Shown here: in pieces, positions 1 to 37,038 of the stretch
Layout: the number at the start of each line of letters is the position of its first letter
How positions within the stretch are numbered: the stretch's first letter is position 1
Position numbers and translations under genes: made by a program
Notes under the pieces: model-generated
Told to the model about the DNA's origin: nothing
Seen by the model: only the letters and a program-made list of their open reading frames with translations
Databases searched by the model: none
Virus record (IMG/VR): IMGVR_UViG_3300045988_084091
Coordinates: 1 to 37,038 of that record
Reading direction: 5' to 3' (one strand)
DNA from: a virus
DNA length: 37,038 nt

Positions 1-103
1 CGAGGAATGGAGGATGTACTTACGGCGCGAGATCGAGCGGCTGCTGATCCTAGCGGACACGCGGACGATGGAGATGACGCTGGAATTTCTGCGCGCAGCG
101 TAA
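1..103 (+). CDS. 3' part of the 36-aa ORF; redundant copy of 36912-37022 created by the terminal repeat
   Basis: Same frame and same stop (taa at 101-103) as 36912-37022. Not an independent gene. Confidence 0.6.
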   Translation, partial: EEWRMYLRREIERLLILADTRTMEMTLEFLRAA

Positions 104-119
104 AGAAAAACAAAAAAGC
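1..119. repeat. Left copy of the 119-bp terminal direct repeat
   Basis: cgaggaatggaggatgtactt...taaagaaaaacaaaaaagc is repeated exactly at 36920-37038. Confidence 0.95.
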
Positions 120-124
120 AAAGA

Positions 125-156
125 AAGAGGAGCAGGAAATCAATCCTGCTCCTCTT
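125..156. terminator. Bidirectional stem-loop terminator between convergent genes
   Basis: Stem aagaggagcagg / cctgctcctctt (12 bp) with loop aaatcaat. A-rich upstream and tcgtgtttt downstream. Lies between the plus-strand 36-aa ORF and the minus-strand repressor gene. Confidence 0.7.
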
Positions 157-520
157 TCGTGTTTTCCGCGGTGATCTGCCGGGCAAAGTCCTCGATGTCG
201 GCCCAGCGCTCTTCCGGAAGCCGGGCCAGCGCCAACAGGAACCGCCGCCGGAAATTGTCGTCCTCGCCCTGCATGACGTCGCCGACAAAGCGCATGATCT
301 CCTTGTCGCGCGAGATCTGGACGAACATCTCACCCTCGCCGGTGCGCAGCCACGTTTCATTGACGTTGAATTCGCGGCAGATTAAGGCGGCTGCGGTATC
401 GGATGCGTTGCGGCCAATTTCATAATTGGCAATCGCGCCGCGTTTCACGCCGATCCTGTCCGCGAATTCTTGCTGTGTCAAGCCAAGCGCTTGCCGCAGC
501 TCTTTTATTCTGTTTCCCAT
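140..520 (-). CDS. XRE-family HTH transcriptional repressor (CI-like), 126 aa
   Basis: The internal ATG at 520 is preceded by AGGAGG (ttcacaaggaggtaaatgc ATG). The N-terminus MGNRIKELRQALGLTQQEFADRIGVKRGAIANYEIGRN is a classic XRE helix-turn-helix. Divergent from the early operon. Confidence 0.85.
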   Translation of the reverse strand: MGNRIKELRQALGLTQQEFADRIGVKRGAIANYEIGRNASDTAAALICREFNVNETWLRTGEGEMFVQISRDKEIMRFVGDVMQGEDDNFRRRFLLALARLPEERWADIEDFARQITAENTKEEQD

Positions 521-542
521 GCATTTACCTCCTTGTGAATCA

Positions 543-571
543 AGGATAGCACAGACGTTGCTATCCGTCAA
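543..571 (-). promoter_or_regulatory. Sigma70-like promoter of the repressor gene, with an inverted-repeat operator in the spacer
   Basis: The minus strand reads TTGACG-17 nt-TATCCT. The spacer holds the inverted repeat ggatagc(n9)gctatcc (544-566). Confidence 0.55.
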
Positions 572-600
572 CGAAAAAATGCAAAATAACACAAAAAGTC

Positions 601-629
601 TTGACAAATGTGTCTGCATTGATTATTAT
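601..629 (+). promoter_or_regulatory. Early (lytic) sigma70-like promoter
   Basis: TTGACA (601-606), a 17-nt spacer, then TATTAT (624-629). Back-to-back with the repressor promoter. Confidence 0.7.
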
Positions 630-654
630 TTCAATAGAAACGCAAATCAATGCA
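615..654. promoter_or_regulatory. Perfect 10-bp inverted repeat (putative operator) bracketing the -10 and start site of the early promoter
   Basis: tgcattgatt (615-624) and aatcaatgca (645-654) are exact reverse complements. Confidence 0.6.
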
Positions 655-681
655 ACGCACCGTTGGAAGGAGGTGGACAAA

Positions 682-816
682 ATGCTGACGAATAACGAGC
701 AGAAGACGCTGGAGCGGCTGGGCCGCATGATGCAGAACATGAACGACATGCAGAAGGCGCAGCTGTGTGCCTTTACGGAAGGCTTGGCGATGGCGCTGGA
801 GCGAAAAGGCGCGTGA
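682..816 (+). CDS. Small early protein, 44 aa, unknown function
   Basis: ATG at 682 lies 8 nt after GGAAGGAGGTGG. First gene downstream of the early promoter. Confidence 0.6.
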   Translation: MLTNNEQKTLERLGRMMQNMNDMQKAQLCAFTEGLAMALERKGA

Positions 817-878
817 GGCGGCTTTATTTGCCGTCTCCGCCCTTCTTTCCATTGCCGGAATGCCCGTCTGCTCGACAG

Positions 879-922
879 TGGAACCAGAATGGAACCAATC
901 TGGAACCAGAATGGAACCACAG
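879..922. repeat. Four tandem 11-bp units (TGGAACCA core), iteron-like
   Basis: tggaaccagaa tggaaccaatc tggaaccagaa tggaaccacag. The 11-bp spacing equals one helical turn. Lies in an intergenic region. Confidence 0.8.
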
Positions 923-930
923 TATAGAGT

Positions 931-986
931 AGAAGAGGTTTAGTAAAGGCTTAGGAAAGACAAGAAGAGGTTTAGTTAAGGCTAGG
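931..986. repeat. Two copies of a ~25-bp direct repeat
   Basis: agaagaggtttagtaaaggcttagg (931-955) and agaagaggtttagttaaggctagg (963-986). Intergenic, followed by the GC palindrome gcgccgcggcgc. Confidence 0.75.
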
Positions 987-1056
987 TGGTTGCGCGCGGG
1001 CGCGAGCGCCGCGGCGCACATCCCAAGAAACGAATTTTCGACAAAGGAGAATCCTC

Positions 1057-1296
1057 ATGGAGAAAGAACGCACCGTCACAACAAACGAAGCGGATGCCGC
1101 CATCGAGGCGGAGATCGCGCATCTGAGAGCGGACGAGTATGTCCGGCTCGCTAAGCGCTACGAGTACGCGCGTACCCGCCGCAAGCAGTATCTGTATCAG
1201 CTCCGATACTTCCAGAAGAAAGGCCGTGAGCTTGCCGCCCTCGGCGTAACGATGGAAAACCTCGATGAGATGCTGTGTAGCTCGGAGGAGGCGTGA
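1057..1296 (+). CDS. Hypothetical early protein, 79 aa
   Basis: ATG follows AAAGGAG. The sequence looks like a charged helical protein. Tightly packed with the next gene. Confidence 0.7.
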   Translation: MEKERTVTTNEADAAIEAEIAHLRADEYVRLAKRYEYARTRRKQYLYQLRYFQKKGRELAALGVTMENLDEMLCSSEEA

Positions 1297-1299
1297 CCC

Positions 1300-1530
1300 A
1301 TGCCGAAATTGAGAAAACGCGCCAGCCGCTACGATCAACTGCAGGTGCTGCTTTATGGGCAGCTCCGGATGCACGGCACGAAGCCGGAGGATCTGCTCGG
1401 CTGCTGCCGCGAGACGGCGGCGAAGCGCCTGCGGGACATCGACCGCATGCCGGTCGGCGACCTGCTCGCGCTCGGGCGAGGGCTTGACATTCCGATCGCC
1501 GACCTCCGCGCGGCGATCAGGTATCAGTAA
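1300..1530 (+). CDS. Hypothetical early protein, 76 aa (possible DNA-binding)
   Basis: ATG follows GGAGGAGG. The basic N-terminus and helical content suggest an HTH-like protein, but no firm motif was seen. Confidence 0.65.
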   Translation: MPKLRKRASRYDQLQVLLYGQLRMHGTKPEDLLGCCRETAAKRLRDIDRMPVGDLLALGRGLDIPIADLRAAIRYQ

Positions 1531-1551
1531 ACGAGAGAAAGGGGAAACAAC

Positions 1552-2619
1552 ATGAACGAAATCACAGTCACGTCGCAGCAGCAGCTTGACAATCTGCCGC
1601 ACGACTGTCATGGAATAATCTACATCAAGTTCGGCACGCCGTATGATAAGGCTATCGTAAGGCGGAAATATGATTTTGCCTCCGTCGTGGCGCGGGGGAA
1701 CAGCTACGTCGTGGCGTGGGGGAACAGCTCCGTCGAGGCGTTGGAGAACAGCTCCGTCGAGGCGTGGGGGAACAGCTCCGTCGTGGCGTTGGAGAACAGC
1801 TACGTCGTGGCGCGGGAGAACAGCTACGTCGTGGCGTGGGGGAACAGCTCCGTCGTGGCGTGGGAGAACAGCTCCGTCGAGGCGTTGGAGAACAGCTACG
1901 TCGTGGCGTGGGGGAACAGCTCCGTCGTGGCGTGGGGGAACAGCTCCGTCGTGGCGTGGGAGAACAGCTCCGTCGTGGCGCGGGGGAACAGCTACGTCGT
2001 GGCGTGGGGGAACAGCTCCGTCGTGGCGTTGGAGAACAGCTCCGTCGAGGCGTGGGGGAACAGCTCCGTCGTGGCGTTGGAGAACAGCTACGTCGTGGCG
2101 CGGGAGAACAGCTACGTCGTGGCGCGGGGGAACAGCCAAATCAATCAAAAGAGCGATGCATCTAAAATTAACGCATCCAGTAATGCGCGCGTTGTGCACG
2201 ACCCGCACACCATTGACGAATATGTCGATTTTTACGGCATTGAGAACAGCAACGGCAAAGCGAAACTGTTTAAAGCGGTGCGGAAGCACGACGGTGTGTA
2301 CCGCTCGAACTGGGATGCAGATTTTGTGTATACAATCGGGGAATCAGTTGCGGCAGACGGCTTTTGCGCTGACCCTAACGAAGATTGCGGGCGCGGTATC
2401 CATATGGCCTATCTCGACTGGTGTCTGGCATACGGAAACTGCTGGACTGATCTCGCAATCCTCGAAGTCGAAGCGGACATGAGCACAGTTGTTGTGCCGA
2501 AATGCGGCTCCGGCAAAGTTCGCGCCCCGTCTTGCAAAGTGATTCGGGAGGTTCCGCTGGAAGAATGCGGCTTGTACGGAAAGGCGCTGGCCAAGCGCAG
2601 AAACGGAGGGGCAGCATGA
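1552..2619 (+). CDS. Octapeptide-repeat (beta-solenoid-like) protein with a Cys/His-containing C-terminal globular domain, 355 aa
   Basis: ATG follows AAAGGGGA. Contains 19 in-frame units of A-[RWL]-[GE]-N-S-[YS]-V-[VE], then a non-repetitive C-terminus (DPNEDCGRGIHMAYLDWCLAYGNCW). Its stop overlaps the next start (ATGA). Confidence 0.8.
   Translation: MNEITVTSQQQLDNLPHDCHGIIYIKFGTPYDKAIVRRKYDFASVVARGNSYVVAWGNSSVEALENSSVEAWGNSSVVALENSYVVARENSYVVAWGNSSVVAWENSSVEALENSYVVAWGNSSVVAWGNSSVVAWENSSVVARGNSYVVAWGNSSVVALENSSVEAWGNSSVVALENSYVVARENSYVVARGNSQINQKSDASKINASSNARVVHDPHTIDEYVDFYGIENSNGKAKLFKAVRKHDGVYRSNWDADFVYTIGESVAADGFCADPNEDCGRGIHMAYLDWCLAYGNCWTDLAILEVEADMSTVVVPKCGSGKVRAPSCKVIREVPLEECGLYGKALAKRRNGGAA
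1678..2136 (+). repeat. 24-bp tandem repeat tract (19 full units plus a partial leading unit), inside the CDS
   Basis: Unit gcg[c/t][g/t]gg[g/a]gaacagct[a/c]cgtcg[t/a]g. Full units start at 1690. All six reading frames are open across the tract. Confidence 0.95.
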
Positions 2620-2771
2620 AAGTGTTCGGGGACCCGAAGGTGAAAGCAAAGGCGCGCCGCTATATCGTCTGGGGCATCGAGGACGGCATCGTCTGTGCGA
2701 GCTTCCTAGGCGGCATTGCGCTGGCCGGGTGGGTGTTCCACGTGGTCTTCACGGCACTGGGGGTGGCATGA
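2616..2771 (+). CDS. Small membrane protein, 51 aa
   Basis: ATGA overlap with the upstream stop. Hydrophobic C-terminus GIVCASFLGGIALAGWVFHVVFTALGV. Confidence 0.6.
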   Translation: MKVFGDPKVKAKARRYIVWGIEDGIVCASFLGGIALAGWVFHVVFTALGVA

Positions 2772-3136
2772 TGACGGAAGAACAGCGCCGTATGCATAAC
2801 GCATACGCTCGGGCGTACTACGCGCAGCACCGAGACCGCATCCTACAAAACAAGCGCGATAACCGCGAAGCGCGCAACGCATATATGCGCAAATACCGCG
2901 CGGCGAACTACGAAAAGCTGGCTGCGTACTACAGCAACAGACGGCGCAAAAAATCGCGTGACACCGCTTTCGGCGCGTTTTTGCTGGAAAACGGTATCAC
3001 GCAGACGGCAGCGGCAAAAATGCTCGGCGTGTCTGTATCAACGGCAAACTGCTGGGCGAACGGAATCACGACCGCGAACGAAGATAAGATCCGCGCAGTG
3101 TGGCCGGAGTATGGGGGTGCGGAATGCCGAAACTGA
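2768..3136 (+). CDS. Basic protein with a C-terminal HTH, 122 aa
   Basis: ATGA overlap start. The N-terminus is R/K/Y-rich. The C-terminal NGITQTAAAKMLGVSVSTANCWANG looks like a helix-turn-helix. Confidence 0.65.
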   Translation: MMTEEQRRMHNAYARAYYAQHRDRILQNKRDNREARNAYMRKYRAANYEKLAAYYSNRRRKKSRDTAFGAFLLENGITQTAAAKMLGVSVSTANCWANGITTANEDKIRAVWPEYGGAECRN

Positions 3137-3285
3137 CGATCGAACCGCCGGTTGATCCCCCAGCCTACACCTGCCCGCGCTGCCCGGTGTGCGATGCGGA
3201 GACGGACAAGCTGCTACGTGACCGATGGGGAAACATTGTCGGCTGCCCGGAATGTGTGAAGGAGGTAGACGCATGGACATTGTAA
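3124..3285 (+). CDS. Zinc-ribbon protein, 53 aa
   Basis: ATG at 3124. Two CxxC pairs (CPRCPVC ... CPEC). Confidence 0.6.
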   Translation: MPKLTIEPPVDPPAYTCPRCPVCDAETDKLLRDRWGNIVGCPECVKEVDAWTL

Positions 3286-3566
3286 GTGACACCTACATTC
3301 ACGGCGGCATCCCGCAAAGCCGCTATTGCAGCAGTTGTGCACACTATCAGGCACTTTCCGGCAGCAGCATCGACAGCAACTGCGGCGGCAGTGCGCGCGT
3401 CTGCCTGTACATCCTCGACACCGGCCATCGGCGTGGATGCTTGCCCGGCCCCGGCTGTGATAAGCACATTACATTCGCGCAGTGGCGCGAGAGCGAGCGC
3501 GGCCGCGCCGTCCTGCGGAAGAAGCGCAGCCAGAGCCGCCCCAGAAAACGGAGGGAAGCACCATGA
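3273..3566 (+). CDS. Cys-rich hypothetical protein, 97 aa
   Basis: ATG at 3273 follows GAAGGAGG. Cysteines are spaced CSSC...C...C...C..C, and the tail is basic. Confidence 0.6.
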   Translation: MDIVSDTYIHGGIPQSRYCSSCAHYQALSGSSIDSNCGGSARVCLYILDTGHRRGCLPGPGCDKHITFAQWRESERGRAVLRKKRSQSRPRKRREAP

Positions 3567-3772
3567 CGACTGACCGCGCAACGCTGCATTACATCCTCTC
3601 CAGGGCACGCATCTACTTTGCCGGCGAGCACATTGCCTGTGATTACTGCCCGTGTCTGGAAACATACAGCCGCAAGCAGTGCCGCCTCACCGGCGAGTAT
3701 CTGCTCGACACACGAACCATCGGGTACAACTGCCCGCTGGAGTTTGAGCCGGAAGGAGATGAAACAACATGA
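3563..3772 (+). CDS. Cys-rich hypothetical protein, 69 aa
   Basis: ATG at 3563 follows GGAGGGAA. ATGA overlap with the upstream stop. Confidence 0.6.
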   Translation: MTTDRATLHYILSRARIYFAGEHIACDYCPCLETYSRKQCRLTGEYLLDTRTIGYNCPLEFEPEGDETT

Positions 3773-4302
3773 ACAAATTCCGTTGCCTGCGCGCGGACGA
3801 GATCGAGTGCCGTGTGCAGCAGGTCAAGGATAACGGTCTTGTCCTCCTGCTCTACAAAGATGCGCGCTGCGACATGACCATCCTGGACGAGACGGTCGGC
3901 GCGATGAACTGGCAGCGTGAGCACCGGCGCGATAACGCCAACTGCGTCGTGTCTATCTGGGACAGCGAAAAAGGGCAGTGGATCAGCAAGGAGGACACCG
4001 GCACGGAATCCAACACGGAGGCGGAAAAGGGCCTTGCGTCCGACAGCTTCAAGCGAGCGTGCGTCAACTGGGGCATCGGCCGCGAGCTGTACACTGCACC
4101 GTTTATCTGGATACCGGCAGGGAACTACACTGCCAACGGCCGCAAGTGCTATGACAAATTCGCAGTCGAGAAGATCGAGTACGTGAAAAATGACGACGGC
4201 TCCGACCGTCACGAAATCCTGAATCTATCCATCCGAAACACGACCATGAACAAGCGCGTGTTTGTCCACATCGGCAGCACCGCAAAGAAAGGAAGTAAAT
4301 AA
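3769..4302 (+). CDS. Rad52/Sak-type single-strand annealing protein, 177 aa
   Basis: The motif GLASDSFKRACVNWGIGRELY matches the conserved Rad52/Rad22-family core as I recall it. Lies immediately upstream of SSB. Confidence 0.7.
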   Translation: MNKFRCLRADEIECRVQQVKDNGLVLLLYKDARCDMTILDETVGAMNWQREHRRDNANCVVSIWDSEKGQWISKEDTGTESNTEAEKGLASDSFKRACVNWGIGRELYTAPFIWIPAGNYTANGRKCYDKFAVEKIEYVKNDDGSDRHEILNLSIRNTTMNKRVFVHIGSTAKKGSK

Positions 4303-4303
4303 C

Positions 4304-4771
4304 ATGATTATTCGCACAAGAACCGGCGACTGCATCGTTGCCGGGAGACTTTCCCGTGACGCAGAGTTTTCCAACGTCGGCTCGAAAAACACGCCGCTGA
4401 CGAAGTTTAGCATTCCTGCCCGAGACACCGTGCAGCCGGACGGCAGCAAGCAGACCGAATGGATCAACTGTGAGGTGTGGTATGAGGCCGCCATGAATGC
4501 CGCGCAGCTCAAAAAGGGTGATTCTGTCATCGTATGTGGGCAGCTCTCCACGCGCAGCTATACCACCCGCGACGGGGAGGAACGCAGCGAGGAGCGCCTG
4601 CGTGCAGACGCCTTTGTCAAAGCGTCCGTGCCGGTCTCTTCTGCCAGCGTGGAGCAGCTTGCCTCCGCCTATCCCGGCGTCGTGCGCGGCGTCGGAGTTG
4701 TCGCGGACGACTTCACGAATGAGCCGAAGTTTGAGGAACTGCCGGAGGATGAATCCGACCTTCCGTTTTGA
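4304..4771 (+). CDS. ssb: Single-stranded DNA-binding protein, 155 aa
   Basis: OB-fold-like N-terminal region and the typical acidic C-terminal tip EDESDLPF. ATG at 4304 follows AAAGGAAG. Confidence 0.85.
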   Translation: MIIRTRTGDCIVAGRLSRDAEFSNVGSKNTPLTKFSIPARDTVQPDGSKQTEWINCEVWYEAAMNAAQLKKGDSVIVCGQLSTRSYTTRDGEERSEERLRADAFVKASVPVSSASVEQLASAYPGVVRGVGVVADDFTNEPKFEELPEDESDLPF

Positions 4772-4783
4772 TCGGAGGCCGCC

Positions 4784-5515
4784 ATGGCAGAAAAGCGAAT
4801 GTTCGCGCGCTCGCTCATCGACAGTGACGCGTTTCTGGAGATGCCGCTCTCCGCGCAGGCGCTGTATTTCCACCTCAACATGCGCGCGGATGACGACGGG
4901 TTCATCAACAACCCGAAGCGCATCACGGACTATGTCGGCGCGGCGGCTGACGATCTGAAGCTGCTCCTTGCAAAGCGCTTTATCATCGTCTTTGATTCCG
5001 GCGTCATTGTCATCCGGCACTGGCGCATGCACAACACGCTCAAAAGTGACCGATACCATCCGACGAACTATCAGGAAGAGTTTGCAACACTCTGCCTAGA
5101 GGAAAACAAGGCATACTCCGAGCGACCGCAGACGACACCTGCCGCAGAACCGGCCAGAGTGGAAAAGCCAGCAGCGCGCCCGGCGCAAAAAGCCGCCGCA
5201 AAGCCTCCGGAAAAGAAACCCTATGGAGAAATGCACAACGTCATGCTCGCGGATGACGAGCTGGAAAAGCTCCAGCGAGATTACCCGAACGACTACGAAA
5301 CATATGTCGAGCGCCTGTCCCTGTACATCACCAGCAAAGGCGCGCGGTACAAATCCCACTACGCCGTCATCCGGCAGTGGCTTGCAAAAGACGGCGTGAA
5401 GGCAGAGAACGAGAAGCGCGCGCCGGTCTCCGGTAAGGACGACCTGGACAAAGTGGAGCGAATGCTCGCTGCCATGAAGGGGGGTGCGCAGGATGCCTAC
5501 CATGTTAGCCCTTGA
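4784..5515 (+). CDS. Phage replisome organizer / DnaD-like replication initiation protein, 243 aa
   Basis: The N-terminus MFARSLIDSDAFLEMPLSAQALYFHLNMRADDDGFINNPKRI matches the replisome-organizer N-terminal domain pattern. It is followed by a Pro/Ala linker and a helical C-terminal domain. Confidence 0.75.
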   Translation: MAEKRMFARSLIDSDAFLEMPLSAQALYFHLNMRADDDGFINNPKRITDYVGAAADDLKLLLAKRFIIVFDSGVIVIRHWRMHNTLKSDRYHPTNYQEEFATLCLEENKAYSERPQTTPAAEPARVEKPAARPAQKAAAKPPEKKPYGEMHNVMLADDELEKLQRDYPNDYETYVERLSLYITSKGARYKSHYAVIRQWLAKDGVKAENEKRAPVSGKDDLDKVERMLAAMKGGAQDAYHVSP

Positions 5516-5981
5516 CCCCGGCAACCGGGAAACCGGCTGGTGCATCGTCGATACGATCACCCGCGCACCGGTGCAGGGGGGAAAGGACGAGAACACACTC
5601 GTCTCCGTCATTGTGACCTGCGGCGCGTTCACCGTTGCCGCGATTGAGATCATCGAATCTTACGGCATGGCGGTCGGGCGCGACGTGTTTGAGACGTGCG
5701 AGTGGATCGGACGCTATAAGCAGCTACTCGACGACCGCGGCGTACCGTACCACATCGTCACGCGCAAAGAGGAAAAGCTCAATATCTGCGGCAGCTCTCG
5801 CGCGAACGATACCACGATCCGCCACGCGCTGATTGACCGCTTCGCGTCGCACGACTTCCGCAGCGGCAAGGGCACGAAAGCAAATCCAGACTTTTTCTAC
5901 GGCTTCCGCGCCGATCAGTGGAGCGCGTATGCCGTTGCAACGACCGCCCTCGACAGGGAAGAAAAGGAGATACTTATATGA
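5493..5981 (+). CDS. RuvC-like Holliday junction resolvase, 162 aa
   Basis: The N-terminal LALDPGNRETGWCIV carries the catalytic Asp signature. The size and position after replication genes fit. GTG 5484 and ATG 5502 are alternative starts. Confidence 0.6.
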   Translation: MPTMLALDPGNRETGWCIVDTITRAPVQGGKDENTLVSVIVTCGAFTVAAIEIIESYGMAVGRDVFETCEWIGRYKQLLDDRGVPYHIVTRKEEKLNICGSSRANDTTIRHALIDRFASHDFRSGKGTKANPDFFYGFRADQWSAYAVATTALDREEKEILI

Positions 5982-6205
5982 AAACTTATATGACGATCAA
6001 CCAAACAGTAAGAGAGACGGGTTTCTCTGAGGGTATGCTCCGCGCTCGACTCAAGCGCAACAAGCTACCCGGCTTCTATGCCGGATCCCGCTATTACATC
6101 AATGTCCCGCTCTTGATGGAGATGCTCGACGCGGAATGCCGGTTGAACGCATCCCTCGACCGGGCGGAAGAGGAGGGCGACTATGAGCGTCTATGTCAAC
6201 TTTGA
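5978..6205 (+). CDS. Excisionase/MerR-type HTH DNA-binding protein, 75 aa
   Basis: MTINQTVRETGFSEGMLRARLKRNKLPGFYAGSRYYI resembles the excisionase-family HTH. ATG follows AAAGGAG. Confidence 0.55.
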   Translation: MKTYMTINQTVRETGFSEGMLRARLKRNKLPGFYAGSRYYINVPLLMEMLDAECRLNASLDRAEEEGDYERLCQL

Positions 6206-6452
6206 CCACTTGATTGACTATCTCAGGTGCGTTCGCAAGAACAGGGGAGTCAATATTTCGCCATACATGGACAACGCTTTGCTTAATGTTCAGCAACTTT
6301 TGGAAATCGATGTGCACAACCCGATACTGTTTGATTATGTCGAAATCGGTGGCTGTGATGGTTGTTCGTGGAAGGGCTTACGGCATCAGAGGTGTTCGTG
6401 TTGCCGTAGAAATAGATTTTTGAAGGACGGATACACCAAGAAGGAGGGCTGA
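6183..6452 (+). CDS. Hypothetical protein, 89 aa (Cys-rich C-terminus)
   Basis: ATG follows GAGGAGGG. Ends ...KKEG* inside the junction sequence that is repeated downstream. Confidence 0.6.
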   Translation: MSVYVNFDHLIDYLRCVRKNRGVNISPYMDNALLNVQQLLEIDVHNPILFDYVEIGGCDGCSWKGLRHQRCSCCRRNRFLKDGYTKKEG

Positions 6453-6454
6453 CA

Positions 6455-6514
6455 ATGGCTGAATACCTAGAGCGGGGAGCACTGAGGGGGCGAAGCGGCG
6501 ATGTATTCCCTTGA
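6455..6514 (+). pseudogene. 19-codon remnant of the N-terminus of the 6701-7021 gene
   Basis: Starts with the same RBS and first codons (aggagggctgacaATGGCTGAATAC) as the intact gene 246 bp downstream, then diverges and hits a stop. Confidence 0.55.
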
Positions 6515-6698
6515 GTACAAATTGCTATACACCCCCCGCGAGGAGCTGACTAAAAACCGCACGTTCCAAAGCTACCGGTGGAAGCAGTACGCTGTGTGTG
6601 AGGAGCGCGGGCCACTGGAACAAATTAGGGACGCGCAGAAAAGGACGAAGGAGTGGAGAATTATCCCACTTGCCGGAAGCGTGGAACAGGAGGGCTGA
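6501..6698 (+). CDS. Hypothetical protein, 65 aa; looks like an inserted cassette
   Basis: Open frame flanked by the duplicated gene junction. Ends ...EQEG*, just as the upstream gene ends ...KKEG*. Confidence 0.5.
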   Translation: MYSLEYKLLYTPREELTKNRTFQSYRWKQYAVCEERGPLEQIRDAQKRTKEWRIIPLAGSVEQEG

Positions 6699-6700
6699 CA

Positions 6701-7021
6701 ATGGCTGAATACATCGAGCGTGAAGCGGCGATGCTGCTGCCCGAACTGCCAAAGGAGTATAGGCACTATCAAACAGACAACCTTGATGATGCATATGAAC
6801 AAGGGTGGGATGATGCGCTTTGCTGCCTTGAACATATCCCCGCCGCCGACGTTGCGCCGGTGGTGCATGGAGATTGGCTTCTAAGGCACATCGGGGTAGG
6901 ACATTACTGGGAGTGTTCAATCTGTCACACAAACCCGTGCATTTATATAACAGAACACACGAAGTTCTGCCCAAACTGCGGCGCTAGAATGGACGGTGAT
7001 AGCAATGCCAAAGCGGATTAA
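6701..7021 (+). CDS. Hypothetical protein with a C-terminal zinc ribbon, 106 aa
   Basis: ATG at 6701 follows AGGAGGG. The N-terminus is MAEYIEREAA. The C-terminus carries CSIC...CPNC. Confidence 0.7.
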   Translation: MAEYIEREAAMLLPELPKEYRHYQTDNLDDAYEQGWDDALCCLEHIPAADVAPVVHGDWLLRHIGVGHYWECSICHTNPCIYITEHTKFCPNCGARMDGDSNAKAD

Positions 7022-7277
7022 CCCGCGCCGGAGACCGGCGACGATGGCAGACGTGCAGCGCGCGAAGGACACGGCGACGGCAGATGCCTGCCGCGTGACA
7101 CTGGCCATCTTTTTCACGGCCCTGCTGGACAAAGAGGGCATGGACGCGGAGCAGCTCCAGCGCATCTGGCGCGAGGTCGAGGCGCTGAGCGAGAGCGTGC
7201 GCGACGGATATGTCTCCGCGCCAGACCTGATCCGCGTGCTGCGCGATGAGTACGAGATCGACATTGTAGGAGGGTAA
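7005..7277 (+). CDS. Hypothetical protein, 90 aa
   Basis: ATG at 7005 overlaps the upstream gene end. Basic N-terminus and helical body. Confidence 0.6.
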   Translation: MPKRINPRRRPATMADVQRAKDTATADACRVTLAIFFTALLDKEGMDAEQLQRIWREVEALSESVRDGYVSAPDLIRVLRDEYEIDIVGG

Positions 7278-7281
7278 AGCC

Positions 7282-7863
7282 ATGCGTAGAAAACCGCTCG
7301 CGCCGCTTACGCCGGAACAGCAGCAGCTCGCAGCGGACAACGAGCGTCTGATCTATCTGGCGATCCGTCGCTACGCACCGAACGAGGACGCCGATGAGCT
7401 GTATGGGTACGCTGCCGAGGGCTTGCTCAGAGCCGCGAGTACATACGATCCAACGCGCGGAAAGTTTTCTACGCACGCGATGTGGTGCATGCGCGGCGCG
7501 GTCGTCTTCAATCAGCGCTGCGCGAAACGGAAGAAGCGTTCAGGAAAACTGGTACTGCACATGGATGACGTTGACGCGGTTGACCCGAACGAAGAATATA
7601 ACGCGGAAATGTGCGGTGTCGCGCCGCTGAAAGACAGGCCGTGCCTGTCGCTGGACGAAACCGGCGCGGATGTTGAACGCTTTCTGCGGTCACTTCCTGC
7701 GCGCGATCGTGAACTCGTTCGTATGCGCATTGGCGGCGACACGCTCAAAGAAATTGGAGACACATTTGGAATCACAATTCAGGCAGCCAGCGCGCACATG
7801 AAGCGCATAGCAAATAAGTGGGAAGCATTTGAACTCTATGGGACACAAGAAAGGAAAAGATAA
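7282..7863 (+). CDS. Sigma-70 family RNA polymerase sigma factor (phage-encoded), 193 aa
   Basis: A region-2-like segment (ELYGYAAEGLLRAASTYDPTRGKFSTHAMWCMRGAV) and a region-4 HTH (LPARDRELVRMRIGGDTLKEIGDTFGITIQAASAHMKRI). ATG follows GGAGGG. Confidence 0.75.
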   Translation: MRRKPLAPLTPEQQQLAADNERLIYLAIRRYAPNEDADELYGYAAEGLLRAASTYDPTRGKFSTHAMWCMRGAVVFNQRCAKRKKRSGKLVLHMDDVDAVDPNEEYNAEMCGVAPLKDRPCLSLDETGADVERFLRSLPARDRELVRMRIGGDTLKEIGDTFGITIQAASAHMKRIANKWEAFELYGTQERKR

Positions 7864-7865
7864 CA

Positions 7866-8108
7866 ATGAACGAAAACGCAATGTGGGAAGGCGTGCGTAA
7901 CGACGCGCGCAACGAGCTACGCCTCAGCATCCTGACGGATGCGATCTTCAACGCCGCCCGGCTGAACTACAGCGGTGAAAAGCTCGCCTTTGACGACGAC
8001 GAGCTTGGTACCGTGCTCCGGGCAATGTACCCGGATGACTACAACAGCGTTCTCGCAAATCTGCAAGCGCCCAAGGCTGGCACTGCAAAGGACGGTGATG
8101 CATTTTGA
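7866..8108 (+). CDS. Hypothetical protein, 80 aa
   Basis: ATG at 7866 lies directly after the sigma factor stop. No recognisable motif. Confidence 0.6.
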   Translation: MNENAMWEGVRNDARNELRLSILTDAIFNAARLNYSGEKLAFDDDELGTVLRAMYPDDYNSVLANLQAPKAGTAKDGDAF

Positions 8109-8593
8109 CCCGTTCCGAAATTCTGAAAGCTGCAGAGCGCTGCGTCTGCACCGACCGAAATCAGCAGTACGGTGAGCCGGAGGATAACTTCCGCACGATC
8201 TCCATGCTTTGGAGCGTTTACCTCCTCGCGCGCGGCATGGAGCATCCGCTCAGTGCAGCCGACGTCGGCGCAATGATGGCGCTGTTCAAGCTCGGCCGCA
8301 TCGCTACCGGAGGCGATAAAGCGGATAACTTCATCGACTTGGCCGGATATGCCGCCTGCGCGGGGGAAATCTCAACGGAGAGCGGACGCACATCAAAAGA
8401 CGTAAAAGTTAGCGCAGGGAACAAAGACAGCGCAGAACGCGAAAAAACGGCATTTCCAGCGAGCAGGGTTGTCCGCATGACGCGCAGCGCTGACGGAGCA
8501 TACCTCGTCAAAACCGGCTGTGCTATCCGGGAAGCGCCGGACTTACGCGCAGCGCTCGACATGATCCAGCAGTACGAAAACGAAAGCACATAA
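8105..8593 (+). CDS. DUF6378-like phage protein, 162 aa (TTG start)
   Basis: The N-terminal pattern RNQQYGEPEDNF...MLW...ADVGAMMALFKLGRI...DNFIDLAGYAA matches my recollection of the DUF6378 family. The only in-frame start that covers the domain is TTG 8105, which overlaps the upstream stop. Confidence 0.5.
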   Translation: MTRSEILKAAERCVCTDRNQQYGEPEDNFRTISMLWSVYLLARGMEHPLSAADVGAMMALFKLGRIATGGDKADNFIDLAGYAACAGEISTESGRTSKDVKVSAGNKDSAEREKTAFPASRVVRMTRSADGAYLVKTGCAIREAPDLRAALDMIQQYENEST

Positions 8594-8598
8594 AGCAA

Positions 8599-8633
8599 AG
8601 CAGCGCACGAAACCGTGCGCTGCTTCTTTCTTT
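8599..8633. terminator. Bidirectional rho-independent terminator between the converging early and late operons
   Basis: Stem agcagcgcacg / cgtgcgctgct (11 bp), loop aaac, followed by tctttctttac. A-rich on the other side. Confidence 0.8.
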
Positions 8634-11600
8634 ACCCGAACAGTTTCCAGAGCTGGTTGAACTGCGCGGCCGTGTAGCCGTTTTGCAAAGCCCACACCTG
8701 CAAGTCGGCTTTCTTGTATTTGTTCTTTCCGTCCTCCGTCTTTGCGGTCTTTGCCTGATAGAAGTCTGCGATCTGCTGCAGCGAGTAGCCGCCCTCGTAG
8801 GCGGTCTCCACCTTTGCCTGCGTGTTTTCCGTGAGCTTCTGTGGCATGACATTGAGCGCGAGCCGGTCACTGCCGCCGCGTTTGCCGACGACCGTCTTGA
8901 TGATTGCCTGCATCACGTCGCCGTTGCGGTCTCTCGCATCGGCCGGAAGCGTGTCTTTTGCGGTTCCGAGCTTGGCGCGGTATACGGCGTTGTCTGCCAC
9001 GCTGCCGCTGCTCTTCGTCGTCCAAGCCGGGGTGTCGCCGCCGTCGAGCTTCGCCTTCTTCTTGCCGGCCGCCGTTGCGACTTCCAGCAGGTTTTGAATT
9101 GCGGCCGCTTTCTCCGCGTCGCTCGACTGCTTGTATACCGAACTCCGAATGACTTTCTGGATGTTGTCATAGGCCGTCTGACCGTATGCCATCTGGTACT
9201 GCCGCCTCTCGACCTGATCCAGCGACACTTTTTCGCCGTCTCTGTTTCCGCTGTTTGGCGCTTTCTTCTCCGGATATTTTATGTCGATGTTCTCGCCGAG
9301 CCGGTACAGCTCTTGGTTCACGGCGCTCGTCCGGTACTTCGTCACGCTGCCGGGATTCAGTGTCGCGTTCAGGAAGTTTTCCGCCGCCGTGCCGGTGTAT
9401 TTCTTCTCCCGCCCCCAGTTGTCCAGCGCAGCCGGAAGCGTTTCCCGAAGCCCAGGAATCTTGCTCTTCATCGCGTTCAGGCTGTTTTCCCACACGGTGT
9501 CGCCGTTGTAGGTGTCGCGCACCGTACCGTCAACCCCCTGCGCCACGCCGGACACGACGTTTGGCACAAAACTTGTTGTCTGAGAAGCACCGTAGCGCAG
9601 GGCGGCTTCCGCAACCTTCCCGCCCGTGGTATCTGCCTTGGAGTATTTATAGCCGTTCGCAATTTCCTGAAACTGCGACATAGCGGGCAGATCCATCACG
9701 CTCTGAAAAGCAGATTCCAGATTGCCGCCAGCAACATTTGTAAACGTCAGGCCCTCGTCCTTGTAGCAGTCCGCCAGCAGCGCGCCATAGGTCATCTGCG
9801 CGTTGATCGGGTCGAGGAAGCCGTTAGATACCAGGTCGTCACCGTCGCGCCACTCCGTGCTTTCTCCGGCAATCCACCGGTTGAGTGCACTAAGGTTGAG
9901 CTGTGTGCCGTTGACGCCCTCGGACTTTTCAAGCGCTTCCTTGTCCTTGTCGTCGTCCCCGGCGACGTTCATCACGCCAGCCCCGGCCAGCACCGAAAAG
10001 AGCGCGATGCCCATCGTACCGTTGAACGCGCGGCCGAAATCCGTCACAGCCTTCGCCTGTTCGGCTGCGGTCAGCGTCCCGGCCTTTGCCTTGTTCAAGA
10101 CTTTGACGACCTCCACACCGGCTTTTATAAACCCGGCAGGGGAGTATTGAATCGCTGCGCTCGCAATGTTTCCGGGCACGTTCGTGAACGGGAGCATAAT
10201 GTCGCCGAGACCGATGCTGCCGCCCTGCTTGTCCTTGATGCTGAGCTTGTTCAGTGCATTGCGCATTCCGCCCATGACACCGGACAGCTTGCCTTCGTTC
10301 TGGAACGTGCGTTCCCTTGCGATTTCCTCCGCGCGGCCGTCAAGCGCGCCTTTTGCCACCTTGCCCTTAGCTTCCAGCGCGTCAATTCCGCGCTGCGCTT
10401 CCGCCTGAATGCCGCCTTTTTGCATCTGGTCAGACGTGACCATGGCATAGTTGCTGTATTTCTCCCACGTGGAGAGAAACCGTTCCAGAAAGTTTCCGGT
10501 CATCTTGAACGACCTGCTGCCGCCGGTTTCGTATTTGCCCTGCGCGTTGGAAACGCTTGCGTCAAGGCCAGTTTCAATGTACGACTTGAGCGCTGCTTCG
10601 CCCATGCCTTTTCGTTTCGCCTTGGAGAGATAGCTCTTATCCGCAGCTACGGAGCGTGTGCCGGTGTATTTCGACAGCAGCATGTCCAGCCCGACGCCGA
10701 TGTTGTTTGACACGGCCTCTACCGGGTCATACACCATATTGCCGACAAGGTTTCTGGCAGCCGTCGCCGGTTTCGAGAGCATGGACAGATAACGATAGGT
10801 TTTGATCTGTTCGAGCGTAGACGGTTTTGCGTAGTCATACGCAATGCCGCGCACCTGGCTTTCGGCAACGTCACGCAGAAACGCTTCGCCGCCCGGCAGC
10901 TTCTTTGCCTGCTCAAGCGCCTTTTCCATTGTCCTGCCCATCTTGTTTGACCACAGACCATTTGTGCGCCGCTCCGTGCTCATGTCTTTGATGAGGTCAA
11001 CCACGCCGTCCACGTCGCCTTTTTCGATGCTGCGCAGCTTCTCTGCGTGCTGGCTCACGCTATCGAGAATCTTTTTGCGCTGCTCGTCCGACATTTTGCG
11101 CGTGCGCTCGCTGTCGTTCAGCAGTTGGATCGCGGCCGCTTCCATTAGCGCCGGGTCAGACGCGAGCTGCCGACGCTGCCGCAGCGCCTGACCGGCTTCC
11201 GTGCCATGCGCATCCCACTCTTTCATGAGCTTTGCCACTTCGGCGTAGGCATCTTTGCTGCCGCTCTCGCGCGCTTTGGCTACTTCTTTTACGATGATCT
11301 TGTGTGCAAGCACCGTGTCGGTATCGTCCCAGTCCTGCTTTTCACCGAACAGGTCTGCCTTTTCGCCCTCGTAGTCCGATTCAAAGCGCTCCTGTGCCTT
11401 CGCGTTTACCTCTTCGTCATGGTTGACTTTGTGCGTCCGGTCTTCCGGTCTCAGCCCTTCCATCGCGCGCTCGTCATCGGTGAGCACACCGTCGGTCGAG
11501 CGCGTCTGTGTCCGCGCCTCGTTATAGCCAAACTCCGCGGATTTTGCACCCTGTCCTTCCGGCAGCGTGCCGCGCTGTCCGGCGTCCATCTCCGTCTCCT

Positions 11601-13185
11601 GCTGCTGCACGTCTGCAAAATTATCACTGTTTTGTGCATCAGCCGCGTTTTCAGCGCTTTCATCCACAATTTCTCCCGCTTTTTGTGGCTGTTCTTCACT
11701 CTTCGCGGCCTCTCCGGGGATGTTCTGCGTCAGCGCTGCGCGCTTGATCTGCGCTCGCTGGTCGGCCTTCGTTCCGGCCAGCGTTTCGCCGGTCTGGCGC
11801 TCAAACTCCGCGCGCAGACCCGCGTCTTTGATGATGCGCTCCGCCTCGCTGTTCGAGATAACGCCATTTTTCAGCAGTGCGCGCACAGTTGTCTGACTGT
11901 CTTCGGCCTGCGCAGTCTCGACAGGTGCGGCCTCTGCCTGCGCTTCTGCGGCGATATTTTCTGCCTCTGCCGGTTTCGCGCTCGCTTCTGCGTTTACGTT
12001 TGCGGCCGGTTCTCCGGCACGCAGAGCAGCATTTTTCTGCGCGTCTATGCCTTTTGCGATGCCCGCCGCCGTGCCGAATGTAGACAGCGCCGCGCCGATC
12101 ATCGCGTCATACGCAGACTGCGCGAGCATTTCCTTCGCGCCTTCTGCCGTCGTGTAGTTCGCTTTTGCCGCCGCGCCCTTGTCGTAGATCGCGCGGATCG
12201 CCGGTGTCAGCAGGTCGCTCACAGCTTCCTCGGCGCCCTCGCCGACGGCGTTGGTCAGCGCGCGCACGATGCTGCGCCCCGTGTCTGTCTTTGCGAGCTT
12301 TTGTATCAGCTTTTCCGCCACGTCGTCCGCAGCGCCGCCTCCGAACAGCTTGCCGACGTCGAACATTTTCTCCGTTGCGATCTGCACGGCCGCCTGCGCC
12401 GCGCCGTAGATTACCTGCTCTCCGCCGCTTGCGCCGTCCATCATCGCCTCGCGTGCGCCGTTGCCGAAAGCCCGCACGCCCATGCTGGCAAGGCCCGCGC
12501 CGGGAATCAGCGCGTTGACCGCCATGTCCGCGCCGAGTTGCAGCCCGCCGGAGGCGATGTCCACCAGCGCGCCCGCTGCGGCGCTGCCGCCGAGATTGTC
12601 TTTCGCCGCTTCGCGCGCCTCCCACGCCGCCGTGTCTGCCGCCTCTGCTTTTGCGTACATGTTCGCTTGGTTGCGCTGCCGGGCAGCTTCCGCCGTGGCC
12701 TTGTCCGCTTCCGATACGGCATCGTCCGCGACCGTCACGCCCATGATCTGCGTGCCGCTGCGCTTACTCATCATCGCTCCGACGGCGCTTTCATAGGCGC
12801 TTTCTGCGCCTTTCACAGCGGATTTCACGATGTTTCCGCCCGCTTCCGCCGTCTTGCTCTCCTGCATATTGCTCTCGCGGTAATCATCCGAGATTGCCTG
12901 ATTCGTCAGGGCAAGCGGCGTTGTCGTGTCCGCGCTGTAACCGGCGTCGCCGAAAGCGTTGAGCAGCTTCTCCCAGAAGCCGATGTTCTCTTTCTTCTTC
13001 TGCGGCACAGGTTCAGAAATTGGCTCGGTGACAGGTTTCTGCTTGGCAGCAGTGTCTTGCGTCGCCGCCTGGCCCCACGCCTTATCCATTTTGTATTTTG
13101 AACCGCCGTAAGCCTTCTTGCCGTACTCTCTGTCAATTTTCTCCCGGCTGCTCTTTGCGTACTGTTTCAGAAAGTCAGATGCCAT
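8632..13185 (-). CDS. Very large virion-associated protein (putative internal/ejection or polyvalent-type protein), 1517 aa
   Basis: Uninterrupted 4.5-kb ORF, last gene of the late operon. The N-terminal third is Ala/Glu/Gln-rich, and hydrophobic segments follow (GTMGIALFSVLAGAGVMNVAG). ATG at 13185; TTG 13191 is also possible. Function was not recognised. Confidence 0.85.
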   Translation of the reverse strand: MASDFLKQYAKSSREKIDREYGKKAYGGSKYKMDKAWGQAATQDTAAKQKPVTEPISEPVPQKKKENIGFWEKLLNAFGDAGYSADTTTPLALTNQAISDDYRESNMQESKTAEAGGNIVKSAVKGAESAYESAVGAMMSKRSGTQIMGVTVADDAVSEADKATAEAARQRNQANMYAKAEAADTAAWEAREAAKDNLGGSAAAGALVDIASGGLQLGADMAVNALIPGAGLASMGVRAFGNGAREAMMDGASGGEQVIYGAAQAAVQIATEKMFDVGKLFGGGAADDVAEKLIQKLAKTDTGRSIVRALTNAVGEGAEEAVSDLLTPAIRAIYDKGAAAKANYTTAEGAKEMLAQSAYDAMIGAALSTFGTAAGIAKGIDAQKNAALRAGEPAANVNAEASAKPAEAENIAAEAQAEAAPVETAQAEDSQTTVRALLKNGVISNSEAERIIKDAGLRAEFERQTGETLAGTKADQRAQIKRAALTQNIPGEAAKSEEQPQKAGEIVDESAENAADAQNSDNFADVQQQETEMDAGQRGTLPEGQGAKSAEFGYNEARTQTRSTDGVLTDDERAMEGLRPEDRTHKVNHDEEVNAKAQERFESDYEGEKADLFGEKQDWDDTDTVLAHKIIVKEVAKARESGSKDAYAEVAKLMKEWDAHGTEAGQALRQRRQLASDPALMEAAAIQLLNDSERTRKMSDEQRKKILDSVSQHAEKLRSIEKGDVDGVVDLIKDMSTERRTNGLWSNKMGRTMEKALEQAKKLPGGEAFLRDVAESQVRGIAYDYAKPSTLEQIKTYRYLSMLSKPATAARNLVGNMVYDPVEAVSNNIGVGLDMLLSKYTGTRSVAADKSYLSKAKRKGMGEAALKSYIETGLDASVSNAQGKYETGGSRSFKMTGNFLERFLSTWEKYSNYAMVTSDQMQKGGIQAEAQRGIDALEAKGKVAKGALDGRAEEIARERTFQNEGKLSGVMGGMRNALNKLSIKDKQGGSIGLGDIMLPFTNVPGNIASAAIQYSPAGFIKAGVEVVKVLNKAKAGTLTAAEQAKAVTDFGRAFNGTMGIALFSVLAGAGVMNVAGDDDKDKEALEKSEGVNGTQLNLSALNRWIAGESTEWRDGDDLVSNGFLDPINAQMTYGALLADCYKDEGLTFTNVAGGNLESAFQSVMDLPAMSQFQEIANGYKYSKADTTGGKVAEAALRYGASQTTSFVPNVVSGVAQGVDGTVRDTYNGDTVWENSLNAMKSKIPGLRETLPAALDNWGREKKYTGTAAENFLNATLNPGSVTKYRTSAVNQELYRLGENIDIKYPEKKAPNSGNRDGEKVSLDQVERRQYQMAYGQTAYDNIQKVIRSSVYKQSSDAEKAAAIQNLLEVATAAGKKKAKLDGGDTPAWTTKSSGSVADNAVYRAKLGTAKDTLPADARDRNGDVMQAIIKTVVGKRGGSDRLALNVMPQKLTENTQAKVETAYEGGYSLQQIADFYQAKTAKTEDGKNKYKKADLQVWALQNGYTAAQFNQLWKLFG

Positions 13186-13187
13186 TG

Positions 13188-14339
13188 TCAAGATACCTTT
13201 CCATAGCCGACCGTTCTATAAGTATAGGTGCCGTCTCCGTTGTCGACCTCTTTCACCTTCCCACCGTTCACAAGCGCTTCCAGCTCGCTCGGCGTCACAC
13301 GACCGTAGCCGCGCACCAACGTCCACCCGGAGCCGTTCACATTCGTGATGGAACTGTTTTCGTGAATGCTCGAAAGGTCTTGCGTGCTGCTAGGCGCGGG
13401 ATCCCGCACCGGAGTCGGCGTGTCACCGCCGCCTCCGCCGCCGGTCTTGTAGGTCGATGCCGTGTAGCTCGCCGGATATGCGCCCGTGCGCTCGTAATAG
13501 AGCTTCGGGTTCTGCGCGCCCCACACTTTCTGCATCGCGTCGATCTGATCCTGCGAATAGCCGAGCGCCGCATAACCGCTGAAATCGCCGTACTTGGCGA
13601 GCGTCGCGGCCTGCTGTTCGAGGCGGCTGCGCTCGTTTTCCGAAAGCGTCGTGTCTACACTAAGCTGCTTGACCGCCGTGTTGACGATGGAGTTATCCAC
13701 ACGCTGTGCCTCGGTATAGAGCGCCTTCGCGCGTTCCGCGTCGTTCTCGCTGATTGCCTGTGCGACCGCGTTCTGATACGCCGTCTTTACCTTCTGCCGC
13801 TGCGCCTCGAGGGCGGACATCGCGTCTGCCTCTGCGGACGATACTTTACCCATGGCGGAATTGCGGCTGTTCTGCTGCGAGAGTGCGAGCTGACTGCCAG
13901 CACCGGTATTGATGCCACTGCCCGCCATCTGTTCGTTCAGGTTCGCGCGGGAAATGTCCGCCTGCGTCGATACCTGCCGCCGCGCTTCGTTGTACGTCTG
14001 CGGGATCTTCGCGGCCTGTGTGTCATAGTCCGCCATGTTCTGGTCGTAGGCCGCTTTCAGCGCGTCGGTCTTTGCCTTTTGCTGCGCGTCGTAAATCTTG
14101 TTGATGTTGTCGCTCAGGTCACTTGCCGTCGGCAGAACCGTGTTGTTGCCGACCATCTTATAACCGCTTCCGTCCGCGCCGCCGCTGTAGCCGTACTTCT
14201 TGCGGATAAGCTCTGCCTGCTCGTGTGCCTCGTTCATTCCGCCCTGATTTCCGGCCTTCTGCGCGGCTTGCCACTGCTCACCGAGCGCGGCGATTTTCTG
14301 CTTGTCGGCGCTGTTCATGATTGCGTCATTGTATGCCAT
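13188..14339 (-). CDS. Hypothetical late protein, 383 aa (coiled-coil, Gln/Ala-rich, Gly6 linker)
   Basis: ATG at 14339 follows GAGGTGA. Its stop overlaps the start region of the 1517-aa gene. No catalytic motif recognised. Confidence 0.8.
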   Translation of the reverse strand: MAYNDAIMNSADKQKIAALGEQWQAAQKAGNQGGMNEAHEQAELIRKKYGYSGGADGSGYKMVGNNTVLPTASDLSDNINKIYDAQQKAKTDALKAAYDQNMADYDTQAAKIPQTYNEARRQVSTQADISRANLNEQMAGSGINTGAGSQLALSQQNSRNSAMGKVSSAEADAMSALEAQRQKVKTAYQNAVAQAISENDAERAKALYTEAQRVDNSIVNTAVKQLSVDTTLSENERSRLEQQAATLAKYGDFSGYAALGYSQDQIDAMQKVWGAQNPKLYYERTGAYPASYTASTYKTGGGGGGDTPTPVRDPAPSSTQDLSSIHENSSITNVNGSGWTLVRGYGRVTPSELEALVNGGKVKEVDNGDGTYTYRTVGYGKVS

Positions 14340-14379
14340 CGTGTCACCTCATCATTTGATAATCGCTGGATAGGGGATA

Positions 14380-14409
14380 GGGGACACCGCCGCGCCCGGC
14401 AGCGTCCCC
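14380..14409 (-). terminator. GC-rich stem-loop between the lysis genes and the 383-aa gene (possible attenuator or processing site)
   Basis: ggggac...gtcccc encloses gccg..cggc. There is no clear U-tract, so terminator function is uncertain. Confidence 0.35.
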
Positions 14410-14420
14410 CGTGTCGATTC

Positions 14421-14666
14421 TTATTTGTGTTCCAGCAGCTGCAGCCGCGTCTCGTGGTCGTTGATCGCGTCCTCGCTGCGCTCGATCTTGTCCCACATCT
14501 CGTTGTGTTCCTTGGCGTTCCCGGCGTCCATGCGGTCAATGCGCGCCGTCAGCGCAACGACTGCGTCCGTGTTTCGCTGGATGATGGTGCTCATGCGCCA
14601 GCACGCGCCGATCAGCGTCAGCACAAACGCCGCCGCAGAAATCAGGTTTGCAACGGTAACTGCCAT
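14421..14666 (-). CDS. Membrane-anchored coiled-coil protein, 81 aa (possible lysis accessory)
   Basis: N-terminal TM segment VANLISAAAFVLTLIGACW, then a helical domain. Directly downstream of the holin. ATG follows AAGAGGG. Confidence 0.65.
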   Translation of the reverse strand: MAVTVANLISAAAFVLTLIGACWRMSTIIQRNTDAVVALTARIDRMDAGNAKEHNEMWDKIERSEDAINDHETRLQLLEHK

Positions 14667-14668
14667 CG

Positions 14669-14926
14669 TCAGCCCTCTTTCCTCGGTTCATCATAGCTCA
14701 TAGCCCGTGCGCTGTCGCCGACACCCGCGGTCGTCGGGTCGACCACGATGCCGAGCAGGCACAGGATGTTGATGACCATGCTGATGATCGTCGTCACCTG
14801 ATCCTGCGCCACACGCGGCACGACGCCGCACACGCCGAGAACCTGATACACCAGCGCCACCAGCGCCATGACGAGCGCGGTCAGCGTCGCCTTGTTCTGC
14901 AGTCTGAGTTTCCAGTTGATATTCAT
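14669..14926 (-). CDS. Holin, 85 aa
   Basis: MNINWKLRLQNKATL followed by two hydrophobic segments. This resembles the phi LC3 / Phage_holin_1 N-terminus as I recall it. Adjacent to the amidases. ATG follows AGGAGGG. Confidence 0.65.
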   Translation of the reverse strand: MNINWKLRLQNKATLTALVMALVALVYQVLGVCGVVPRVAQDQVTTIISMVINILCLLGIVVDPTTAGVGDSARAMSYDEPRKEG

Positions 14927-14940
14927 ATGTAGTCCCTCCT

Positions 14941-15630
14941 TTACTTTCCGTCAACCATGCGCTGGCACACGATCATCGTGCGCAGCATGTCCATCGTCAC
15001 GTCAAGGTTGCCGTGCTCATCGCCCTGCAGCGCGCCGCGATCAATCAGCTTCTGCGTTTCTTCCTGCGCCCATGTGGGCAGTTCTGCCACGGTGTTATAT
15101 CTGGTTGCCATATCGTCGTCCTCCTCGACTGTAGTAGTGTTTTTCGGCGTCAGCATATCCTTAAACGCCGTCCACTGCGCCGGGTCATCCACCCACGGCA
15201 TAGGGCAGTGCTTGCCCGTCACGTCGTAGTGCCGCAGCACGTGGTCGGTGTCGATGCCATAGCGCTGCATAATGTCTTTTGCCAAGGCCGCAGCGTTTGC
15301 CACGGTCTCCGGTTTGATGTAGTAGCTGCCGTCGGCGCGCTTGCGGCTGCACATCTCGATGCCGATGCTGTTGCCGTTGCGGCACTCGGGGTGCCAGTAC
15401 GCCCGCGCGCCGCAGTGCCACGCCGTGTCGACCTCGCGCACGGACTGCATCGCGCCGTGCTCGTCCACAAAATAGTGAGCGCTTGCTTGCAGGCCACCCA
15501 CGCGGTGGTAGTAGTCGCAGTTGTTGCGCGCGGTGTCGCCGTTGTTGGCCGTGTAGTGCATCACAATGTACTGCACTGGCTGCGTGCGCCCGGCGCGGTA
15601 ATTGTCCGCGTTACAAGCAATGAATTCCAT
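14941..15630 (-). CDS. N-acetylmuramoyl-L-alanine amidase endolysin (Amidase_2/PGRP fold) with a C-terminal ~55-aa module, 229 aa
   Basis: YIVMHYTAN...SAHYFVD...TAWHCG...NSIGIEMC...LRHYDVTGKHCPMPW covers all zinc-ligand regions of the T7-lysozyme-type fold. ATG at 15630 overlaps the upstream stop and follows GGAGGAGG. Confidence 0.8.
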   Translation of the reverse strand: MEFIACNADNYRAGRTQPVQYIVMHYTANNGDTARNNCDYYHRVGGLQASAHYFVDEHGAMQSVREVDTAWHCGARAYWHPECRNGNSIGIEMCSRKRADGSYYIKPETVANAAALAKDIMQRYGIDTDHVLRHYDVTGKHCPMPWVDDPAQWTAFKDMLTPKNTTTVEEDDDMATRYNTVAELPTWAQEETQKLIDRGALQGDEHGNLDVTMDMLRTMIVCQRMVDGK

Positions 15631-16148
15631 CAGCTCTCCTCCTCCCATCCGTACACGCCCGGCGCGTAGACGTTTGCGTCTGCCGTGCAAATGTAGTGCT
15701 TGCCGTTGTAGCTGACTTTGTCGCCCCGGTGATACGCATCGTGCGCGCCGGACGGCTGTACCCACTCCGGCCATTCGTCCACGCTGACGGCTGCCCACAA
15801 TGCCGGGGTCGCGTCCGGGTTAAGGTCGCGCCAGCTCGCGCCGCCGGTGTAAGCGATAGATGCAGGCTCGGTCATCTCCACGCCGATGTGCGTGCCGTTG
15901 GCGGCACCGCCGCAGTGCCAGCCGCGCATTTCCCACGGCAGCGTCTGATACACCGTGCCGCCCGCGTCCAGAAACGCGTGCACGCACACGCTCTGCCCGC
16001 CCGGCTGGTACTGGTCAAAGTATCGCGCGAGCACGGCGGCGCTCGGCTGCGGTGTGCCGATGCTGTGCAGCATGATGCCCTGCGGGTACAGCGGCGCGCC
16101 GATCTGATAACATTTGTTGTTTGTGGCAAATGCCTCGATGATATTCAT
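15630..16148 (-). CDS. Amidase_2 N-terminal half fused to a CBM5/12-like carbohydrate-binding module, 172 aa
   Basis: GIMLHSIG...CVHAFLD...RGWHCGGAANGTHIGVEM matches the first half of the fold only. The C-terminal His/Cys region is replaced by WVQPSGAHDAYHRGDKVSYNGKHYICTADANVYAPGVYGW, which is chitin-binding-type-3-like. Confidence 0.7.
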   Translation of the reverse strand: MNIIEAFATNNKCYQIGAPLYPQGIMLHSIGTPQPSAAVLARYFDQYQPGGQSVCVHAFLDAGGTVYQTLPWEMRGWHCGGAANGTHIGVEMTEPASIAYTGGASWRDLNPDATPALWAAVSVDEWPEWVQPSGAHDAYHRGDKVSYNGKHYICTADANVYAPGVYGWEEES

Positions 16149-16162
16149 GTGTTGTTACCTCC

Positions 16163-16927
16163 TCACGTCTGTTGCAGCCTATATCGCCCGCTTTGCAGCG
16201 CAGCCTTGCCTCCGTCCTCCTGCTGCACCCACGCGCCATCCACTTTTTTGTACACCTTCGCTGCCTGCGCATACGCGCCGTCCCGCTTGACGTAGAGTGG
16301 GGCCGAGTCCGTTTCAATGTCCTCGTAGGTGACCTCAAGGTATACTTGGGTAATCCTATTCTGGAAATCATCATTTTTCGAGCTATTTTTGTTTCCGTTC
16401 AAAAATATATTGGCTCGAAAAAACGTTGTGCCCAATGAAAAATCGTTAACGACCAATTCGGTTGGGATGATTTCCTGCAAGGCACTATTGGTATAAGTGA
16501 ATTCAGACGCGTTCCATTCACGCGCATAATCGGCATAAGACGACGTAAGCGTGCCACTTAAATAAGAACTGGCGGGTGATACCGCGCTAGCATCAATCGG
16601 CGCGCCATCAAATAAAATGCCCGGCCCCTCAAGCAAAATATATCCCGAAGTTCTGCGTGTGTCGGCGCTGGCACTAGAGGTCGTTTTTGCGATAAAGTGC
16701 ATCTTAACGCGAAGTATCTTAACTGGTGTGTTCTTTTCCCACTTAAATACAACAGTGGCATTGTCCGTTCTGGACTTTGATGAGATCGCTTGAAAAATGT
16801 AACTTGCGTCGTTGTCGGCTGCTTCTTCGTTTATCAGCGAATAATAGCTGTCTCCGGCCGATTTACTTAAAGTGTATGCCGTAGTGCTTGGATAGTCACC
16901 AGTCGGCCTGAGAATTACTGTAGGCAC
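16163..16927 (-). CDS. Hypothetical tail/receptor-binding-like protein, 254 aa (GTG start), low-GC
   Basis: GTG at 16927 lies 5 nt after GAGGTGA. The N-terminal two thirds are markedly AT-richer than the rest of the genome. Last gene of the fibre cluster, before lysis. Confidence 0.65.
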   Translation of the reverse strand: MPTVILRPTGDYPSTTAYTLSKSAGDSYYSLINEEAADNDASYIFQAISSKSRTDNATVVFKWEKNTPVKILRVKMHFIAKTTSSASADTRRTSGYILLEGPGILFDGAPIDASAVSPASSYLSGTLTSSYADYAREWNASEFTYTNSALQEIIPTELVVNDFSLGTTFFRANIFLNGNKNSSKNDDFQNRITQVYLEVTYEDIETDSAPLYVKRDGAYAQAAKVYKKVDGAWVQQEDGGKAALQSGRYRLQQT

Positions 16928-17604
16928 GCAATCACCTCGTTCTTGAGCACGTCCTTTTGCAGCAGCCGACTGTCGACAGTTCCCGGTGTCTTTGCGGACT
17001 GCTTCGTACACAGCTGCCGGATGTAATCGCTTCTGTCCGCATAGCTGATCTGACAGGCAAAGACATAGACCCCGTTGATCCGGCGGTTCATCGACCCGAG
17101 AACTTTTTCATTGCCAACAAGGATATCGTTCCCGTCTACTCGAACACCATAGAGATACTTTGACATAATCCCTTTGATCTTGTCGAGCATATACGCCGTT
17201 CCCACGTCAATCGAATCCGGGATGATAACCGCGAGGCTGAGATCTTCCGGGCCGCTCACGATTGTGCCGCCGATGTAGTTCATGTCATACACACGCACGC
17301 CGAGTTTTTCGCAAAGCGCCCGATCAATCGGATCGCTGCCGTGCCAAACAAATACTTCATCAGCCGTCGGGATCCACAAGGACGGAGTTTTAGCAATAAC
17401 TGCGGCCTCAACTCGGCTCTCGATGTTATCCATGGTCGTCTCATGGATCTCTATACCGCAGTGCTTGAGAAGGTACTCGCGCTTATCCTCGAAATAATCA
17501 TTCAGGTCGGCATACCCGAAATCCGTTAAGTCGAGTACCGCGGGGCCGCCGGATAGCCGCAAAGAGAGATATTCTTTTTCCGCCCGTATTGCCGCTTCAA
17601 TCAT
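16915..17604 (-). CDS. Biotin/lipoate A/B protein ligase-fold protein (LplA/LipB-like), 229 aa
   Basis: IGGTIVSGPEDLSLAVI parallels LipB RGGxVTYHGPGQL and LplA SGGGAVFHDLGN. DGNDILVGNEKVLGSMNRRINGVYVFACQIS parallels LplA GRNDLVV..RKVSGSAYR....HHGTLL, including the catalytic-position Lys. ATG at 17604 follows GGGGTGAG. Confidence 0.55.
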   Translation of the reverse strand: MIEAAIRAEKEYLSLRLSGGPAVLDLTDFGYADLNDYFEDKREYLLKHCGIEIHETTMDNIESRVEAAVIAKTPSLWIPTADEVFVWHGSDPIDRALCEKLGVRVYDMNYIGGTIVSGPEDLSLAVIIPDSIDVGTAYMLDKIKGIMSKYLYGVRVDGNDILVGNEKVLGSMNRRINGVYVFACQISYADRSDYIRQLCTKQSAKTPGTVDSRLLQKDVLKNEVIACLQ

Positions 17605-17608
17605 GCTC

Positions 17609-17824
17609 TCACCCCATATCCAGATAGATATCCCCGTCCGCGCCCAGACTTGCATCCGGCGCGCCAGACCCGGTATACACCGTCGCGAACGTCACTGTGC
17701 CCGTCACGGGGGAGCCGGTCTTGTCGTGCGCCGTCACGCCTGCAAGTAGCTTATCCGCCGCCACGCTGTCGCCGGTCAGATCAATGAGCACGCGCGCATT
17801 GTATACGATTTTATTGACTGCCAT
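17609..17824 (-). CDS. Short fibre-module protein, 71 aa; N-terminal paralog of 17829-18401
   Basis: MAVNKIVYNARVLIDLTGDSVAADKLLAGVTAHDKTGSPVTGT aligns residue-for-residue with the N-terminus of the upstream gene. Confidence 0.7.
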   Translation of the reverse strand: MAVNKIVYNARVLIDLTGDSVAADKLLAGVTAHDKTGSPVTGTVTFATVYTGSGAPDASLGADGDIYLDMG

Positions 17825-17828
17825 CCCG

Positions 17829-18401
17829 TCACCCGATCGTTACCGTCGTGCCGCCCGCGTCGTTCGCGGCTTCGACGTAGGGGATCGCTGCCACTGTCGC
17901 GCTTGACAAGTAGTCATACCCACTGTCCGGCTGCACGACCTGCTGCGTCGTCCCCGGTGTTGCGGTCTTGCTCTGCGCTTTGATCGCCGCGCCGGAATAA
18001 CTGCCCTCCACGCCGAGGATCGTCACGCCGGACTTGATATTGCCCGCAATGAGCTTCGCCTGCTCGGTCGAACTGATGCCCACCTTGCCACCGCCGTTGT
18101 GATACCCAGCCGGGATCGTGTATTCGCCCGTTTTCGTGGCGATCGTGCCGGACACAGCGCCCCGGTTTGCCATCGTGCCAGTGCCCTTCGCGCCCTTGCG
18201 GTAATAGGTCTTGCCAAGCAACACGTCGCCATCCGCTGCATTGGCGTCACTCGTGTCGGCGTCATAGGTGCAAGTGCCCGTGATCTCCTCACCGTCCTTG
18301 CCATGCGCCGTAATGCCGGTCAGCAGCTTGTCCGCCACGACCGTGTCCTCGGTCAGGTCGATCAACACGTTGCCGCCATAAATAATTTTACTGTATGCCA
18401 T
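17829..18401 (-). CDS. Tail fibre/receptor-binding-like protein, 190 aa
   Basis: N-terminus MAYSKIIYGGNVLIDLTEDTVVADKLLTGITAHGKDGEEITGT, with a Gly/Thr-rich beta-type body. ATG follows GGAGG. Confidence 0.7.
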   Translation of the reverse strand: MAYSKIIYGGNVLIDLTEDTVVADKLLTGITAHGKDGEEITGTCTYDADTSDANAADGDVLLGKTYYRKGAKGTGTMANRGAVSGTIATKTGEYTIPAGYHNGGGKVGISSTEQAKLIAGNIKSGVTILGVEGSYSGAAIKAQSKTATPGTTQQVVQPDSGYDYLSSATVAAIPYVEAANDAGGTTVTIG

Positions 18402-18403
18402 AG

Positions 18404-18682
18404 TCAGCCTCCAACGATAAAAGTTACGCCGCCAGCGGCGTTTGGGATCTCCCGCGTCGGGATCATGTCGATGCGCACATCGTCGCGCATCGTCTTGCTG
18501 CGCGTTGGCAGCCTCTGCGCCGTGATCAGCGGCGTCACGTCATATGCGCCGTCGTAGTAGTCGGCATTGCCCTTTTCCACAACGACCGCCTCGCCCAAAG
18601 CCACGGCGAGCTTTTCCGGTTCTTTCACAGCGGCAGAGACCTTTCCGACCTCGTGCAGCCGCACCGTCATGATATTATCCAT
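18404..18682 (-). CDS. Hypothetical virion protein, 92 aa
   Basis: ATG follows GAGGAGGAG. Tightly packed inside the fibre cluster. Confidence 0.65.
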   Translation of the reverse strand: MDNIMTVRLHEVGKVSAAVKEPEKLAVALGEAVVVEKGNADYYDGAYDVTPLITAQRLPTRSKTMRDDVRIDMIPTREIPNAAGGVTFIVGG

Positions 18683-18697
18683 GCCGCTCCTCCTCTC

Positions 18698-19045
18698 TTA
18701 TGCCGTCCGCTTCCACACGTAAACCGCAAGATACGGCGGCATGTTATTATGCGCTCCGTCGCCGCCAGCGCTGGACGTGTAGCTGCCAATCGCATAATAC
18801 GTGCTGTCAGACGGGCCATCCGGGTAGTTGCCGGGCGCGGAGTGGTCAGCAGCTCCAGCATTAGGGAAGTACACCGCGTGGTTGTGGCTCGGCATCTCGC
18901 TTGTGGTAAGCGTGTGTGTCGCCTCTCCGCCGGTTGTGCCTGCTTTGTAGGTCGTGCCAGCAGCCAACAGAAATCTGTCCTTGATCTGTACCCACGTACC
19001 GCCGCCCGGTGTCCCACTGCCACAACGCTCCGCGCCCATCCGCAA
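18698..19045 (-). CDS. Tail-collar/baseplate-type fibre protein; start codon unresolved
   Basis: GGTWVQIKDRFLLAAG...GGEATHTLTTSEMPSHNH is the phage tail-collar-type motif. This frame offers only TTG 19045 or ATG 19039, and neither has a nearby SD. The strong AGGGAGG+ATG at 19058 is in another frame. Confidence 0.6.
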   Translation of the reverse strand: MRMGAERCGSGTPGGGTWVQIKDRFLLAAGTTYKAGTTGGEATHTLTTSEMPSHNHAVYFPNAGAADHSAPGNYPDGPSDSTYYAIGSYTSSAGGDGAHNNMPPYLAVYVWKRTA

Positions 19046-19072
19046 TTACGATTGTCATATGATGGCCTCCCT

Positions 19073-19714
19073 TTATTTGTACTTGCCGATGACGTGATAA
19101 CTGATCCTAGGATTCTGCAACGTCGCGCCGGATGCTCTCACGCACTGATACGCCGGGGCATACGTCAGCCGCGTGCCGAGATCATTTTCACTGCTTGACG
19201 CAATCCAGAAGTTACCATTTTCCGTCATTGGCGCCGCACTGACGGACGGCTCAGCGACAAATGCAAACGGATATTTCCGCGCCGTTTTGTTAACGGCATA
19301 CCCCATCCACGATGCGGTATACAGTGCGCCCCATGTCTGCGCTGTCATTTCCAACGACTCCGCGCCAAACACAGCCCACAGCTCCGCAATGCCGCTGTTC
19401 CATTTGCGCCACGTCCACACACCGGTCGTGCCCTGCTCGATGACGTAGTCCGCACCTCCGCCGCTTGCACCAATGTCGGCCAGCAGCTCCGCTGGCGTGC
19501 GATAGTACACCCAGCCAGACTCATCCAGCACGGCAATTTTACCGGGTGCGCGGCCGAGGTCGGTTGCTGCCGTCGTTTGCAGCCACGTGCCGGTAAAGTA
19601 TTTGCCGGAGACATTGCCCGTAAAAGTCCCGCCGGACTTGTCCATCTTGCCGGACAGCGCCGCCTTGACGAGCTGGATCAGCTTTTTAATCGCTGCACTT
19701 CCGCTTGTCTGCAT
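19073..19714 (-). CDS. Tail fibre protein, 213 aa
   Basis: The N-terminal IKKLIQLVKAALSGKMDKSGGTFTGNV repeats the KxDKSGGTxTG motif of the upstream fibre gene. Confidence 0.7.
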   Translation of the reverse strand: MQTSGSAAIKKLIQLVKAALSGKMDKSGGTFTGNVSGKYFTGTWLQTTAATDLGRAPGKIAVLDESGWVYYRTPAELLADIGASGGGADYVIEQGTTGVWTWRKWNSGIAELWAVFGAESLEMTAQTWGALYTASWMGYAVNKTARKYPFAFVAEPSVSAAPMTENGNFWIASSSENDLGTRLTYAPAYQCVRASGATLQNPRISYHVIGKYK

Positions 19715-19728
19715 AAGTCAGCCCCCCG

Positions 19729-20955
19729 TCAGATGGAATTCCAGAGCGTCTGCACCTCGTCCGCAGTCAGCTCCGTCAGGTCGATGATGCCCGCAAGCAC
19801 GTCCCACTTGTAGCTGCCGCTGCCAGCGTCCACGCACACGACGTTTGTGCCCGCGCCGTAGCTGTGTCCTGCACCCTCGACGAATGCCGCCGTCGTCGTG
19901 AAGGCATCGCTGACGTTGTACACCCAGCCCTTGTTTCCAGCCGCGGCCGTCGGCAGGGACGCGAACGCAATAGACCCCTTCGGCGTATACACACCAGTGA
20001 GCGCGCTGTTGATTGCGGATTTAACTTGCGCGGCCGTCTGCAAGCCGGAGACCTTGTTGTCCACATACGTTTTCGTGGTCGCGTCATTGCCATCGGTCGG
20101 AGCGCCGACAGAAAGTCTCGCATACGTTCCCGCCGCTTCTCCGGCAAGCGAGGCGCTGCTCCCGTCGTCGCAGGTAAGCGTGACCCCGTGCGAAAGGTCA
20201 GACGTATAAATGCCAAGATTCGTCGCGGAGAACGTGCCCGTGCGCAGGCTCCCGTCAACCACGAGGTTTCCGCCAACTGTGCCGCCCGTTTTATTCAACT
20301 TTTTGTCTAGCTCTGCTTTGATCGCCTTGTTCTGCACAGGGTTCGTGGACGTGCTGGAGACGGAGCTATCCACGGTCACGCCACCGGACGCGACCTTGCT
20401 GTCCACATAAGCCTTTGTGGCCGCGTCGTTGTCACCGGTCGGTGTGCCGACAGCGAACCGTGAATAGTGCGATTTTCCGTCGCTACTCAAGCTGGTAATT
20501 CTAGCTGCGTTATCTCCGGAACAGTCAATGAAGACAGACGCTTCCTCTGCGTCGTTGTTTAGCCCAAGCGACGGGGCAAGCAGAGCAAGTCCGGAATAAA
20601 TATGCCCCTCAGCGTCTATGTCGCTTTTTACTTCAAGGCTATTACCGGCGTTAATGAGGCCGTCCACTTTCAAGCTACCGGTGATCGTTCCGCCGCTTTT
20701 GTCCAGCTTTTCATCCATCGCCGCCTTGACGGCCTTGTTCTGCACGGGGTTGGCAGACCCAGCGTCCAGCGCTGCATCCACGGTGGTCTTGGTCGCACCC
20801 GCCTCGATGCCGTCCAGCTTCGTCTTGTCCGTCGCCGACATCAGGCCCGCCGCGCTCGTCGTCGCGTTTGTCTTATCAGCCTTGTTGTTGAGCGCCGTTT
20901 TCACCAACTGCATCAGCTTGTTCAGGGCGTTCTGCCCTGCGTATTTCGTTGCCAT
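19729..20955 (-). CDS. Tail fibre protein with an internal duplication, 408 aa
   Basis: ATG at 20955 follows GGGGGAG. NPVQNKAVKAAMDEKLDKSGGTITGSLKVDG and NPVQNKAIKAELDKKLNKTGGTVGGNLVVDG are two copies of a fibre repeat module. Confidence 0.8.
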   Translation of the reverse strand: MATKYAGQNALNKLMQLVKTALNNKADKTNATTSAAGLMSATDKTKLDGIEAGATKTTVDAALDAGSANPVQNKAVKAAMDEKLDKSGGTITGSLKVDGLINAGNSLEVKSDIDAEGHIYSGLALLAPSLGLNNDAEEASVFIDCSGDNAARITSLSSDGKSHYSRFAVGTPTGDNDAATKAYVDSKVASGGVTVDSSVSSTSTNPVQNKAIKAELDKKLNKTGGTVGGNLVVDGSLRTGTFSATNLGIYTSDLSHGVTLTCDDGSSASLAGEAAGTYARLSVGAPTDGNDATTKTYVDNKVSGLQTAAQVKSAINSALTGVYTPKGSIAFASLPTAAAGNKGWVYNVSDAFTTTAAFVEGAGHSYGAGTNVVCVDAGSGSYKWDVLAGIIDLTELTADEVQTLWNSI

Positions 20956-20965
20956 AGTTCTCCCC

Positions 20966-21298
20966 CTAAGCGTTATTCCACATGTCCACGACCTCAAGGA
21001 TCGTCAGCTCTTCATCCTCATCTACCGCGCCGACGTTTTCCGGCGTCAACTGTACATTTCCGGCGCCATCCGGCAGCACCCGGTTGACGCTCTGCACTGT
21101 GCCTCCACCGCTTCCGCCGCCGGTCGGTGTGCGCCAGCCCGTGTCATAGTCGCTGTCGGACAGCTTTGTCAGCGCCTGACCGGCCGTTCCGCCGGGTGGC
21201 ACACCGACACCGGGCGGCCCCGGCGGCCCTTGCAGCAGGATACCGCCGAGGCGTACCGTCAGCGAGAACCGGCCGTTTGCCGGTACGACCGCGGGCAT
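20966..21298 (-). CDS. Short collagen-like fibre protein, 110 aa
   Basis: GPPGPPGVGVPPGG tract and Gly-rich linkers. The C-terminus (ELTILEVVDMWNNA) resembles the C-terminus of the next fibre (LTADEVQTLWNSI). Confidence 0.65.
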   Translation of the reverse strand: MPAVVPANGRFSLTVRLGGILLQGPPGPPGVGVPPGGTAGQALTKLSDSDYDTGWRTPTGGGSGGGTVQSVNRVLPDGAGNVQLTPENVGAVDEDEELTILEVVDMWNNA

Positions 21299-21625
21299 TT
21301 ACAGCACCTCTTCGCTGATGGCGTCCGCGACCTTCGCTTTCAGTTCGTCGATCACGCCGAGCACCATGCCGCCCGGAAACTGCACACGCACGTCCACGCG
21401 GATTCTCTCGTTTTCGGGGAGCGTGAATGTTTCTTCCTGCGTCACGGGGACAACAAAGCACGAGATTTCGGGGCTATATGTGATTTGCCCGGGGTACAGT
21501 TTTCGGATGCCATCGCCGACGAACACCTCCACCTTTTCCACATCCGCATCGCTCAGTGTTTCACCGTTGAGCTGGATCTCCAGCGGAATGCCGTAAGCGT
21601 CACCCTGTTTGATTACAACTGCCAT
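21299..21625 (-). CDS. Hypothetical virion protein, 108 aa
   Basis: ATG follows GAGGGGTGA. Beta-rich sequence inside the tail module. Confidence 0.65.
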   Translation of the reverse strand: MAVVIKQGDAYGIPLEIQLNGETLSDADVEKVEVFVGDGIRKLYPGQITYSPEISCFVVPVTQEETFTLPENERIRVDVRVQFPGGMVLGVIDELKAKVADAISEEVL

Positions 21626-21636
21626 ATCATCACCCC

Positions 21637-22626
21637 TCAGCAGAAGTACCAGCCGGAAAGCATGATACTGTCATTCGCGTTTGCCACCACGCCAGACGGA
21701 AAACGAATCGTCAGGTAACCGTCCGGTACCAACATCGCCGGAGCCGTCGTATACTCGGCATACCCCTGCGTCGACACGTACTGCACGCGCGCCGCGCAGC
21801 TCACCATCGCGAGCGGTGGTTTACTCAGGCCGGACAGCGTCAGCGATACGCCGTCCGTGATTTCGGCCGACGACAGACCACGCAGCTCCACCTGAAACAG
21901 CACCACGCCCAGCGCCCTCGCGTATACGAATTTGCAGCTCTGCACCGCCACTGCGCTTTCTGCGATGCCAGACGATGCCGTAACCGGAAGCGACTCAACA
22001 AGTGCTTTATCCCCGACCTTCTCGTTTGTCACAGCTCCGGCCGCGATCTTTTCCGTCGTAACTGCCCTGTCGGCCAGCGCGCTCGTCACAATCGCGCGTT
22101 CCCCGATATTTCTGCTTCCAATCGTGTAGTATGCGATCTTGTCCCCGGTCACGGCGTTGTCTACGATGTTGTGCCCTTCGACCGCGTCGTAGTCGATCTT
22201 GCCCCTCGTCACAGCCCCACTTGCGATCTTCGACTCCTCGACGGCCGCGTCTTTCAAGCGGTACGTATCTACAGCGCCCAGCTTGATTGCATTGGTGTCG
22301 ACCGCGCCGTCTGCAATCTTTGCTGCTGTGACAGCACCGTCCGCGATGCCGCCCTGCGACACACCCGCGATCTGGCTCTGCACGTTCTCGATCGCATCCT
22401 GCACGTTATCAGCGTTGACGGCCGTTGTCGGTGCAAAGCCGATGTTCTTTGCGGCGGCGTTCTCGCCGAGCGCAGCGACCAGATCGTTGAGCGCCTTTTT
22501 CAGCAGGTTTCCTGCAAGGTCAAACTTTGCTTTCAGAGACGCGGCGGACAGGCCGCCAACGTCGTTCGGCTCGTCATCCAGTTTGGAGATGATGTTCATG
22601 TCTTCATTGCACGTCGGAAGTGCCAT
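21637..22626 (-). CDS. Tail fibre/spike-like protein with degenerate AVTxxKI repeats, 329 aa
   Basis: About 10 copies of [DG]-x-AVT-x-x-KI-A-x-G (for example DGAVTAAKIADGAVDTNAIKLGAVDTYRLKDAAVEESKIASGAVTRGKI). ATG follows AGGAGGG. Confidence 0.7.
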   Translation of the reverse strand: MALPTCNEDMNIISKLDDEPNDVGGLSAASLKAKFDLAGNLLKKALNDLVAALGENAAAKNIGFAPTTAVNADNVQDAIENVQSQIAGVSQGGIADGAVTAAKIADGAVDTNAIKLGAVDTYRLKDAAVEESKIASGAVTRGKIDYDAVEGHNIVDNAVTGDKIAYYTIGSRNIGERAIVTSALADRAVTTEKIAAGAVTNEKVGDKALVESLPVTASSGIAESAVAVQSCKFVYARALGVVLFQVELRGLSSAEITDGVSLTLSGLSKPPLAMVSCAARVQYVSTQGYAEYTTAPAMLVPDGYLTIRFPSGVVANANDSIMLSGWYFC

Positions 22627-22637
22627 TTGTAACCCTC

Positions 22638-24410
22638 CTATCGCACATATCCTGTGAACCGCACGCGGATGTCGGCGCTCGTGACCGTTGCCGTCGTGTC
22701 CGCGTCATCGTTCGTCAGGATGAGCTTGTAGTATGTAAATTTCTTTGCTTTCAGTTTCAGCCGCGTCATATACGGGCGCTTGTTCGTGTTGAACGACCAG
22801 TGCGCAAAATTCGCGTGGTCAAACGCTGCGCTGTTGCGGAAAACCAGCTTCTTCGAGAAGTCCGCTTTTCGGTCTGTCATGACCGTCACGGTCATCGACC
22901 CGGCGTGCGTCGGCACGAGACCGACCCACAGCATGGCGGAGTATTTGCGCATGAAATCCGCGCCGAAGTGCATGTTGCCGCTCTCCCATCGTGCGTCGAT
23001 CGCTTCGCCGCAGTCGCTTCGGAACGCATCCGAAATCTCGACGAGCACATTTTCACGTGCGCCGAGCATTCTCCCGTATACGCGGTAAAAGTGCTTGACA
23101 GGGAAGTTCGTGTACAGATACCAGACATTGAGACCGTAGTTGTGTACAATGGCCGTGTCACCATATACGCAGTACCATTCTTTTCGGTCGTTGTCGTCCC
23201 AGCAATACGCCTGACGTAGGTCAAAGCCTTGCAACGCTTTCCACACGCGGTCGGAAATGCGCTTTGCCTGCCGTTCGTCGATCGTCAGGTTACTGGAGTA
23301 GCTGCTGTTGTTTTTCCATGTGTAGACGCTCTCCCCAAACAGGGTGTATGGGCTGTTGTCCACAAGCCGCGCCTGACCGGGAGCAATGTTGCCGATGGCC
23401 TTGTTTACTTGCGTCCAGTAAAACGCGGGGAGGATTTTGCCTTCTGCGTTCGTCACCGTGCCGTACTGCACGGAATATGCGGAATCCTCTTTGAACGCCA
23501 GCAGCCTGGAATAGTGGCGGATCATCGCCGTGATCGGCGTGTTCTCGTCGCCAATGTCCAGCACATTCATGTCCGGGAAGTATTCGGCGGTCGGGTTGCC
23601 GTCGATGTCCAGCCCGGAGTACAGCGCCTTGTTGCTTCCGTCGCCGTAGAGAAATACACGGTTGTCAGTCGCGCCGTTGTAAAGCTCTGCAAACTTCATT
23701 GCCCTGACCGTGCCGGAATCATCAGATGCCACGGTGTATTCCACTTCATACACATCCGCACCGGCTGCAGGCGCGCTCGTGAATGTGATCTTGCCTTCTG
23801 CAAACGTATAGTCCGCACCGGCTGTCAGCGCTGCGCCTGTCGCCCTGTTTTTCACGCTGACAGACAGCGTTCCACTTTCCGGGCACACATACACCGTGGA
23901 TTTTCCGTCCGTAGCAATGCGGTATTTTCGCTTGCTGGATAGCTTGTTGATCTGCTCCAGTTCCGTGCCGCTGCCGTCCGCGCCCACGCCCACAAGCACG
24001 GTTGGGACGTACCCGGTCACATCGGCGAGCGTATGGCCGTCAAACACCTTGTACTGCGTACCGTTGAGGATATAGAGCTTTTCCCGGAACCCGAAAAACT
24101 CCGTATGCGCGTCGGTGAGCGTGCCAAGCGTCGAGACCGCCGTGGTGGCTGGGAATCCGATTTTCCACAGCTTCCCGGCAGCGGCCGCTACCTGCACATA
24201 TTCGCCGCCGACATAGCCGCACCACGTTCCCTGAATTTCTCCGGGGAACGTATGAACGGCTTTCATACCGGGGCGCTTTCGCAGCGCGCCGTCCTGCGTC
24301 ACGCGCCAGTTGCGCATATCCGAAGCCTCACCGAGTTTCAGGCTTGTGTCGTCTGTTCCCGCCTGATTGACGCCGAGCCATTTCTGGATTCCGACGATCT
24401 TTTCGTTCAT
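22638..24410 (-). CDS. Tail tubular protein B / nozzle-like protein, 590 aa
   Basis: The N-terminus GVNQAGTDDTSLKLGEASDMRNWRVTQDGALRKRPG parallels the T7 gp12 N-terminus (GGISQQPD...GSRQVNGW...EGLQKRPP) as I recall it. The position after the adaptor fits. Confidence 0.5.
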   Translation of the reverse strand: MNEKIVGIQKWLGVNQAGTDDTSLKLGEASDMRNWRVTQDGALRKRPGMKAVHTFPGEIQGTWCGYVGGEYVQVAAAAGKLWKIGFPATTAVSTLGTLTDAHTEFFGFREKLYILNGTQYKVFDGHTLADVTGYVPTVLVGVGADGSGTELEQINKLSSKRKYRIATDGKSTVYVCPESGTLSVSVKNRATGAALTAGADYTFAEGKITFTSAPAAGADVYEVEYTVASDDSGTVRAMKFAELYNGATDNRVFLYGDGSNKALYSGLDIDGNPTAEYFPDMNVLDIGDENTPITAMIRHYSRLLAFKEDSAYSVQYGTVTNAEGKILPAFYWTQVNKAIGNIAPGQARLVDNSPYTLFGESVYTWKNNSSYSSNLTIDERQAKRISDRVWKALQGFDLRQAYCWDDNDRKEWYCVYGDTAIVHNYGLNVWYLYTNFPVKHFYRVYGRMLGARENVLVEISDAFRSDCGEAIDARWESGNMHFGADFMRKYSAMLWVGLVPTHAGSMTVTVMTDRKADFSKKLVFRNSAAFDHANFAHWSFNTNKRPYMTRLKLKAKKFTYYKLILTNDDADTTATVTSADIRVRFTGYVR

Positions 24411-24415
24411 GCGCT

Positions 24416-24844
24416 TCACCAGCTCCCAAACTCGCCGTACTCGATGCCGCCGTACACATCCTCGACCGTGCCCATGCTGCACTGTGCGTTTGCCTTGTGC
24501 ATCGCCACGATCTCGTTATAACGCCGCTTGAACCGGTCGGACGCCTCCGGGTTCTCGTCCGTCAGAAGAGCGGAAGCAAGGCCGTATGGCATCGCACCGA
24601 GCGCAAGCGTGTTGTCGATCTCCGAGACCGTGTCGTCGAATTCCTCAACAGGCCGCCAGCCGGAAGCGGTTTTCCCGGCCTTCTTTGTCTCTGAAAACGG
24701 GTACAGCTCCGCGATCATGGTGTTGATGATCGACACGGTGCGGTATTTGTATTCGTCCGTGTCCGTCGTCTGCGGTTTCCCGCTGTCACTCAGCTCGTCC
24801 ATGATGGACATTGCCGCATCGAACACGTCGCTGACTTCTGCCAT
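24416..24844 (-). CDS. Putative head-tail adaptor/connector protein, 142 aa
   Basis: The call rests on position only: first gene after the capsid gene and its terminator. ATG follows GAGGTGA. Confidence 0.45.
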   Translation of the reverse strand: MAEVSDVFDAAMSIMDELSDSGKPQTTDTDEYKYRTVSIINTMIAELYPFSETKKAGKTASGWRPVEEFDDTVSEIDNTLALGAMPYGLASALLTDENPEASDRFKRRYNEIVAMHKANAQCSMGTVEDVYGGIEYGEFGSW

Positions 24845-24868
24845 GAAATCACCTCGTTATCTGAAAAT

Positions 24869-24892
24869 AGGCGGCGGGAAATCCCGCCGCCT
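24869..24892 (-). terminator. Strong stem-loop just after the major capsid gene (partial terminator or mRNA stabiliser)
   Basis: aggcggcggg / cccgccgcct is a perfect 10-bp stem with a 4-nt loop, followed on the minus strand by AUUUUC. Confidence 0.7.
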
Positions 24893-24903
24893 TATCTGTT
24901 GCC

Positions 24904-25956
24904 TCAGGCGGTAGCCGTCATAATGCCGGAATCCAGCGCGCCGTTCTTGCTGGCGTAAGCCTTGACTTCCGTGCCCGCGGCAATGCCGTTCGGCTTCGAG
25001 CTGGCGCTGTAGGTCTGCGCCGTGGAGGAAGTCTTCGGGTTGCTGCCGTCGGTGGTGTACTTGATGGTCTCACCTTCACCGGCAGTCAGCGTCAGCGTGC
25101 CGCCGGAAACAGACATCGTCGGGGTCGTGCTGCCCGCAGTCGCGTGCACGCCGATGGCGTATGCCTTCTTGTCCAGCACGAAGCTGTCGAACATCACGCG
25201 GTACTCCGCCACATCGCCGTCGATGCCGAGCGGGTTCTTCTGGATGCGCATGGTCTGGTTCTTCACCGGGTCGACGCTCGCGCCCTTGCGGAAGATCACG
25301 AAGTTGACACCAGCGGGCAGATAGCTGTCCGGGATGGCGTACACGTCGTTGCCATCGAGCTTGCCCAGAGAGCCGTTTGCGACGGCGTCCTTGCCCAGCA
25401 CGTCAATGCCGACGATGTAGTCCGACAGCTTGCACTTGGCGAACAGCGTGTGGCCGATGAAGATCGCGCGATTGTCGGTCGGCACGAGATGGTTGGACAT
25501 CTCCGCGCCCATGTTGACAATGGCGTCGATCGCGGTCTTGCCGGTCAGCGCGGTCGCGTTGACGGTCACAACACCGGCGCCGCCGACCCACTTCTGCAGG
25601 CGGTACTTGTCGATGCTCGGGGTGACCTTGCCGTCCCACGTCGCCTTCATGCGCGCGTTGCACTGCTTGACGTTAAACTGTTCGGCAGCGTTGCCCGCGT
25701 CGATCGAGAACGTGCCGCCCTTGTCCTGCGTCATGCGCATGGTCTGAACGGTGTCACCCAGCTCTTTGATCGTGCCGAATCGGCTGGAGCCGCTGCGGGT
25801 GTAGTCGCCGAAGTCGCCCTCGTCGGAGCTGTACACATTGATCGCGTTCACGCCGACAAAGTCGTAATCCTTACCGGCGAATGCGTCGGTCACGCTCTTC
25901 TGGTGGAAACGCTCGTCGAGCTTGGTGCTGTATTTGTTCGCAACATTGATTGCCAT
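24904..25956 (-). CDS. Major capsid protein with a C-terminal Ig/Fn3-associated-like module, 350 aa
   Basis: Sits after the scaffold gene and has the expected size. The C-terminal ~75 aa (TLTLTAGEGETIKYTTDGSNPKTSSTAQTYS...VKAYASKNGALDSGI) match the xIxYTTDGSxP pattern of Fn3-associated/chitobiase-C-type domains. Confidence 0.8.
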   Translation of the reverse strand: MAINVANKYSTKLDERFHQKSVTDAFAGKDYDFVGVNAINVYSSDEGDFGDYTRSGSSRFGTIKELGDTVQTMRMTQDKGGTFSIDAGNAAEQFNVKQCNARMKATWDGKVTPSIDKYRLQKWVGGAGVVTVNATALTGKTAIDAIVNMGAEMSNHLVPTDNRAIFIGHTLFAKCKLSDYIVGIDVLGKDAVANGSLGKLDGNDVYAIPDSYLPAGVNFVIFRKGASVDPVKNQTMRIQKNPLGIDGDVAEYRVMFDSFVLDKKAYAIGVHATAGSTTPTMSVSGGTLTLTAGEGETIKYTTDGSNPKTSSTAQTYSASSKPNGIAAGTEVKAYASKNGALDSGIMTATA

Positions 25957-26019
25957 TATGTAATTACCTCACTTAAAAATTCAGAATTTCAGGCGGAGGC
26001 AAGCCCTATGTTCACGTGG

Positions 26020-26919
26020 TCAGTTGCCGTCGTACCACAGCGCGTCAAACGCTTCGTCACTGCCGGTCTTCCCGGCGCTGCTCTGGCTGCCGGTGCTCCT
26101 CGCGGCGTTCGCCGCGTTCCGGTCGCGCGTTTCCTGTTCGGATTTCATGCGCGCGATCTCTGCCTCCAGCGCCTTGTTGCGTTCTCTTGCGTAGGCCGAA
26201 ACCAGCGTTTCACCGCGGTTAAAGGCTTCCCACACGCCGTTCGGAATGGAGGCCGGGTCAACGTCGGGATAGGCTTTTGCAAATGCGTCAAAGCACTCGC
26301 CGCGCCACTTCTCGTTCGCTGCCTGCTGCTCCTGCTCCTGCTTCTGGGGCGCCAGTGCTGCCCGTTCCTGATCGAGCGCGCGGCGCTCTCTGTCGAGCTT
26401 TACACGCTCGAGCGCCATGCCGTCGTCGTCGATGCCGTATTTACTCTTGGTAACGGCAATGAGCATGTTTTCCACAAGCTCCTCGACGGTTGTGCCGCTC
26501 TGCTTTGCCAGCTCCTGCAGCGCGTTCTCGTGTTCCGTGAGCTGCGCCAGTTGCTGTTTCTGTTCGGACACCTGGGTTTCCAGCTGCGTGTTTTTCTCGG
26601 TCACGCGGTCGTAGTCCATGCCCTTCTGGGCGAGCGTTACGACCTCGTCCCGGTTCACATTCTTCGTCTCGCCGAGGTGCTTGAGCTCAAACAGTTGGCC
26701 GTCTGTCTGCGCCTGCTGCCCCTCGTTCTCGCCCGGCTGTGCGGCATCTGCATCCTGCCCGCCGTCGTTTTGTTCGATCTCCGGCGCGGCGTCGTTGCTC
26801 TGCGTCTCCGTATCCGGCGCGCCCTGCGCGTCGTCCTCGATGTCGGCAAAGCTATCCGCCGTGATGTCGCTCCAATCGTCTGCGTCCGCCGTAAAGGCGG
26901 TGTTCATGTCGTCTGCCAT
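26020..26919 (-). CDS. Scaffolding protein, 299 aa
   Basis: Highly acidic N-terminus followed by long Gln/Glu/Leu coiled-coil segments. Lies between the portal and capsid genes. Confidence 0.7.
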   Translation of the reverse strand: MADDMNTAFTADADDWSDITADSFADIEDDAQGAPDTETQSNDAAPEIEQNDGGQDADAAQPGENEGQQAQTDGQLFELKHLGETKNVNRDEVVTLAQKGMDYDRVTEKNTQLETQVSEQKQQLAQLTEHENALQELAKQSGTTVEELVENMLIAVTKSKYGIDDDGMALERVKLDRERRALDQERAALAPQKQEQEQQAANEKWRGECFDAFAKAYPDVDPASIPNGVWEAFNRGETLVSAYARERNKALEAEIARMKSEQETRDRNAANAARSTGSQSSAGKTGSDEAFDALWYDGN

Positions 26920-26936
26920 GTCAAAATCCCTTCTCC

Positions 26937-26971
26937 CGCTATGGTCGGCGGGTGCGGCGCTATGGTCGGCG
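26937..26971. repeat. Two copies of the 14-bp motif cgctatggtcggcg, 21 bp apart, upstream of the scaffold gene
   Basis: Exact copies at 26937-26950 and 26958-26971, in the portal-scaffold intergenic region. Next to the hairpin ggcggattgtccgcc (27008-27022). Confidence 0.75.
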
Positions 26972-27031
26972 CCACGTGTTGAAATTTATCCGGTAATGTA
27001 TTTGCAAGGCGGATTGTCCGCCGAGCGTTCG

Positions 27032-28741
27032 TTATTCGGTCGTCCCGGTCTGCATGACCTTGCGCTGCAGGTCGCCGAAGCCGCCGCCGCCGCGAATGGG
27101 CGTCTTCTGGCCGAGATCGACCAGCGCGCCGGTCTCCGGCGTGCCGCCTGTGTTCTGCTCCTCCGGCTGCATCATCTGCTGCTGTGCCGCCTGCTTACGA
27201 GAGGCGATCAGCTCCTGCCGCTTCGGGATGTAGCCGTCCGGGATGCGCTCAAGGTATTCCTCGATCGTGATCTTGTCCTGCATCAGCAGGTTATCCAGTG
27301 TCTGCACCGACGCCATCTCCGACCAGTACGAGCTTGCGCCGACGTCCAGCTTCAGTGCCATCGGCATATCGTTCAGAATGCCGTAGTCGAACAGCACGGT
27401 TTCCAGCTCCTCCGGGTCTTTCCCGGCAAATGCGAGAATGTCCGCGCCCACGTCCGGCATAGACACCTGCACTTTGCGCTTCCCGTAGTACGCCGCCATG
27501 AAGTCAAGATAGATTCGCCCAAGATCCTCGATGGACTTGTAGAGGTTCTGCTTCGTGATCTCCGACGGGATGCTGGCTGCGCGCTGCAGGGCAATAATGG
27601 CCGACGTGTTGTCCGGCCGCGTCTCGCCAAGCGCTGCGCTCGTCGCGCCGAGAAACTGCCGCGTATAGTCCACGCTCGTCTGGATAAACTGCGCGATCTG
27701 CGGGCTGATCTGTGCCGGGTCGATGATCTTTGCCACGCCGGACACGTCGCCGCCGTTGACGCCGATCGCAGCGCCGACAGCGTTGTTCCACTTCGGGATG
27801 CGCGTCTTGTCGTATACCGTGCGCGGGAACGCGCTCGTCATCAGCGAGATCATGGACATTGCAAACAGCTTGTTTACAAAAATTTGGTTCGGGATCAGTC
27901 CGGTCACGAGCGCCTGCCCGTGATAGCTGTCTGGAATGTAGTCCCAGTTGATCCACGTCACCGGGTAGAGCCGCAGCCCCATGTCCCACGGCTCGCGCAG
28001 CATGACGCGCCCGGAGACTTCGCATGCCCACACCGTTCCGGTCTTGCGTTCCTTCCACATCCGCAGCAGCACCGTGCTGCGCTCTGAGCTGTTTTTGTAG
28101 CTGTCAGTGTTGTGGTTCTCGTTATCCGGCTGAATGTCTCCCCAGCGCGGATTTCCGGCCTCCTGCGCCGCTCTGCGCAGCTCTTTCGTCATTTCTCGCC
28201 GTTCAATGAGAATGTAGGGCTGCTTCTGCGGGTCACGGCACGCTGTGTTGCCGAAGCCGACGCGCATATTGTCCACGATCTCCGTGCGGATGCCGCCGCG
28301 CAGTCCGAATCCGGCGTCAACCGTGTCGTCCCAAAACGTAAACAGGCAGCTATCACCGTCCACAGCGGCGTTTCGCATATACTCGCGCACGCGGTTCGGC
28401 ACGCGGTTGAATTCAAACAGCCGGTCAAATTCCTTGTTGACGATCTCCGCGACACGTTCCACGTCCTCCGGTGTGCGCTCGCACGCAAGCGGAGTGGCCT
28501 GCATTTTGATGTTGTCGGTCGTGATGTTCGCAACCGAAAACAAAACGACCTGTTTCAGGAAGTTGTATACCGGCGTCGGCAGGCCCTTCGCGTCCACGCC
28601 CTCCCATTGCTTGCCAATGAAGAAGTTCTCGTTGGCGCGCACCGTCTCGTCGAGGTTGACAGCGGTGTTGTAGCCGAGCATTTTCTGGTACTCTGCCTGT
28701 ACCTGCTCCGGCGTGATCTTCTTGCCAAACTCGTCAGGCAT
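27032..28741 (-). CDS. Portal protein, 569 aa
   Basis: Size and position just downstream of TerL fit a portal. N-terminal ANENFFIGKQWEG and central LGATSAALGETRPDNTSAIIALQ segments are portal-like. Confidence 0.8.
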   Translation of the reverse strand: MPDEFGKKITPEQVQAEYQKMLGYNTAVNLDETVRANENFFIGKQWEGVDAKGLPTPVYNFLKQVVLFSVANITTDNIKMQATPLACERTPEDVERVAEIVNKEFDRLFEFNRVPNRVREYMRNAAVDGDSCLFTFWDDTVDAGFGLRGGIRTEIVDNMRVGFGNTACRDPQKQPYILIERREMTKELRRAAQEAGNPRWGDIQPDNENHNTDSYKNSSERSTVLLRMWKERKTGTVWACEVSGRVMLREPWDMGLRLYPVTWINWDYIPDSYHGQALVTGLIPNQIFVNKLFAMSMISLMTSAFPRTVYDKTRIPKWNNAVGAAIGVNGGDVSGVAKIIDPAQISPQIAQFIQTSVDYTRQFLGATSAALGETRPDNTSAIIALQRAASIPSEITKQNLYKSIEDLGRIYLDFMAAYYGKRKVQVSMPDVGADILAFAGKDPEELETVLFDYGILNDMPMALKLDVGASSYWSEMASVQTLDNLLMQDKITIEEYLERIPDGYIPKRQELIASRKQAAQQQMMQPEEQNTGGTPETGALVDLGQKTPIRGGGGFGDLQRKVMQTGTTE

Positions 28742-29078
28742 CGTCGCTCACGTCCTTCTTTCCGGCCATCAGGTAGCTGTAGTTCATGAGGTTGGACACG
28801 CCGTTGGAGAAGTCCTGCGCCATCTGCAGCGCCTGCTCCACCTGTTCAGCATGGTCTTCGTCGAGCTTGTCCGCTCGCTCGCACAGTGCGGCCGCAGTCT
28901 CTTCCAGCGCCTCTACGCGCTTTTGCAGCTGCGACACGTCAAGCGACGTATCTGCCAGCATGTCCATCGTCGCGTCCTGAAATGCCCGCAGCTCGTCGTC
29001 CCAGCGCCGCAGGCTTACCATTGTCAGCACAAAGCACGCCGCGATCACCAGCAGGCCAATCAAACTGATAGTGTTCAT
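28734..29078 (-). CDS. Membrane-anchored coiled-coil protein, 114 aa
   Basis: N-terminal TM segment ISLIGLLVIAACFVLTMV, then an acidic helical region. ATG follows AGGAGGAAG. Lies between TerL and portal. Confidence 0.65.
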   Translation of the reverse strand: MNTISLIGLLVIAACFVLTMVSLRRWDDELRAFQDATMDMLADTSLDVSQLQKRVEALEETAAALCERADKLDEDHAEQVEQALQMAQDFSNGVSNLMNYSYLMAGKKDVSDDA

Positions 29079-29087
29079 GTCTTCCTC

Positions 29088-30497
29088 CTAATAGCTGATA
29101 TATCCGGCAGACGGTGCGTCTCCGGTCATGAATTCCTCGTAGCCCTCCTGCGCGTCCTCGTCCTCGTAGATGATCTCTGACGGGTTCGCATCTCTTGCGT
29201 CCGCGCGCATTGTTCTCGATACGCAGTAGTAGCGCACGGAATCGACCGTGTGTGTAATCTCGTGCGGCTCTTTCGCACAGTCGTTCGGGTTGCGCTCGTC
29301 CGCCTGAATGTCCTCTAGGTCTCCGATCGTCCGTTCGCAGTTCTGGAAAAGCACGAGCCCCGGCTTTCCGTCCGGCATATTTGCGAGCGCTTCTTTCACT
29401 TGCAGGAAACCCTGCACGCGGTTGTTGCTCGCCCGCACGATGGGCACGCCGCACTGCATGAATACCTCTGCCATCGTCTTGCCGGTGTCCTTCTGGCGTG
29501 ACCAGATATCCGGCGGGGCAAAGGTAATCTCGATGTGCTCGTCCGGCATTGTCATGTCGAGGATCTGCTTTGCTGCATCCTGTACGATCAGCCCAGGCTG
29601 CACCAGCTCGCGGTACATATACGATCGTCCGTTTTCGTCCACCGCGTACCAGCCGACGGCGAGCATATCCAGACCGTAGTCGAGTGCCCTGTATCGCTTC
29701 CAGTGCTTTGGGATCTGGAACGGCTTGCAGGTGTGCGTCGCCTTGCTGAACTCCGGGAAATATGTGCCGCACAGCGCGTCCCAGTCGCCGTAGCGGTGCG
29801 CCTTGCGGATGTTCTCCGGCAATTGAGATAGCGCCTGAAGATAGCCCGGAGAGGATTCAAGCAGGTCTTTGTTGTCCTCGACCGTTGCGAAAATGAAGCT
29901 GTAGTCGTCCGGGTTCTCGTTCTCCTCCGGATTGTCGGAGTCTGTCTTGAAATTTCGGTCGATAAACAGGCGCTTGACCCATCTGTGCCCGACGCCGCCG
30001 GGGTTGCACGTCAGGTAAAAGCGCTTCGGGATCTCGTTGACGCCGCGCAGGCAGCCGCCGAGAAAGCGGAATTCGCGCTCTGTAAACTGCGTTGCCTCGT
30101 CCATGAAGATCCAGTCATATTCCTGGCCTTGGTATTCGCTCTCGGACGTGATGCCGCTCCAGTGGCCGAAATGGATGGTCGAGCCGTTCTGAAAGTACAG
30201 CGTGTGCAGTGTGCCGTTGTAGCTTGTCAGCTCCTGCGGCACCATCTTCAGAATCGGTTCGATGTGGTTCGACTGCAGCTCCGGGTATGTCTTTCGCACG
30301 ATGAGGATGCGGATGCCCGGCCATGTAAACGCGCCGCCTACTGCCTTGATGCGCACAGCGTGCGTCTTGCCGCCGCCTCGCGCGCCGCCGTAGGCTGTGT
30401 ACATCGTTCGGCTCTGGTAGAACAGAAGCTGCTTCTCGTTCGCGTGCCCCGGATCCCATGTGAAATTTGTCTGCGTGCTTCGCTTCTGCTTCGGCAT
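29088..30497 (-). CDS. terL: Terminase large subunit, 469 aa
   Basis: Walker A YGGARGGGKTH, Walker B DWIFMDEAT, and a C-terminal nuclease-type region. ATG follows ACGGAGGA. Confidence 0.9.
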   Translation of the reverse strand: MPKQKRSTQTNFTWDPGHANEKQLLFYQSRTMYTAYGGARGGGKTHAVRIKAVGGAFTWPGIRILIVRKTYPELQSNHIEPILKMVPQELTSYNGTLHTLYFQNGSTIHFGHWSGITSESEYQGQEYDWIFMDEATQFTEREFRFLGGCLRGVNEIPKRFYLTCNPGGVGHRWVKRLFIDRNFKTDSDNPEENENPDDYSFIFATVEDNKDLLESSPGYLQALSQLPENIRKAHRYGDWDALCGTYFPEFSKATHTCKPFQIPKHWKRYRALDYGLDMLAVGWYAVDENGRSYMYRELVQPGLIVQDAAKQILDMTMPDEHIEITFAPPDIWSRQKDTGKTMAEVFMQCGVPIVRASNNRVQGFLQVKEALANMPDGKPGLVLFQNCERTIGDLEDIQADERNPNDCAKEPHEITHTVDSVRYYCVSRTMRADARDANPSEIIYEDEDAQEGYEEFMTGDAPSAGYISY

Positions 30498-30587
30498 GGC
30501 ATCCTCCGTAAATGCAGAAACGGAGCCAACTGCATTCCGCAGCCAGCTCCGTTCAGCTCTTATGCCCGGCCGTTTCCGGGCACGTCG

Positions 30588-30725
30588 TTATTCTGTTTCC
30601 CGAAAGGCGACCTTGCGCTTTACTTCCAGCACAAGCACGCCGTCTTTCGTTTGCTTTACCTCGGCAGTATTCCCGCGGCCGATAATGTCCAGAATCGCCC
30701 GGAGGAGATTTTCATTTTTCTGCAT
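30588..30725 (-). CDS. Small ORF, 45 aa (too short for the ORF track)
   Basis: My own translation gives MQKNENLLRAILDIIGRGNTAEVKQTKDGVLVLEVKRKVAFRETE. The ATG lies 10 nt after the phosphoesterase stop and follows GAAGGTA. It fills most of the 237-bp gap before terL. Confidence 0.45.
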   Translation of the reverse strand: MQKNENLLRAILDIIGRGNTAEVKQTKDGVLVLEVKRKVAFRETE

Positions 30726-30734
30726 AGGGTACCT

Positions 30735-31526
30735 TCACATTGCAGCCCCGGCGTTTTTCCGCCACCCGTCAAGGTAAATGACAGGCGCGGCCTTGCTTGC
30801 CGGTTGATAGCCCATCCGCACACCGTAGCCGCCGCCGTAGTCCAGCGCCGCCGCGGTGTTAACAAACAATCGTTCAACCGGCTCCGCGCTCCTCGTAGAA
30901 GCGTTCGCCCGGAAGAAACAGTCCTTAAACACGGCAGGGGAGTGCGTGTGCCCGCAAACATAAACGTCTGCGTCAACAATCTGCGCATAGTCCGCAAGCC
31001 GGTTGATCTTGCCGCCAATCTTGCGCCCGCCACCGTTGCCGTGGTTGACGTAGATGGAATACGTCGTTTGCCGTCCCTCGCTCTTTCGCCGGGAGTTTTC
31101 ACCGAGTGATACGAATACGAGCGCTGCGTCCGGAGCGTACCGGTCGCCCGCGCCCAGCTCGTTTGCGATCAGCCATGTAATGTCGATGCCGTCTGCACGA
31201 TATGTCCGCTCTTCGTGGTTGCCGGGAACAGCGCACAGGATGCGGCCCTTGAGCGGGGCGAACGTCTTGTTTGCAAGCTGGATCTGCTCCATCGGGGACA
31301 ACTGCGTGCTGTAGATATCTCCGATGCTGTTTCGCGTCGCATTGTCGATCAGGTCGCCCGCAAGAATTGCATAGGCGTTATCCTTTGCCGCAATGTCCGC
31401 CACGCGCTTTTGCACGCCGCGAATATCGCAGTTCGGGTCGGAAAGATGTACGTCCGCAATGACGTGCACTTCGATTTCGTTTTGCTGCTTCGGCAGCTCC
31501 ACACGGATAACGTGCAAACGCTTCAC
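30735..31526 (-). CDS. Calcineurin-like metallophosphoesterase, 263 aa (GTG start)
   Basis: All signature blocks are present: DVHLSD, GDLID, GNHE, VNHGNGGG, GHTHSP. An in-frame stop 3 codons upstream fixes the start at GTG 31526. Confidence 0.8.
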   Translation of the reverse strand: MKRLHVIRVELPKQQNEIEVHVIADVHLSDPNCDIRGVQKRVADIAAKDNAYAILAGDLIDNATRNSIGDIYSTQLSPMEQIQLANKTFAPLKGRILCAVPGNHEERTYRADGIDITWLIANELGAGDRYAPDAALVFVSLGENSRRKSEGRQTTYSIYVNHGNGGGRKIGGKINRLADYAQIVDADVYVCGHTHSPAVFKDCFFRANASTRSAEPVERLFVNTAAALDYGGGYGVRMGYQPASKAAPVIYLDGWRKNAGAAM

Positions 31527-31739
31527 CTCATTCGTTCAAGACCACCGCTGCGAGCGCTCTTGCACAGCGCCCCAGCAAAAAAACGAAATAATCTACCAGA
31601 CACGGTTGTCGCGCGCATAGCTTATAAACCAATTCCGAGCAGCAGCTCAGCGCGCCCGCCTCCCGCTGCAGCAGGAAAGCGGCTTTCTGCCGGTTTTTCA
31701 CGCTCCGGTCAATCCGGTCGTCTGGTCTTGGCGGCAGCC

Positions 31740-31756
31740 CCCGGACTTGCACCGGG
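31740..31756 (-). other. Hairpin B with heptaloop UGCAAGU (minus strand)
   Basis: Plus strand cccgg-acttgca-ccggg. Nested inside a second helix, cggcagc/gctgccg. Confidence 0.6.
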
Positions 31757-31797
31757 CGCCCCTCTTGGAAAGCTGCCGTAGAAAGGGAAGCTGCGGC

Positions 31798-31816
31798 ATC
31801 CTGACTTGCACAGGAT
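31798..31816 (-). other. Hairpin A with the same heptaloop UGCAAGU (minus strand)
   Basis: Plus strand atcctg-acttgca-caggat. The stem sequence differs from hairpin B, while the loop plus closing pair (GUGCAAGUC) is identical. Confidence 0.6.
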
Positions 31817-32171
31817 TTCAGCGGAAAGGAGATGAAAGCGCTTAGGCCACTCGCCGCCGCAGCAGTGTTTACCGTCGCTTCCGACGCTTGATTCCCGGAT
31901 AGTGCCGGGTTCACGGTTGCTCCGTACCGTAATAGGTTTTTGCAAGGGAATAACAGGTGCAGTTGGGAAATCACTGATACACCGTCAACGGAAAATTTGT
32001 TGCTTCGAGTGTGGAAGAGATTGAAAGTTTCTGCTCTCAAGAACAGCTTCCGATTGACGCGAGGTTGACCTTTTTCCGGTACGGAGGGGCATCGTTCACA
32101 AACGTGAACAGCAAGCACTCAGCCGCAGCGCGTATCCCGCGCCCGCATTCGGCTTGTTGGATTAAGCATGT

Positions 32172-32561
32172 TTACTTGAAAGCGCTGTCGCCGCCGATCC
32201 CGTCTGTCTTGATCGTCAGCTCCTGCGCGTGAACGTCGATTACAGGCTTGTCGATGTAACCGCCGTTTTTCGGCTGCTTGAGCAGGAAGATGATTCCGCC
32301 GCTGCCCTTCGGGTTTTCAGCCACCATACGCGCATAGACCGCTTCCCGGTATGCAACCAGCTTCTTGAGCTGCTCTCCATATCCGTCATATTCCCCGCCT
32401 TCGTTTGCCTGCCATCGCGCGAGTGTGCGCGGCGCAATGCCGAGATACTTCATCAGCGCATAGTCGTCCATGTACTGTTTCCCGTCCTCGCACTGCATGA
32501 TGAACTCGTCGATCAGAACGCCAAGCTCTTCGGCAGTCTTGATTTTGCGCGGTCTTGCCAT
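32172..32561 (-). CDS. terS: Terminase small subunit (GP3_package-like), 129 aa
   Basis: MARPRKIKTAEELGVLIDEFIMQCEDGKQ...YALMKYLGIAPRTLARW...GGIIFLLKQPKNGGYIDK follows the typical small-terminase/DNA-packaging-protein pattern. First gene of the late operon. Confidence 0.8.
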   Translation of the reverse strand: MARPRKIKTAEELGVLIDEFIMQCEDGKQYMDDYALMKYLGIAPRTLARWQANEGGEYDGYGEQLKKLVAYREAVYARMVAENPKGSGGIIFLLKQPKNGGYIDKPVIDVHAQELTIKTDGIGGDSAFK

Positions 32562-32581
32562 AGAATCACCCCATCACTTAT

Positions 32582-32590
32582 AGTATAGCA
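32582..32590 (-). promoter_or_regulatory. Extended -10 element (TGcTATACT) upstream of terS
   Basis: The minus strand reads tgatgcTATACTataagtgatggggtgattctATG. The -35 is poor (ttagtt), and the phage sigma factor may use a different element. Confidence 0.4.
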
Positions 32591-32668
32591 TCAAACGTCG
32601 TAAAAACTAAATGCACATCACCAGATAATGTATGGAATACCTTTGGAAAGACGTGAAAAACGCAGTGG

Positions 32669-32710
32669 GTTGAACTTGCGTTGAACGTGCGCTGAACTTG
32701 CGTTGAACAT
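32669..32710. repeat. Four tandem 11-bp units (GTTGAACTTGC type), 110-150 bp upstream of terS
   Basis: gttgaacttgc gttgaacgtgc gctgaacttgc gttgaacat. The units share the ACTTGC core with the two hairpin loops downstream of terS. Confidence 0.8.
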
Positions 32711-32800
32711 CTAGCGGGACGATGTTTGGCGGGAAGTCTCAAAAGGCTGTGTGTCGTAACGCATGGGCCGTCGCCTGAGAGCCGCCCCGTTTTTCCGGCA

Positions 32801-32824
32801 CCCCGGGGGGAGGGGGGGGAGGGG
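32801..32824. repeat. Homopolymer cluster CCCC-G6-A-G8-A-G4
   Basis: ccccggggggaggggggggagggg. G-quadruplex-capable and prone to slippage. Lies in ORF-free DNA. Confidence 0.9.
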
Positions 32825-33033
32825 TACACCCGGAAACGCTGAACGAAACAACGCCCATATACCAGCGCGCGCCGTGGATGATTGCCCGCGCGGCCAGGCA
32901 CCTAATTGCCCTACTGCATGGCGCTGCATAGACAGCGCATGAGCTGCATAAACTACCAGCTTTACAGAACGGAAACACCATGGAAACTATGAGTTATTCG
33001 GCAAAATGTAGGTTATGCCGAATTTACAAATAG

Positions 33034-33054
33034 ATAAACCCATTGAAAACACTA
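33034..33054. repeat. Copy 1 of a dispersed 21-bp repeat (ataaaCccattgaaaacacta)
   Basis: 20 of 21 bases identical to 35122-35142, same orientation. Both copies are followed 8-9 nt later by gaaact. Confidence 0.8.
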
Positions 33055-33300
33055 CGTTCTTGCGAAACTGCATGAATATGCACAGCATACAGCACCGAAA
33101 ACGGCCGTGAAAAGTGCATCAGTATGCACCAGATCACCGCCACAAAACCAGCCGGCACCGGACCCGACCGGGCCCGCAATTTTTTTATCCGATGCCACAA
33201 CGCGCATTTTGTATGAGATAATGGGATCATACCATCATCATATCATCGCATCATTGCGCAGCATCACCGGCACACAGCCAGGACAACACCCGCGCAAAGA

Positions 33301-33321
33301 GGGGGGGGACTATAGGGGGGG
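33301..33321. repeat. G8-ACTATA-G7 homopolymer pair
   Basis: ggggggggactataggggggg, at the edge of the AT-rich palindrome array. Confidence 0.9.
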
Positions 33322-33333
33322 TAATTTACATAG

Positions 33334-33385
33334 CTAAGTAATAACTAAGTAATAGCTATTACACAGCTATGTCATAGCTATTACA
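33334..33385. repeat. AT-rich array of phased repeats and palindromes (putative protein-binding array)
   Basis: ctaagtaata occurs twice with an 11-bp period. atagctattaca occurs twice with a 22-bp period. Perfect palindromes gtaatagctattac (33349-33362) and agctatgtcatagct (33365-33379). About 100-150 bp upstream of the RHH-gene promoter. Confidence 0.75.
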
Positions 33386-33480
33386 TAACTATTCCATACC
33401 CCGCGAGACATTCAACGACCAAAGAAAAGGAAAGTATAGAGGGAGAGCGCACCCGCGCAAAAAATTTTTGCAAAAAGGGC

Positions 33481-33509
33481 TTGACATACTGCATCGAGCA
33501 TGCTATCTT
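33481..33509 (+). promoter_or_regulatory. Sigma70-like promoter of the RHH/J-domain cassette
   Basis: TTGACA-17 nt-TATCTT, preceded by the A/T tract gcaaaaaatttttgcaaaaa (UP-like). An AGGAG RBS and the ATG at 33543 follow. Confidence 0.7.
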
Positions 33510-33542
33510 GTAAATGCAGCCGGGGAACGGCAGCGAAAGGAG

Positions 33543-33734
33543 ATGATACACGCGGCAAGAAAGACAACCACAAGCACGGAAGTAAAACGCAGGTATAACG
33601 ACCGCGTGTACTGCAAAGTGCAAGCGGAGCTGCCACGCGACACGGTAACGGCATTTAAGGCCAAGTGCAAAACCAAAGGCGTATCACAAGCGAGCGTTTT
33701 ACTTGAAGCAATCGAAAACTTTTTAAGGGACTGA
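33543..33734 (+). CDS. Ribbon-helix-helix (CopG/Arc-like) protein, 63 aa
   Basis: A basic N-terminal strand region (RRYNDRVYCKVQAELPRD) is followed by two helices (TVTAFKAKCKTKGVSQASVLLEAIENFL). This is the RHH pattern. Confidence 0.55.
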   Translation: MIHAARKTTTSTEVKRRYNDRVYCKVQAELPRDTVTAFKAKCKTKGVSQASVLLEAIENFLRD

Positions 33735-33747
33735 ATGTCCCTTAAAA
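33721..33747. other. Perfect 11-bp stem-loop overlapping the RHH gene stop
   Basis: ttttaagggac tgaat gtcccttaaaa. The stem is symmetric and A/T-flanked, so it could act in either direction. No clear U-run follows on the plus strand. Confidence 0.4.
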
Positions 33748-33793
33748 ATATACATACCCAATCGAGTATGTCATACACGAAAGGAGAACAACC

Positions 33794-34294
33794 ATGCAAT
33801 ACTTTACCAACATCCACACCCTCGACGAACTGAAAGCAGCCTACCGCCGTCTCGCCCTGAAATATCACCCCGACATGGGCGGCAGCACGGAAATCATGCA
33901 GGAGATCAACAACGAGCATGACGCGCTGTTTGAGCAGCTCAAGCGCCAGCACAACGCCAGCGCGGACGAGTACCACCAGACCACCGAAACCGCCGAAGAA
34001 TTCCGCGATATCCTCGCCGTGTTGCTCGGCCTGCCGGGGCTGACTGTCGAGCTATGCGGCTCGTGGCTCTGGATCAGCGGCGAGACGCGGCAACACAAGG
34101 ACGCGCTCAAGGCTGCCGGATGCCGCTGGAGCAGCAGCAAGAAAATGTGGTATTGGCGGCACCCGGAGGACGCGCGCGGCCATTACCGCGGAAAGCGAAG
34201 CATGAACGAGATCCGCAGCAAGTACGGCAGTCAGGTCTTTGACGCAGACGGCCGCGAGCGCACCGCATATAACCGGCTTGGGGCGACGGCGTAA
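33794..34294 (+). CDS. J-domain (DnaJ-like) protein, 166 aa
   Basis: LDELKAAYRRLALKYHPDMGG carries the HPD signature of J domains. The Trp-rich C-terminal module is LWISGETRQHKDALKAAGCRWSSSKKMWYWR. ATG follows AAGGAG. Confidence 0.75.
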   Translation: MQYFTNIHTLDELKAAYRRLALKYHPDMGGSTEIMQEINNEHDALFEQLKRQHNASADEYHQTTETAEEFRDILAVLLGLPGLTVELCGSWLWISGETRQHKDALKAAGCRWSSSKKMWYWRHPEDARGHYRGKRSMNEIRSKYGSQVFDADGRERTAYNRLGATA

Positions 34295-34369
34295 GCCGTC
34301 CCAGGCCGCACTCCGTCCGCCGGTAAAAGTCCGGCGCTGATGAGCACGAGCGAAACGGAGGTTATTACA

Positions 34370-34828
34370 GTGAGTTATCACGATTTGTTGAAAACATACG
34401 GCAGTGAGCAGCTCGAAGCCGAACAGCGCGTATATATCTACGTGCAGCAGCCGAAGCGGTACAAAACGACGGAAGGCATCGCCCGAAAGGATGCCGACAT
34501 TGCCCGCCAGATCGAGCGCATGGAGCGCCTAATCGACGATCTGCGCGACTATCGCGTAGCACTTGCGCAGCGGTATGCAGAGCTGGAGACGATGCCTTAC
34601 ACGCGCGTTTTAACGCTCAAGCGCGACCCGAGCTATAAGGGCCGCGTTACCTACTGGGTGACGATCACGCTTGAGCTTACAGACGGCACGAAAATTGACG
34701 AGCTGCGCGAGCAGTTCCCTGGGCAGGAGCGCGTGAAAGCCTTTGCCCGCTTCGCCGCCCTGCAAAAGCAATACCCCGGCATTGCATCCGTTAAGGATGT
34801 AGCCCGCCGAAGCTGGGAAAGGAAGTGA
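34370..34828 (+). CDS. Hypothetical protein, 152 aa (GTG start; ATG 34340 is the alternative)
   Basis: GTG 34370 lies 7 nt after ACGGAGG, whereas ATG 34340 has no SD. Coiled-coil N-terminal half. No motif recognised. Confidence 0.65.
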   Translation: MSYHDLLKTYGSEQLEAEQRVYIYVQQPKRYKTTEGIARKDADIARQIERMERLIDDLRDYRVALAQRYAELETMPYTRVLTLKRDPSYKGRVTYWVTITLELTDGTKIDELREQFPGQERVKAFARFAALQKQYPGIASVKDVARRSWERK

Positions 34829-34846
34829 GCGCAGCACAACACATTC

Positions 34847-34872
34847 AGCCCCGACGGATACCCGCCGGGGCT
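34847..34872 (+). terminator. Stem-loop after the moron cassette
   Basis: agccccg / cggggct stem followed by ttgcc. The U-tract is weak. Confidence 0.45.
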
Positions 34873-34914
34873 TTGCCTATAACCGTAATTTGCTTTTGCA
34901 GTTTAAAGCACGCG

Positions 34915-34938
34915 GTTAGCATTTTAGTTAGCATTTTG
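34915..34938. repeat. attP arm-type repeat block, left (2.5 x TTAGCATTTT)
   Basis: gttagcattttagttagcattttg is identical to 35158-35181, followed by a degenerate third copy, ttagcg. Confidence 0.8.
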
Positions 34939-35041
34939 TTAGCGAAATGCGTTTGCATTATGCGTAAAATAATCGTAAATCCGCGACGTTTTTCGCACCG
35001 CAAAGCTTTCTGAAAGCACCACAAAGCATTGATAAACAAAG

Positions 35042-35076
35042 AAAAACCAGCAATCTCAATGGATTGCTGGTTTTTT
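35042..35076. terminator. Bidirectional rho-independent terminator next to the tRNA fragment
   Basis: aaaaaccagcaatc tcaatg gattgctggtttttt. The stem is flanked by an A-run and a T-run. Confidence 0.8.
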
Positions 35077-35082
35077 ATGTTC

Positions 35083-35113
35083 TGGTGGAGATGGGGGGAG
35101 TTGAACCCCCGCG
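35083..35113 (-). other. 3' fragment of a tRNA gene (T-arm, acceptor 3' strand, ACCA): probable attP core
   Basis: The minus strand reads GCGGGGG-UUCAACU-CCCCC-CAUCUCC-ACCA. That is a 5-bp T-stem, a canonical 7-nt T-loop, 7-nt acceptor strand, discriminator and CCA. No matching 5' acceptor strand (GGAGAUG), D-arm or anticodon arm lies upstream. Confidence 0.65.
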
Positions 35114-35121
35114 ATATTGCT

Positions 35122-35142
35122 ATAAAACCATTGAAAACACTA
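35122..35142. repeat. Copy 2 of the dispersed 21-bp repeat (ataaaAccattgaaaacacta)
   Basis: See 33034-33054. Lies between the tRNA fragment and the right arm repeats. Confidence 0.8.
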
Positions 35143-35157
35143 GATTTTATGAAACTA

Positions 35158-35181
35158 GTTAGCATTTTAGTTAGCATTTTG
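35158..35181. repeat. attP arm-type repeat block, right (2 x TTAGCATTTT), overlapping the integrase stop
   Basis: 24 bp identical to 34915-34938, 243 bp away, in direct orientation. Confidence 0.8.
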
Positions 35182-36183
35182 CGAATAGAACGCACGAATT
35201 GCATCTACCTGATTTGCTATATCCGCGTCCGCAAGGTGGGTGTAAATCTCGCGCGGGATGCGGTCCGTTTTCCATCCGCCGAGGCGCATGGTAATCAACA
35301 TCGGTACGCCCAAATGGTAGCACAAAGACGCGAAGCTATGCCGCAATCCGTGCACGCCAACCAGCGGCAGACCGCGCGTCTCGCATACGCGGTTGACCTG
35401 CCGGTAGATCGTATTCGGCGCGACTGTTGCGACCGGCCCGGTATCATCCGCGTGCAGATCCACAAGCTCCTTCAGCCGCGGTATCATAATCGGCACGGTG
35501 CGCCGTGACGTTGCGTTCTTGTTTGTCTTCTTGCGCACCTTCTTGCCGTCCTTGTCGTACACCAGTGCCCCAGCTACGGTAATTTCTTGCCCGCGTAGCT
35601 GCGCCCAGTCCAGCGCGCATATCTCCGACCTGCGCAGGCCGTGCAGCGCAAGCAACGCAGGAATTTCGCCGTCAGCCCCGCGTATCGCGTCCACAAACAC
35701 AGTGATCTGGTCGTATGTCAGATAGACGTGCTCTTTCTTCTGCCTGCCCGGAAGCGATACCTTTGGCCGGTCCTGCCCAGCTTCTTTGATCGCTGCCGCC
35801 GCAAGATTCCATGCGTTAAACAGCGTCTTCGCGGAAACCGTCTTCGCCTCTTCGTTTATCATTCTCTGGTACGGTATCTGCCGGATGTCGCGCCCCATGT
35901 ATGCCTTAAATCGGTTATTCAGAATCACATAATACCCCCGAATCGTCTCCGGGGATTTCACGTTCTCTCGCACCTGTATGTACTGCTCGATCGCGCTGCG
36001 CAGCGTGACACACGCGCTTGCCGGTTGCGGCCTCTTCCCGTTGCGATAGTCCGCCTTGATCTTTTCAGCCTGCCTGATGCACTCCGTCCGCGTTGCCGCC
36101 GACACCGGCACGCTCTCTCCGCCGAGGCGCATCTGAATAAACCACGTCCCGCTTTTTAACTTGCGCGGCTCAGGTACTTTCAT
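35167..36183 (-). CDS. int: Tyrosine recombinase / phage integrase, 338 aa
   Basis: SAM-like N-terminal domain. The catalytic region includes LLALHGLRRSEI and HGLRHSFASLCYHLGVPMLITMRLGGWKTDRIPREIYTHL (R, H-x-x-R, Y). ATG follows GAGGAGG. Confidence 0.9.
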   Translation of the reverse strand: MKVPEPRKLKSGTWFIQMRLGGESVPVSAATRTECIRQAEKIKADYRNGKRPQPASACVTLRSAIEQYIQVRENVKSPETIRGYYVILNNRFKAYMGRDIRQIPYQRMINEEAKTVSAKTLFNAWNLAAAAIKEAGQDRPKVSLPGRQKKEHVYLTYDQITVFVDAIRGADGEIPALLALHGLRRSEICALDWAQLRGQEITVAGALVYDKDGKKVRKKTNKNATSRRTVPIMIPRLKELVDLHADDTGPVATVAPNTIYRQVNRVCETRGLPLVGVHGLRHSFASLCYHLGVPMLITMRLGGWKTDRIPREIYTHLADADIANQVDAIRAFYSQNAN

Positions 36184-36194
36184 CTTGCGCCTCC

Positions 36195-36557
36195 TCAGTC
36201 CGGGCGATCCACGTCTACGCGGCCGTATTCGATGTCTTCGTACACTTGCAGTACCTCGTCATAATAGACACGCACTGCATTCACCGCCTCTTCCGCTTCT
36301 GCGCGCGTGTAAATGCCCTCACCGGCCAGATAGCTGTCAAGAACCTCCGTTGCGTACTCAATGTCCGTCTCTGTGCAGTTCATCAGATATGCCGCGTCCG
36401 CTTTATTTGCAGCGTCTACACCAGCACAAAACCCGTCCTCATAATTTCGCTCGTAAGCGTCCTCGCTGTACCATTTTTCCTGCCAGCACCCGCACAAAGT
36501 AAGCGAGAGCAGCACAGCGGCCAGCGCCGCAGCAATCCCGCGTTTCCGCATTTGCAT
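36195..36557 (-). CDS. Prophage lipoprotein, 120 aa (possible superinfection-exclusion/lysogenic-conversion factor)
   Basis: ATG at 36557 follows AAGGGGGA. Signal peptide MQMRKRGIAAALAAVLLSLTLCGC with a lipobox Cys. Co-oriented with int and directly upstream of it. Confidence 0.6.
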   Translation of the reverse strand: MQMRKRGIAAALAAVLLSLTLCGCWQEKWYSEDAYERNYEDGFCAGVDAANKADAAYLMNCTETDIEYATEVLDSYLAGEGIYTRAEAEEAVNAVRVYYDEVLQVYEDIEYGRVDVDRPD

Positions 36558-36614
36558 ATCCCCCTTTGCGTATCTCCGGCCGCGCGTGACAAAATATTTG
36601 TGCGGCCTTGTGTG

Positions 36615-36627
36615 CACCATACCACAA
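36615..36627 (-). promoter_or_regulatory. TTGTGGTATGGTG element (extended -10-like) facing the lipoprotein-int genes
   Basis: Reverse complement of caccataccacaa. 12 of 13 bases identical to the element at 36699-36711 on the other strand. Confidence 0.4.
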
Positions 36628-36698
36628 TCGCGGATTATTTTCAAGAATCAAGAAATTTTGTTCCGCATCCGGTACATGATCCACACACGGCCGACGCT

Positions 36699-36711
36699 TT
36701 GTGGTATAGTG
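36699..36711 (+). promoter_or_regulatory. TTGTGGTATAGTG element (extended -10-like) facing the Cro-like gene
   Basis: TGgTATAGT lies immediately upstream of GGAGGTGCCG-ATG. The spacing to the ATG would give a near-leaderless transcript, so an operator role is equally possible. Confidence 0.4.
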
Positions 36712-36720
36712 GAGGTGCCG

Positions 36721-36915
36721 ATGGGAAACAAAGTCAGGCAATACAGGGAATACCACGGTGTCAGTCAGCAATGGCTTGCGCGCAAGGCAAAATGCGGCAG
36801 AACGACGATCTATGAAATCGAACGCGGGGGGCGTCTGCCGAATGTCGTCACGGCGATCCGCATCGCCAGGGCACTGAGAACGACCGTGGAAAAATTATGG
36901 GAGGATGAACTATGA
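36721..36915 (+). CDS. Small XRE-family HTH protein (Cro-like), 64 aa
   Basis: MGNKVRQYREYHGVSQQWLARKAKCGRTTIYEIERGGRLPNVVTAIRIARAL is a complete XRE HTH. ATG follows GGAGGTG. Confidence 0.8.
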   Translation: MGNKVRQYREYHGVSQQWLARKAKCGRTTIYEIERGGRLPNVVTAIRIARALRTTVEKLWEDEL

Positions 36916-37022
36916 CAGACGAGGAATGGAGGATGTACTTACGGCGCGAGATCGAGCGGCTGCTGATCCTAGCGGACACGCGGACGATGGAGATGACGCT
37001 GGAATTTCTGCGCGCAGCGTAA
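36912..37022 (+). CDS. Small ORF, 36 aa, translationally coupled (ATGA) to the Cro-like gene
   Basis: MTDEEWRMYLRREIERLLILADTRTMEMTLEFLRAA. The ORF spans the repeat boundary, which shows the two window ends are continuous. Confidence 0.55.
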   Translation: MTDEEWRMYLRREIERLLILADTRTMEMTLEFLRAA

Positions 37023-37038
37023 AGAAAAACAAAAAAGC
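36920..37038. repeat. Right copy of the 119-bp terminal direct repeat
   Basis: Base-for-base identical to 1-119. It runs to the window edge, so the true repeat length cannot be bounded from the sequence. Confidence 0.95.

Follow-up and report, generated by a model that had tools for sequence, protein, structure and literature searches.

What kind of protein is encoded by an early phage gene built largely of near-identical 24-bp units, and what keeps these units alike while a few of their codons vary? We examined this question for a gene in a virus sequence of 37,038 nt (IMG/VR record IMGVR_UViG_3300045988_084091), referred to below as the window, which derives from a temperate phage of ~36.9 kb with a P22-like portal and hosts among gut Clostridia of the Oscillospiraceae, Ruminococcus or Lachnospiraceae type. 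With moderate confidence, the analysis favours an early gene that joins a recombining octapeptide rod to a domain of the rIIB/Gad2 type and whose product would serve as an anti-defence or host-takeover factor early in infection. The features of the locus are collected in Table 1.

Table 1. Positions (window numbering) of the gene, its parts and its neighbours
Feature	Position	Strand	Basis or remark
cI/XRE-type repressor gene	140..619	-	Divergent from early operon; Pfam HTH_3 (E = 2.8e-14) and a weak Phage_CI_repr match
Promoter-like site TTGACA-17-TATTAT (11/12)	601..629	+	Consensus scan only; at the head of the rightward early genes
Shadow ORF, 435 aa, not a gene	982..2289	-	Held open by the repeat
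Complete gene, 355-aa protein	1552..2619	+	Putative cap, octapeptide array and predicted C-terminal rIIB/Gad2-type domain
N-terminal ~46 residues, motif ITVTSQQQLDNLP.D..G.IYIKFGTPYDKAIV...	1552..1689	+	Conserved across the family
Shadow ORFs, not genes	1670..2482 and 1716..2165	+	Held open by the repeat
Tandem array, 24-bp unit, 19.0 copies	1680..2136	+	Tandem Repeats Finder; encodes A-[R/W/L]-[G/E]-N-S-[Y/S]-V-[V/E]
First 144-bp block (units 1-6) of 288-bp higher-order repeat	1690..1833	+	Lag-12-unit comparison
Second 144-bp block (units 13-18)	1978..2121	+	Lag-12-unit comparison
C-terminal alpha/beta domain, residues 217-355	2200..2616	+	Predicted rIIB C-terminal/DUF7666/DUF5758 type
Motif C279-G-R-G-I-H284	2386..2403	+	Most conserved stretch of the C-terminal domain
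Downstream 51-aa ORF with hydrophobic segment	2616..2771	+	Start overlaps the stop codon of 1552..2619 (ATGA)

More than 1,800 homologues share the architecture of the 355-aa protein, which matches PHROG 15773 (E = 3.8e-25), and the exact window protein is absent from the records of the assembly collection. Megablast of window positions 1-8000 against GenBank phages returned no match, PADLOC found nothing, and the sole NCBIfam result was a spurious sub-threshold match to DfrA18. The gene is the fourth in a rightward early string that lies behind the promoter-like site, divergent from the repressor gene, with the cI-type repressor upstream and genes for a Rad52-like protein and SSB downstream. 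The early-operon position proposed in a first-pass annotation is thus borne out, and the module encoding portal, terminase and tail proteins is located several kb away on the opposite strand. The 51-aa ORF had no Pfam match and is kept in the closest phage lineage only, distant relatives carrying other genes in its place, so that the membrane peptide it encodes was rejected as a conserved downstream partner. The three long shadow ORFs noted earlier do exist and translate into repeats of the unit read out of frame. The tract does not, however, keep all six frames open, as had been stated: five are open and one minus-strand frame contains seven stops, which come from the TAC units.

Units of the array and their copy number

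Tandem Repeats Finder reported a period of 24 with 90% matches and no indels. Read in frame from position 1690, the array contains 18 complete units (1690-2121) with partial units at both ends: the nineteenth matches over its first 15 nt only (ARGNS), and unit 1 is preceded by the 3' part of a unit (SVV). The earlier description of 19 near-identical units from position 1690 therefore stands as to array and period, the precise count being 18 complete units plus partial ends. Variation is confined to unit positions 4 (C/T), 5 (G/T), 8 (G/A), 17 (A/C) and 23 (T/A), all of them first or second codon positions at which each change alters the amino acid; on this point, the unit table agrees with the first reading. 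Eight distinct unit types occur in the window array. The consensus unit, with up to three mismatches allowed, had 18 matches, all inside the array, and none in the shuffled sequence. When the array was compared with itself, a lag of 12 units gave one mismatch in 144 nt, as against 7-14% at the other lags, which shows that the 288-bp higher-order repeat, first seen as units 1-6 recurring as units 13-18 with one nucleotide difference, is real.

No Pfam model covers the 8-residue unit. Matches of the repeat to Pfam MNSV_P7B and FapA were composition-driven, fell far under the threshold and were discarded. The array is not a pentapeptide repeat either, its period being 8 rather than 5, and no pentapeptide Pfam model matched.

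Array length varies among relatives in steps of eight codons, as had been foreseen. One allele (P0002/L001) has exactly 12 units fewer in a genome that is 99.99-100% identical once the 288-bp indel is set aside; it arose by recombination, or by assembly collapse, between the two 144-bp blocks listed in Table 1. Relatives with 97-99% identical flanks carry from about 2.6 to 18.6 units and share blocks of units.

The long array, or the exact number and order of its units, might be a product of short-read mis-assembly, the true gene being shorter or its units arranged differently. We regard this as unlikely on balance, yet as a serious alternative. The assemblies are all short-read, perhaps with one exception. 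Among 137 related loci, the array touches the contig end in 47 (34%), and the breakpoint of several circular contigs falls within it. The window itself is a circularised contig assembled at k = 119, with a terminal overlap of 119 nt, and the junction in the 12-unit-shorter contig falls within a 100-nt stretch that is identical in both blocks. Against mis-assembly, the assembly graph could resolve the repeat, since k = 119 exceeds the longest exact repeat (~100 nt), and between the conserved flanks the array length always keeps the reading frame. Furthermore, L004 and L005, which come from independent samples, have the same array, and a 1.2-Mb circular contig includes a near-perfect array of ~14 units. 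A single read is far longer than a 24-nt unit type, and the composition of the units is therefore real. What mis-assembly could touch is the count; the existence of the array and its evolutionary pattern are unaffected. The possibility of an assembly artefact, raised at the outset, thus applies to exact copy number but not to unit composition: since 34% of the loci end a contig at the array, the exact unit count in the window is uncertain, and the order and number of units in any single contig, that of the window included, may be partly artefactual. If, as this suggests, the gene breaks or is miscounted in roughly one in three short-read assemblies of phages, its alleles would be systematically misrepresented in viral catalogues.

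The C-terminal domain

The first-pass annotation had left the non-repetitive C-terminal part as a domain of unknown function. Sequence comparison and structure prediction both argue that it is an rIIB C-terminal/DUF7666/DUF5758 domain, homologous to the C-terminus of Gad2. AlphaFold2 modelled the domain with a pLDDT of 94.1 and a pTM of 0.88. A Foldseek search of BFVD with this model gave 41 matches at E<=1e-3, mostly to rIIB proteins of many phages; the rIIB matches (prob 1.00, TM-scores of 0.65-0.72, rmsd of 2-3 Å) have the same predicted fold. The PHROG rIIB families 11221 and 609 matched with E-values of 4e-6 and 7e-4, respectively, and tblastn found rIIB genes of Caulobacter phages and Gad2 (33-37% identity), with E-values of 1e-4 to 9e-8 for Gad2 and the Gad2-locus genes of SPbeta-like phages. 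The hhalign comparison with T4 rIIB was marginal (prob 57.8%, E = 1e-4; residues 249-334 on rIIB 220-307), and in it the motifs C-x2-G-[IL]-H and K-x-R line up. Alignment to Gad2 was stronger (prob 96.6%, E = 6.8e-10) and covered Gad2 residues 289-391 only, the N-terminal 288 residues being without a counterpart, so that homology does not extend over the whole protein.

Matches to the two Pfam models fell short of their gathering thresholds. DUF7666 (PF24703) scored 23.9 bits against a threshold of 27 (E = 6e-5), with residues 251-339 on profile positions 8-92 of 95, and DUF5758 (PF19062) scored 21.4-22.9 bits against 26.9, just the motif region 251-285 being aligned. Of 64 family members, however, 32 matched DUF7666 and 30 matched DUF5758 at E<=1e-3, and several have a precomputed PF24703 match. 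By this sequence evidence, the family as a whole is assigned to DUF7666, the window sequence being just sub-threshold. T4 rIIB itself had no match to Pfam DUF7666. The domain is matched by 401 cluster representatives (50% identity), always at the C-terminus. Its C279, G282, I283 and H284 are conserved in at least 90% of 64 homologues, and E305-x-E307 is a further conserved feature of the domain. CGRGIH aligns with CSRGLH of T4 rIIB, and the motif is absent from Gad2.

Neither DUF7666 nor DUF5758 was mentioned in any paper that we found, nor was rIIB linked to Gad2; a preprint cataloguing anti-defence genes makes no mention of Gad2 or rIIB, and the Tmn paper has nothing on rIIB domains. To our knowledge, the mechanism of rIIB has been unknown since the 1950s. 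If the assignment is true, T4 rIIB and Gad2 would have in common a module used against abortive-infection or nuclease defences, and work on the rII problem could turn to new relatives that are smaller and easier to handle.

Could the domain instead be a divergent enzyme resembling ADP-ribosyltransferases (ARTs), with the macro-domain gene found in some relatives encoding its eraser or immunity partner? We consider this very unlikely. The sole non-trivial fold matches in PDB were indeed to proteins with the ART fold, namely Arr (2hw2, prob 0.84-0.87), Arr-2 (9iba) and IcmQ (4eyy), the start of a macro-domain gene (PF01661) precedes the stop codon by 8-14 nt in 11 related loci, and the domain has the conserved H284 and E305-x-E307. 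The structural match is nevertheless poor (TM-score 0.39, rmsd 10.5 Å, E = 0.03), and H284 and E305 are only 21 residues apart, a far tighter spacing than that of known ART folds of the H-Y-E and R-S-E classes. Neither Pfam nor PDB sequence searches returned an ART family. Most loci lack the macro-domain gene; those that carry it may represent related phage lineages, and there is none at that place in the window.

Evolution and predicted fold of the array

We scored polymorphism by unit position in 103 distinct arrays from relatives. Nucleotides 4, 8 and 23 were polymorphic in 92, 89 and 95% of these arrays, respectively, as compared with at most 21% for any other position, and only one to three arrays were fixed for one state at nucleotide 4, 8 or 23. 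Each of the three sites has two states one nucleotide apart, TGG versus CGG or AGG (W/R), GGR versus GAR (G/E) and GTR versus GAR (V/E); the Arg codon at the W/R site was CGG or AGG in 345 of 345 cases. The two states are near 50:50 (W 411 and R 320, E 372 and G 354, V 417 and E 332, counted over the arrays), correlations between sites are near zero and all eight unit types are similarly frequent. Coupling between the states of neighbouring units, at lags of 1-6, was essentially zero except for V8 with W2 of the next unit (r = -0.14). The L and Y states of the window array are rare lineage extras.

Synonymous sites behave differently within and between arrays. Two units of one array use different codons for the same amino acid in 0.6-4% of pairs, as opposed to 17-77% for units of different arrays, and synonymous variation is wholly absent from 56 of 70 arrays. 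In the window, serine and tyrosine are encoded by TCC and TAC in place of the TCT and TAT of relatives with 98.5% identical flanks, a synonymous change fixed in every unit. Unit order differs between close relatives. The array thus undergoes concerted evolution, in which three residues (W/R, G/E and V/E) are each maintained in two states. Lack of synonymous change is significant with the family-wide data only; in the window array alone, which has just five variable sites, it is not significant (P = 0.10 when judged by site position, 0.26 when judged by mutational opportunity). Of the two histories initially offered, concerted evolution holds, but 'very recent' expansion is too narrow, because the octapeptide and its variable positions are conserved down to ~45% identity among relatives.

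Whole units and blocks are gained and lost through unequal recombination or slippage between units, with the frame kept, and the DNA of all units, synonymous sites included, is homogenized in this way, with three codons per unit escaping. Only two amino acids are used at each of these sites out of the 6-7 reachable by one mutation, which indicates selection. We infer from these patterns that selection acts at the protein level at the three sites, rather than neutral drift or a programmed mutator, and that it would keep a mixed aromatic and charged, net acidic surface on the rod. Recurrent site-specific mutation at the three two-state sites may be an alternative source of the pattern. If true, the array offers an unusually clean natural case of concerted evolution that informs the interplay of selection and recombination in coding repeats.

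A rival explanation is programmed hypermutation, the three nucleotides being switched by a diversity-generating retroelement or some other targeted mutator instead of being kept by selection on standing variants. Such a mutator would suit the polymorphism of three nucleotides in ~90% of arrays next to uniform neighbouring sites, as well as states that are single-nucleotide neighbours and nearly independent even 4 nt apart. It is highly improbable all the same. No further copy of the unit, such as a template would require, lies elsewhere in the window, there is no reverse transcriptase among its called or scanned genes, and the changes, T/C(A), G/A and T/A, are unlike the adenine-specific pattern of retroelements; on these three counts, an origin from a diversity-generating retroelement was rejected. 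Moreover, most of the difference between related arrays lies in whole blocks of units gained or lost and not in point toggles, and the restriction to two amino acids per site also speaks against a mutator.

The proposed protein-level selection on a recombining array can be set beside the predicted structure, for which modelling had been suggested at the start. AlphaFold2 modelled the whole 355-aa protein with a mean pLDDT of 86.5, assigning one 4-residue beta-strand to each 8-residue unit (pLDDT 70-90), with a short strand S-V-x-A followed by a turn [W/R]-[G/E]-N-S, and a confident C-terminal domain. From this model, the ~18.6 octapeptide units most likely form a beta-helical rod. The N-terminal ~46 residues, modelled as short strands and one helix (pLDDT ~90), are probably its cap; Q9, L12, D13, P16, D18, G21, I23, I25, F27, G28, A34 and V45 are near-invariant in 64 homologues, and the N-terminal motif is also present in distant relatives. 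With the whole model, Foldseek matches in PDB were to right-handed beta-helices and were weak (best E = 0.04, TM-scores of 0.3 or less); a PDB sequence search returned nothing at E<=1 and just low-complexity repeat matches to BLIP-II at E<=10. The variable residues occupy the turn or, judging from strand alternation in the model, an outward-facing strand position. The early suggestion of selection on the surface of a beta-solenoid is therefore consistent with a predicted fold of one strand per unit, although the restricted two-state alphabet does not fit open-ended diversifying selection. If true, the array may serve as a designable beta-helical scaffold.

That the protein is part of the virion, its array forming a trimeric triple-stranded beta-helix in a fibre or spike like the T4 gp5 needle, is highly improbable: the 8-residue period recalls the gp5 C-terminal beta-helix, PHROG gave a weak match (E = 0.004) to a family annotated 'baseplate hub subunit and tail lysozyme' and tailspikes were among the Foldseek matches, but the gene adjoins the repressor in the rightward early/replication module, away from the structural one, and the C-terminal domain is common to rIIB and Gad2, which are non-structural early proteins.

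A rod of this type could also be trimeric without any role in the virion.

Proposed role and likeness to known systems

Homology and gene position suggest that the product is most likely an early anti-defence protein. The rIIB/Gad2-type domain would be its active part, and the rod would provide a scaffold or interaction surface that varies in length and surface residues. Likeness to rIIB and Gad2 is limited to this one domain.

Transcription activator-like (TAL) effector arrays likewise have units that are near-identical in DNA, with variation at a few fixed residues (the repeat-variable diresidues) drawn from a small alphabet, and with unit number and order changed by recombination. By analogy, the octapeptide array might be a combinatorial recognition surface, with three two-state residues per unit on a beta-helix, that presents or targets the rIIB/Gad2-type domain and whose length and pattern recombination would quickly reshuffle to follow variable defence proteins of the host or to escape defence sensors for rIIB-like proteins, an idea that we regard as doubtful. 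TAL repeats are alpha-helical units of 34 residues with a demonstrated code of one repeat to one base, whereas here the units are 8-residue beta-strands with three binary positions, and there is no homology between the two. The C-terminal beta-helix of T4 gp5, with its octapeptide VxGxxxxx repeats, is closer in form, both arrays being beta-strand repeats with a period of 8 residues. However, gp5 repeats have diverged in DNA and build a trimeric virion needle, whereas the units in the window are near-identical in DNA and belong to an early-module gene with a predicted rIIB-type domain. The same general order, a repeat or solenoid region and then this C-terminal domain, occurs in DUF4116 proteins of giant viruses and in one phage protein called 'Pentapeptide'; as compared with DUF7666/DUF5758 proteins, the window protein has an 8-residue unit that is near-identical in DNA.

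T4 rIIB and the rIIB-like proteins of T4-like, N4-like, phiCbK-like and jumbo phages have the same predicted C-terminal fold. The T4 motifs CSRGLH and AKMR correspond to CGRGIH and GKVR of the window protein, and both are early, non-structural phage genes. T4 rIIB has weak HTH matches at residues 7-50 and no octapeptide array, whereas the window protein has no HTH match. T4 rIIB works with rIIA, whereas no rIIA-type (GHKL-type ATPase) domain was found in the genes next to the window gene or in the largest ORFs of the window. Phages with rIIB are virulent and infect Proteobacteria, in contrast to this temperate phage of Clostridia. In function, rIIB overcomes RexAB, an abortive-infection system, and its expression is toxic (PMC10312443). 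Gad2 of the Bacillus phage SPbetaL7, with its homologous C-terminal domain, is encoded in an anti-defence locus of the phage and is likewise toxic on expression; SPbetaL7 from which it had been knocked out was Gabija-sensitive (10.1101/2023.05.01.538930). Gad2 has an N-terminal part of ~288 residues, reported to be nucleotidyltransferase-like, in the place where the window protein has its putative cap and octapeptide array.

The repeat gene and its genomic setting

The repeat gene is the fourth in a rightward string that begins at a promoter-like site divergent from the repressor gene and goes on to genes for an HTH protein, a Rad52-like protein, an SSB and a sigma-like factor. Given this position, 'early operon', the term used in the first-pass annotation, is a fair description. 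The genome also encodes an integrase, a P22-like portal and a large terminase. The ends of the window are identical over 119 nt; the contig is therefore a k=119 assembly that has been circularised, and the true genome has about 36,919 bp. Relatives occur in metagenome-assembled genomes of Oscillospiraceae, Ruminococcus, Lachnospiraceae, Acutalibacteraceae and other Clostridia and Bacilli.

Coordinates of features in the window
Feature	Position (nt)	Strand	Remarks
Direct repeat, 119 nt	1-119; 36920-37038		identical copies
Hairpin	123-158		perfect 15-bp stem with a T-rich tail on each strand; follows the repressor gene directly
cI/XRE-type repressor gene	140-619	minus
Promoter-like site	601-629		head of the rightward string
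11-12-bp tandem repeats	879-919; 32669-32708; 33330-33398; 34915-34943; 35156-35180		intergenic or low-GC
Repeat gene	1552-2619	+	ORF, 355 residues
Tandem array	1680-2136		Tandem Repeats Finder: period 24, 19.0 copies, 90% matches, no indels, score 704
51-residue ORF	2616-2771	+	one hydrophobic segment; start and the repeat gene's stop codon overlap (ATGA)
1,519-residue ORF	8632-13191	-	longest gene of the phage; last in the structural module

Of the other features listed, the hairpin looks, from its sequence, like a bidirectional terminator, and the short tandem repeats may be related to an operator, iteron or attachment site (GC is 0.49 at 33-34 kb). The 51-residue ORF, kept in the closest phage lineage only, has no Pfam match, and the 1,519-residue ORF has none at E<=1e-3.

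Tandem Repeats Finder reported a single array, and a search for the consensus unit elsewhere in the window found none. Cut in frame from position 1690, the array has 18 complete units and a 19th that matches over its first five codons only, while the closing three codons of a unit stand ahead of unit 1. As the first-pass annotation had noted, units differ only at nucleotides 4, 5, 8, 17 and 23, and every change alters an amino acid. These are all first or second codon positions with two states each, and eight unit types result. Units 1-6 do recur as units 13-18, with 1 nucleotide difference in 144 (other lags give 7-14% mismatch), and the three shadow ORFs described earlier are present, although five of the six frames, not all six, are free of stops over the tract. 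There is indeed not one synonymous change, but with only five variable sites this is unremarkable on its own (P from about 0.10, by site position, to 0.26, by mutational opportunity, within the window array).

Concerted evolution and two-state sites

A protein search returned >1,800 relatives with a common design, in which a conserved N-terminal part of ~46 residues is followed by consecutive A-x-x-N-S-S-V-x units and then by ~160 conserved C-terminal residues. The closest differ in length from 355 residues by multiples of 8. When the C-terminal part served as the query of an exhaustive search, 401 cluster representatives at 50% identity were obtained, in which this domain is always C-terminal and the region ahead of it comes in three flavours: near-perfect 8-residue units, as in the window; degenerate 8-residue units resembling an ordinary diverged solenoid; and near-perfect units of 9 residues, in which W/R and G/E alternation is likewise frequent. 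The last were found in distant relatives (proteins P0204, P0210, P0215, P0221, P0243, P0249, P0257, P0259, P0260 and P0265), with units such as M[RW][EG]SSQV[KRG][EV] and [YS][GD]NATI[KE][YS]V that likewise have two-state positions at the protein level.

Arrays were taken from 156 related loci. The first-pass observation holds, and across the family it is more striking than the window alone could show. Codons for a given amino acid were compared over unit pairs from 70 non-identical arrays (776 core units): 0.6-4% of pairs differ when both units come from one array versus 17-77% when they come from two, and synonymous variation is wholly absent from 56 of the 70. Codon 6 is TCC (and TAC) throughout the window array and TCT (and TAT) in every unit of close relatives with coding flanks 98.5% identical to those of the window; the third base has been homogenised whatever the adjacent S/Y state. 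Such uniformity within arrays that differ between close relatives is direct evidence of concerted evolution. Of the two processes proposed earlier, concerted evolution stands and recent expansion does not, the unit being ancient.

In the AlphaFold2 model made with 64 homologues (mean pLDDT 86.5 for the whole protein), each unit forms a four-residue strand, S-V-x-A (positions 6, 7, 8 and 1), and a four-residue turn (positions 2-5), in keeping with the beta-solenoid suggested by the first-pass annotation. From the strand alternation, A and V would face the core and positions 2, 3, 6 and 8 would be exposed.

Of 103 distinct arrays (1,182 units), 92% are polymorphic at nucleotide 4, 89% at nucleotide 8 and 95% at nucleotide 23, and <=21% at any other position. 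The alphabets, narrow in the 70-array set, are W 411 / R 320 (L 22) at unit position 2, E 372 / G 354 (D 36) at position 3 and V 417 / E 332 at position 8. The two states are one-nucleotide neighbours with the remaining bases in common: Arg is CGG or AGG in 345/345 cases, codon 3 toggles between GGR and GAR and codon 8 between GTR and GAR. L at position 2 and Y at position 6 are rare extras of the window's lineage. State frequencies per array are near binomial (p about 0.5, dispersion about 1.5), with fixation for one state in only 1-3 of the 103 arrays; the eight state combinations are about equally frequent, and states show almost no correlation within units or between neighbouring ones. With -0.43 ± 0.31 charges per unit, arrays are acidic overall; that of the window has a net charge of -8.

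A homogenising process should fix nucleotides 4, 8 and 23 as well, unless something keeps them mixed. Of the six or seven amino acids within reach of one mutation, each of these sites uses only two, and related arrays differ mainly by gain or loss of unit blocks. Together with the synonymous homogenisation, this leads us to infer protein-level selection for a mixed rod surface, rather than a mutator. The variable positions would be exposed, as had been supposed; the alphabet is binary, not one of open diversification.

Copy number and assembly

Probable length-variable alleles, expected earlier from in-frame slippage, were found. Protein P0002 is the window protein minus units 7-18, and its contig, L001, has 36,750 bp, i.e. 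37,038 - 288; aside from this indel, L001 is 99.99-100% identical to the window over the 17.9 kb compared. The junction falls in a 100-nt stretch identical between both 144-bp blocks; either a genuine deletion by recombination or a collapse in assembly could account for the indel. Among relatives with 97-99% identical flanks, the number of units ranges from 2.6 to 18.6 and their order differs, but unit blocks are held in common.

As to a possible assembly artefact, identical arrays were recovered in two pairs of independent samples and a 1.2-Mb circular contig contains a near-perfect array. Both the array and its pattern are real, and very likely so is the variation in length; the exact count of 19 units in the window is not secure. 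The array lies at a contig end in 47 of 137 loci, and several circular phage contigs are split exactly inside it (contigs beginning or ending there include the pairs L042/L063, L039/L079 and L072/L081). Short-read viral catalogues systematically truncate or miscount this gene.

The C-terminal domain and its relatives

The C-terminal domain, initially described as of unknown function, is of an identifiable type (rIIB-C/DUF7666; Gad2 C-terminus). Modelled alone, residues 217-355 (pLDDT 94.1, pTM 0.88) gave 41 matches at E<=1e-3 among predicted viral structures. These are dominated by rIIB proteins of many phages (TM 0.65-0.72, rmsd 2-3 A) and include the RB43 rIIA-rIIB fusion, N4-type rIIB-like proteins, DUF7666 proteins, a phage 'Pentapeptide' protein and giant-virus DUF4116 proteins. 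PHROG 'RIIB' matches agree, as do the sub-threshold Pfam matches of the window protein to DUF7666 and DUF5758, models that match half of the family members. The family profile aligned with T4 rIIB (reference locus L082:2469-3404) over residues 220-307 (E 1e-4, a marginal sequence match), placing CGRGIH on CSRGLH and GKVR on AKMR. Tblastn against annotated phages found rIIB genes of phiCbK-like Caulobacter phages and, in SPbeta-like Bacillus phages, a protein of 400 residues that is labelled Gad2 in SPbetaL6 and SPbetaL7; the profile matched Gad2 (reference locus L157:1634-2833) over residues 289-391 (96.6% probability, E 6.8e-10). Through this profile the C-termini of T4 rIIB and Gad2 align to one domain, and we found no paper stating that they have a domain in common.

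rIIB enables growth of T-even phages on RexAB cells by a mechanism that is unknown, is toxic on expression and sets off a bacterial gasdermin/CARD system (PMC10312443); it reportedly triggers the Tmn system too (PMC13001434). SPbetaL7 needs Gad2 against Gabija, and Gad2 is toxic, with a predicted nucleotidyltransferase domain (10.1101/2023.05.01.538930). On the most economical reading, the repeat gene would encode an early factor, from this domain family, in anti-defence or host interference; as one domain only is shared, we rate the chances of this role as about even.

A macro-domain gene (PF01661) is seen in 11 related loci. It lies directly downstream, its start preceding the repeat gene's stop codon by 8-14 nt, in L026, L027, L085, L097, L099, L104, L114, L117, L122 and L127, and elsewhere in the locus in L101. 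The window has no macro-domain gene at that downstream position. The macro-domain protein is a possible functional partner of the repeat protein, and the two could be the eraser and writer of ADP-ribosylation. Among solved structures, which gave no convincing match to the C-terminal domain, the only non-trivial hits are indeed ADP-ribosyltransferase folds; however, the fit is poor (TM 0.39) and the conserved His-Glu spacing is unlike that of known ADP-ribosyltransferase classes, making such a pair improbable.

We classify the repeat gene as a member of the uncharacterised DUF7666/rIIB-C domain family, with a concertedly evolving octapeptide array that is previously undescribed; the earlier interpretation is partly right and partly superseded. 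Gad2 differs from the window family in being without the motif Cys and His of the C-terminal domain. For the rod, Foldseek against the PDB gave weak matches to right-handed beta-helices (tailspikes, PL6 lyases and SufBD; best E 0.04). The rod may be a monomer or, as in the octapeptide beta-helix of T4 gp5, a trimer of intertwined chains; the window protein shows a weak PHROG match to the gp5-type family.

What the first reader, a model, noticed from the sequence alone, without database searches (positions are those of the whole stretch)
16915..18401. LplA/LipB-fold (lipoate/biotin ligase family) gene embedded in the tail-fibre cluster, next to two proteins sharing a conserved Lys-containing N-terminal module
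The 229-aa product of 16915-17604 aligns by eye to both signature blocks of the BPL/LplA/LipB catalytic fold. IGGTIVSGPEDLSLAVI corresponds to RGGxVTYHGPGQL (LipB) and SGGGAVFHDLGN (LplA). NDILVGNEKVLGSMNRRINGVYVFACQIS corresponds to RNDLVV..RKVSGSAYR...HHGTLL (LplA), with the Lys at the catalytic position. Such enzymes covalently modify a lysine on small beta-barrel acceptor domains.

The two genes immediately upstream (17609-17824 and 17829-18401) share a ~45-aa N-terminal module: K-I-[IV]-Y-x-x-x-V-L-I-D-L-T-x-D-[ST]-V-x-A-D-K-L-L-x-G-[IV]-T-A-H-x-K-x-G-x-x-[IV]-T-G-T. Its invariant D-K followed by G-V-x-A is loosely reminiscent of the (E/T)-DKA...V.SP..G lipoyl/biotinyl attachment motif.

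A ligase-like enzyme that acylates, or otherwise acts on, virion fibre proteins would be a previously undescribed phage function. The substrate idea is my speculation. The fold assignment is motif-level only.
Basis: inference. Interest (0 to 1): 0.72.

Follow-up and report, generated by a model that had tools for sequence, protein, structure and literature searches.

The report
LplA-like enzyme in phage fibre-tip cassette

Summary
Gene 16915-17604(-) encodes a 229-aa protein with an LplA/LipB catalytic fold. The AF2 model has pLDDT 94.5, and the top 34 Foldseek PDB hits are all LplA, LipB or lipoyltransferase. hhalign to a bona fide archaeal LplA gives 95.8% probability. The GG loop, the ND motif and the catalytic-position Lys167 are 93-98% conserved across 124 diverse homologs.

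The two upstream proteins do share a 46-aa N-terminal module (61% identity, E=2e-17). The idea that this module is a lipoyl-like acceptor is not supported:
- The "invariant" Lys is absent from 23% of the listed homologs of the 71-aa protein.
- The module occurs without that Lys in a phage that has no ligase-like gene.
- The module is missing from most loci that carry the ligase-like gene.

What is conserved, at 27-95% identity, is a three-part cassette:
- an upstream fibre subunit ending in the tail Y-x-G-x3-P-x4-G-x-[DN]-G-D-x-[YFW];
- the LplA-like gene;
- a downstream gene, D (16163-16927), whose start overlaps it by 10-19 nt. D is a beta-sandwich adhesin-like protein with a conserved Lys in a hairpin loop.

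The family is large (459 clusters at 50% identity), absent from PHROGs and uncharacterised. My best reading is a fibre-maturation enzyme. Its chemistry and target are unproven.

The parts
16915..17604 (-). Gene A: 229-aa single-domain LplA-type catalytic-domain protein
   Evidence: Pfam PF21948. hhalign 95.8% to an archaeal LplA. AF2 pLDDT 94.5. Foldseek top 34 hits are LplA/LipB.
17455..17604 (-). A residues 1-50: family-specific helix-loop-helix N-terminal extension with conserved Y12, G30, K41
   Evidence: Helices 2-17 and 34-48 in the model. Y12 and G30 are each 94% conserved and K41 is 88%. This region lies outside the Pfam and LplA alignments. In eight of nine distinct loci whose match lacks the first ~45 family-model positions or more, no D gene and no tail motif was found. 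Some of these are short contigs with little room downstream.
17242..17271 (-). A residues 112-121, GGTIVSGPED: Gly-rich loop motif of LplA/LipB
   Evidence: G113 is 93% and D121 98% conserved in 124 homologs. Aligns with GGTILDGP of the archaeal LplA and with G75-G76 of E. coli LplA.
17095..17130 (-). A residues 159-170, NDILVGNEKVLG: ND motif and the catalytic-position Lys167
   Evidence: N159 97%, D160 98%, K167 98%, G170 90% conserved. K167 aligns with E. coli LplA K133.
17609..17824 (-). Gene B: 71-aa protein made of the N-terminal module plus a conserved C-terminal tail
   Evidence: 163 clusters of 71-75 aa proteins. It ends 4 nt before the start of A.
17612..17683 (-). B residues 48-71, TVYTGSGAPDASLGADGDIYLDMG: C-terminal tail motif shared by the protein upstream of A in nearly all loci
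   Evidence: G54, P56, G61, G64 and Y67 are invariant in 121 sequences, and D65 is D in 120. The same motif sits at the extreme C-terminus of otherwise unrelated upstream proteins of 71-600 aa.
17687..17824 (-). B residues 1-46: N-terminal module shared with C
   Evidence: BLASTP 61% identity, E=2e-17. K25 is only 77% conserved.
17829..18401 (-). Gene C: 190-aa fibre-type protein. Its N-terminal module is at 18264-18401.
   Evidence: phrog_13589 E=6e-54, matching positions 737-937 of a 1042-position profile. The middle part resembles proteins annotated as tail fibre or tail protein in Geobacillus phage phiOH2 and Dulem virus 36.
16163..16927 (-). Gene D: 254-aa protein with a GTG start and GAGGTGA Shine-Dalgarno, overlapping the end of A by 13 nt. 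Conserved N-terminal beta-sandwich plus variable C-terminal binding units.
   Evidence: A D-like gene follows A in 19 of 20 distinct loci that have a full-length A and room downstream. 18 were detected by HMM and show overlaps of 10-19 nt. The 19th (L048) was read by eye, and its start also overlaps the end of A. AF2 model is all-beta, pLDDT 73.7. Weak Foldseek hits to CBM, lectin and viral jelly-roll folds and to Bd1399. The C-terminal part carries Flg_new repeats in L008.
16367..16390 (-). D residues 180-187, KNSSKNDD: loop between the two longest strands, carrying a conserved Lys (K184), followed by the most conserved stretch FQNRITQVY
   Evidence: Strands 169-179 and 188-203. K180 and K184 are invariant in 9 sequences. 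A Lys lies within 9 residues before the R(I/V)TQxY strand in 14 of 14 distinct D sequences.
18404..18682 (-). 92-aa protein upstream of C. Its C-terminus resembles that of C. It is part of the 92/190/71/229 block conserved in close relatives.
   Evidence: phrog_31538 hits both proteins. The block recurs in L003, L008 and L010.

Best explanation
Gene A encodes a catalytically competent, highly divergent, single-domain descendant of an LplA-type lipoate/octanoate-protein ligase. It has been recruited into a phage fibre-tip cassette.

The cassette has three conserved parts:
1. An upstream fibre subunit of any length. In this phage it is the 71-aa protein B. It ends in the tail Y-x-G-x3-P-x4-G-x-[DN]-G-D-x-[YFW]-x(2-8).
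2. The LplA-like protein, with a family-specific 50-aa N-terminal extension.
3. A translationally coupled downstream protein D. D has a conserved N-terminal beta-sandwich and a variable, adhesin-like C-terminus.

Proposed mechanism, which is inferred: during morphogenesis A uses the acyl-adenylate or acyl-enzyme chemistry of its fold, with Lys167 as the catalytic lysine. It transfers an acyl group onto a lysine of the phage's own fibre-tip proteins. The best candidate acceptor is the conserved hairpin-loop Lys184 of D. This step would mature D or fix it onto the tail of the upstream subunit.

The N-terminal module shared by B and C is not the acceptor. It behaves like a common anchor that docks different distal parts onto the same site of the virion.

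Shown here: the fold, homology to LplA, conservation of active-site motifs, the synteny and the overlapping reading frames. Inferred: that A is active, that its substrate is a phage protein, which lysine is modified, and which acyl group is used.
For: Fold and homology.

Conservation typical of an active site. Across 124 representatives at 50% identity, D121 is 98% conserved, N159 97%, D160 98%, K167 98%, K205 95% and G113 93%. Mean column identity in the 102-sequence alignment is only 28%.

Synteny:
- D follows A in 19 of 20 distinct loci that have a full-length A and room downstream. 18 were found by HMM, all with a 10-19 nt overlap. L048 was read by eye.
- The upstream tail motif is present in 17 of 20.
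- In eight of nine distinct loci whose match lacks the first ~45 family-model positions or more, no D and no tail was found. Some are short contigs.

D looks like a receptor-binding module. It has a beta-sandwich with weak CBM and lectin hits and variable C-terminal Flg_new repeats. Its most conserved element is a hairpin loop with a Lys in 14 of 14 sequences.

A phage without A and D (NatCom_27610) has in the same place one 331-aa protein made of the N-terminal module plus a distal domain. B plus D together would therefore occupy the place of a single fibre subunit.

Precedent from outside this work: the scaffold supports ligases, octanoyltransferases and amidotransferases, and activity cannot be read from sequence (PMC7253636). 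T. acidophilum LplA alone transfers lipoyl groups, and the N-terminal domain of Mhp-Lpl alone is fully active (PMC7186572). Dedicated ligases for non-canonical lipoate-binding proteins exist (PMC6067878, title and abstract as listed).
Against: There is no biochemical evidence of any kind.

No lipoyl, biotinyl or GcvH-like acceptor domain was detected in A's neighbours. The D loop, SKND, does not resemble known acceptor motifs.

The accessory domain used by canonical ligases for adenylation is absent.

Cys199, a possible thioester residue, is only 81% conserved.

A sits immediately downstream of a fibre gene with a conserved C-terminus. That is the classical position of non-enzymatic tail-fibre assembly chaperones.

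Lysines are common in loops, so the D loop lysine is weak evidence.

I could not inspect model coordinates or run a multimer prediction.
Confidence: 0.4

Rival explanations
1. A is a non-catalytic tail-fibre assembly factor or chaperone, or a minor structural adaptor, that reuses the LplA scaffold. It would bind the conserved C-terminal tail of the upstream subunit, the N-terminal domain of D, or both, and help them fold or join. No covalent modification would occur.
For: The position directly downstream of a fibre gene with a conserved C-terminal tail matches lambda Tfa, Mu gpU and T4 gp38 (own knowledge). The three-part synteny is strict and the frames overlap. The family-specific N-terminal extension co-occurs with D and the tail. 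A has no accessory domain and there is no recognisable acceptor domain nearby.
Against: The best-conserved residues of the whole family are exactly the LplA ligand-binding and catalytic motifs: GG, ND and K167, at 93-98%. A pure scaffold would be expected to lose them. No similarity to known tail-fibre assembly protein families was found. PF21948 was the only Pfam match with E<0.01, and there was no PHROG match at E<=0.001.
Confidence: 0.25
2. A is an auxiliary metabolic gene or moron. It would be a stripped-down lipoate or octanoate ligase or transferase that lipoylates host 2-oxoacid dehydrogenase or GcvH proteins during infection or lysogeny. It would sit in the usual cargo slot between the tail-fibre and lysis genes.
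For: It is homologous to bona fide LplA and retains the catalytic Lys. The slot between fibre and lysis genes is a common moron site (own knowledge). A viral protein of 187 aa is already labelled 'Lipoate-protein ligase A' in BFVD.
Against: A overlaps the start of a structural-type gene by 13 nt and lies 4 nt after another. The same neighbours persist at 27% identity and in a differently arranged neighbourhood, for example L008, where an amidase gene lies upstream of the block and a connector gene downstream of D. Identity to the solved LplA and LipB structures is only 12-18%, and A carries a private N-terminal extension. No member of the family hits NCBIfam or PHROG models.
Confidence: 0.1
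3. One reading: A lipoylates or biotinylates the Lys of the A-D-K motif in the N-terminal module shared by B and C.
For: B and C are adjacent to A and do share the module. K25 is present in 77% of the B sequences aligned.
Against: K25 is Ala, Asn or Thr in 23% of the B sequences aligned. The module occurs without that Lys in a phage that lacks A. The module is absent upstream of A in L005, L007, L012, L013, L014 and L016. Neither B nor C hits any Pfam family at E<=1. The module is 46 aa, whereas a lipoyl domain is about 80 aa.
Confidence: 0.03

Closest known systems
Lipoate-protein ligase A catalytic domain (E. coli LplA; T. acidophilum LplA; archaeal fused LplA such as the one in L020)
   Same: Same fold (Foldseek E to 4e-12). 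Same three core motifs in the same order. Lys167 aligns with Lys133. hhalign gives 95.8% probability to an archaeal LplA.
   Different: Only 12-18% identity to the solved structures. No C-terminal accessory domain and no adjacent LplB gene. A private 50-aa N-terminal helical extension. Always encoded inside a phage fibre cassette. No lipoyl-domain protein nearby. The window protein is below the Pfam gathering score.
Single-domain acyltransferases on the same scaffold: LipB, LipM (octanoyltransferases) and LipL/LIPT1 (amidotransferases)
   Same: One domain of about 210-280 aa with no adenylation accessory domain. A conserved Lys. A mostly conserved Cys (C199, 81%) lies 32 residues after the Lys, just after a helix. 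E. coli LipB Cys169 lies 34 residues after Lys135 (sequence).
   Different: Cys199 is Ser or Gly in some members, so a universal thioester mechanism is doubtful. The nearest sequence relatives are LplA-type rather than LipB-type. A direct profile alignment to E. coli LipB is not significant. The 3D proximity of Cys199 and Lys167 could not be checked.
Dedicated LplA paralogs encoded next to a private acceptor protein (sLpl(AB) ligases with LbpA in sulfur oxidisers, PMC6067878; LplA2 with GcvH-L in the SirTM operon, own knowledge)
   Same: A divergent ligase paralog is genetically coupled to one particular neighbouring protein rather than to central metabolism.
   Different: Those acceptors are recognisable GcvH or lipoyl-type domains. 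Here the conserved neighbour D is a beta-sandwich, adhesin-like protein with no such domain.
Tail-fibre assembly chaperones and tip adhesins (lambda Tfa, Mu gpU, P2 gpG, T4 gp38)
   Same: Encoded directly after a fibre gene whose C-terminus is conserved. Part of exchangeable fibre-tip cassettes.
   Different: No sequence or fold relationship. A keeps enzyme-type active-site motifs.

Membership tests
BPL/LplA/LipB catalytic-domain superfamily (Pfam PF21948 / PF03099 scaffold) | The characteristic alpha/beta fold of the catalytic domain | tested here: met
   AF2 pLDDT 94.5. Foldseek PDB ranks 1-34 are all LplA, LipB or lipoyltransferase, E 4e-12 to 2e-7, TM about 0.55-0.60 over about 200 columns. 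Biotin ligases follow.
BPL/LplA/LipB catalytic-domain superfamily (Pfam PF21948 / PF03099 scaffold) | Significant sequence-profile similarity to the family | tested here: met
   The window protein alone is sub-threshold (22.2 bits against 27; E=1.5e-4). At family level, 75 of 102 diverse members hit PF21948, best 1.8e-13. hhalign to a bona fide LplA gives E=6.7e-9.
BPL/LplA/LipB catalytic-domain superfamily (Pfam PF21948 / PF03099 scaffold) | Conserved lysine at the position of E. coli LplA K133 / LipB K135, plus the Gly-Gly loop | tested here: met
   K167 is 98%, G113 93% and N159/D160 97-98% conserved in 124 homologs. The alignment register is consistent across.
ATP-dependent lipoate-protein ligase in the strict sense (LplA/LplJ) | Accessory domain (Lip_prot_lig_C), either fused or as a separate LplB next door | tested here: not met
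   A has no such domain, and none of the 16 neighbouring proteins scanned has one. The archaeal comparator does. Not every ORF of the window was scanned. Caveat: the N-terminal domain of Mhp-Lpl is reported to be fully active on its own (PMC7186572).
ATP-dependent lipoate-protein ligase in the strict sense (LplA/LplJ) | Acts on a lipoyl domain or GcvH acceptor | tested here: inconclusive
   There is no lipoyl, biotinyl or GcvH domain in the neighbouring phage proteins. Host acceptors cannot be excluded.
ATP-dependent lipoate-protein ligase in the strict sense (LplA/LplJ) | Forms lipoyl-AMP from lipoate and ATP | not testable with these tools
   Needs an enzyme assay.
LipB/LipM-type octanoyltransferase | Cys-Lys catalytic dyad with an acyl-thioester intermediate | tested here: inconclusive
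   C199 is invariant in close homologs but only 81% conserved family-wide, with Ser in 8 and Gly in 6 sequences. Its spacing from K167 resembles that in LipB. The 3D distance was not measurable.
Lipoyl/biotinyl attachment domain (claimed for the B/C N-terminal module) | Invariant acceptor lysine | tested here: not met
   K25 is K in 93 of 121 sequences. It is Ala in 22, Asn in 4 and Thr in 2. It is absent ('TPQTLL') in the NatCom_27610 paralog.
Lipoyl/biotinyl attachment domain (claimed for the B/C N-terminal module) | Profile similarity to Biotin_lipoyl or GcvH families, and a domain of about 80 aa | tested here: not met
   No Pfam hit at E<=1 for B or C. No NCBIfam hit. The module is 46 aa. 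Its structure was not predicted.
Lipoyl/biotinyl attachment domain (claimed for the B/C N-terminal module) | Co-occurrence with its ligase | tested here: not met
   The module is present without A in PV036438.1. A is present without the module in L005, L007, L012, L013, L014 and L016.
Tail-fibre assembly chaperones (Tfa-like) | Gene directly downstream of a fibre gene | tested here: met
   A starts within 11 nt after, or overlaps by up to 5 nt, the stop of the upstream tail-bearing gene in 16 of 17 distinct loci that have a full-length A and the tail. In L042 the gap is 117 nt.
Tail-fibre assembly chaperones (Tfa-like) | Sequence or fold similarity to known chaperone families | tested here: not met
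   PF21948 was the only Pfam match with E<0.01, and no PHROG family matched at E<=0.001. The significant fold hits (E<=1e-5) are ligases of this scaffold only.

The most novel reading that the evidence does not exclude
A is an LplA-derived enzyme that covalently modifies the phage's own receptor-binding apparatus. In the plain version it acylates the conserved hairpin-loop lysine of the tip protein D with an octanoyl, lipoyl or other carboxylate. In the bolder version it activates a carboxylate of the conserved Gly/Asp-rich C-terminal tail of the upstream subunit and joins it to that lysine through an isopeptide bond. That would ligate a split fibre, made of an anchor piece B and a tip D, into one unit. 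Either version would be the first enzyme of this scaffold known to act on a virion protein, and a new enzyme-catalysed step in tail-fibre assembly.
Probability: 0.3. Interest if true: 0.88.

Novelty: new variant of a known kind. Interest (0 to 1): 0.66.

Why it matters
All characterised enzymes on the lipoate/biotin ligase scaffold serve central metabolism or a few dedicated GcvH-like carriers. This work finds a large, uncharacterised clade: 459 clusters at 50% identity, with no PHROG, NCBIfam or PADLOC model. The clade keeps the catalytic motifs but is hard-wired into an exchangeable fibre-tip cassette of gut and rumen phages.

If it is active, phage host-recognition proteins undergo an enzyme-catalysed covalent maturation step that nobody has looked for. 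That would bear on how receptor-binding modules are swapped and assembled. It would matter for engineering phage host range. It could also supply a new small ligase and acceptor pair for protein labelling.

The hypothesis is directly testable with three small genes.

Tried and rejected
- Direct sequence searches against PDB with A, with the A1 profile, with B (profile A4), with C and with D (profile A2) gave nothing meaningful.
- hhalign of the A1 profile against single E. coli LplA and LipB sequences was not significant. The LplA register was correct, but the LipB alignment was out of register. A larger family HMM aligned LplA in register, though weakly. The archaeal LplA found by chance in L020 gave the decisive link.
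- I suspected that the B/C module is one unit of an internal repeat in C. A local alignment of the module against the rest of C scores no better than shuffles (p about 0.12), so I dropped that claim.
- Megablast of the region, and tblastn of A and of D, against 50,697 GenBank phage records found nothing.
- PADLOC gave no hit, so there is no sign of a defence system.
- Literature searches for a lipoate ligase in a phage tail-fibre or receptor-binding context found nothing relevant.
- The search for related loci with the very diverse alignment A3 failed because no stretch was conserved enough.
- D's fold search gave only generic beta-sandwich hits at TM 0.2-0.3, so no specific family is claimed for D.
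The Cys199-Lys167 distance and the shape of the pocket could not be examined.
Full report
**What is at the coordinates**

All genes in this part of the window are on the minus strand. In reading order they are:
- terminase, 29088-30497
- portal, 27032-28741
- major head protein, 24904-25956
- several fibre-type genes: 21637-22626, 19729-20997, 19073-19714, and a Gp10_C-like ORF at 18698-19045
- a 92-aa ORF, 18404-18682
- C, 17829-18401, 190 aa
- B, 17609-17824, 71 aa
- A, 16915-17604, 229 aa
- a gene I call D, 16163-16927, 254 aa
- two Amidase_2 genes and a holin

A starts at an ATG preceded by GGGGTGAG, 4 nt after the stop of B. D starts at a GTG preceded by GAGGTGA and overlaps the last 13 nt of A. 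The window's first and last 119 nt are identical, and a JGI contig of exactly 37,038 nt carries D. The window is therefore a whole, probably circular, phage assembly of 36,919 bp.

**Is A an LplA/LipB-fold protein? Yes.**

- Pfam PF21948 (LplA-B_cat) hits A at E=1.5e-4 and 22.2 bits, below the gathering score of 27.
- The same model hits 24 of 30 close homologs and 75 of 102 diverse homologs, best E=1.8e-13.
- An AF2 model built on 30 homologs has mean pLDDT 94.5.
- In Foldseek against PDB, ranks 1-34 are all lipoate-protein ligases, LipB or lipoyltransferase, with E from 4e-12 and TM about 0.6 over about 200 columns. Biotin ligases come next.
- A bona fide archaeal LplA turned up as locus L020. 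It scores PF21948 E=5e-32 and has a Lip_prot_lig_C domain. It aligns to the phage family profile with 95.8% probability, E=6.7e-9. GGTIVSGP pairs with GGTILDGP, and GNDILVGNEKVLG pairs with GNDILVGGRKISG.
- Lys167 pairs with E. coli LplA Lys133 in three alignments.

**The family**

A profile search of 1.84 billion cluster representatives found 459 with E<=1e-3 and 220 with E<=1e-10. Most are 215-262 aa and match over nearly the full length of the profile. I aligned 124 of them. The best-conserved positions are D121 (98%), N159 (97%), D160 (98%), K167 (98%), K205 (95%), G113 (93%), Y12 and G30 (94% each) and G170 (90%). Cys199 is 81% conserved.

The conserved core is thus the LplA Gly-loop, ND motif and Lys motif. 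Added to it is a private N-terminal helix-loop-helix of about 50 residues that lies outside the Pfam and LplA alignments. None of 102 diverse members hits any PHROG. A itself hits no NCBIfam or PADLOC model. tblastn of A against 50,697 GenBank phage records finds nothing. In BFVD the nearest neighbours are an uncharacterised 229-aa protein and a 187-aa protein auto-labelled 'Lipoate-protein ligase A', both from gut virome assemblies.

**The B/C module**

B and C share residues 1-46 at 61% identity, E=2e-17. The acceptor idea fails on every test I could run:
- Neither B nor C hits any Pfam family at E<=1.
- I aligned the window's B with its 120 listed homologs. The Lys of 'A-D-K' (K25) is K in 93 of these 121 sequences, Ala in 22, Asn in 4 and Thr in 2.
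- Oscillospiraceae phage NatCom_27610 (PV036438.1) has a C-like protein followed by a 331-aa protein. The latter starts with the same module but reads '...DTVTPQTLLLGNRAHGADG...', with no lysine. Holin and endolysin follow directly, and there is no A or D.
- In loci where A is 27-68% identical to the window's A, the upstream gene does not carry the module.

The module behaves like a shared N-terminal anchor. Different distal parts would use it to attach to the same site. That role is my inference.

**What actually travels with A**

I collected 52 loci, 33 of them distinct, from encoding contigs, IMG/VR, GTDB genomes and metagenomes.

1. *The D gene.* Twenty distinct loci have a full-length A and room downstream. 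A D-like gene follows in 19 of them. Eighteen were detected by HMM, each overlapping the end of A by 10-19 nt. The 19th, L048, was read by eye, and its start also overlaps the end of A. L031 is the only exception.
2. *The upstream tail.* The ORF just upstream of A varies from 71 to about 600 aa. In 17 of 20 loci it ends with the same tail, Y-x-G-x3-P-x4-G-x-[DN]-G-D-x-[YFW] followed by a few residues and the stop. In B this tail is far better conserved than the N-terminal module. G54, P56, G61, G64 and Y67 are invariant in 121 sequences, and D65 is D in 120.
3. *The N-terminal extension.* In eight of nine distinct loci whose match lacks the first ~45 family-model positions or more, I found neither D nor the tail. 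Some of these sit on short contigs with little room downstream, and two further partial loci appear to be broken assemblies.

The conserved unit is therefore tail, then A, then D.

**What D is**

D has a conserved N-terminus (M-A/P-T-x-I-L-R-P-x-x-D ... S-S-G-S-S-G-Y-x-L-I-N-E ... A-D-D-D-S-T-Y-I) followed by a variable middle part. Its most conserved stretch is K-x-x-S-K-N-D-D-F-Q-x-R-I/V-T-Q-x-Y.

The AF2 model is all-beta, with pLDDT 73.7 from only 9 sequences. The KNSSKNDD loop lies between the two longest strands. A lysine lies in that loop in 14 of 14 distinct D sequences.

Foldseek gives only generic beta-sandwich hits (CBM4/22, legume lectins, viral jelly rolls and Bdellovibrio Bd1399) at TM 0.2-0.3. 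I claim only 'beta-sandwich, adhesin-like'.

The C-terminal part is variable. The window and its close relatives have hYhKxxGxW units, while L008 has Flg_new repeats by Pfam. L014 and L016 carry similar-looking repeats by eye. A conserved N-terminal part with a variable C-terminal part is the usual layout of receptor-binding proteins (own knowledge).

**Mechanism**

The scaffold is known to support ATP-dependent ligases, octanoyl-ACP transferases and amidotransferases, and the activity cannot be read from sequence (PMC7253636). T. acidophilum LplA needs LplB to make lipoyl-AMP but transfers lipoyl groups on its own. The N-terminal domain of the M. hyopneumoniae ligase is fully active alone (PMC7186572).

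A has no accessory domain. It has a mostly conserved Cys 32 residues after the Lys, just after a helix. In E. coli LipB, Cys169 lies 34 residues after Lys135 (sequence). Both ligase and transferase chemistry therefore remain open.

Near-invariance of the catalytic motifs in a family whose mean column identity is 28% argues that A binds a ligand and is probably active. The strict, translationally coupled pairing with D and with the upstream tail argues that its job concerns these proteins.

My best explanation (confidence 0.4) is a fibre-maturation enzyme that acylates a lysine of the tip proteins, with D Lys184 as the best candidate.

The comparison with NatCom_27610 suggests that B plus D form a split fibre subunit. 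There, one 331-aa protein carries both the anchor module and a distal domain. The bolder reading is that A joins the two pieces covalently.

Rivals:
- a non-catalytic chaperone, 0.25. The position is typical of Tfa-like proteins, but the conserved active-site motifs argue against it.
- a host-directed metabolic gene, 0.1. The overlap with structural genes and synteny conserved down to 27% identity argue against it.

**Hosts**

Close relatives lie on MAG contigs labelled Collinsella aerofaciens and Bacteroidaceae bacterium. A distant relative lies on an Oscillospiraceae MAG contig. They also appear in human-gut metagenomes and other metagenome assemblies. The Phage_holin_1 and Amidase_2 lysis genes fit a Gram-positive host (own knowledge). 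P0001, 95% identical to A, occurs on 79 contigs of up to 388 kb. That suggests prophages.

**Verdict**

This is a new, phage-specific variant of a known enzyme scaffold with an untested role in the tail-fibre tip.

Noticed in passing
window 1-119 and 36920-37038: An identical 119-nt direct repeat sits at the two ends of the window. The contig is therefore a circular or terminally redundant complete assembly of 36,919 bp. A JGI contig of exactly 37,038 nt carries protein D.
   Followed up: partly
window 30539-30586 (-): Rfam gut-2 RNA (RF02990), 48.6 bits against a gathering score of 39.8, full length. It lies about 40 nt upstream of the terminase large-subunit gene 29088-30497(-). No function is implied by the match.
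   Followed up: no
window 1584-2231: A 24-nt tandem repeat of about 27 copies. On the + strand (ORF 1552-2619) it encodes 8-residue repeats of the type A-W-G-N-S-S-V-V / A-L-E-N-S-Y-V-V. These are followed by a Cys-rich C-terminal domain.
   Followed up: partly
window 15630-16148 (-) and 14941-15798 (-): There are two Amidase_2 ORFs in tandem. The first has only the N-terminal two thirds of the amidase profile plus a CBM_5_12-like stretch. Relatives such as L003 have one 303-aa amidase that matches parts of both. This looks like a recombination or duplication scar in the lysis cassette.
   Followed up: partly
window 18698-19045 (-) and 19073-19714 (-): In relatives (L003, L010) a single protein of about 216 aa combines the first 89 residues of the 213-aa protein with the Gp10_C-like domain. 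In the window these two parts lie in separate ORFs, and the 213-aa protein carries a different C-terminal fibre domain. The fibre genes are a mosaic.
   Followed up: partly
L055 (PV036438.1, Oscillospiraceae phage NatCom_27610) 3983-5564: Two adjacent proteins of 194 and 331 aa share the B/C N-terminal module in a phage of Ca. Heliusvirales that lacks both A and D. It is a useful natural control for the module's function.
   Followed up: yes
L029, L041, L049-L054: These loci hold shorter and more distant relatives of A. Their matches lack the first ~45 family-model positions or more, and no D and no tail motif was found next to them. Several are short contigs. Some lie after proteins whose C-termini (e.g. 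...IVPKGCGDTYKSAEGW...) look to me like leucine-rich-repeat surface proteins, though I did not test that. This may be a separate subfamily, perhaps the 187-aa type labelled 'Lipoate-protein ligase A' in BFVD.
   Followed up: partly
window 18404-18682 (-) and C-terminus of 17829-18401 (-): The 92-aa protein and C end in similar sequences (IPxxExxNxAGGxTxxIGG) and both hit phrog_31538. E, C and B all end in Gly. I have no explanation for this.
   Followed up: no

What the first reader, a model, noticed from the sequence alone, without database searches (positions are those of the whole stretch)
31527..32171. 645-bp non-coding, highly structured spacer between terS and the rest of the packaging operon, with two covarying hairpins sharing one loop
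Genes in this operon are otherwise separated by 0-60 bp. Here 645 bp contain only one ORF, which has a GTG start, A/T-ending codons unlike its neighbours, and a Cys/Leu/Ser-rich product.

On the transcribed (minus) strand I see the following:
- Hairpin A is AUCCUG-UGCAAGU-CAGGAU (31816-31798). Hairpin B is CCCGG-UGCAAGU-CCGGG (31756-31740). Their loop starts are 59 nt apart, the stems differ, and the 9-nt segment GUGCAAGUC is identical. That is the signature of a conserved recognition loop.
- Hairpin B is nested in a second helix (CGGCAGC/GCUGCCG).
- A perfect 9-bp long-range complement (32085-32077 with 31929-31921) would close a domain of about 150 nt.
- Further local hairpins lie at 32094-32109 and 32128-32142.

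The loop core ACTTGC (plus strand) also occurs in the 11-bp tandem units upstream of terS (32669-32710). The same hexamer therefore flanks terS on both sides.

Two hypotheses fit:
- a bipartite pac / TerS-recognition region;
- a large structured RNA embedded in the late transcript, as phages of Firmicutes are known to carry (for example ROOL/GOLLD-type RNAs). I cannot assign a family by eye.
Basis: partly seen in the sequence, partly recalled or inferred. Interest (0 to 1): 0.72.

Follow-up and report, generated by a model that had tools for sequence, protein, structure and literature searches.

The report
Conserved non-coding core in phage spacer
Between two DNA-packaging genes of a human-gut phage lies a patchwork non-coding stretch whose 137-base centre is almost unchanged in every relative; it probably folds as an RNA carrying two tRNA-style hairpin loops, matches no catalogued RNA family, and has no known function.

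Summary
The hairpins are real and far beyond chance: no shuffle out of 20,000 gives two hairpins that share a 7-nt loop. The "645-bp structured spacer", however, is a mosaic.

Across 55 related loci (41 distinct spacers, 327-838 nt) every segment is optional except one 137-nt core, D1 (window 31913-31777, minus strand), which contains hairpin A. D1 has nucleotide diversity 0.013, against 0.11-0.15 at four-fold sites of the flanking genes (Fisher p 2e-17). Indels exclude a conserved ORF.

Hairpin B belongs to an optional 49-nt module, D2: a 7-bp helix, then a 5-bp stem with a 7-nt loop, then N-CCA. The first five bases of both loops (UGCAA) never vary, whereas positions 6-7 do, as in a T-loop. 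The hairpin B sequence equals the P4 hairpin consensus of the twister-sister ribozyme.

No Rfam family matches, so it is not ROOL or GOLLD. ARAGORN's default run calls no tRNA. No homologue was found outside this one gut-phage lineage.

An RNA on the sense strand is favoured (strand-specific fold signal, G·U-preserving variants, compensatory changes in flanking helices). D1 itself shows no covariation, so a DNA site such as pac remains possible. The claimed hexamer link to the repeats upstream of terS is not supported. This is a candidate new RNA motif of moderate interest.

The parts
31777..31913 (-). D1: the invariant 137-nt non-coding core, the only segment present in all 55 related loci. 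Predicted fold: two 5' hairpins, then a four-way junction.
   Evidence: Present at 96-100% identity in 41 of 41 distinct spacers. 20 of 137 sites segregate, pi 0.013, against 106 of 173 and pi 0.114-0.154 at four-fold sites of terS and the phosphoesterase gene; Fisher p 2e-17. A 1-nt indel polymorphism (C/T/-) lies inside it. The 160-nt fold with its 5' flank gives z -1.82 on the sense strand and +0.14 on the antisense strand.
31798..31816 (-). Hairpin A: AUCCUG-UGCAAGU-CAGGAU. A T-loop-type 7-nt loop on a 6-bp stem, abutting the 3' strand of the junction helix.
   Evidence: Coordinates. Identical in 41 of 41 distinct spacers. Local match to the hairpin B model, 12.3 bits.
31790..31863 (-). 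Predicted four-way junction of D1. It is closed by GCUGCGGC (31863-31856) paired with GCCGCAGC (31797-31790). Its arms are GGC-GAGUG-GCC (31855-31845), AGCG-[15-nt CU-rich loop]-CGCU (31842-31820) and hairpin A.
   Evidence: The MFE and centroid structures are identical and RNAalifold agrees. There is no covariation because the pairs never vary. Two single variants (L003, L023) break the closing helix.
31824..31838 (-). 15-nt pyrimidine-rich loop CUUUCAUCUCCUUUC, resembling an anti-Shine-Dalgarno sequence. UUCAUCUC (31836-31829) is complementary to GAGGUGAA at the ribosome-binding site of the phosphoesterase gene (31529-31522).
   Evidence: Read from the sequence. The loop is nearly invariant; variants are the first-base indel (C/T/-), one recurrent C-to-U change that would keep the pairing as G·U, and two single-sequence changes. 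The pairing itself is inferred, not tested.
31729..31777 (-). D2: an optional 49-nt minihelix-like module. A 7-bp helix (GGCAGCU with GGCUGCC), a 14-17-nt linker, hairpin B (31756-31740, CCCGG-UGCAAGU-CCGGG), then N-CCA (31732-31729).
   Evidence: Absent in L015, L016, L021 and L189. UGCAA is invariant while loop positions 6-7 vary (GU, GC, CU). CCA is kept in 37 of 38 and the preceding base is G, A or U. Helix variants are C-to-U changes giving G·U in two lineages and one mismatch. The covariance model R1 finds it once in the window, at 78.6 bits. The hairpin matches the twister-sister P4 consensus CCgGUGCAAGCCcGG.
32061..32171 (-). S1: an optional 5' module holding hairpins at 32142-32128 and 32109-32094, a second copy of GCUGCGGC (32129-32122), and the 5' strand of the long-range helix (32085-32077).
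   Evidence: Missing in L007 and L207, partly deleted in others. Compensatory A-U to G-C change in the 32109-32094 hairpin. Long-range helix 340 of 355 cells paired, with 2 compensatory pairs.
31955..32060 (-). S2: a rare insertion found only in this window and in L011 and L013.
   Evidence: In L011 and L013 it is split by an array of 15-nt tandem repeats.
31914..31954 (-). S3: a variable linker holding the 3' strand of the long-range helix (31929-31921). That strand can alternatively pair locally, or with 31606-31602.
   Evidence: The alternative closing helix shows a U-A to U-G to C-G series.
31600..31727 (-). D3: an optional, replaceable 3' module. A diverged version, D3alt, takes its place in L003, L008, L012, L193 and L201.
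   Evidence: One C-G to A-U compensatory change in helix 31682-31674 with 31664-31656. D3 and D3alt do not fold alike.
31530..31599 (-). S4: an optional 3' insertion with a third hairpin, GCGCU-GUGCAAG-AGCGC (31570-31554).
   Evidence: Present in about 10 loci. Hairpin. Its loop register differs from hairpins A and B.
31515..31529 (-). Ribosome-binding site GAGGUG (31529-31524) and the probable true TTG start (31517-31515) of the metallophosphoesterase gene. This is the 3' limit of the non-coding gap.
   Evidence: At least 90% of 25 homologues have Met aligned to residue 4 of the annotated ORF. Coordinates.

Best explanation
The spacer is a small cargo island for non-coding RNA inside the late (packaging/structural) operon of a temperate or prophage-forming human-gut Clostridia phage.

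Its one obligatory part is D1 (31913-31777, minus strand). It is transcribed as part of the late mRNA and folds into two 5' hairpins plus a four-way junction. One arm of that junction is a T-loop hairpin stacked on the closing helix. An optional neighbour, D2, repeats the design as a tRNA-like minihelix: a 7-bp helix, a 5-bp T-type arm, then N-CCA.

I infer that these modules act at the RNA level as tRNA mimics or T-loop docking modules. The most likely role is as recognition and processing signals, for RNase P/Z-type enzymes or a T-loop-binding partner. Such processing would separate the terS cistron from the downstream phosphoesterase-terL message, or release a stable small RNA. The CU-rich loop of D1 may in addition pair with Shine-Dalgarno sequences.

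Shown: strong constraint, no coding capacity, modularity, strand-biased folding, and the loop variation pattern.
Inferred: transcription, the fold of D1, the T-loop geometry, and the processing function.
For: - Constraint. D1 has pi 0.013 and 20 of 137 segregating sites, against pi 0.114-0.154 and 106 of 173 at four-fold sites of the flanking genes; Fisher p 2e-17. It is present in 55 of 55 loci while all other segments are optional.
- Not coding. There are indels inside D1, a stop-free stretch of 67-199 aa among relatives, and no gene called there in L111.
- Strand. The fold z-score is -1.82 on the sense strand (7 of 200 shuffles reach it; MFE equals centroid) and +0.14 on the antisense strand. 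Variants in flanking helices are mostly G·U-preserving on the sense strand, for example G·U in 22 of 41 at one pair of the long-range helix.
- Covariation outside D1. 7 pairs carry changes on both sides; no shuffle out of 500 reaches the observed covariation score (1 of 500 reaches the count of such pairs). The long-range helix has 2 compensatory pairs.
- Loops. None of 20,000 shuffles gives two hairpins with one shared loop. UGCAA is invariant while positions 6-7 vary. This fits the T-loop pentaloop, with U1 and A5 forming the closing pair (PMC4810234).
- The same hairpin is the conserved P4 hairpin of a known structured RNA, the twister-sister ribozyme (PMC7373991).
- D2 keeps N-CCA in 37 of 38 while the N varies.
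- Context. The same operon carries gut-2 RNA, and relatives insert a skipping-rope RNA into this very spacer.
Against: - D1's helices never vary, so there is no covariation for or against its fold.
- Two single variants break the closing helix.
- The thermodynamic signal is modest for D1 and absent for the whole spacer.
- Equal invariance of stems, loops and linkers is also what a protein-bound DNA site would show.
- No Rfam tRNA or tmRNA hit. ARAGORN's default run finds nothing, and its relaxed hits on D1 and D2 are no more frequent than elsewhere in the window: 26 in 37 kb.
- The distance from D1 to the downstream ribosome-binding site ranges from about 10 to about 320 nt. That argues against a finely tuned cis-regulatory leader.
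- There are no expression data.
- The element is confined to one phage lineage of about 95% identity.
Confidence: 0.5

Rival explanations
1. D1, with or without the other UGCAAG-bearing inverted repeats, is a DNA site: the pac / TerS-recognition region or another protein-binding site of the packaging module. The inverted repeats would be protein half-sites or extruded hairpins.
For: D1 sits immediately downstream of the putative terS in all 55 loci. Primary sequence is invariant in stems, loops and linkers alike. The 8-mer GCTGCGGC or its complement occurs three times in the spacer. GCWGC density is 15.5 per kb in the spacer against 6.9 per kb in the window. TGCAAG-type motifs also occur in DNA repeats upstream of terS and, in relatives, in a CTTGCAAG palindrome just after the terS stop codon.
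Against: The fold signal is specific to one strand. G·U-preserving variants would be A·C mismatches in DNA or on the other strand. Loop positions 6-7 of hairpin B vary and so destroy the GCAAGT hexamer, whereas UGCAA is kept. The hexamers occur at chance frequency in the window. The upstream array changes sequence and copy number among phages with 97-98% identical TerS. The terS assignment is itself weak. In prophage-bearing long contigs the region is contiguous, so it is not attP.
Confidence: 0.25
2. D1 or D2 is a divergent self-cleaving ribozyme related to twister-sister, cutting the late transcript between terS and the downstream genes.
For: Hairpin B matches the twister-sister P4 hairpin consensus at 14 of 15 positions, exactly in the UGCAAGC variants of relatives. 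It also resembles CCCG-UGCAAGC-CGGG of the crystallised ribozyme (PMC7373991). D1 is a predicted four-way junction, as some twister-sister ribozymes are. My own knowledge: small ribozymes are common in phage-like contexts.
Against: Only 15 of 81 model positions align: 12.6 bits against a gathering score of 34, E 5.7 in a 226-nt search. The order of arms differs, since the UGCAAGU hairpin is the last arm and not the middle one. No P1/internal-loop counterpart was found.
Confidence: 0.07
3. D1 has no function of its own. It is a recombination linker or a recently swept or selfish sequence. Its low diversity would reflect homogenisation by the frequent recombination that shuffles the neighbouring modules.
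For: The spacer is an extreme mosaic with many independent indel and replacement events around D1. The element is absent from all phages whose phosphoesterase is only 40-52% identical. Those have upstream gaps of 80-200 nt.
Against: A ten-fold deficit of polymorphism confined to 137 nt, with diversity rising immediately on both sides (0.05-0.09), needs selection on D1 itself. The non-random hairpin and loop design is not explained.
Confidence: 0.12
4. The spacer is a decayed or unrecognised protein-coding gene (the 196-aa GTG ORF or a small ORF).
For: A 196-aa stop-free frame exists in this window.
Against: No Pfam or PHROG hit. The frame is broken by 1-2-nt indels and large indels in close relatives. 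Gene callers call nothing there. Long stop-free stretches occur on both strands (up to 199 aa sense, 165 aa antisense), as expected for G+C-rich DNA.
Confidence: 0.03

Closest known systems
tRNA-like structures and minihelices (tRNA acceptor/T-arm half, tmRNA tRNA-like domain, mascRNA-type RNase P/Z substrates, bacterial Y-RNA tRNA-like domains)
   Same: D2 has a 7-bp helix directly continued by a 5-bp stem with a 7-nt loop whose first five bases fit the T-loop (U1...A5), followed by a variable base and CCA. D1 is a four-way junction whose last arm is such a hairpin, abutting the 3' strand of the closing helix.
   Different: No D-arm or anticodon arm in D2. The second base of both T-type loops is G, where tRNAs have pseudouridine 55 (my own knowledge). 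In D1 the stacked helices are 6 + 8 bp, not 5 + 7, there is no CCA, and the 'anticodon' loop has 14-15 nt. ARAGORN (default) and the Rfam tRNA and tmRNA models do not match.
Twister-sister self-cleaving ribozyme (Rfam RF02681), P4 hairpin
   Same: The hairpin sequence CC(C)GG-UGCAAG(U/C)-CCGG(G) is that of the conserved P4 hairpin. D1 is a multi-helix junction.
   Different: Nothing else aligns. The arm order differs and no cleavage-site loop was recognised. The score is far below the gathering threshold.
ROOL and GOLLD large RNAs of Firmicutes and their phages
   Same: Non-coding, phage-borne, found among other RNA genes, function unknown.
   Different: No Rfam match. The constant part is 137-190 nt, not 500-800 nt. 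The element lies in the late operon between packaging genes, not next to tRNA genes, and occurs in a single lineage.
gut-2 and skipping-rope RNA motifs (Weinberg et al. 2017, PMC5737381)
   Same: Orphan structured-RNA motifs from gut or phage sequence. gut-2 lies about 1.2 kb downstream in the same operon. Skipping-rope is inserted into this same spacer in relatives.
   Different: No sequence or model similarity. Those are 48- and 80-nt motifs with broad distribution and covariation support.
Phage pac/cos recognition regions (SPP1 pacL/pacR, P22 pac, lambda cosB; from my own knowledge)
   Same: A nucleotide-conserved non-coding region next to terS, containing repeated short motifs.
   Different: Known sites lie within or upstream of terS and are arrays of protein sites in duplex DNA. 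Here the shared motif sits in loops of hairpins with different stems, with strand-specific and G·U features.
Operon-internal processive-antitermination RNAs (Bacillus EAR; HK022 put; from my own knowledge)
   Same: A structured RNA in an intergenic gap early in a very long operon, acting in cis on the transcript.
   Different: No Rfam epsC/EAR match. No evidence for terminators that would need to be overridden.

Membership tests
Any Rfam 15 family (4227 models, including ROOL, GOLLD, tRNA, tmRNA, cobalamin, phage pRNA, EAR) | Covariance-model score at or above the family's gathering threshold | tested here: not met
   Whole window at gathering thresholds: only gut-2, at 30586-30539. Spacer at E up to 10: only chance-level hits of 8-17 bits.
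ROOL / GOLLD | A large conserved RNA of more than 500 nt | tested here: not met
   Only 137 nt are constant. Spacer length is 327-838 nt with optional modules.
tRNA / tRNA-like structure | Recognised as a tRNA or tmRNA by ARAGORN or the Rfam models | tested here: not met
   ARAGORN default: 0 genes. Relaxed (-ps80) hits cover D1 (31864-31790) and 31819-31733 (hairpin A through D2), but 26 such hits occur across the window. No Rfam tRNA or tmRNA hit.
tRNA / tRNA-like structure | T-arm (5-bp stem, 7-nt loop with U1...A5) stacked on a 7-bp acceptor helix, followed by N-CCA | tested here: met
   Met for D2 only: 31777-31729. UGCAA is invariant and CCA is kept in 37 of 38. D1 has 6 + 8 bp and no CCA.
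tRNA / tRNA-like structure | Processing by RNase P/Z, CCA addition or aminoacylation | not testable with these tools
   Needs enzymatic assays or end-mapping.
Twister-sister ribozyme | Conserved P4 hairpin | tested here: met
   Model positions 32-46 match 31755-31741, 12.6 bits. Same hairpin as in the PDB 5T5A construct (PMC7373991).
Twister-sister ribozyme | Full architecture (P1, internal loop with cleavage site, P2-P5) scoring at least 34 bits | tested here: not met
   Only 15 of 81 model positions align.
Twister-sister ribozyme | Self-cleavage | not testable with these tools
   Needs an in-vitro transcription and cleavage assay.
pac / TerS-recognition site | Conserved non-coding DNA adjacent to terS | tested here: met
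   D1 lies 0-500 nt downstream of the putative terS in 55 of 55 loci. The terS call itself is weak.
pac / TerS-recognition site | Repeated recognition motif shared by sites on both sides of terS | tested here: inconclusive
   The hexamers occur at chance frequency in the window. The upstream array is hypervariable. GCTGCGGC or its complement occurs three times in the spacer.
pac / TerS-recognition site | Packaging series initiates there; TerS binds it | not testable with these tools
   The assembly is circular (119-bp terminal repeat). Contig ends cluster at a poly-C/G tract around 32800, which is likely an assembly effect.
Protein-coding gene | Reading frame conserved among relatives, or family hits | tested here: not met
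Riboswitch / cis-regulatory leader | Fixed relation of the aptamer to an expression platform or ribosome-binding site | tested here: not met
   The distance from D1 to the ribosome-binding site varies from about 10 to about 320 nt. No terminator follows.

The most novel reading that the evidence does not exclude
D1 and D2 are a previously undescribed class of phage tRNA-mimic RNA. They would be T-loop-bearing modules embedded in the late polycistronic mRNA and recognised by the host tRNA machinery (RNase P/Z, CCA-adding enzyme) or by tRNA-binding factors. They would either punctuate the packaging operon by a bacterial 'tRNA punctuation' mechanism, or be released as stable decoy RNAs that act on tRNA-directed host functions.
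Probability: 0.2. Interest if true: 0.7.

Novelty: new member of a known kind. Interest (0 to 1): 0.45.

Why it matters
If D1 and D2 are functional RNAs, they add a new motif to the short list of orphan structured RNAs carried by gut phages. Unusually, this one sits inside the packaging operon and has tRNA-like design features that suggest a concrete, testable mechanism: processing by tRNA enzymes.

The locus also shows that one intergenic gap can act as a swap-in, swap-out site for several unrelated RNA motifs. In relatives it holds D2, D3 or D3alt, skipping-rope RNA and tandem mini-hairpins. That is useful for finding further phage RNAs.

Practically, the element is restricted to one lineage with little sequence diversity. 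Comparative proof of structure is therefore out of reach for now, and its wider importance is uncertain.

Tried and rejected
- Rfam at gathering and permissive thresholds: nothing in the spacer.
- GenBank phages, blastn in distant mode: no match.
- Homologue hunt through the flanking proteins in IMG/VR, GTDB genomes and metagenomes. It found only one tight lineage plus phages whose phosphoesterase is 40-52% identical. Those lack the spacer and give no nhmmer or covariance-model hit.
- Proteins of apparently intermediate identity (P0005, P0010) turned out to be the same lineage with assembly gaps.
- Degenerate DNA scans of IMG/VR for diverged copies. The only other hit with both 9-mers in loops of hairpins with stems of 5 bp or more was L282, a single contig with a twin hairpin and a different context. 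Weaker cases (L250, L306, L320) were tandem repeats or poor stems; the remaining hits had no hairpin around both loops.
- The idea that D3 and D3alt are structural homologues: their folds differ, so I dropped it.
- A cobalamin-riboswitch resemblance (GGUGnAAnUCC...GCUGCC, recalled from memory): no Rfam support, so I dropped it.
- Relaxed ARAGORN hits on D1 and D2: not above background.
- attP: rejected, because the region is contiguous in prophage-bearing contigs of 94-123 kb.
- Contig-end clustering as a clue to genome termini: the ends fall at a homopolymer tract, so this is probably an assembly effect.
- Supplementary tables of the IMG/VR structured-RNA catalogue (PMC10690425) are not held. 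I could not check whether the element is already listed there.
Full report
**Context**

The window is a complete circular phage assembly with a 119-bp terminal repeat. The late operon runs on the minus strand in this order:
- a putative terS (32561-32172; only a weak GP3_package hit and no PHROG hit);
- the spacer;
- a metallophosphoesterase (Pfam Metallophos 9e-10; phrog_7339). Its probable true start is TTG at 31517, after the ribosome-binding site GAGGUG;
- a 45-aa ORF;
- an Rfam gut-2 RNA (30586-30539, 48.6 bits);
- terL, then the portal gene.

A conserved extended -10 promoter lies just upstream of terS. The spacer is therefore about 0.4-1.0 kb into the late transcript.

All hairpins and complements are at the stated coordinates.

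The key feature is not chance. The spacer contains exactly three hairpins with at least 5 Watson-Crick pairs and a 7-nt loop. All three carry UGCAAG, and two have the identical loop UGCAAGU on different stems. None of 20,000 dinucleotide shuffles gave two hairpins with one shared loop.

Other parts of the description do not hold:
- The 645 nt as a whole does not fold better than shuffles or than a coding control (z -1.22, -1.71 and -1.46).
- The hexamers said to link the loops to the 11-bp repeats occur at chance frequency in the window.

**Relatives**

I searched through the flanking proteins in IMG/VR, GTDB genomes and metagenomes. This gave 55 loci of one human-gut phage lineage (flanking proteins 96-99% identical) with 41 distinct spacers of 327-838 nt.

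Phages whose phosphoesterase is only 40-52% identical have upstream gaps of 80-200 nt. They give no nhmmer or covariance-model hit. Four degenerate DNA scans of IMG/VR found no diverged copy. The element is specific to this lineage.

**Anatomy**

Mapping the modules shows a mosaic. S1, S2, S3, D2, D3 (or a diverged D3alt) and S4 are each absent, truncated or replaced in some loci. Five loci carry an insertion with an Rfam skipping-rope RNA (69 bits in L012) plus a small ORF. Two carry 15-nt tandem repeats.

Only D1 (31913-31777), which contains hairpin A, is present in all loci, at 96-100% identity.

**Constraint**

- Diversity at four-fold degenerate sites of terS, the phosphoesterase gene and terL is 0.11-0.16.
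- D1 has pi 0.013 and 20 of 137 segregating sites, against 106 of 173 at four-fold sites (Fisher p 2e-17). That is as low as non-synonymous sites.
- Diversity rises at once in S3 (0.09) and D2 (0.05).
- D1 contains a C/T/- indel polymorphism. The longest stop-free stretch varies from 67 to 199 aa among relatives. Gene callers call nothing there.

D1 is therefore a selected, non-coding element.

**RNA or DNA?**

D1 with its 5' flank (160 nt) folds into one well-defined structure on the sense strand. The MFE equals the centroid, and z is -1.82 with 7 of 200 shuffles reaching it. The antisense strand gives z +0.14.

The predicted fold has two 5' hairpins and a four-way junction closed by GCUGCGGC paired with GCCGCAGC. 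Its arms are GGC-GAGUG-GCC, AGCG-[15-nt CU-rich loop]-CGCU, and hairpin A.

Because D1 hardly varies, its pairs give no covariation evidence, and two single variants break the closing helix.

Outside D1 there is support for pairing:
It shows U-A to C-G and A-U to G-C double changes, and frequent G·U variants.
- The 32109-32094 hairpin has an A-U to G-C change.
- On the 18-sequence core alignment, 7 pairs carry changes on both sides, and 0 of 500 shuffles reach the covariation score. The caveat is that the structure was derived from the same alignment.

G·U-preserving variants argue for the sense RNA, since they would be A·C mismatches in DNA or on the other strand.

**The loops**

Across the distinct spacers, the hairpin A loop is UGCAAGU in 41 of 41. 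In hairpin B the first five bases, UGCAA, never change, while positions 6-7 are GU, GC or CU.

This is the pattern of a T-loop: a pentaloop closed by a U1·A5 pair, followed by two variable bases (PMC4810234). It also counts against GCAAGT being a shared recognition hexamer.

The hairpin B sequence equals the conserved P4 hairpin of the twister-sister ribozyme (PMC7373991). Nothing else of that ribozyme aligns.

D2 as a whole reads as a minihelix: a 7-bp helix, then a 5-bp stem with a 7-nt loop, then a variable base and CCA, which is kept in 37 of 38. A covariance model of D2 finds it once in the window, finds hairpin A only as a local match, and finds nothing in 525 kb of diverged phage loci.

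ARAGORN's default run calls no tRNA. Its relaxed hits on D1 and D2 are no more frequent than elsewhere in the window. I therefore describe D1 and D2 as tRNA-like in design, not as members of that family.

**Mechanism**

Most likely (about 0.5), D1 and D2 are sense-strand RNA modules of the late transcript that use T-loop hairpins stacked on helices. I infer a tRNA-mimic role: recognition and processing by tRNA enzymes or a T-loop-binding partner, separating the terS cistron from the downstream message or releasing a stable RNA.

The CU-rich loop of D1 (CUUUCAUCUCCUUUC) resembles an anti-Shine-Dalgarno sequence. It is complementary over 8 nt to the ribosome-binding site of the phosphoesterase gene. 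The spacing between D1 and that site varies from about 10 to about 320 nt, however, which argues against a tuned cis switch.

Rivals:
- A DNA site such as pac (0.25). It is favoured by the uniform invariance of D1 and its position next to terS. It is disfavoured by the strand and G·U evidence.
- A divergent ribozyme (0.07).
- Homogenisation by recombination without function (0.12).
- A decayed gene (0.03).

**Novelty**

No catalogued family matches. An IMG/VR-wide catalogue of candidate phage RNAs exists (PMC10690425), but its tables were not available to check.

I rate this a new member of a known kind, namely orphan phage structured-RNA motifs. Interest is moderate: the constraint and design are striking, but the element is confined to one lineage and its fold and function are unproven.

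Noticed in passing
window 30539-30586 (minus strand): An Rfam gut-2 RNA motif (48.6 bits, gathering score 39.8) lies 41 nt upstream of the terL start. It fills the only other sizeable gap of the operon. It is conserved in relatives (L003, L012, L013).
   Followed up: partly
L012:660-740 (also L020, L198, L201, L210): In some near-identical phages the same spacer carries, right after terS, an insertion of about 315 nt with an Rfam skipping-rope RNA (69 bits) and a small ORF of about 55 aa. The gap thus acts as a swap site for RNA cargo.
   Followed up: partly
window 32669-32708, with relatives aligned: The 11-bp tandem array (GTTGAACTTGC, 3.6 copies) upstream of the late promoter is hypervariable among relatives. 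It ranges from 1 to about 9 copies, with different unit sequences and sometimes unrelated repeats. The roughly 95 nt next to the promoter are conserved.
   Followed up: partly
window 32582-32590 (minus strand): A conserved extended -10 element, TGcTATACT, lies about 20 nt upstream of the terS ATG, with no good -35 element. It is a likely activator-dependent late promoter with a very short 5' leader.
   Followed up: no
window 32800-32824: A poly-C/G tract (GGGGGGAGG, 2.2 copies). At least five metagenomic contigs of relatives end within 32789-32823. This is probably an assembly break rather than a genome terminus.
   Followed up: partly
window 1-119 and 36920-37038: A 119-bp exact terminal direct repeat. 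The window is a circularised complete phage assembly.
   Followed up: yes
window 31515-31526: The annotated GTG start of the metallophosphoesterase is probably wrong. At least 90% of 25 homologues align their Met to residue 4, a TTG at 31517 that lies 6 nt after GAGGUG.
   Followed up: yes
L011:2468-2700 approx. and L013 (insertion within S2): An array of 15-nt tandem repeats (TCCGGAGACGGTTTT, about 6 copies in L011). Each unit is a tiny CCG-GAGA-CGG hairpin followed by a U run. The array is inserted into the spacer of two relatives.
   Followed up: no
L282, minus strand about 400-520 (IMGVR_UViG_3300035128_000027): An unrelated A+T-rich phage has two identical hairpins, UAAGG-UGCAAGU-CCUUA, 49 nt apart. 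They are enclosed by the helix AUAGGUAG with CUACCUAU, and the second hairpin abuts the 3' strand, as in D1 and D2. The element lies upstream of a holin-like ORF. It has no Rfam hit and no relatives in IMG/VR.
   Followed up: partly
L110 (GCA_963627135.1, contig CAVFZY010000023.1): A MAG contig carries a phosphoesterase gene whose 3' two-thirds are 92% identical to the window. It sits in a different neighbourhood (integrase, RHH and DUF1492 genes) without terS or the spacer. This is evidence of recombination within the gene.
   Followed up: no
window 32122-32129, 31856-31863 and 31790-31797: The 8-mer GCUGCGGC occurs twice (in S1 and D1) and its complement GCCGCAGC once. GCWGC is 2-6 times denser in D1-D3 than in the window as a whole. 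The two identical 5' strands could compete for the one 3' strand.
   Followed up: partly

What the first reader, a model, noticed from the sequence alone, without database searches (positions are those of the whole stretch)
32562..33542. About 1 kb of ORF-free DNA upstream of terS, packed with phased repeats, long G-tracts and perfect palindromes
No ORF in this region has a credible RBS or composition. Instead it holds:
- four 11-bp tandem units (32669-32710);
- CCCC-G6-A-G8-A-G4 (32801-32824), which is G-quadruplex-capable and slippage-prone;
- a 7-bp-stem hairpin (32996-33023);
- degenerate CAGCATCACCGNCAC-like repeats (about 33081, 33129 and 33258) and CATCA runs (33225-33265);
- G8-ACTATA-G7 (33301-33321);
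- an AT-rich island (33322-33395) with 11- and 22-bp phased repeats and two perfect palindromes of 14-15 bp.

Such density of helically phased sites in a phage that otherwise wastes almost no sequence suggests a cis-acting hub. Candidates are cos/pac, a replication origin or partition-like site, the operator array of the adjacent RHH protein, or a non-coding RNA locus. The G8/G7 tracts could act as phase-variable spacers.
Basis: partly seen in the sequence, partly recalled or inferred. Interest (0 to 1): 0.65.

Follow-up and report, generated by a model that had tools for sequence, protein, structure and literature searches.

The report
Non-coding control hub upstream of terS
The 1 kb before this gut phage's DNA-packaging genes is real non-coding DNA made of separate protein-binding modules, and one of them, two equal runs of G around ACTATA, recurs next to packaging genes in many unrelated phages and may be an undescribed packaging-type signal.

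Summary
Window 32562-33542 is ORF-free DNA between the divergent late operon (terS first, minus strand) and an RHH/J-domain operon (plus strand) in a circularly assembled temperate phage that integrates into tRNA-Lys.

Substitutions in about 70 relatives show no codon periodicity. No Rfam family or conserved RNA fold was found. The region is a mosaic:
- a conserved terS RBS and promoter-like block;
- a hypervariable array of 11-bp units (1.5-6 copies);
- a 414-bp core with short invariant blocks, a hypermutable polypurine G-tract and two TGCATN4ATGCA palindromes;
- G8-ACTATA-G7 followed by (T/C)AGCTA boxes every 11 bp (4-10 boxes), the least stable duplex in the genome;
- the RHH promoter.

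The RHH operator is the promoter spacer: it co-varies perfectly with four RHH beta-strand alleles. The AT island does not, so it is not the RHH operator.

G(6-8)-AYTATA-G(6-8) occurs in at least 120 IMG/VR contigs (55 families), against 1 for a matched control. Its run lengths are almost always equal, and it lies next to terS/terL more often than chance predicts.

Best reading: a cis-acting DNA hub whose centrepiece is a packaging-type signal. Function is inferred, not shown.

The parts
32562..32625 (-). Block next to terS. It holds the RBS (GGGGTGA on the minus strand) and overlapping back-to-back -10-like hexamers: TATAGT on + at 32579-32584, and TGcTATACT on - at 32582-32590.
   Evidence: 98-91% conserved in the window's clade and 80-95% in the clade whose terS is 84% identical. 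Promoter scan. Promoter function is inferred.
32626..32716 (.). Hypervariable segment containing the 11-bp units GTTGAACTTGC (32669-32708).
   Evidence: 83-248 nt long in relatives, with 1.5-6 units. Some relatives carry AGTAACTTGC units instead. TRF.
32717..33130 (.). Non-coding core with short invariant blocks: TGGCGGGAAGTCTCA (32727-32741), GTTTTTCCG, ACCCGGAAACG and CCAGCGCGCGCCGTGGATGATTG (32862-32884).
   Evidence: 79% identical to clade 2. Variable sites show no codon periodicity, 65/65/67. Variable-site density is 0.48, against about 0.55 at synonymous sites. Block map.
32791..32837 (.). Inverted repeat TTTTTCCGG...CCGGAAA enclosing the polypurine mirror tract CCCC-G6-A-G8-A-G4 (32801-32824).
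   Evidence: At least 17 length or sequence variants among 34 unique relatives, and two pairs that differ only here. Five assemblies break before, inside or just after it.
32996..33023 (.). Conserved hairpin or palindrome, ATTCGGCA-N12-TGCCGAAT.
   Evidence: Arms are invariant while the loop varies. L016 keeps pairing with a different inner stem. The alifold z-score is about -4 on both strands.
33040..33054 (+). 15-mer CCATTGAAAACACTA, repeated exactly at 35128-35142 beside the attP core.
   Evidence: It is the only exact repeat longer than 12 nt shared between the region and the rest of the genome. Context.
33069..33128 (.). Two perfect palindromes: TGCATGAATATGCA (33069-33082) and TGCATCAGTATGCA (33115-33128), 46 bp apart.
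   Evidence: They are the only perfect TGCATN4ATGCA sites in the 37 kb. They are conserved in both clades whatever the RHH allele.
33131..33290 (.). Variable spacer holding a conserved T7 run (33180-33186) and 11-bp CATACCATCAT units (33226-33254).
   Evidence: 2-6 units in relatives, and none in clade 2.
33301..33321 (+). G8-ACTATA-G7, a member of a widespread G(6-8)-AYTATA-G(6-8) motif.
   Evidence: At least 120 IMG/VR contigs carry it, against 1 for a matched control. Run lengths are symmetric. It is adjacent to terminase genes in unrelated phages.
33322..33398 (.). AT island made of six (T/C)A(G/A)CTA boxes exactly 11 bp apart. They form 22-bp dyad units, including the 14-bp palindrome at 33349-33362.
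   Evidence: 4-10 boxes in relatives, independent of the RHH allele. It is the least stable duplex of the genome at window sizes of 40, 70 and 100 bp.
33457..33542 (+). RHH promoter. It comprises the palindrome GCAAAAA-A-TTTTTGC (33457-33471), the -35 TTGACA (33481-33486), the spacer/operator (33487-33503), the -10 TATCTT (33504-33509) and the RBS AAAGGAGA.
   Evidence: Promoter scan scores 10/12 with TG. The spacer co-varies with four RHH beta-strand alleles in 66 loci with no exception, while the -35, the -10 and most of the 5'UTR stay constant.

Best explanation
The region is a non-coding, DNA-level control hub between two divergent transcription units. It is built from independent protein-binding modules.

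Shown by comparison:
1. It is not coding, and it is not a conserved structured RNA.
2. The RHH protein's operator is the 17-nt spacer of its own sigma-70-type promoter (33487-33503).
3. The 11-bp arrays change copy number freely.
4. The first G tract is hypermutable.
5. G8-ACTATA-G7 belongs to a motif class found in many unrelated phages, with equal-length G runs, placed next to terS/terL more often than chance predicts.

Inferred:
- The unit G8-ACTATA-G7 plus the phased AGCT-box island (33301-33398) is the site where a packaging-type nucleoprotein complex assembles. The two equal G runs around an A/T hexamer are recognised as duplex DNA or as a G-hairpin/quadruplex. The adjoining island, the easiest DNA in the genome to melt, supplies phased binding sites or an unwinding region.
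- The TGCATN4ATGCA pair and the invariant blocks of the core would be further sites for terminase or accessory proteins.
- The late promoter and the terS leader lie in the conserved 60 bp next to terS. The variable 11-bp array upstream would be an activator-binding or spacing element.
- The TerL and portal types suggest headful packaging, so the site would act like a pac site, where a packaging series starts, rather than giving fixed cohesive ends.
For: - Non-coding.
- No RNA family or conserved fold.
- RHH operator assigned by allele swap.
- Island independent of the RHH allele.
- Motif frequency at least 120 against 1 for the control. AYTATA is the only recurrent core between G7 runs.
- Symmetric runs in 109 of 118 loci, and in 29 of 32 unique sequences of the window's own family.
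- The commonest PHROG families among the ORFs nearest one side of the motif (110 loci) are all terminase: TerL phrog_38 in 21 members and phrog_2 in 14; TerS phrog_2538 in 12 and phrog_24579 in 8; HNH in 4. One member can match several of these families. On the other side TerL appears in 3 of 98.
- At family level, 7 of the 16 families that have a terminase gene within 4 kb have the motif within 300 nt of the terS/terL module (P = 8e-5).
- The motif occurs in both orientations upstream of terS and also downstream of T7-type terL, which argues against a simple directional promoter.
- The island is the global minimum of duplex stability.
- P22-type portal and Terminase_3/6N TerL. Circular assembly.
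- By gene order, terS has no co-directional upstream gene, so the late promoter must lie in this region.
- Precedents: SPP1 pac overlaps the late promoters, the RBS and the start of gene 1 (PMC6316719). Herpesvirus pac1 is a T-rich element flanked by G-rich runs and is able to form a quadruplex (PMC13595911, PMC13386867).
Against: - No virion ends, binding data or transcripts are available.
- In the window the motif is 740 bp from terS. In other phages it is a median of 54 nt away.
- 39 of the 55 motif families showed no terminase gene within the DNA held, although the spans were short and my detection was limited.
- Contig ends near the motif (10 of 118) and the adapter junctions at L093 and L170 are weak evidence. 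G runs break assemblies anyway, and an adapter also sits at an arbitrary break in L061.
- P22-type TerS proteins usually recognise a pac site inside their own gene (my own knowledge).
- The core as a whole evolves almost as fast as synonymous sites.
- In a cultured T7-like relative, the place of the motif is taken by a T7-type promoter-like sequence, so a transcription role remains possible.
Confidence: 0.4

Rival explanations
1. Purely transcriptional hub. G-run/TATAGT/G-run (read on the C strand, CCCCCCC-TATAGT-CCCCCCCC) is a -10-only late promoter clamped by G+C runs and used with the phage's ECF-like sigma factor (7282-7863). The 740-nt leader, the palindromes and the 11-bp arrays are activator, repressor and pausing sites.
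For: - The phage encodes a sigma-70/ECF-type factor.
- terS is the first gene of the late operon.
- On the C strand the core reads TATAAT or TATAGT, and in 21 loci it lies 2-71 nt upstream of a terS ORF in that orientation.
- A T7-type promoter-like sequence occupies the same place in Prochlorococcus phage P-SCSP2.
- A conserved extended -10 lies next to terS.
Against: - The motif lies upstream of terminase genes in both orientations. In T7-like contigs it would point antisense into terL or sit after the last late gene.
- No conserved -35 or ECF-type -35/-10 pair exists in the region.
- It is single-copy in each locus, unlike a general phage promoter.
- Equal run lengths on both sides have no obvious promoter rationale.
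Confidence: 0.22
2. Origin of replication of the iteron-plus-unwinding-element type, like SPP1 oriR. The phased AGCT boxes are initiator sites, the island is the unwinding element, the G runs clamp it, and the RHH promoter supplies transcriptional activation.
For: - The island is the least stable duplex in the genome.
- It has 4-10 phased 11-bp boxes forming 22-bp dyad units.
- No direct repeats exist in or around the DnaD-like replisome-organiser gene.
- SPP1 oriR lies in a long intergenic region of the late module, 13 kb from its initiator gene, beside moron genes (PMC6316719).
- A J-domain protein is encoded next door.
Against: - The boxes do not recur near the replication genes, unlike the SPP1 oriL/oriR pair.
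- Another iteron-like array (TGGAACCAGAA x3.7 at 879-919) lies at the start of the early operon and is an equally good candidate.
- In other phages the flank of the motif is not especially AT-rich (0.58 against 0.55).
- The terminase link is not explained by an origin.
Confidence: 0.13
3. Mostly neutral spacer. The DNA is kept by recent common ancestry. Its repeats and G tracts are by-products of slippage, and only the two gene-proximal promoters are functional.
For: - Variable-site density in the core is 0.48, close to about 0.55 at synonymous sites.
- Arrays vary freely in copy number, and some are absent in clade 2.
- The elaborate region is missing in the relative whose terS is 40% identical.
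Against: - Several blocks of 11-23 bp are nearly invariant in about 70 sequences across two clades.
- The G-run motif recurs in 55 unrelated families with a constrained form.
- A 37-kb phage with gaps of a few bases between most genes keeps about 1 kb here in every relative.
Confidence: 0.12
4. Non-coding RNA locus: one or more small RNAs or a structured leader are made from the conserved core.
For: - A sigma-70-like promoter on the + strand (TTGCCA-18-TATAGT, 32555-32584) points into the region.
- A + strand fold of 32717-32840 is predicted in most relatives, and a few substitutions keep G-U pairs.
- The hairpin at 32996-33023 is conserved.
Against: - No Rfam family matches, even at E up to 5.
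- Alignment-fold z-scores are weak and the same on both strands where present.
- The helices are broken, without compensation, in clade 2.
- The substitutions that are seen are transitions that keep pairing about one time in four by chance.
- Conservation comes as short scattered blocks.
Confidence: 0.05

Closest known systems
Herpesvirus pac1 cleavage/packaging signal
   Same: Both have an A/T-rich core of a few bases flanked on each side by G runs on the same strand, capable of forming a quadruplex. Both are linked to terminase-driven packaging in the same virus realm (PMC13595911, PMC13386867).
   Different: The core here is AYTATA rather than a T run. No pac2 partner was identified. No link to genome ends has been shown. 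The hosts and genome forms differ. The resemblance is by sequence form only.
SPP1 pac (pacL-pacC-pacR) and P1 pac (phased hexamers)
   Same: These are packaging-start sites at or just upstream of terS, overlapping the late promoters and the RBS, with repeated TerS-binding boxes (PMC6316719). P1 pac uses clustered palindromic hexamers (my own knowledge).
   Different: The candidate unit lies 740 bp from terS. The boxes are unrelated in sequence. TerS binding and the cleavage position are unknown.
Iteron origins (lambda ori, SPP1 oriL/oriR)
   Same: Both have direct or dyad repeats at helical phase next to the most AT-rich DNA. SPP1 oriR lies in a long intergenic region of the late module with moron genes (PMC6316719).
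   Different: No matching repeats occur in or near the replisome-organiser gene. No initiator is known.
RHH autoregulators (Arc/Mnt, CopG, ParG, omega, ParR-parC)
   Same: A small RHH protein with a basic N-terminal tail. Its best PDB match is ParG 1p94 at E = 0.2, which is not significant. Its operator lies inside its own promoter.
   Different: The nearby 11-bp box array, which looks like ParR-parC iterons, does not follow RHH specificity. No partition ATPase is present.
Simple-sequence contingency loci (phase-variable homopolymer tracts)
   Same: The first G tract differs in length between otherwise identical relatives.
   Different: It is neither in a promoter spacer nor in an ORF. The second pair of G runs is length-constrained, not variable.

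Membership tests
cos site of the lambda/HK97 type | Fixed staggered nicks that give the virion ends | not testable with these tools
   No reads or virion DNA are available. The contig is circular, with a 119-nt overlap. Contig breaks at the first G tract are imprecise.
cos site of the lambda/HK97 type | Terminase and portal of a cos-packaging class, often with an HNH partner | tested here: not met
   The portal is P22-type. TerL matches Terminase_3/Terminase_6N. TerS weakly matches GP3_package. There is no HNH gene; a metallophosphoesterase lies between terS and terL.
Headful pac site (SPP1/P22/P1 type) | Terminase and portal of a headful class | tested here: met
   Pfam P22_portal at 2.8e-19, and Terminase_3/6N. 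The assembly is circular. This is class assignment by family only.
Headful pac site (SPP1/P22/P1 type) | A site at or next to terS that is bound by TerS and where packaging series start | not testable with these tools
   There is only indirect support: the G-run motif is adjacent to terS/terL in 7 independent families. In the window it is 740 bp away.
Herpesvirus pac1-like signal | An A/T-rich core flanked by G runs | tested here: met
   G8-ACTATA-G7. Relatives carry 5/5 to 8/8 forms with the AYTATA core.
Herpesvirus pac1-like signal | Lies at a fixed distance from the genome terminus and is needed for cleavage | tested here: inconclusive
   10 of 118 contigs end within 150 nt of the motif, and there are two adapter junctions. 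G runs break assemblies in any case.
Iteron-type replication origin | Phased repeats next to an AT-rich unwinding element | tested here: met
Iteron-type replication origin | The same repeats at or within the initiator gene, or initiator binding | tested here: not met
   No direct repeats in 4700-6300. The boxes are confined to the island. Binding is not testable.
RHH operator array (ParR-parC, omega, ParG type) | The array sequence follows the DNA-reading beta strand of the RHH protein | tested here: not met
   The island keeps the same boxes under alleles A-D. The promoter spacer does follow the allele, in 66 of 66 loci.
Phase-variable contingency tract | The tract lies in a promoter spacer or an ORF, so that its length switches expression | tested here: not met
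   The tracts lie outside the -35/-10 of both identified promoters and outside any ORF.
Phase-variable contingency tract | The length differs between near-identical genomes | tested here: met
   Met for 32801-32824 only: the pairs L002/L004 and L022/L023 differ only there. G8-ACTATA-G7 is 7/7 in 22 of 32 unique sequences.
Known RNA family (Rfam 15) | A match to a covariance model | tested here: not met
   Nothing reaches gathering score in the region. The best E-value is 1.8.
attP | A core identical to the host tRNA 3' end, flanked by arm repeats next to the integrase gene | tested here: not met
   attP is at about 35083-35125, with GTTAGCATTTT arm repeats. Prophages abut tRNA-Lys(UUU) there.

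The most novel reading that the evidence does not exclude
G(5-8)-AYTATA-G(5-8), with its two G runs kept equal in length, is an undescribed and widespread cis-element of tailed phages. It marks where terminase starts or processes packaging. It would be a prokaryotic counterpart of the herpesvirus pac1 signal, acting through a G-hairpin or quadruplex (or the C-strand i-motif) rather than through plain duplex recognition. In this phage it is joined to a phased box array that forms the easiest-melting DNA in the genome.
Probability: 0.25. Interest if true: 0.85.

Novelty: new variant of a known kind. Interest (0 to 1): 0.6.

Why it matters
Packaging signals are known for only a handful of model phages. 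They decide genome ends, transduction and the hijacking of phages by satellites. A short motif that can be found by sequence alone, that recurs next to terminase genes in dozens of unrelated uncultured phages, and that resembles herpesvirus pac1 would give a testable handle on packaging initiation in gut and environmental phages. It would also bear on the shared ancestry of phage and herpesvirus packaging.

Two practical points follow. The allele-swap logic used here located an RHH operator without any experiment. And the first G tract is a recurrent breakpoint in assemblies of this phage family.

Tried and rejected
- Rfam at gathering and at permissive thresholds found nothing in the region. 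tRNA scan was empty.
- DNA similarity to INPHARED phages and to PLSDB plasmids: no match.
- Sliding alignment folds on both strands gave signal only at palindromic DNA and one hairpin. A multi-branch + strand fold of 32717-32840 was rejected because its helices are broken in clade 2 and the supporting changes are weak.
- ECF-type -35/-10 search: no conserved pair.
- Shared boxes between the region and the CI/cro operators or the replication genes: none.
- An 18-nt inverted repeat bracketing 32701-33417 was judged compatible with chance (own estimate).
- Contig ends as evidence for cos were rejected for the first G tract, because the ends fall before, inside and after it, and one carries an adapter at an arbitrary place.
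- PDB sequence searches for TerL, TerS and RHH were uninformative.
- The relative whose terS is 40% identical (L056-L058) has an unrelated 500-bp upstream region.
- The J-domain protein's relatives in cultured phages gave no context clue.
- A one-sided polarity rule for the motif relative to terminase genes held at the level of loci but failed at the level of families: 7 left, 8 right.
- A full-text search for the motif sequence returned only T7-promoter primers.
- L091, a distant family sharing the J-domain module, also has about 1 kb of ORF-free G-rich DNA beside the motif, but its neighbouring genes could not be named.
Full report
CONTEXT

The window is a circular assembly: its first 119 nt repeat at its end. 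It is a temperate phage of about 36.9 kb. Gene families give the following map.
- A CI-like repressor at 140-619 (minus strand).
- Early genes on the plus strand: an Erf-like annealing protein, SSB, a DnaD-like replisome organiser at 4784-5515, a RusA-like resolvase and an ECF-like sigma factor at 7282-7863.
- The whole late module on the minus strand, from 32561 down to 8632. It begins with a small terminase-like gene (terS, 32172-32561). A metallophosphoesterase, TerL (29088-30497) and a P22-type portal follow.
- To the right of the region of interest, on the plus strand: a 63-aa RHH protein (33543-33734), a J-domain protein and a 162-aa protein.
- After those come attP and a tyrosine integrase (35167-36183, minus strand).

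attP is identified by a tRNA 3'-end fragment at about 35083-35125, flanked by GTTAGCATTTT arm repeats. In two metagenome contigs the prophage ends exactly in a tRNA-Lys(UUU) gene. So the region is the divergent intergenic space between the late operon and a prophage-end operon, and it is not attP.

THE OBSERVATION

Two small corrections apply.
- Only one perfect 14-bp palindrome lies in the island (33349-33362). The 7+1+7 palindrome GCAAAAA-A-TTTTTGC is at 33457-33471, beside the RHH promoter.
- The third 'CAGCATCACC' copy is weak.

The density of features is not chance.
- All G runs of seven or more in the 37 kb lie in this 1 kb.
- 9 of the 31 tandem-repeat rows fall here.
- The island 33322-33391 is the least stable duplex in the whole genome at window sizes of 40, 70 and 100 bp.

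NOT CODING, NOT A RECOGNISABLE RNA

I collected relatives in several ways:
- 26 IMG/VR loci through terS;
- a second clade with 84% identical terS;
- 25 gut metagenome contigs through the palindrome pair;
- one GTDB bin.

Variable sites in real genes pile up at third codon positions: terS 17/11/73, phosphoesterase 19/12/140, J-domain 27/25/100. In the 414-bp core they fall 65/65/67. No ORF in the region hits a PHROG family.

Rfam finds nothing in the region at gathering score or at E up to 5. Sliding alignment folds give signal only at palindromic DNA and at one hairpin, and equally on both strands. A multi-branch fold of the + strand around 32717-32840 appears in most close relatives, but its helices are broken without compensation in the second clade.

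The core has 0.48 variable sites per base, against about 0.55 at synonymous positions. Constraint is therefore concentrated in short blocks of 8-23 bp that are nearly invariant in about 70 sequences. This is the pattern of protein-binding sites, not of an RNA gene.

ANATOMY

1. 32562-32625. This block is conserved in both clades. It holds the terS RBS and two overlapping, oppositely oriented -10-like hexamers.
2. 32626-32716. This segment is hypervariable, 83-248 nt long in relatives. It carries 1.5-6 copies of the 11-bp unit GTTGAACTTGC; some genomes carry AGTAACTTGC instead.
3. 32717-33130. The core is 79% identical between the clades. It holds the TTTTTCCGG...CCGGAAA inverted repeat around the polypurine tract, the invariant block CCAGCGCGCGCCGTGGATGATTG, a cluster of CTGCAT, the hairpin at 32996-33023, a 15-mer that recurs exactly beside the attP core, and the only two perfect TGCATN4ATGCA palindromes in the genome.
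4. 33131-33290. This is a variable spacer with a conserved T7 run and 2-6 copies of an 11-bp CATACCATCAT unit.
5. 33301-33398. G8-ACTATA-G7 is followed directly by (T/C)AGCTA boxes every 11 bp. There are six boxes here and 4-10 in relatives.
6. 33457-33542. The RHH promoter is TTGACA-17-TATCTT with a good RBS.

THE RHH OPERATOR

The relatives carry four RHH alleles that differ in the DNA-reading beta strand: VYCKVQAEL, VYGRIYLQL, HYTRLTVVL and NYSRVNIYL. In 66 loci each allele goes with its own promoter-spacer sequence, without exception. The spacers are TACTGCATCGAGTATGC, TGGTAACGCAAGTATGC, TACGTTTGCAAGTATGC and TACTGGCGACAGTATGC or a close variant. Meanwhile the -35, the -10 and, between alleles A and B, the 5'UTR stay the same.

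This fine-scale mosaic places the operator in the spacer (33487-33503). That is an inference from co-variation. The AT island keeps the same boxes under all four alleles, so it is not the RHH operator array. The ParR-parC analogy fails its defining test.

THE G TRACTS

The first tract (32801-32824) is hypermutable. There are at least 17 variants among 34 unique sequences, and two pairs of otherwise identical sequences differ only in a G-run length. Five independent assemblies end before it, inside it or just after it. That looks like assembly failure at a difficult and possibly heterogeneous tract, not a precise terminus. The tract is not placed where its length could switch an identified promoter or an ORF.

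The second element behaves in the opposite way. Its two runs are 7/7 in 22 of 32 unique family members, 6/6 in four, 5/5 in the second clade (which also has a second copy at 6/6), and unequal in only three. The window's 8/7 is one of the three.

THE MOTIF IS WIDESPREAD

A composition-matched control with the core reversed, GGGGGG-ATATYA-GGGGGG, found one contig. In a scan for G7-N6-G7, AYTATA was the only recurrent core apart from plain poly-G artefacts at contig ends.

The 118 new loci fall into 55 families with unrelated flanks. They come from many samples and from contigs of 4-100 kb. Run lengths are equal in 109 of 118: 6/6 in 61 and 7/7 in 47.

The nearest ORF on the 5' side of the G strand is dominated by terminase families. 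Among 110 such ORFs, TerL phrog_38 matches 21 members and phrog_2 matches 14. TerS phrog_2538 matches 12 and phrog_24579 matches 8. HNH endonuclease families match 4. The other side is heterogeneous, with TerL in 3 of 98.

After collapsing loci to families, 16 of 55 have a detectable terminase gene within 4 kb. In 7 of those 16, the motif lies within 300 nt of the terS/terL module. About one would be expected if the position were uniform (P = 8e-5).

Three arrangements occur.
- The C strand reads toward terS then terL, with a median gap of 54 nt.
- The G strand reads toward terS then terL.
- In T7-like podoviruses, the motif sits 20-50 nt after the terL stop.

In the cultured relative Prochlorococcus phage P-SCSP2, the place after terL holds a T7-type promoter-like GGACACTATAGGAGA. 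The motif is single-copy per locus. A full-text search for the sequence returned only T7-promoter primers, so I found no description of it.

INTERPRETATION

A motif that sits beside terminase genes in either orientation, and also after the last late gene of T7-like genomes, is hard to read as a directional promoter for terS. It is easier to read as a DNA-level site tied to packaging.

Equal G runs around a short A/T loop are what a G-hairpin needs if it pairs into a quadruplex. That point rests on my own knowledge of G4T4G4-type structures. [quoted passage not shown] These are resemblances, not tests.

In this phage the motif is 740 bp from terS, and the TerL and portal classes point to headful packaging. 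I therefore propose a pac-like role, a start site for packaging series, for the unit 33301-33398. The palindrome pair and the invariant core blocks would be accessory sites. By gene order the late promoter must lie in the region, and most likely it lies in the conserved 60 bp next to terS.

SPP1 offers two precedents. Its pac overlaps the late promoters and the start of terS. It also has an origin (oriR), made of direct repeats plus an AT-rich unwinding element, in a long intergenic stretch of the late module beside moron genes (PMC6316719). The origin reading remains a serious rival, because the island is the easiest DNA in the genome to melt and the replication genes carry no repeats of their own. 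However, the boxes do not recur near the initiator gene, and an origin would not explain the terminase link.

WHAT IS SHOWN AND WHAT IS INFERRED

Shown by computation:
- the features and their statistics;
- absence of coding;
- absence of any known RNA family;
- the link between RHH allele and promoter spacer;
- copy-number and tract variation;
- the frequency, symmetry and gene neighbourhood of the motif.

Inferred: every function.

Not available: virion ends, transcripts and binding data.

VERDICT

Noticed in passing
window 31527-32171 (especially 31600-31954): A second ORF-free gap of 645 bp lies inside the late operon, between terS and the metallophosphoesterase. Variable sites show no codon periodicity (23/29/22), yet their density is only 0.21, as low as in coding DNA, so it is strongly constrained non-coding sequence. 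It has twin hairpins with the same loop (CCTGTGCAAGTCAGG and CCCGGTGCAAGTCCGGG). There is no Rfam hit and no thermodynamic signal (z = -0.27). Relatives carry in-frame-sized indels at 31537-31776.
   Followed up: partly
window 30539-30586 (minus strand): An Rfam gut-2 RNA motif (RF02990, 48.6 bits against a gathering score of 39.8) lies between the metallophosphoesterase gene and terL.
   Followed up: no
window 30735-31526 (minus strand): A calcineurin-like metallophosphoesterase (PHROG 'DNA repair exonuclease', SbcD/Mre11-like) is encoded between terS and terL. In cos phages an HNH nuclease often sits in that position.
   Followed up: no
window 1680-2136: A 24-bp unit repeated 19 times (90% matches) lies inside a 355-aa early ORF (1552-2619). 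Several relatives' contigs appear to break there.
   Followed up: no
window 879-959: Another helically phased array, TGGAACCAGAA x3.7 followed by AGGCTTAGGAA x2.2, lies between the cro-like gene and the early operon and is followed by a G+C-rich palindrome. It is an alternative origin or operator candidate.
   Followed up: no
window 34915-34943, 35083-35125, 35156-35180: attP consists of arm-type repeats GTTAGCATTTT (3 + 2 copies) around a core that is the 3' end of tRNA-Lys(UUU). Prophage junctions in L074 and L076 confirm it.
   Followed up: yes
window 33040-33054 and 35128-35142: The exact 15-mer CCATTGAAAACACTA is shared by the conserved core and the DNA next to the attP core. It is also kept in the clade that uses a serine recombinase instead of the tyrosine integrase.
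   Followed up: partly
L049-L054 (clade with 84% identical terS): This clade has the same architecture, but with a serine recombinase in place of the tyrosine integrase, an extra 44-aa gene before the RHH gene, and a 200-bp insertion carrying a second copy of the motif (G6-ACTATA-G6).
   Followed up: partly
L091 2100-3190: A distant phage family that shares the J-domain and 162-aa proteins also has the motif (G7-ACTATA-G6), placed right after a small RHH-like ORF. It is followed by about 1 kb of ORF-free DNA rich in G runs and short repeats.
   Followed up: partly
L084, L088, L090, L099, L159: In one family the motif lies inside a long ORF for a replication-type protein, where it would read GGTIGG within a low-complexity stretch. 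The motif is therefore not always intergenic.
   Followed up: no
L061, L093, L170: Sequencing adapters (Nextera or TruSeq) are left at the ends of public contigs, next to G-rich tracts.
   Followed up: no
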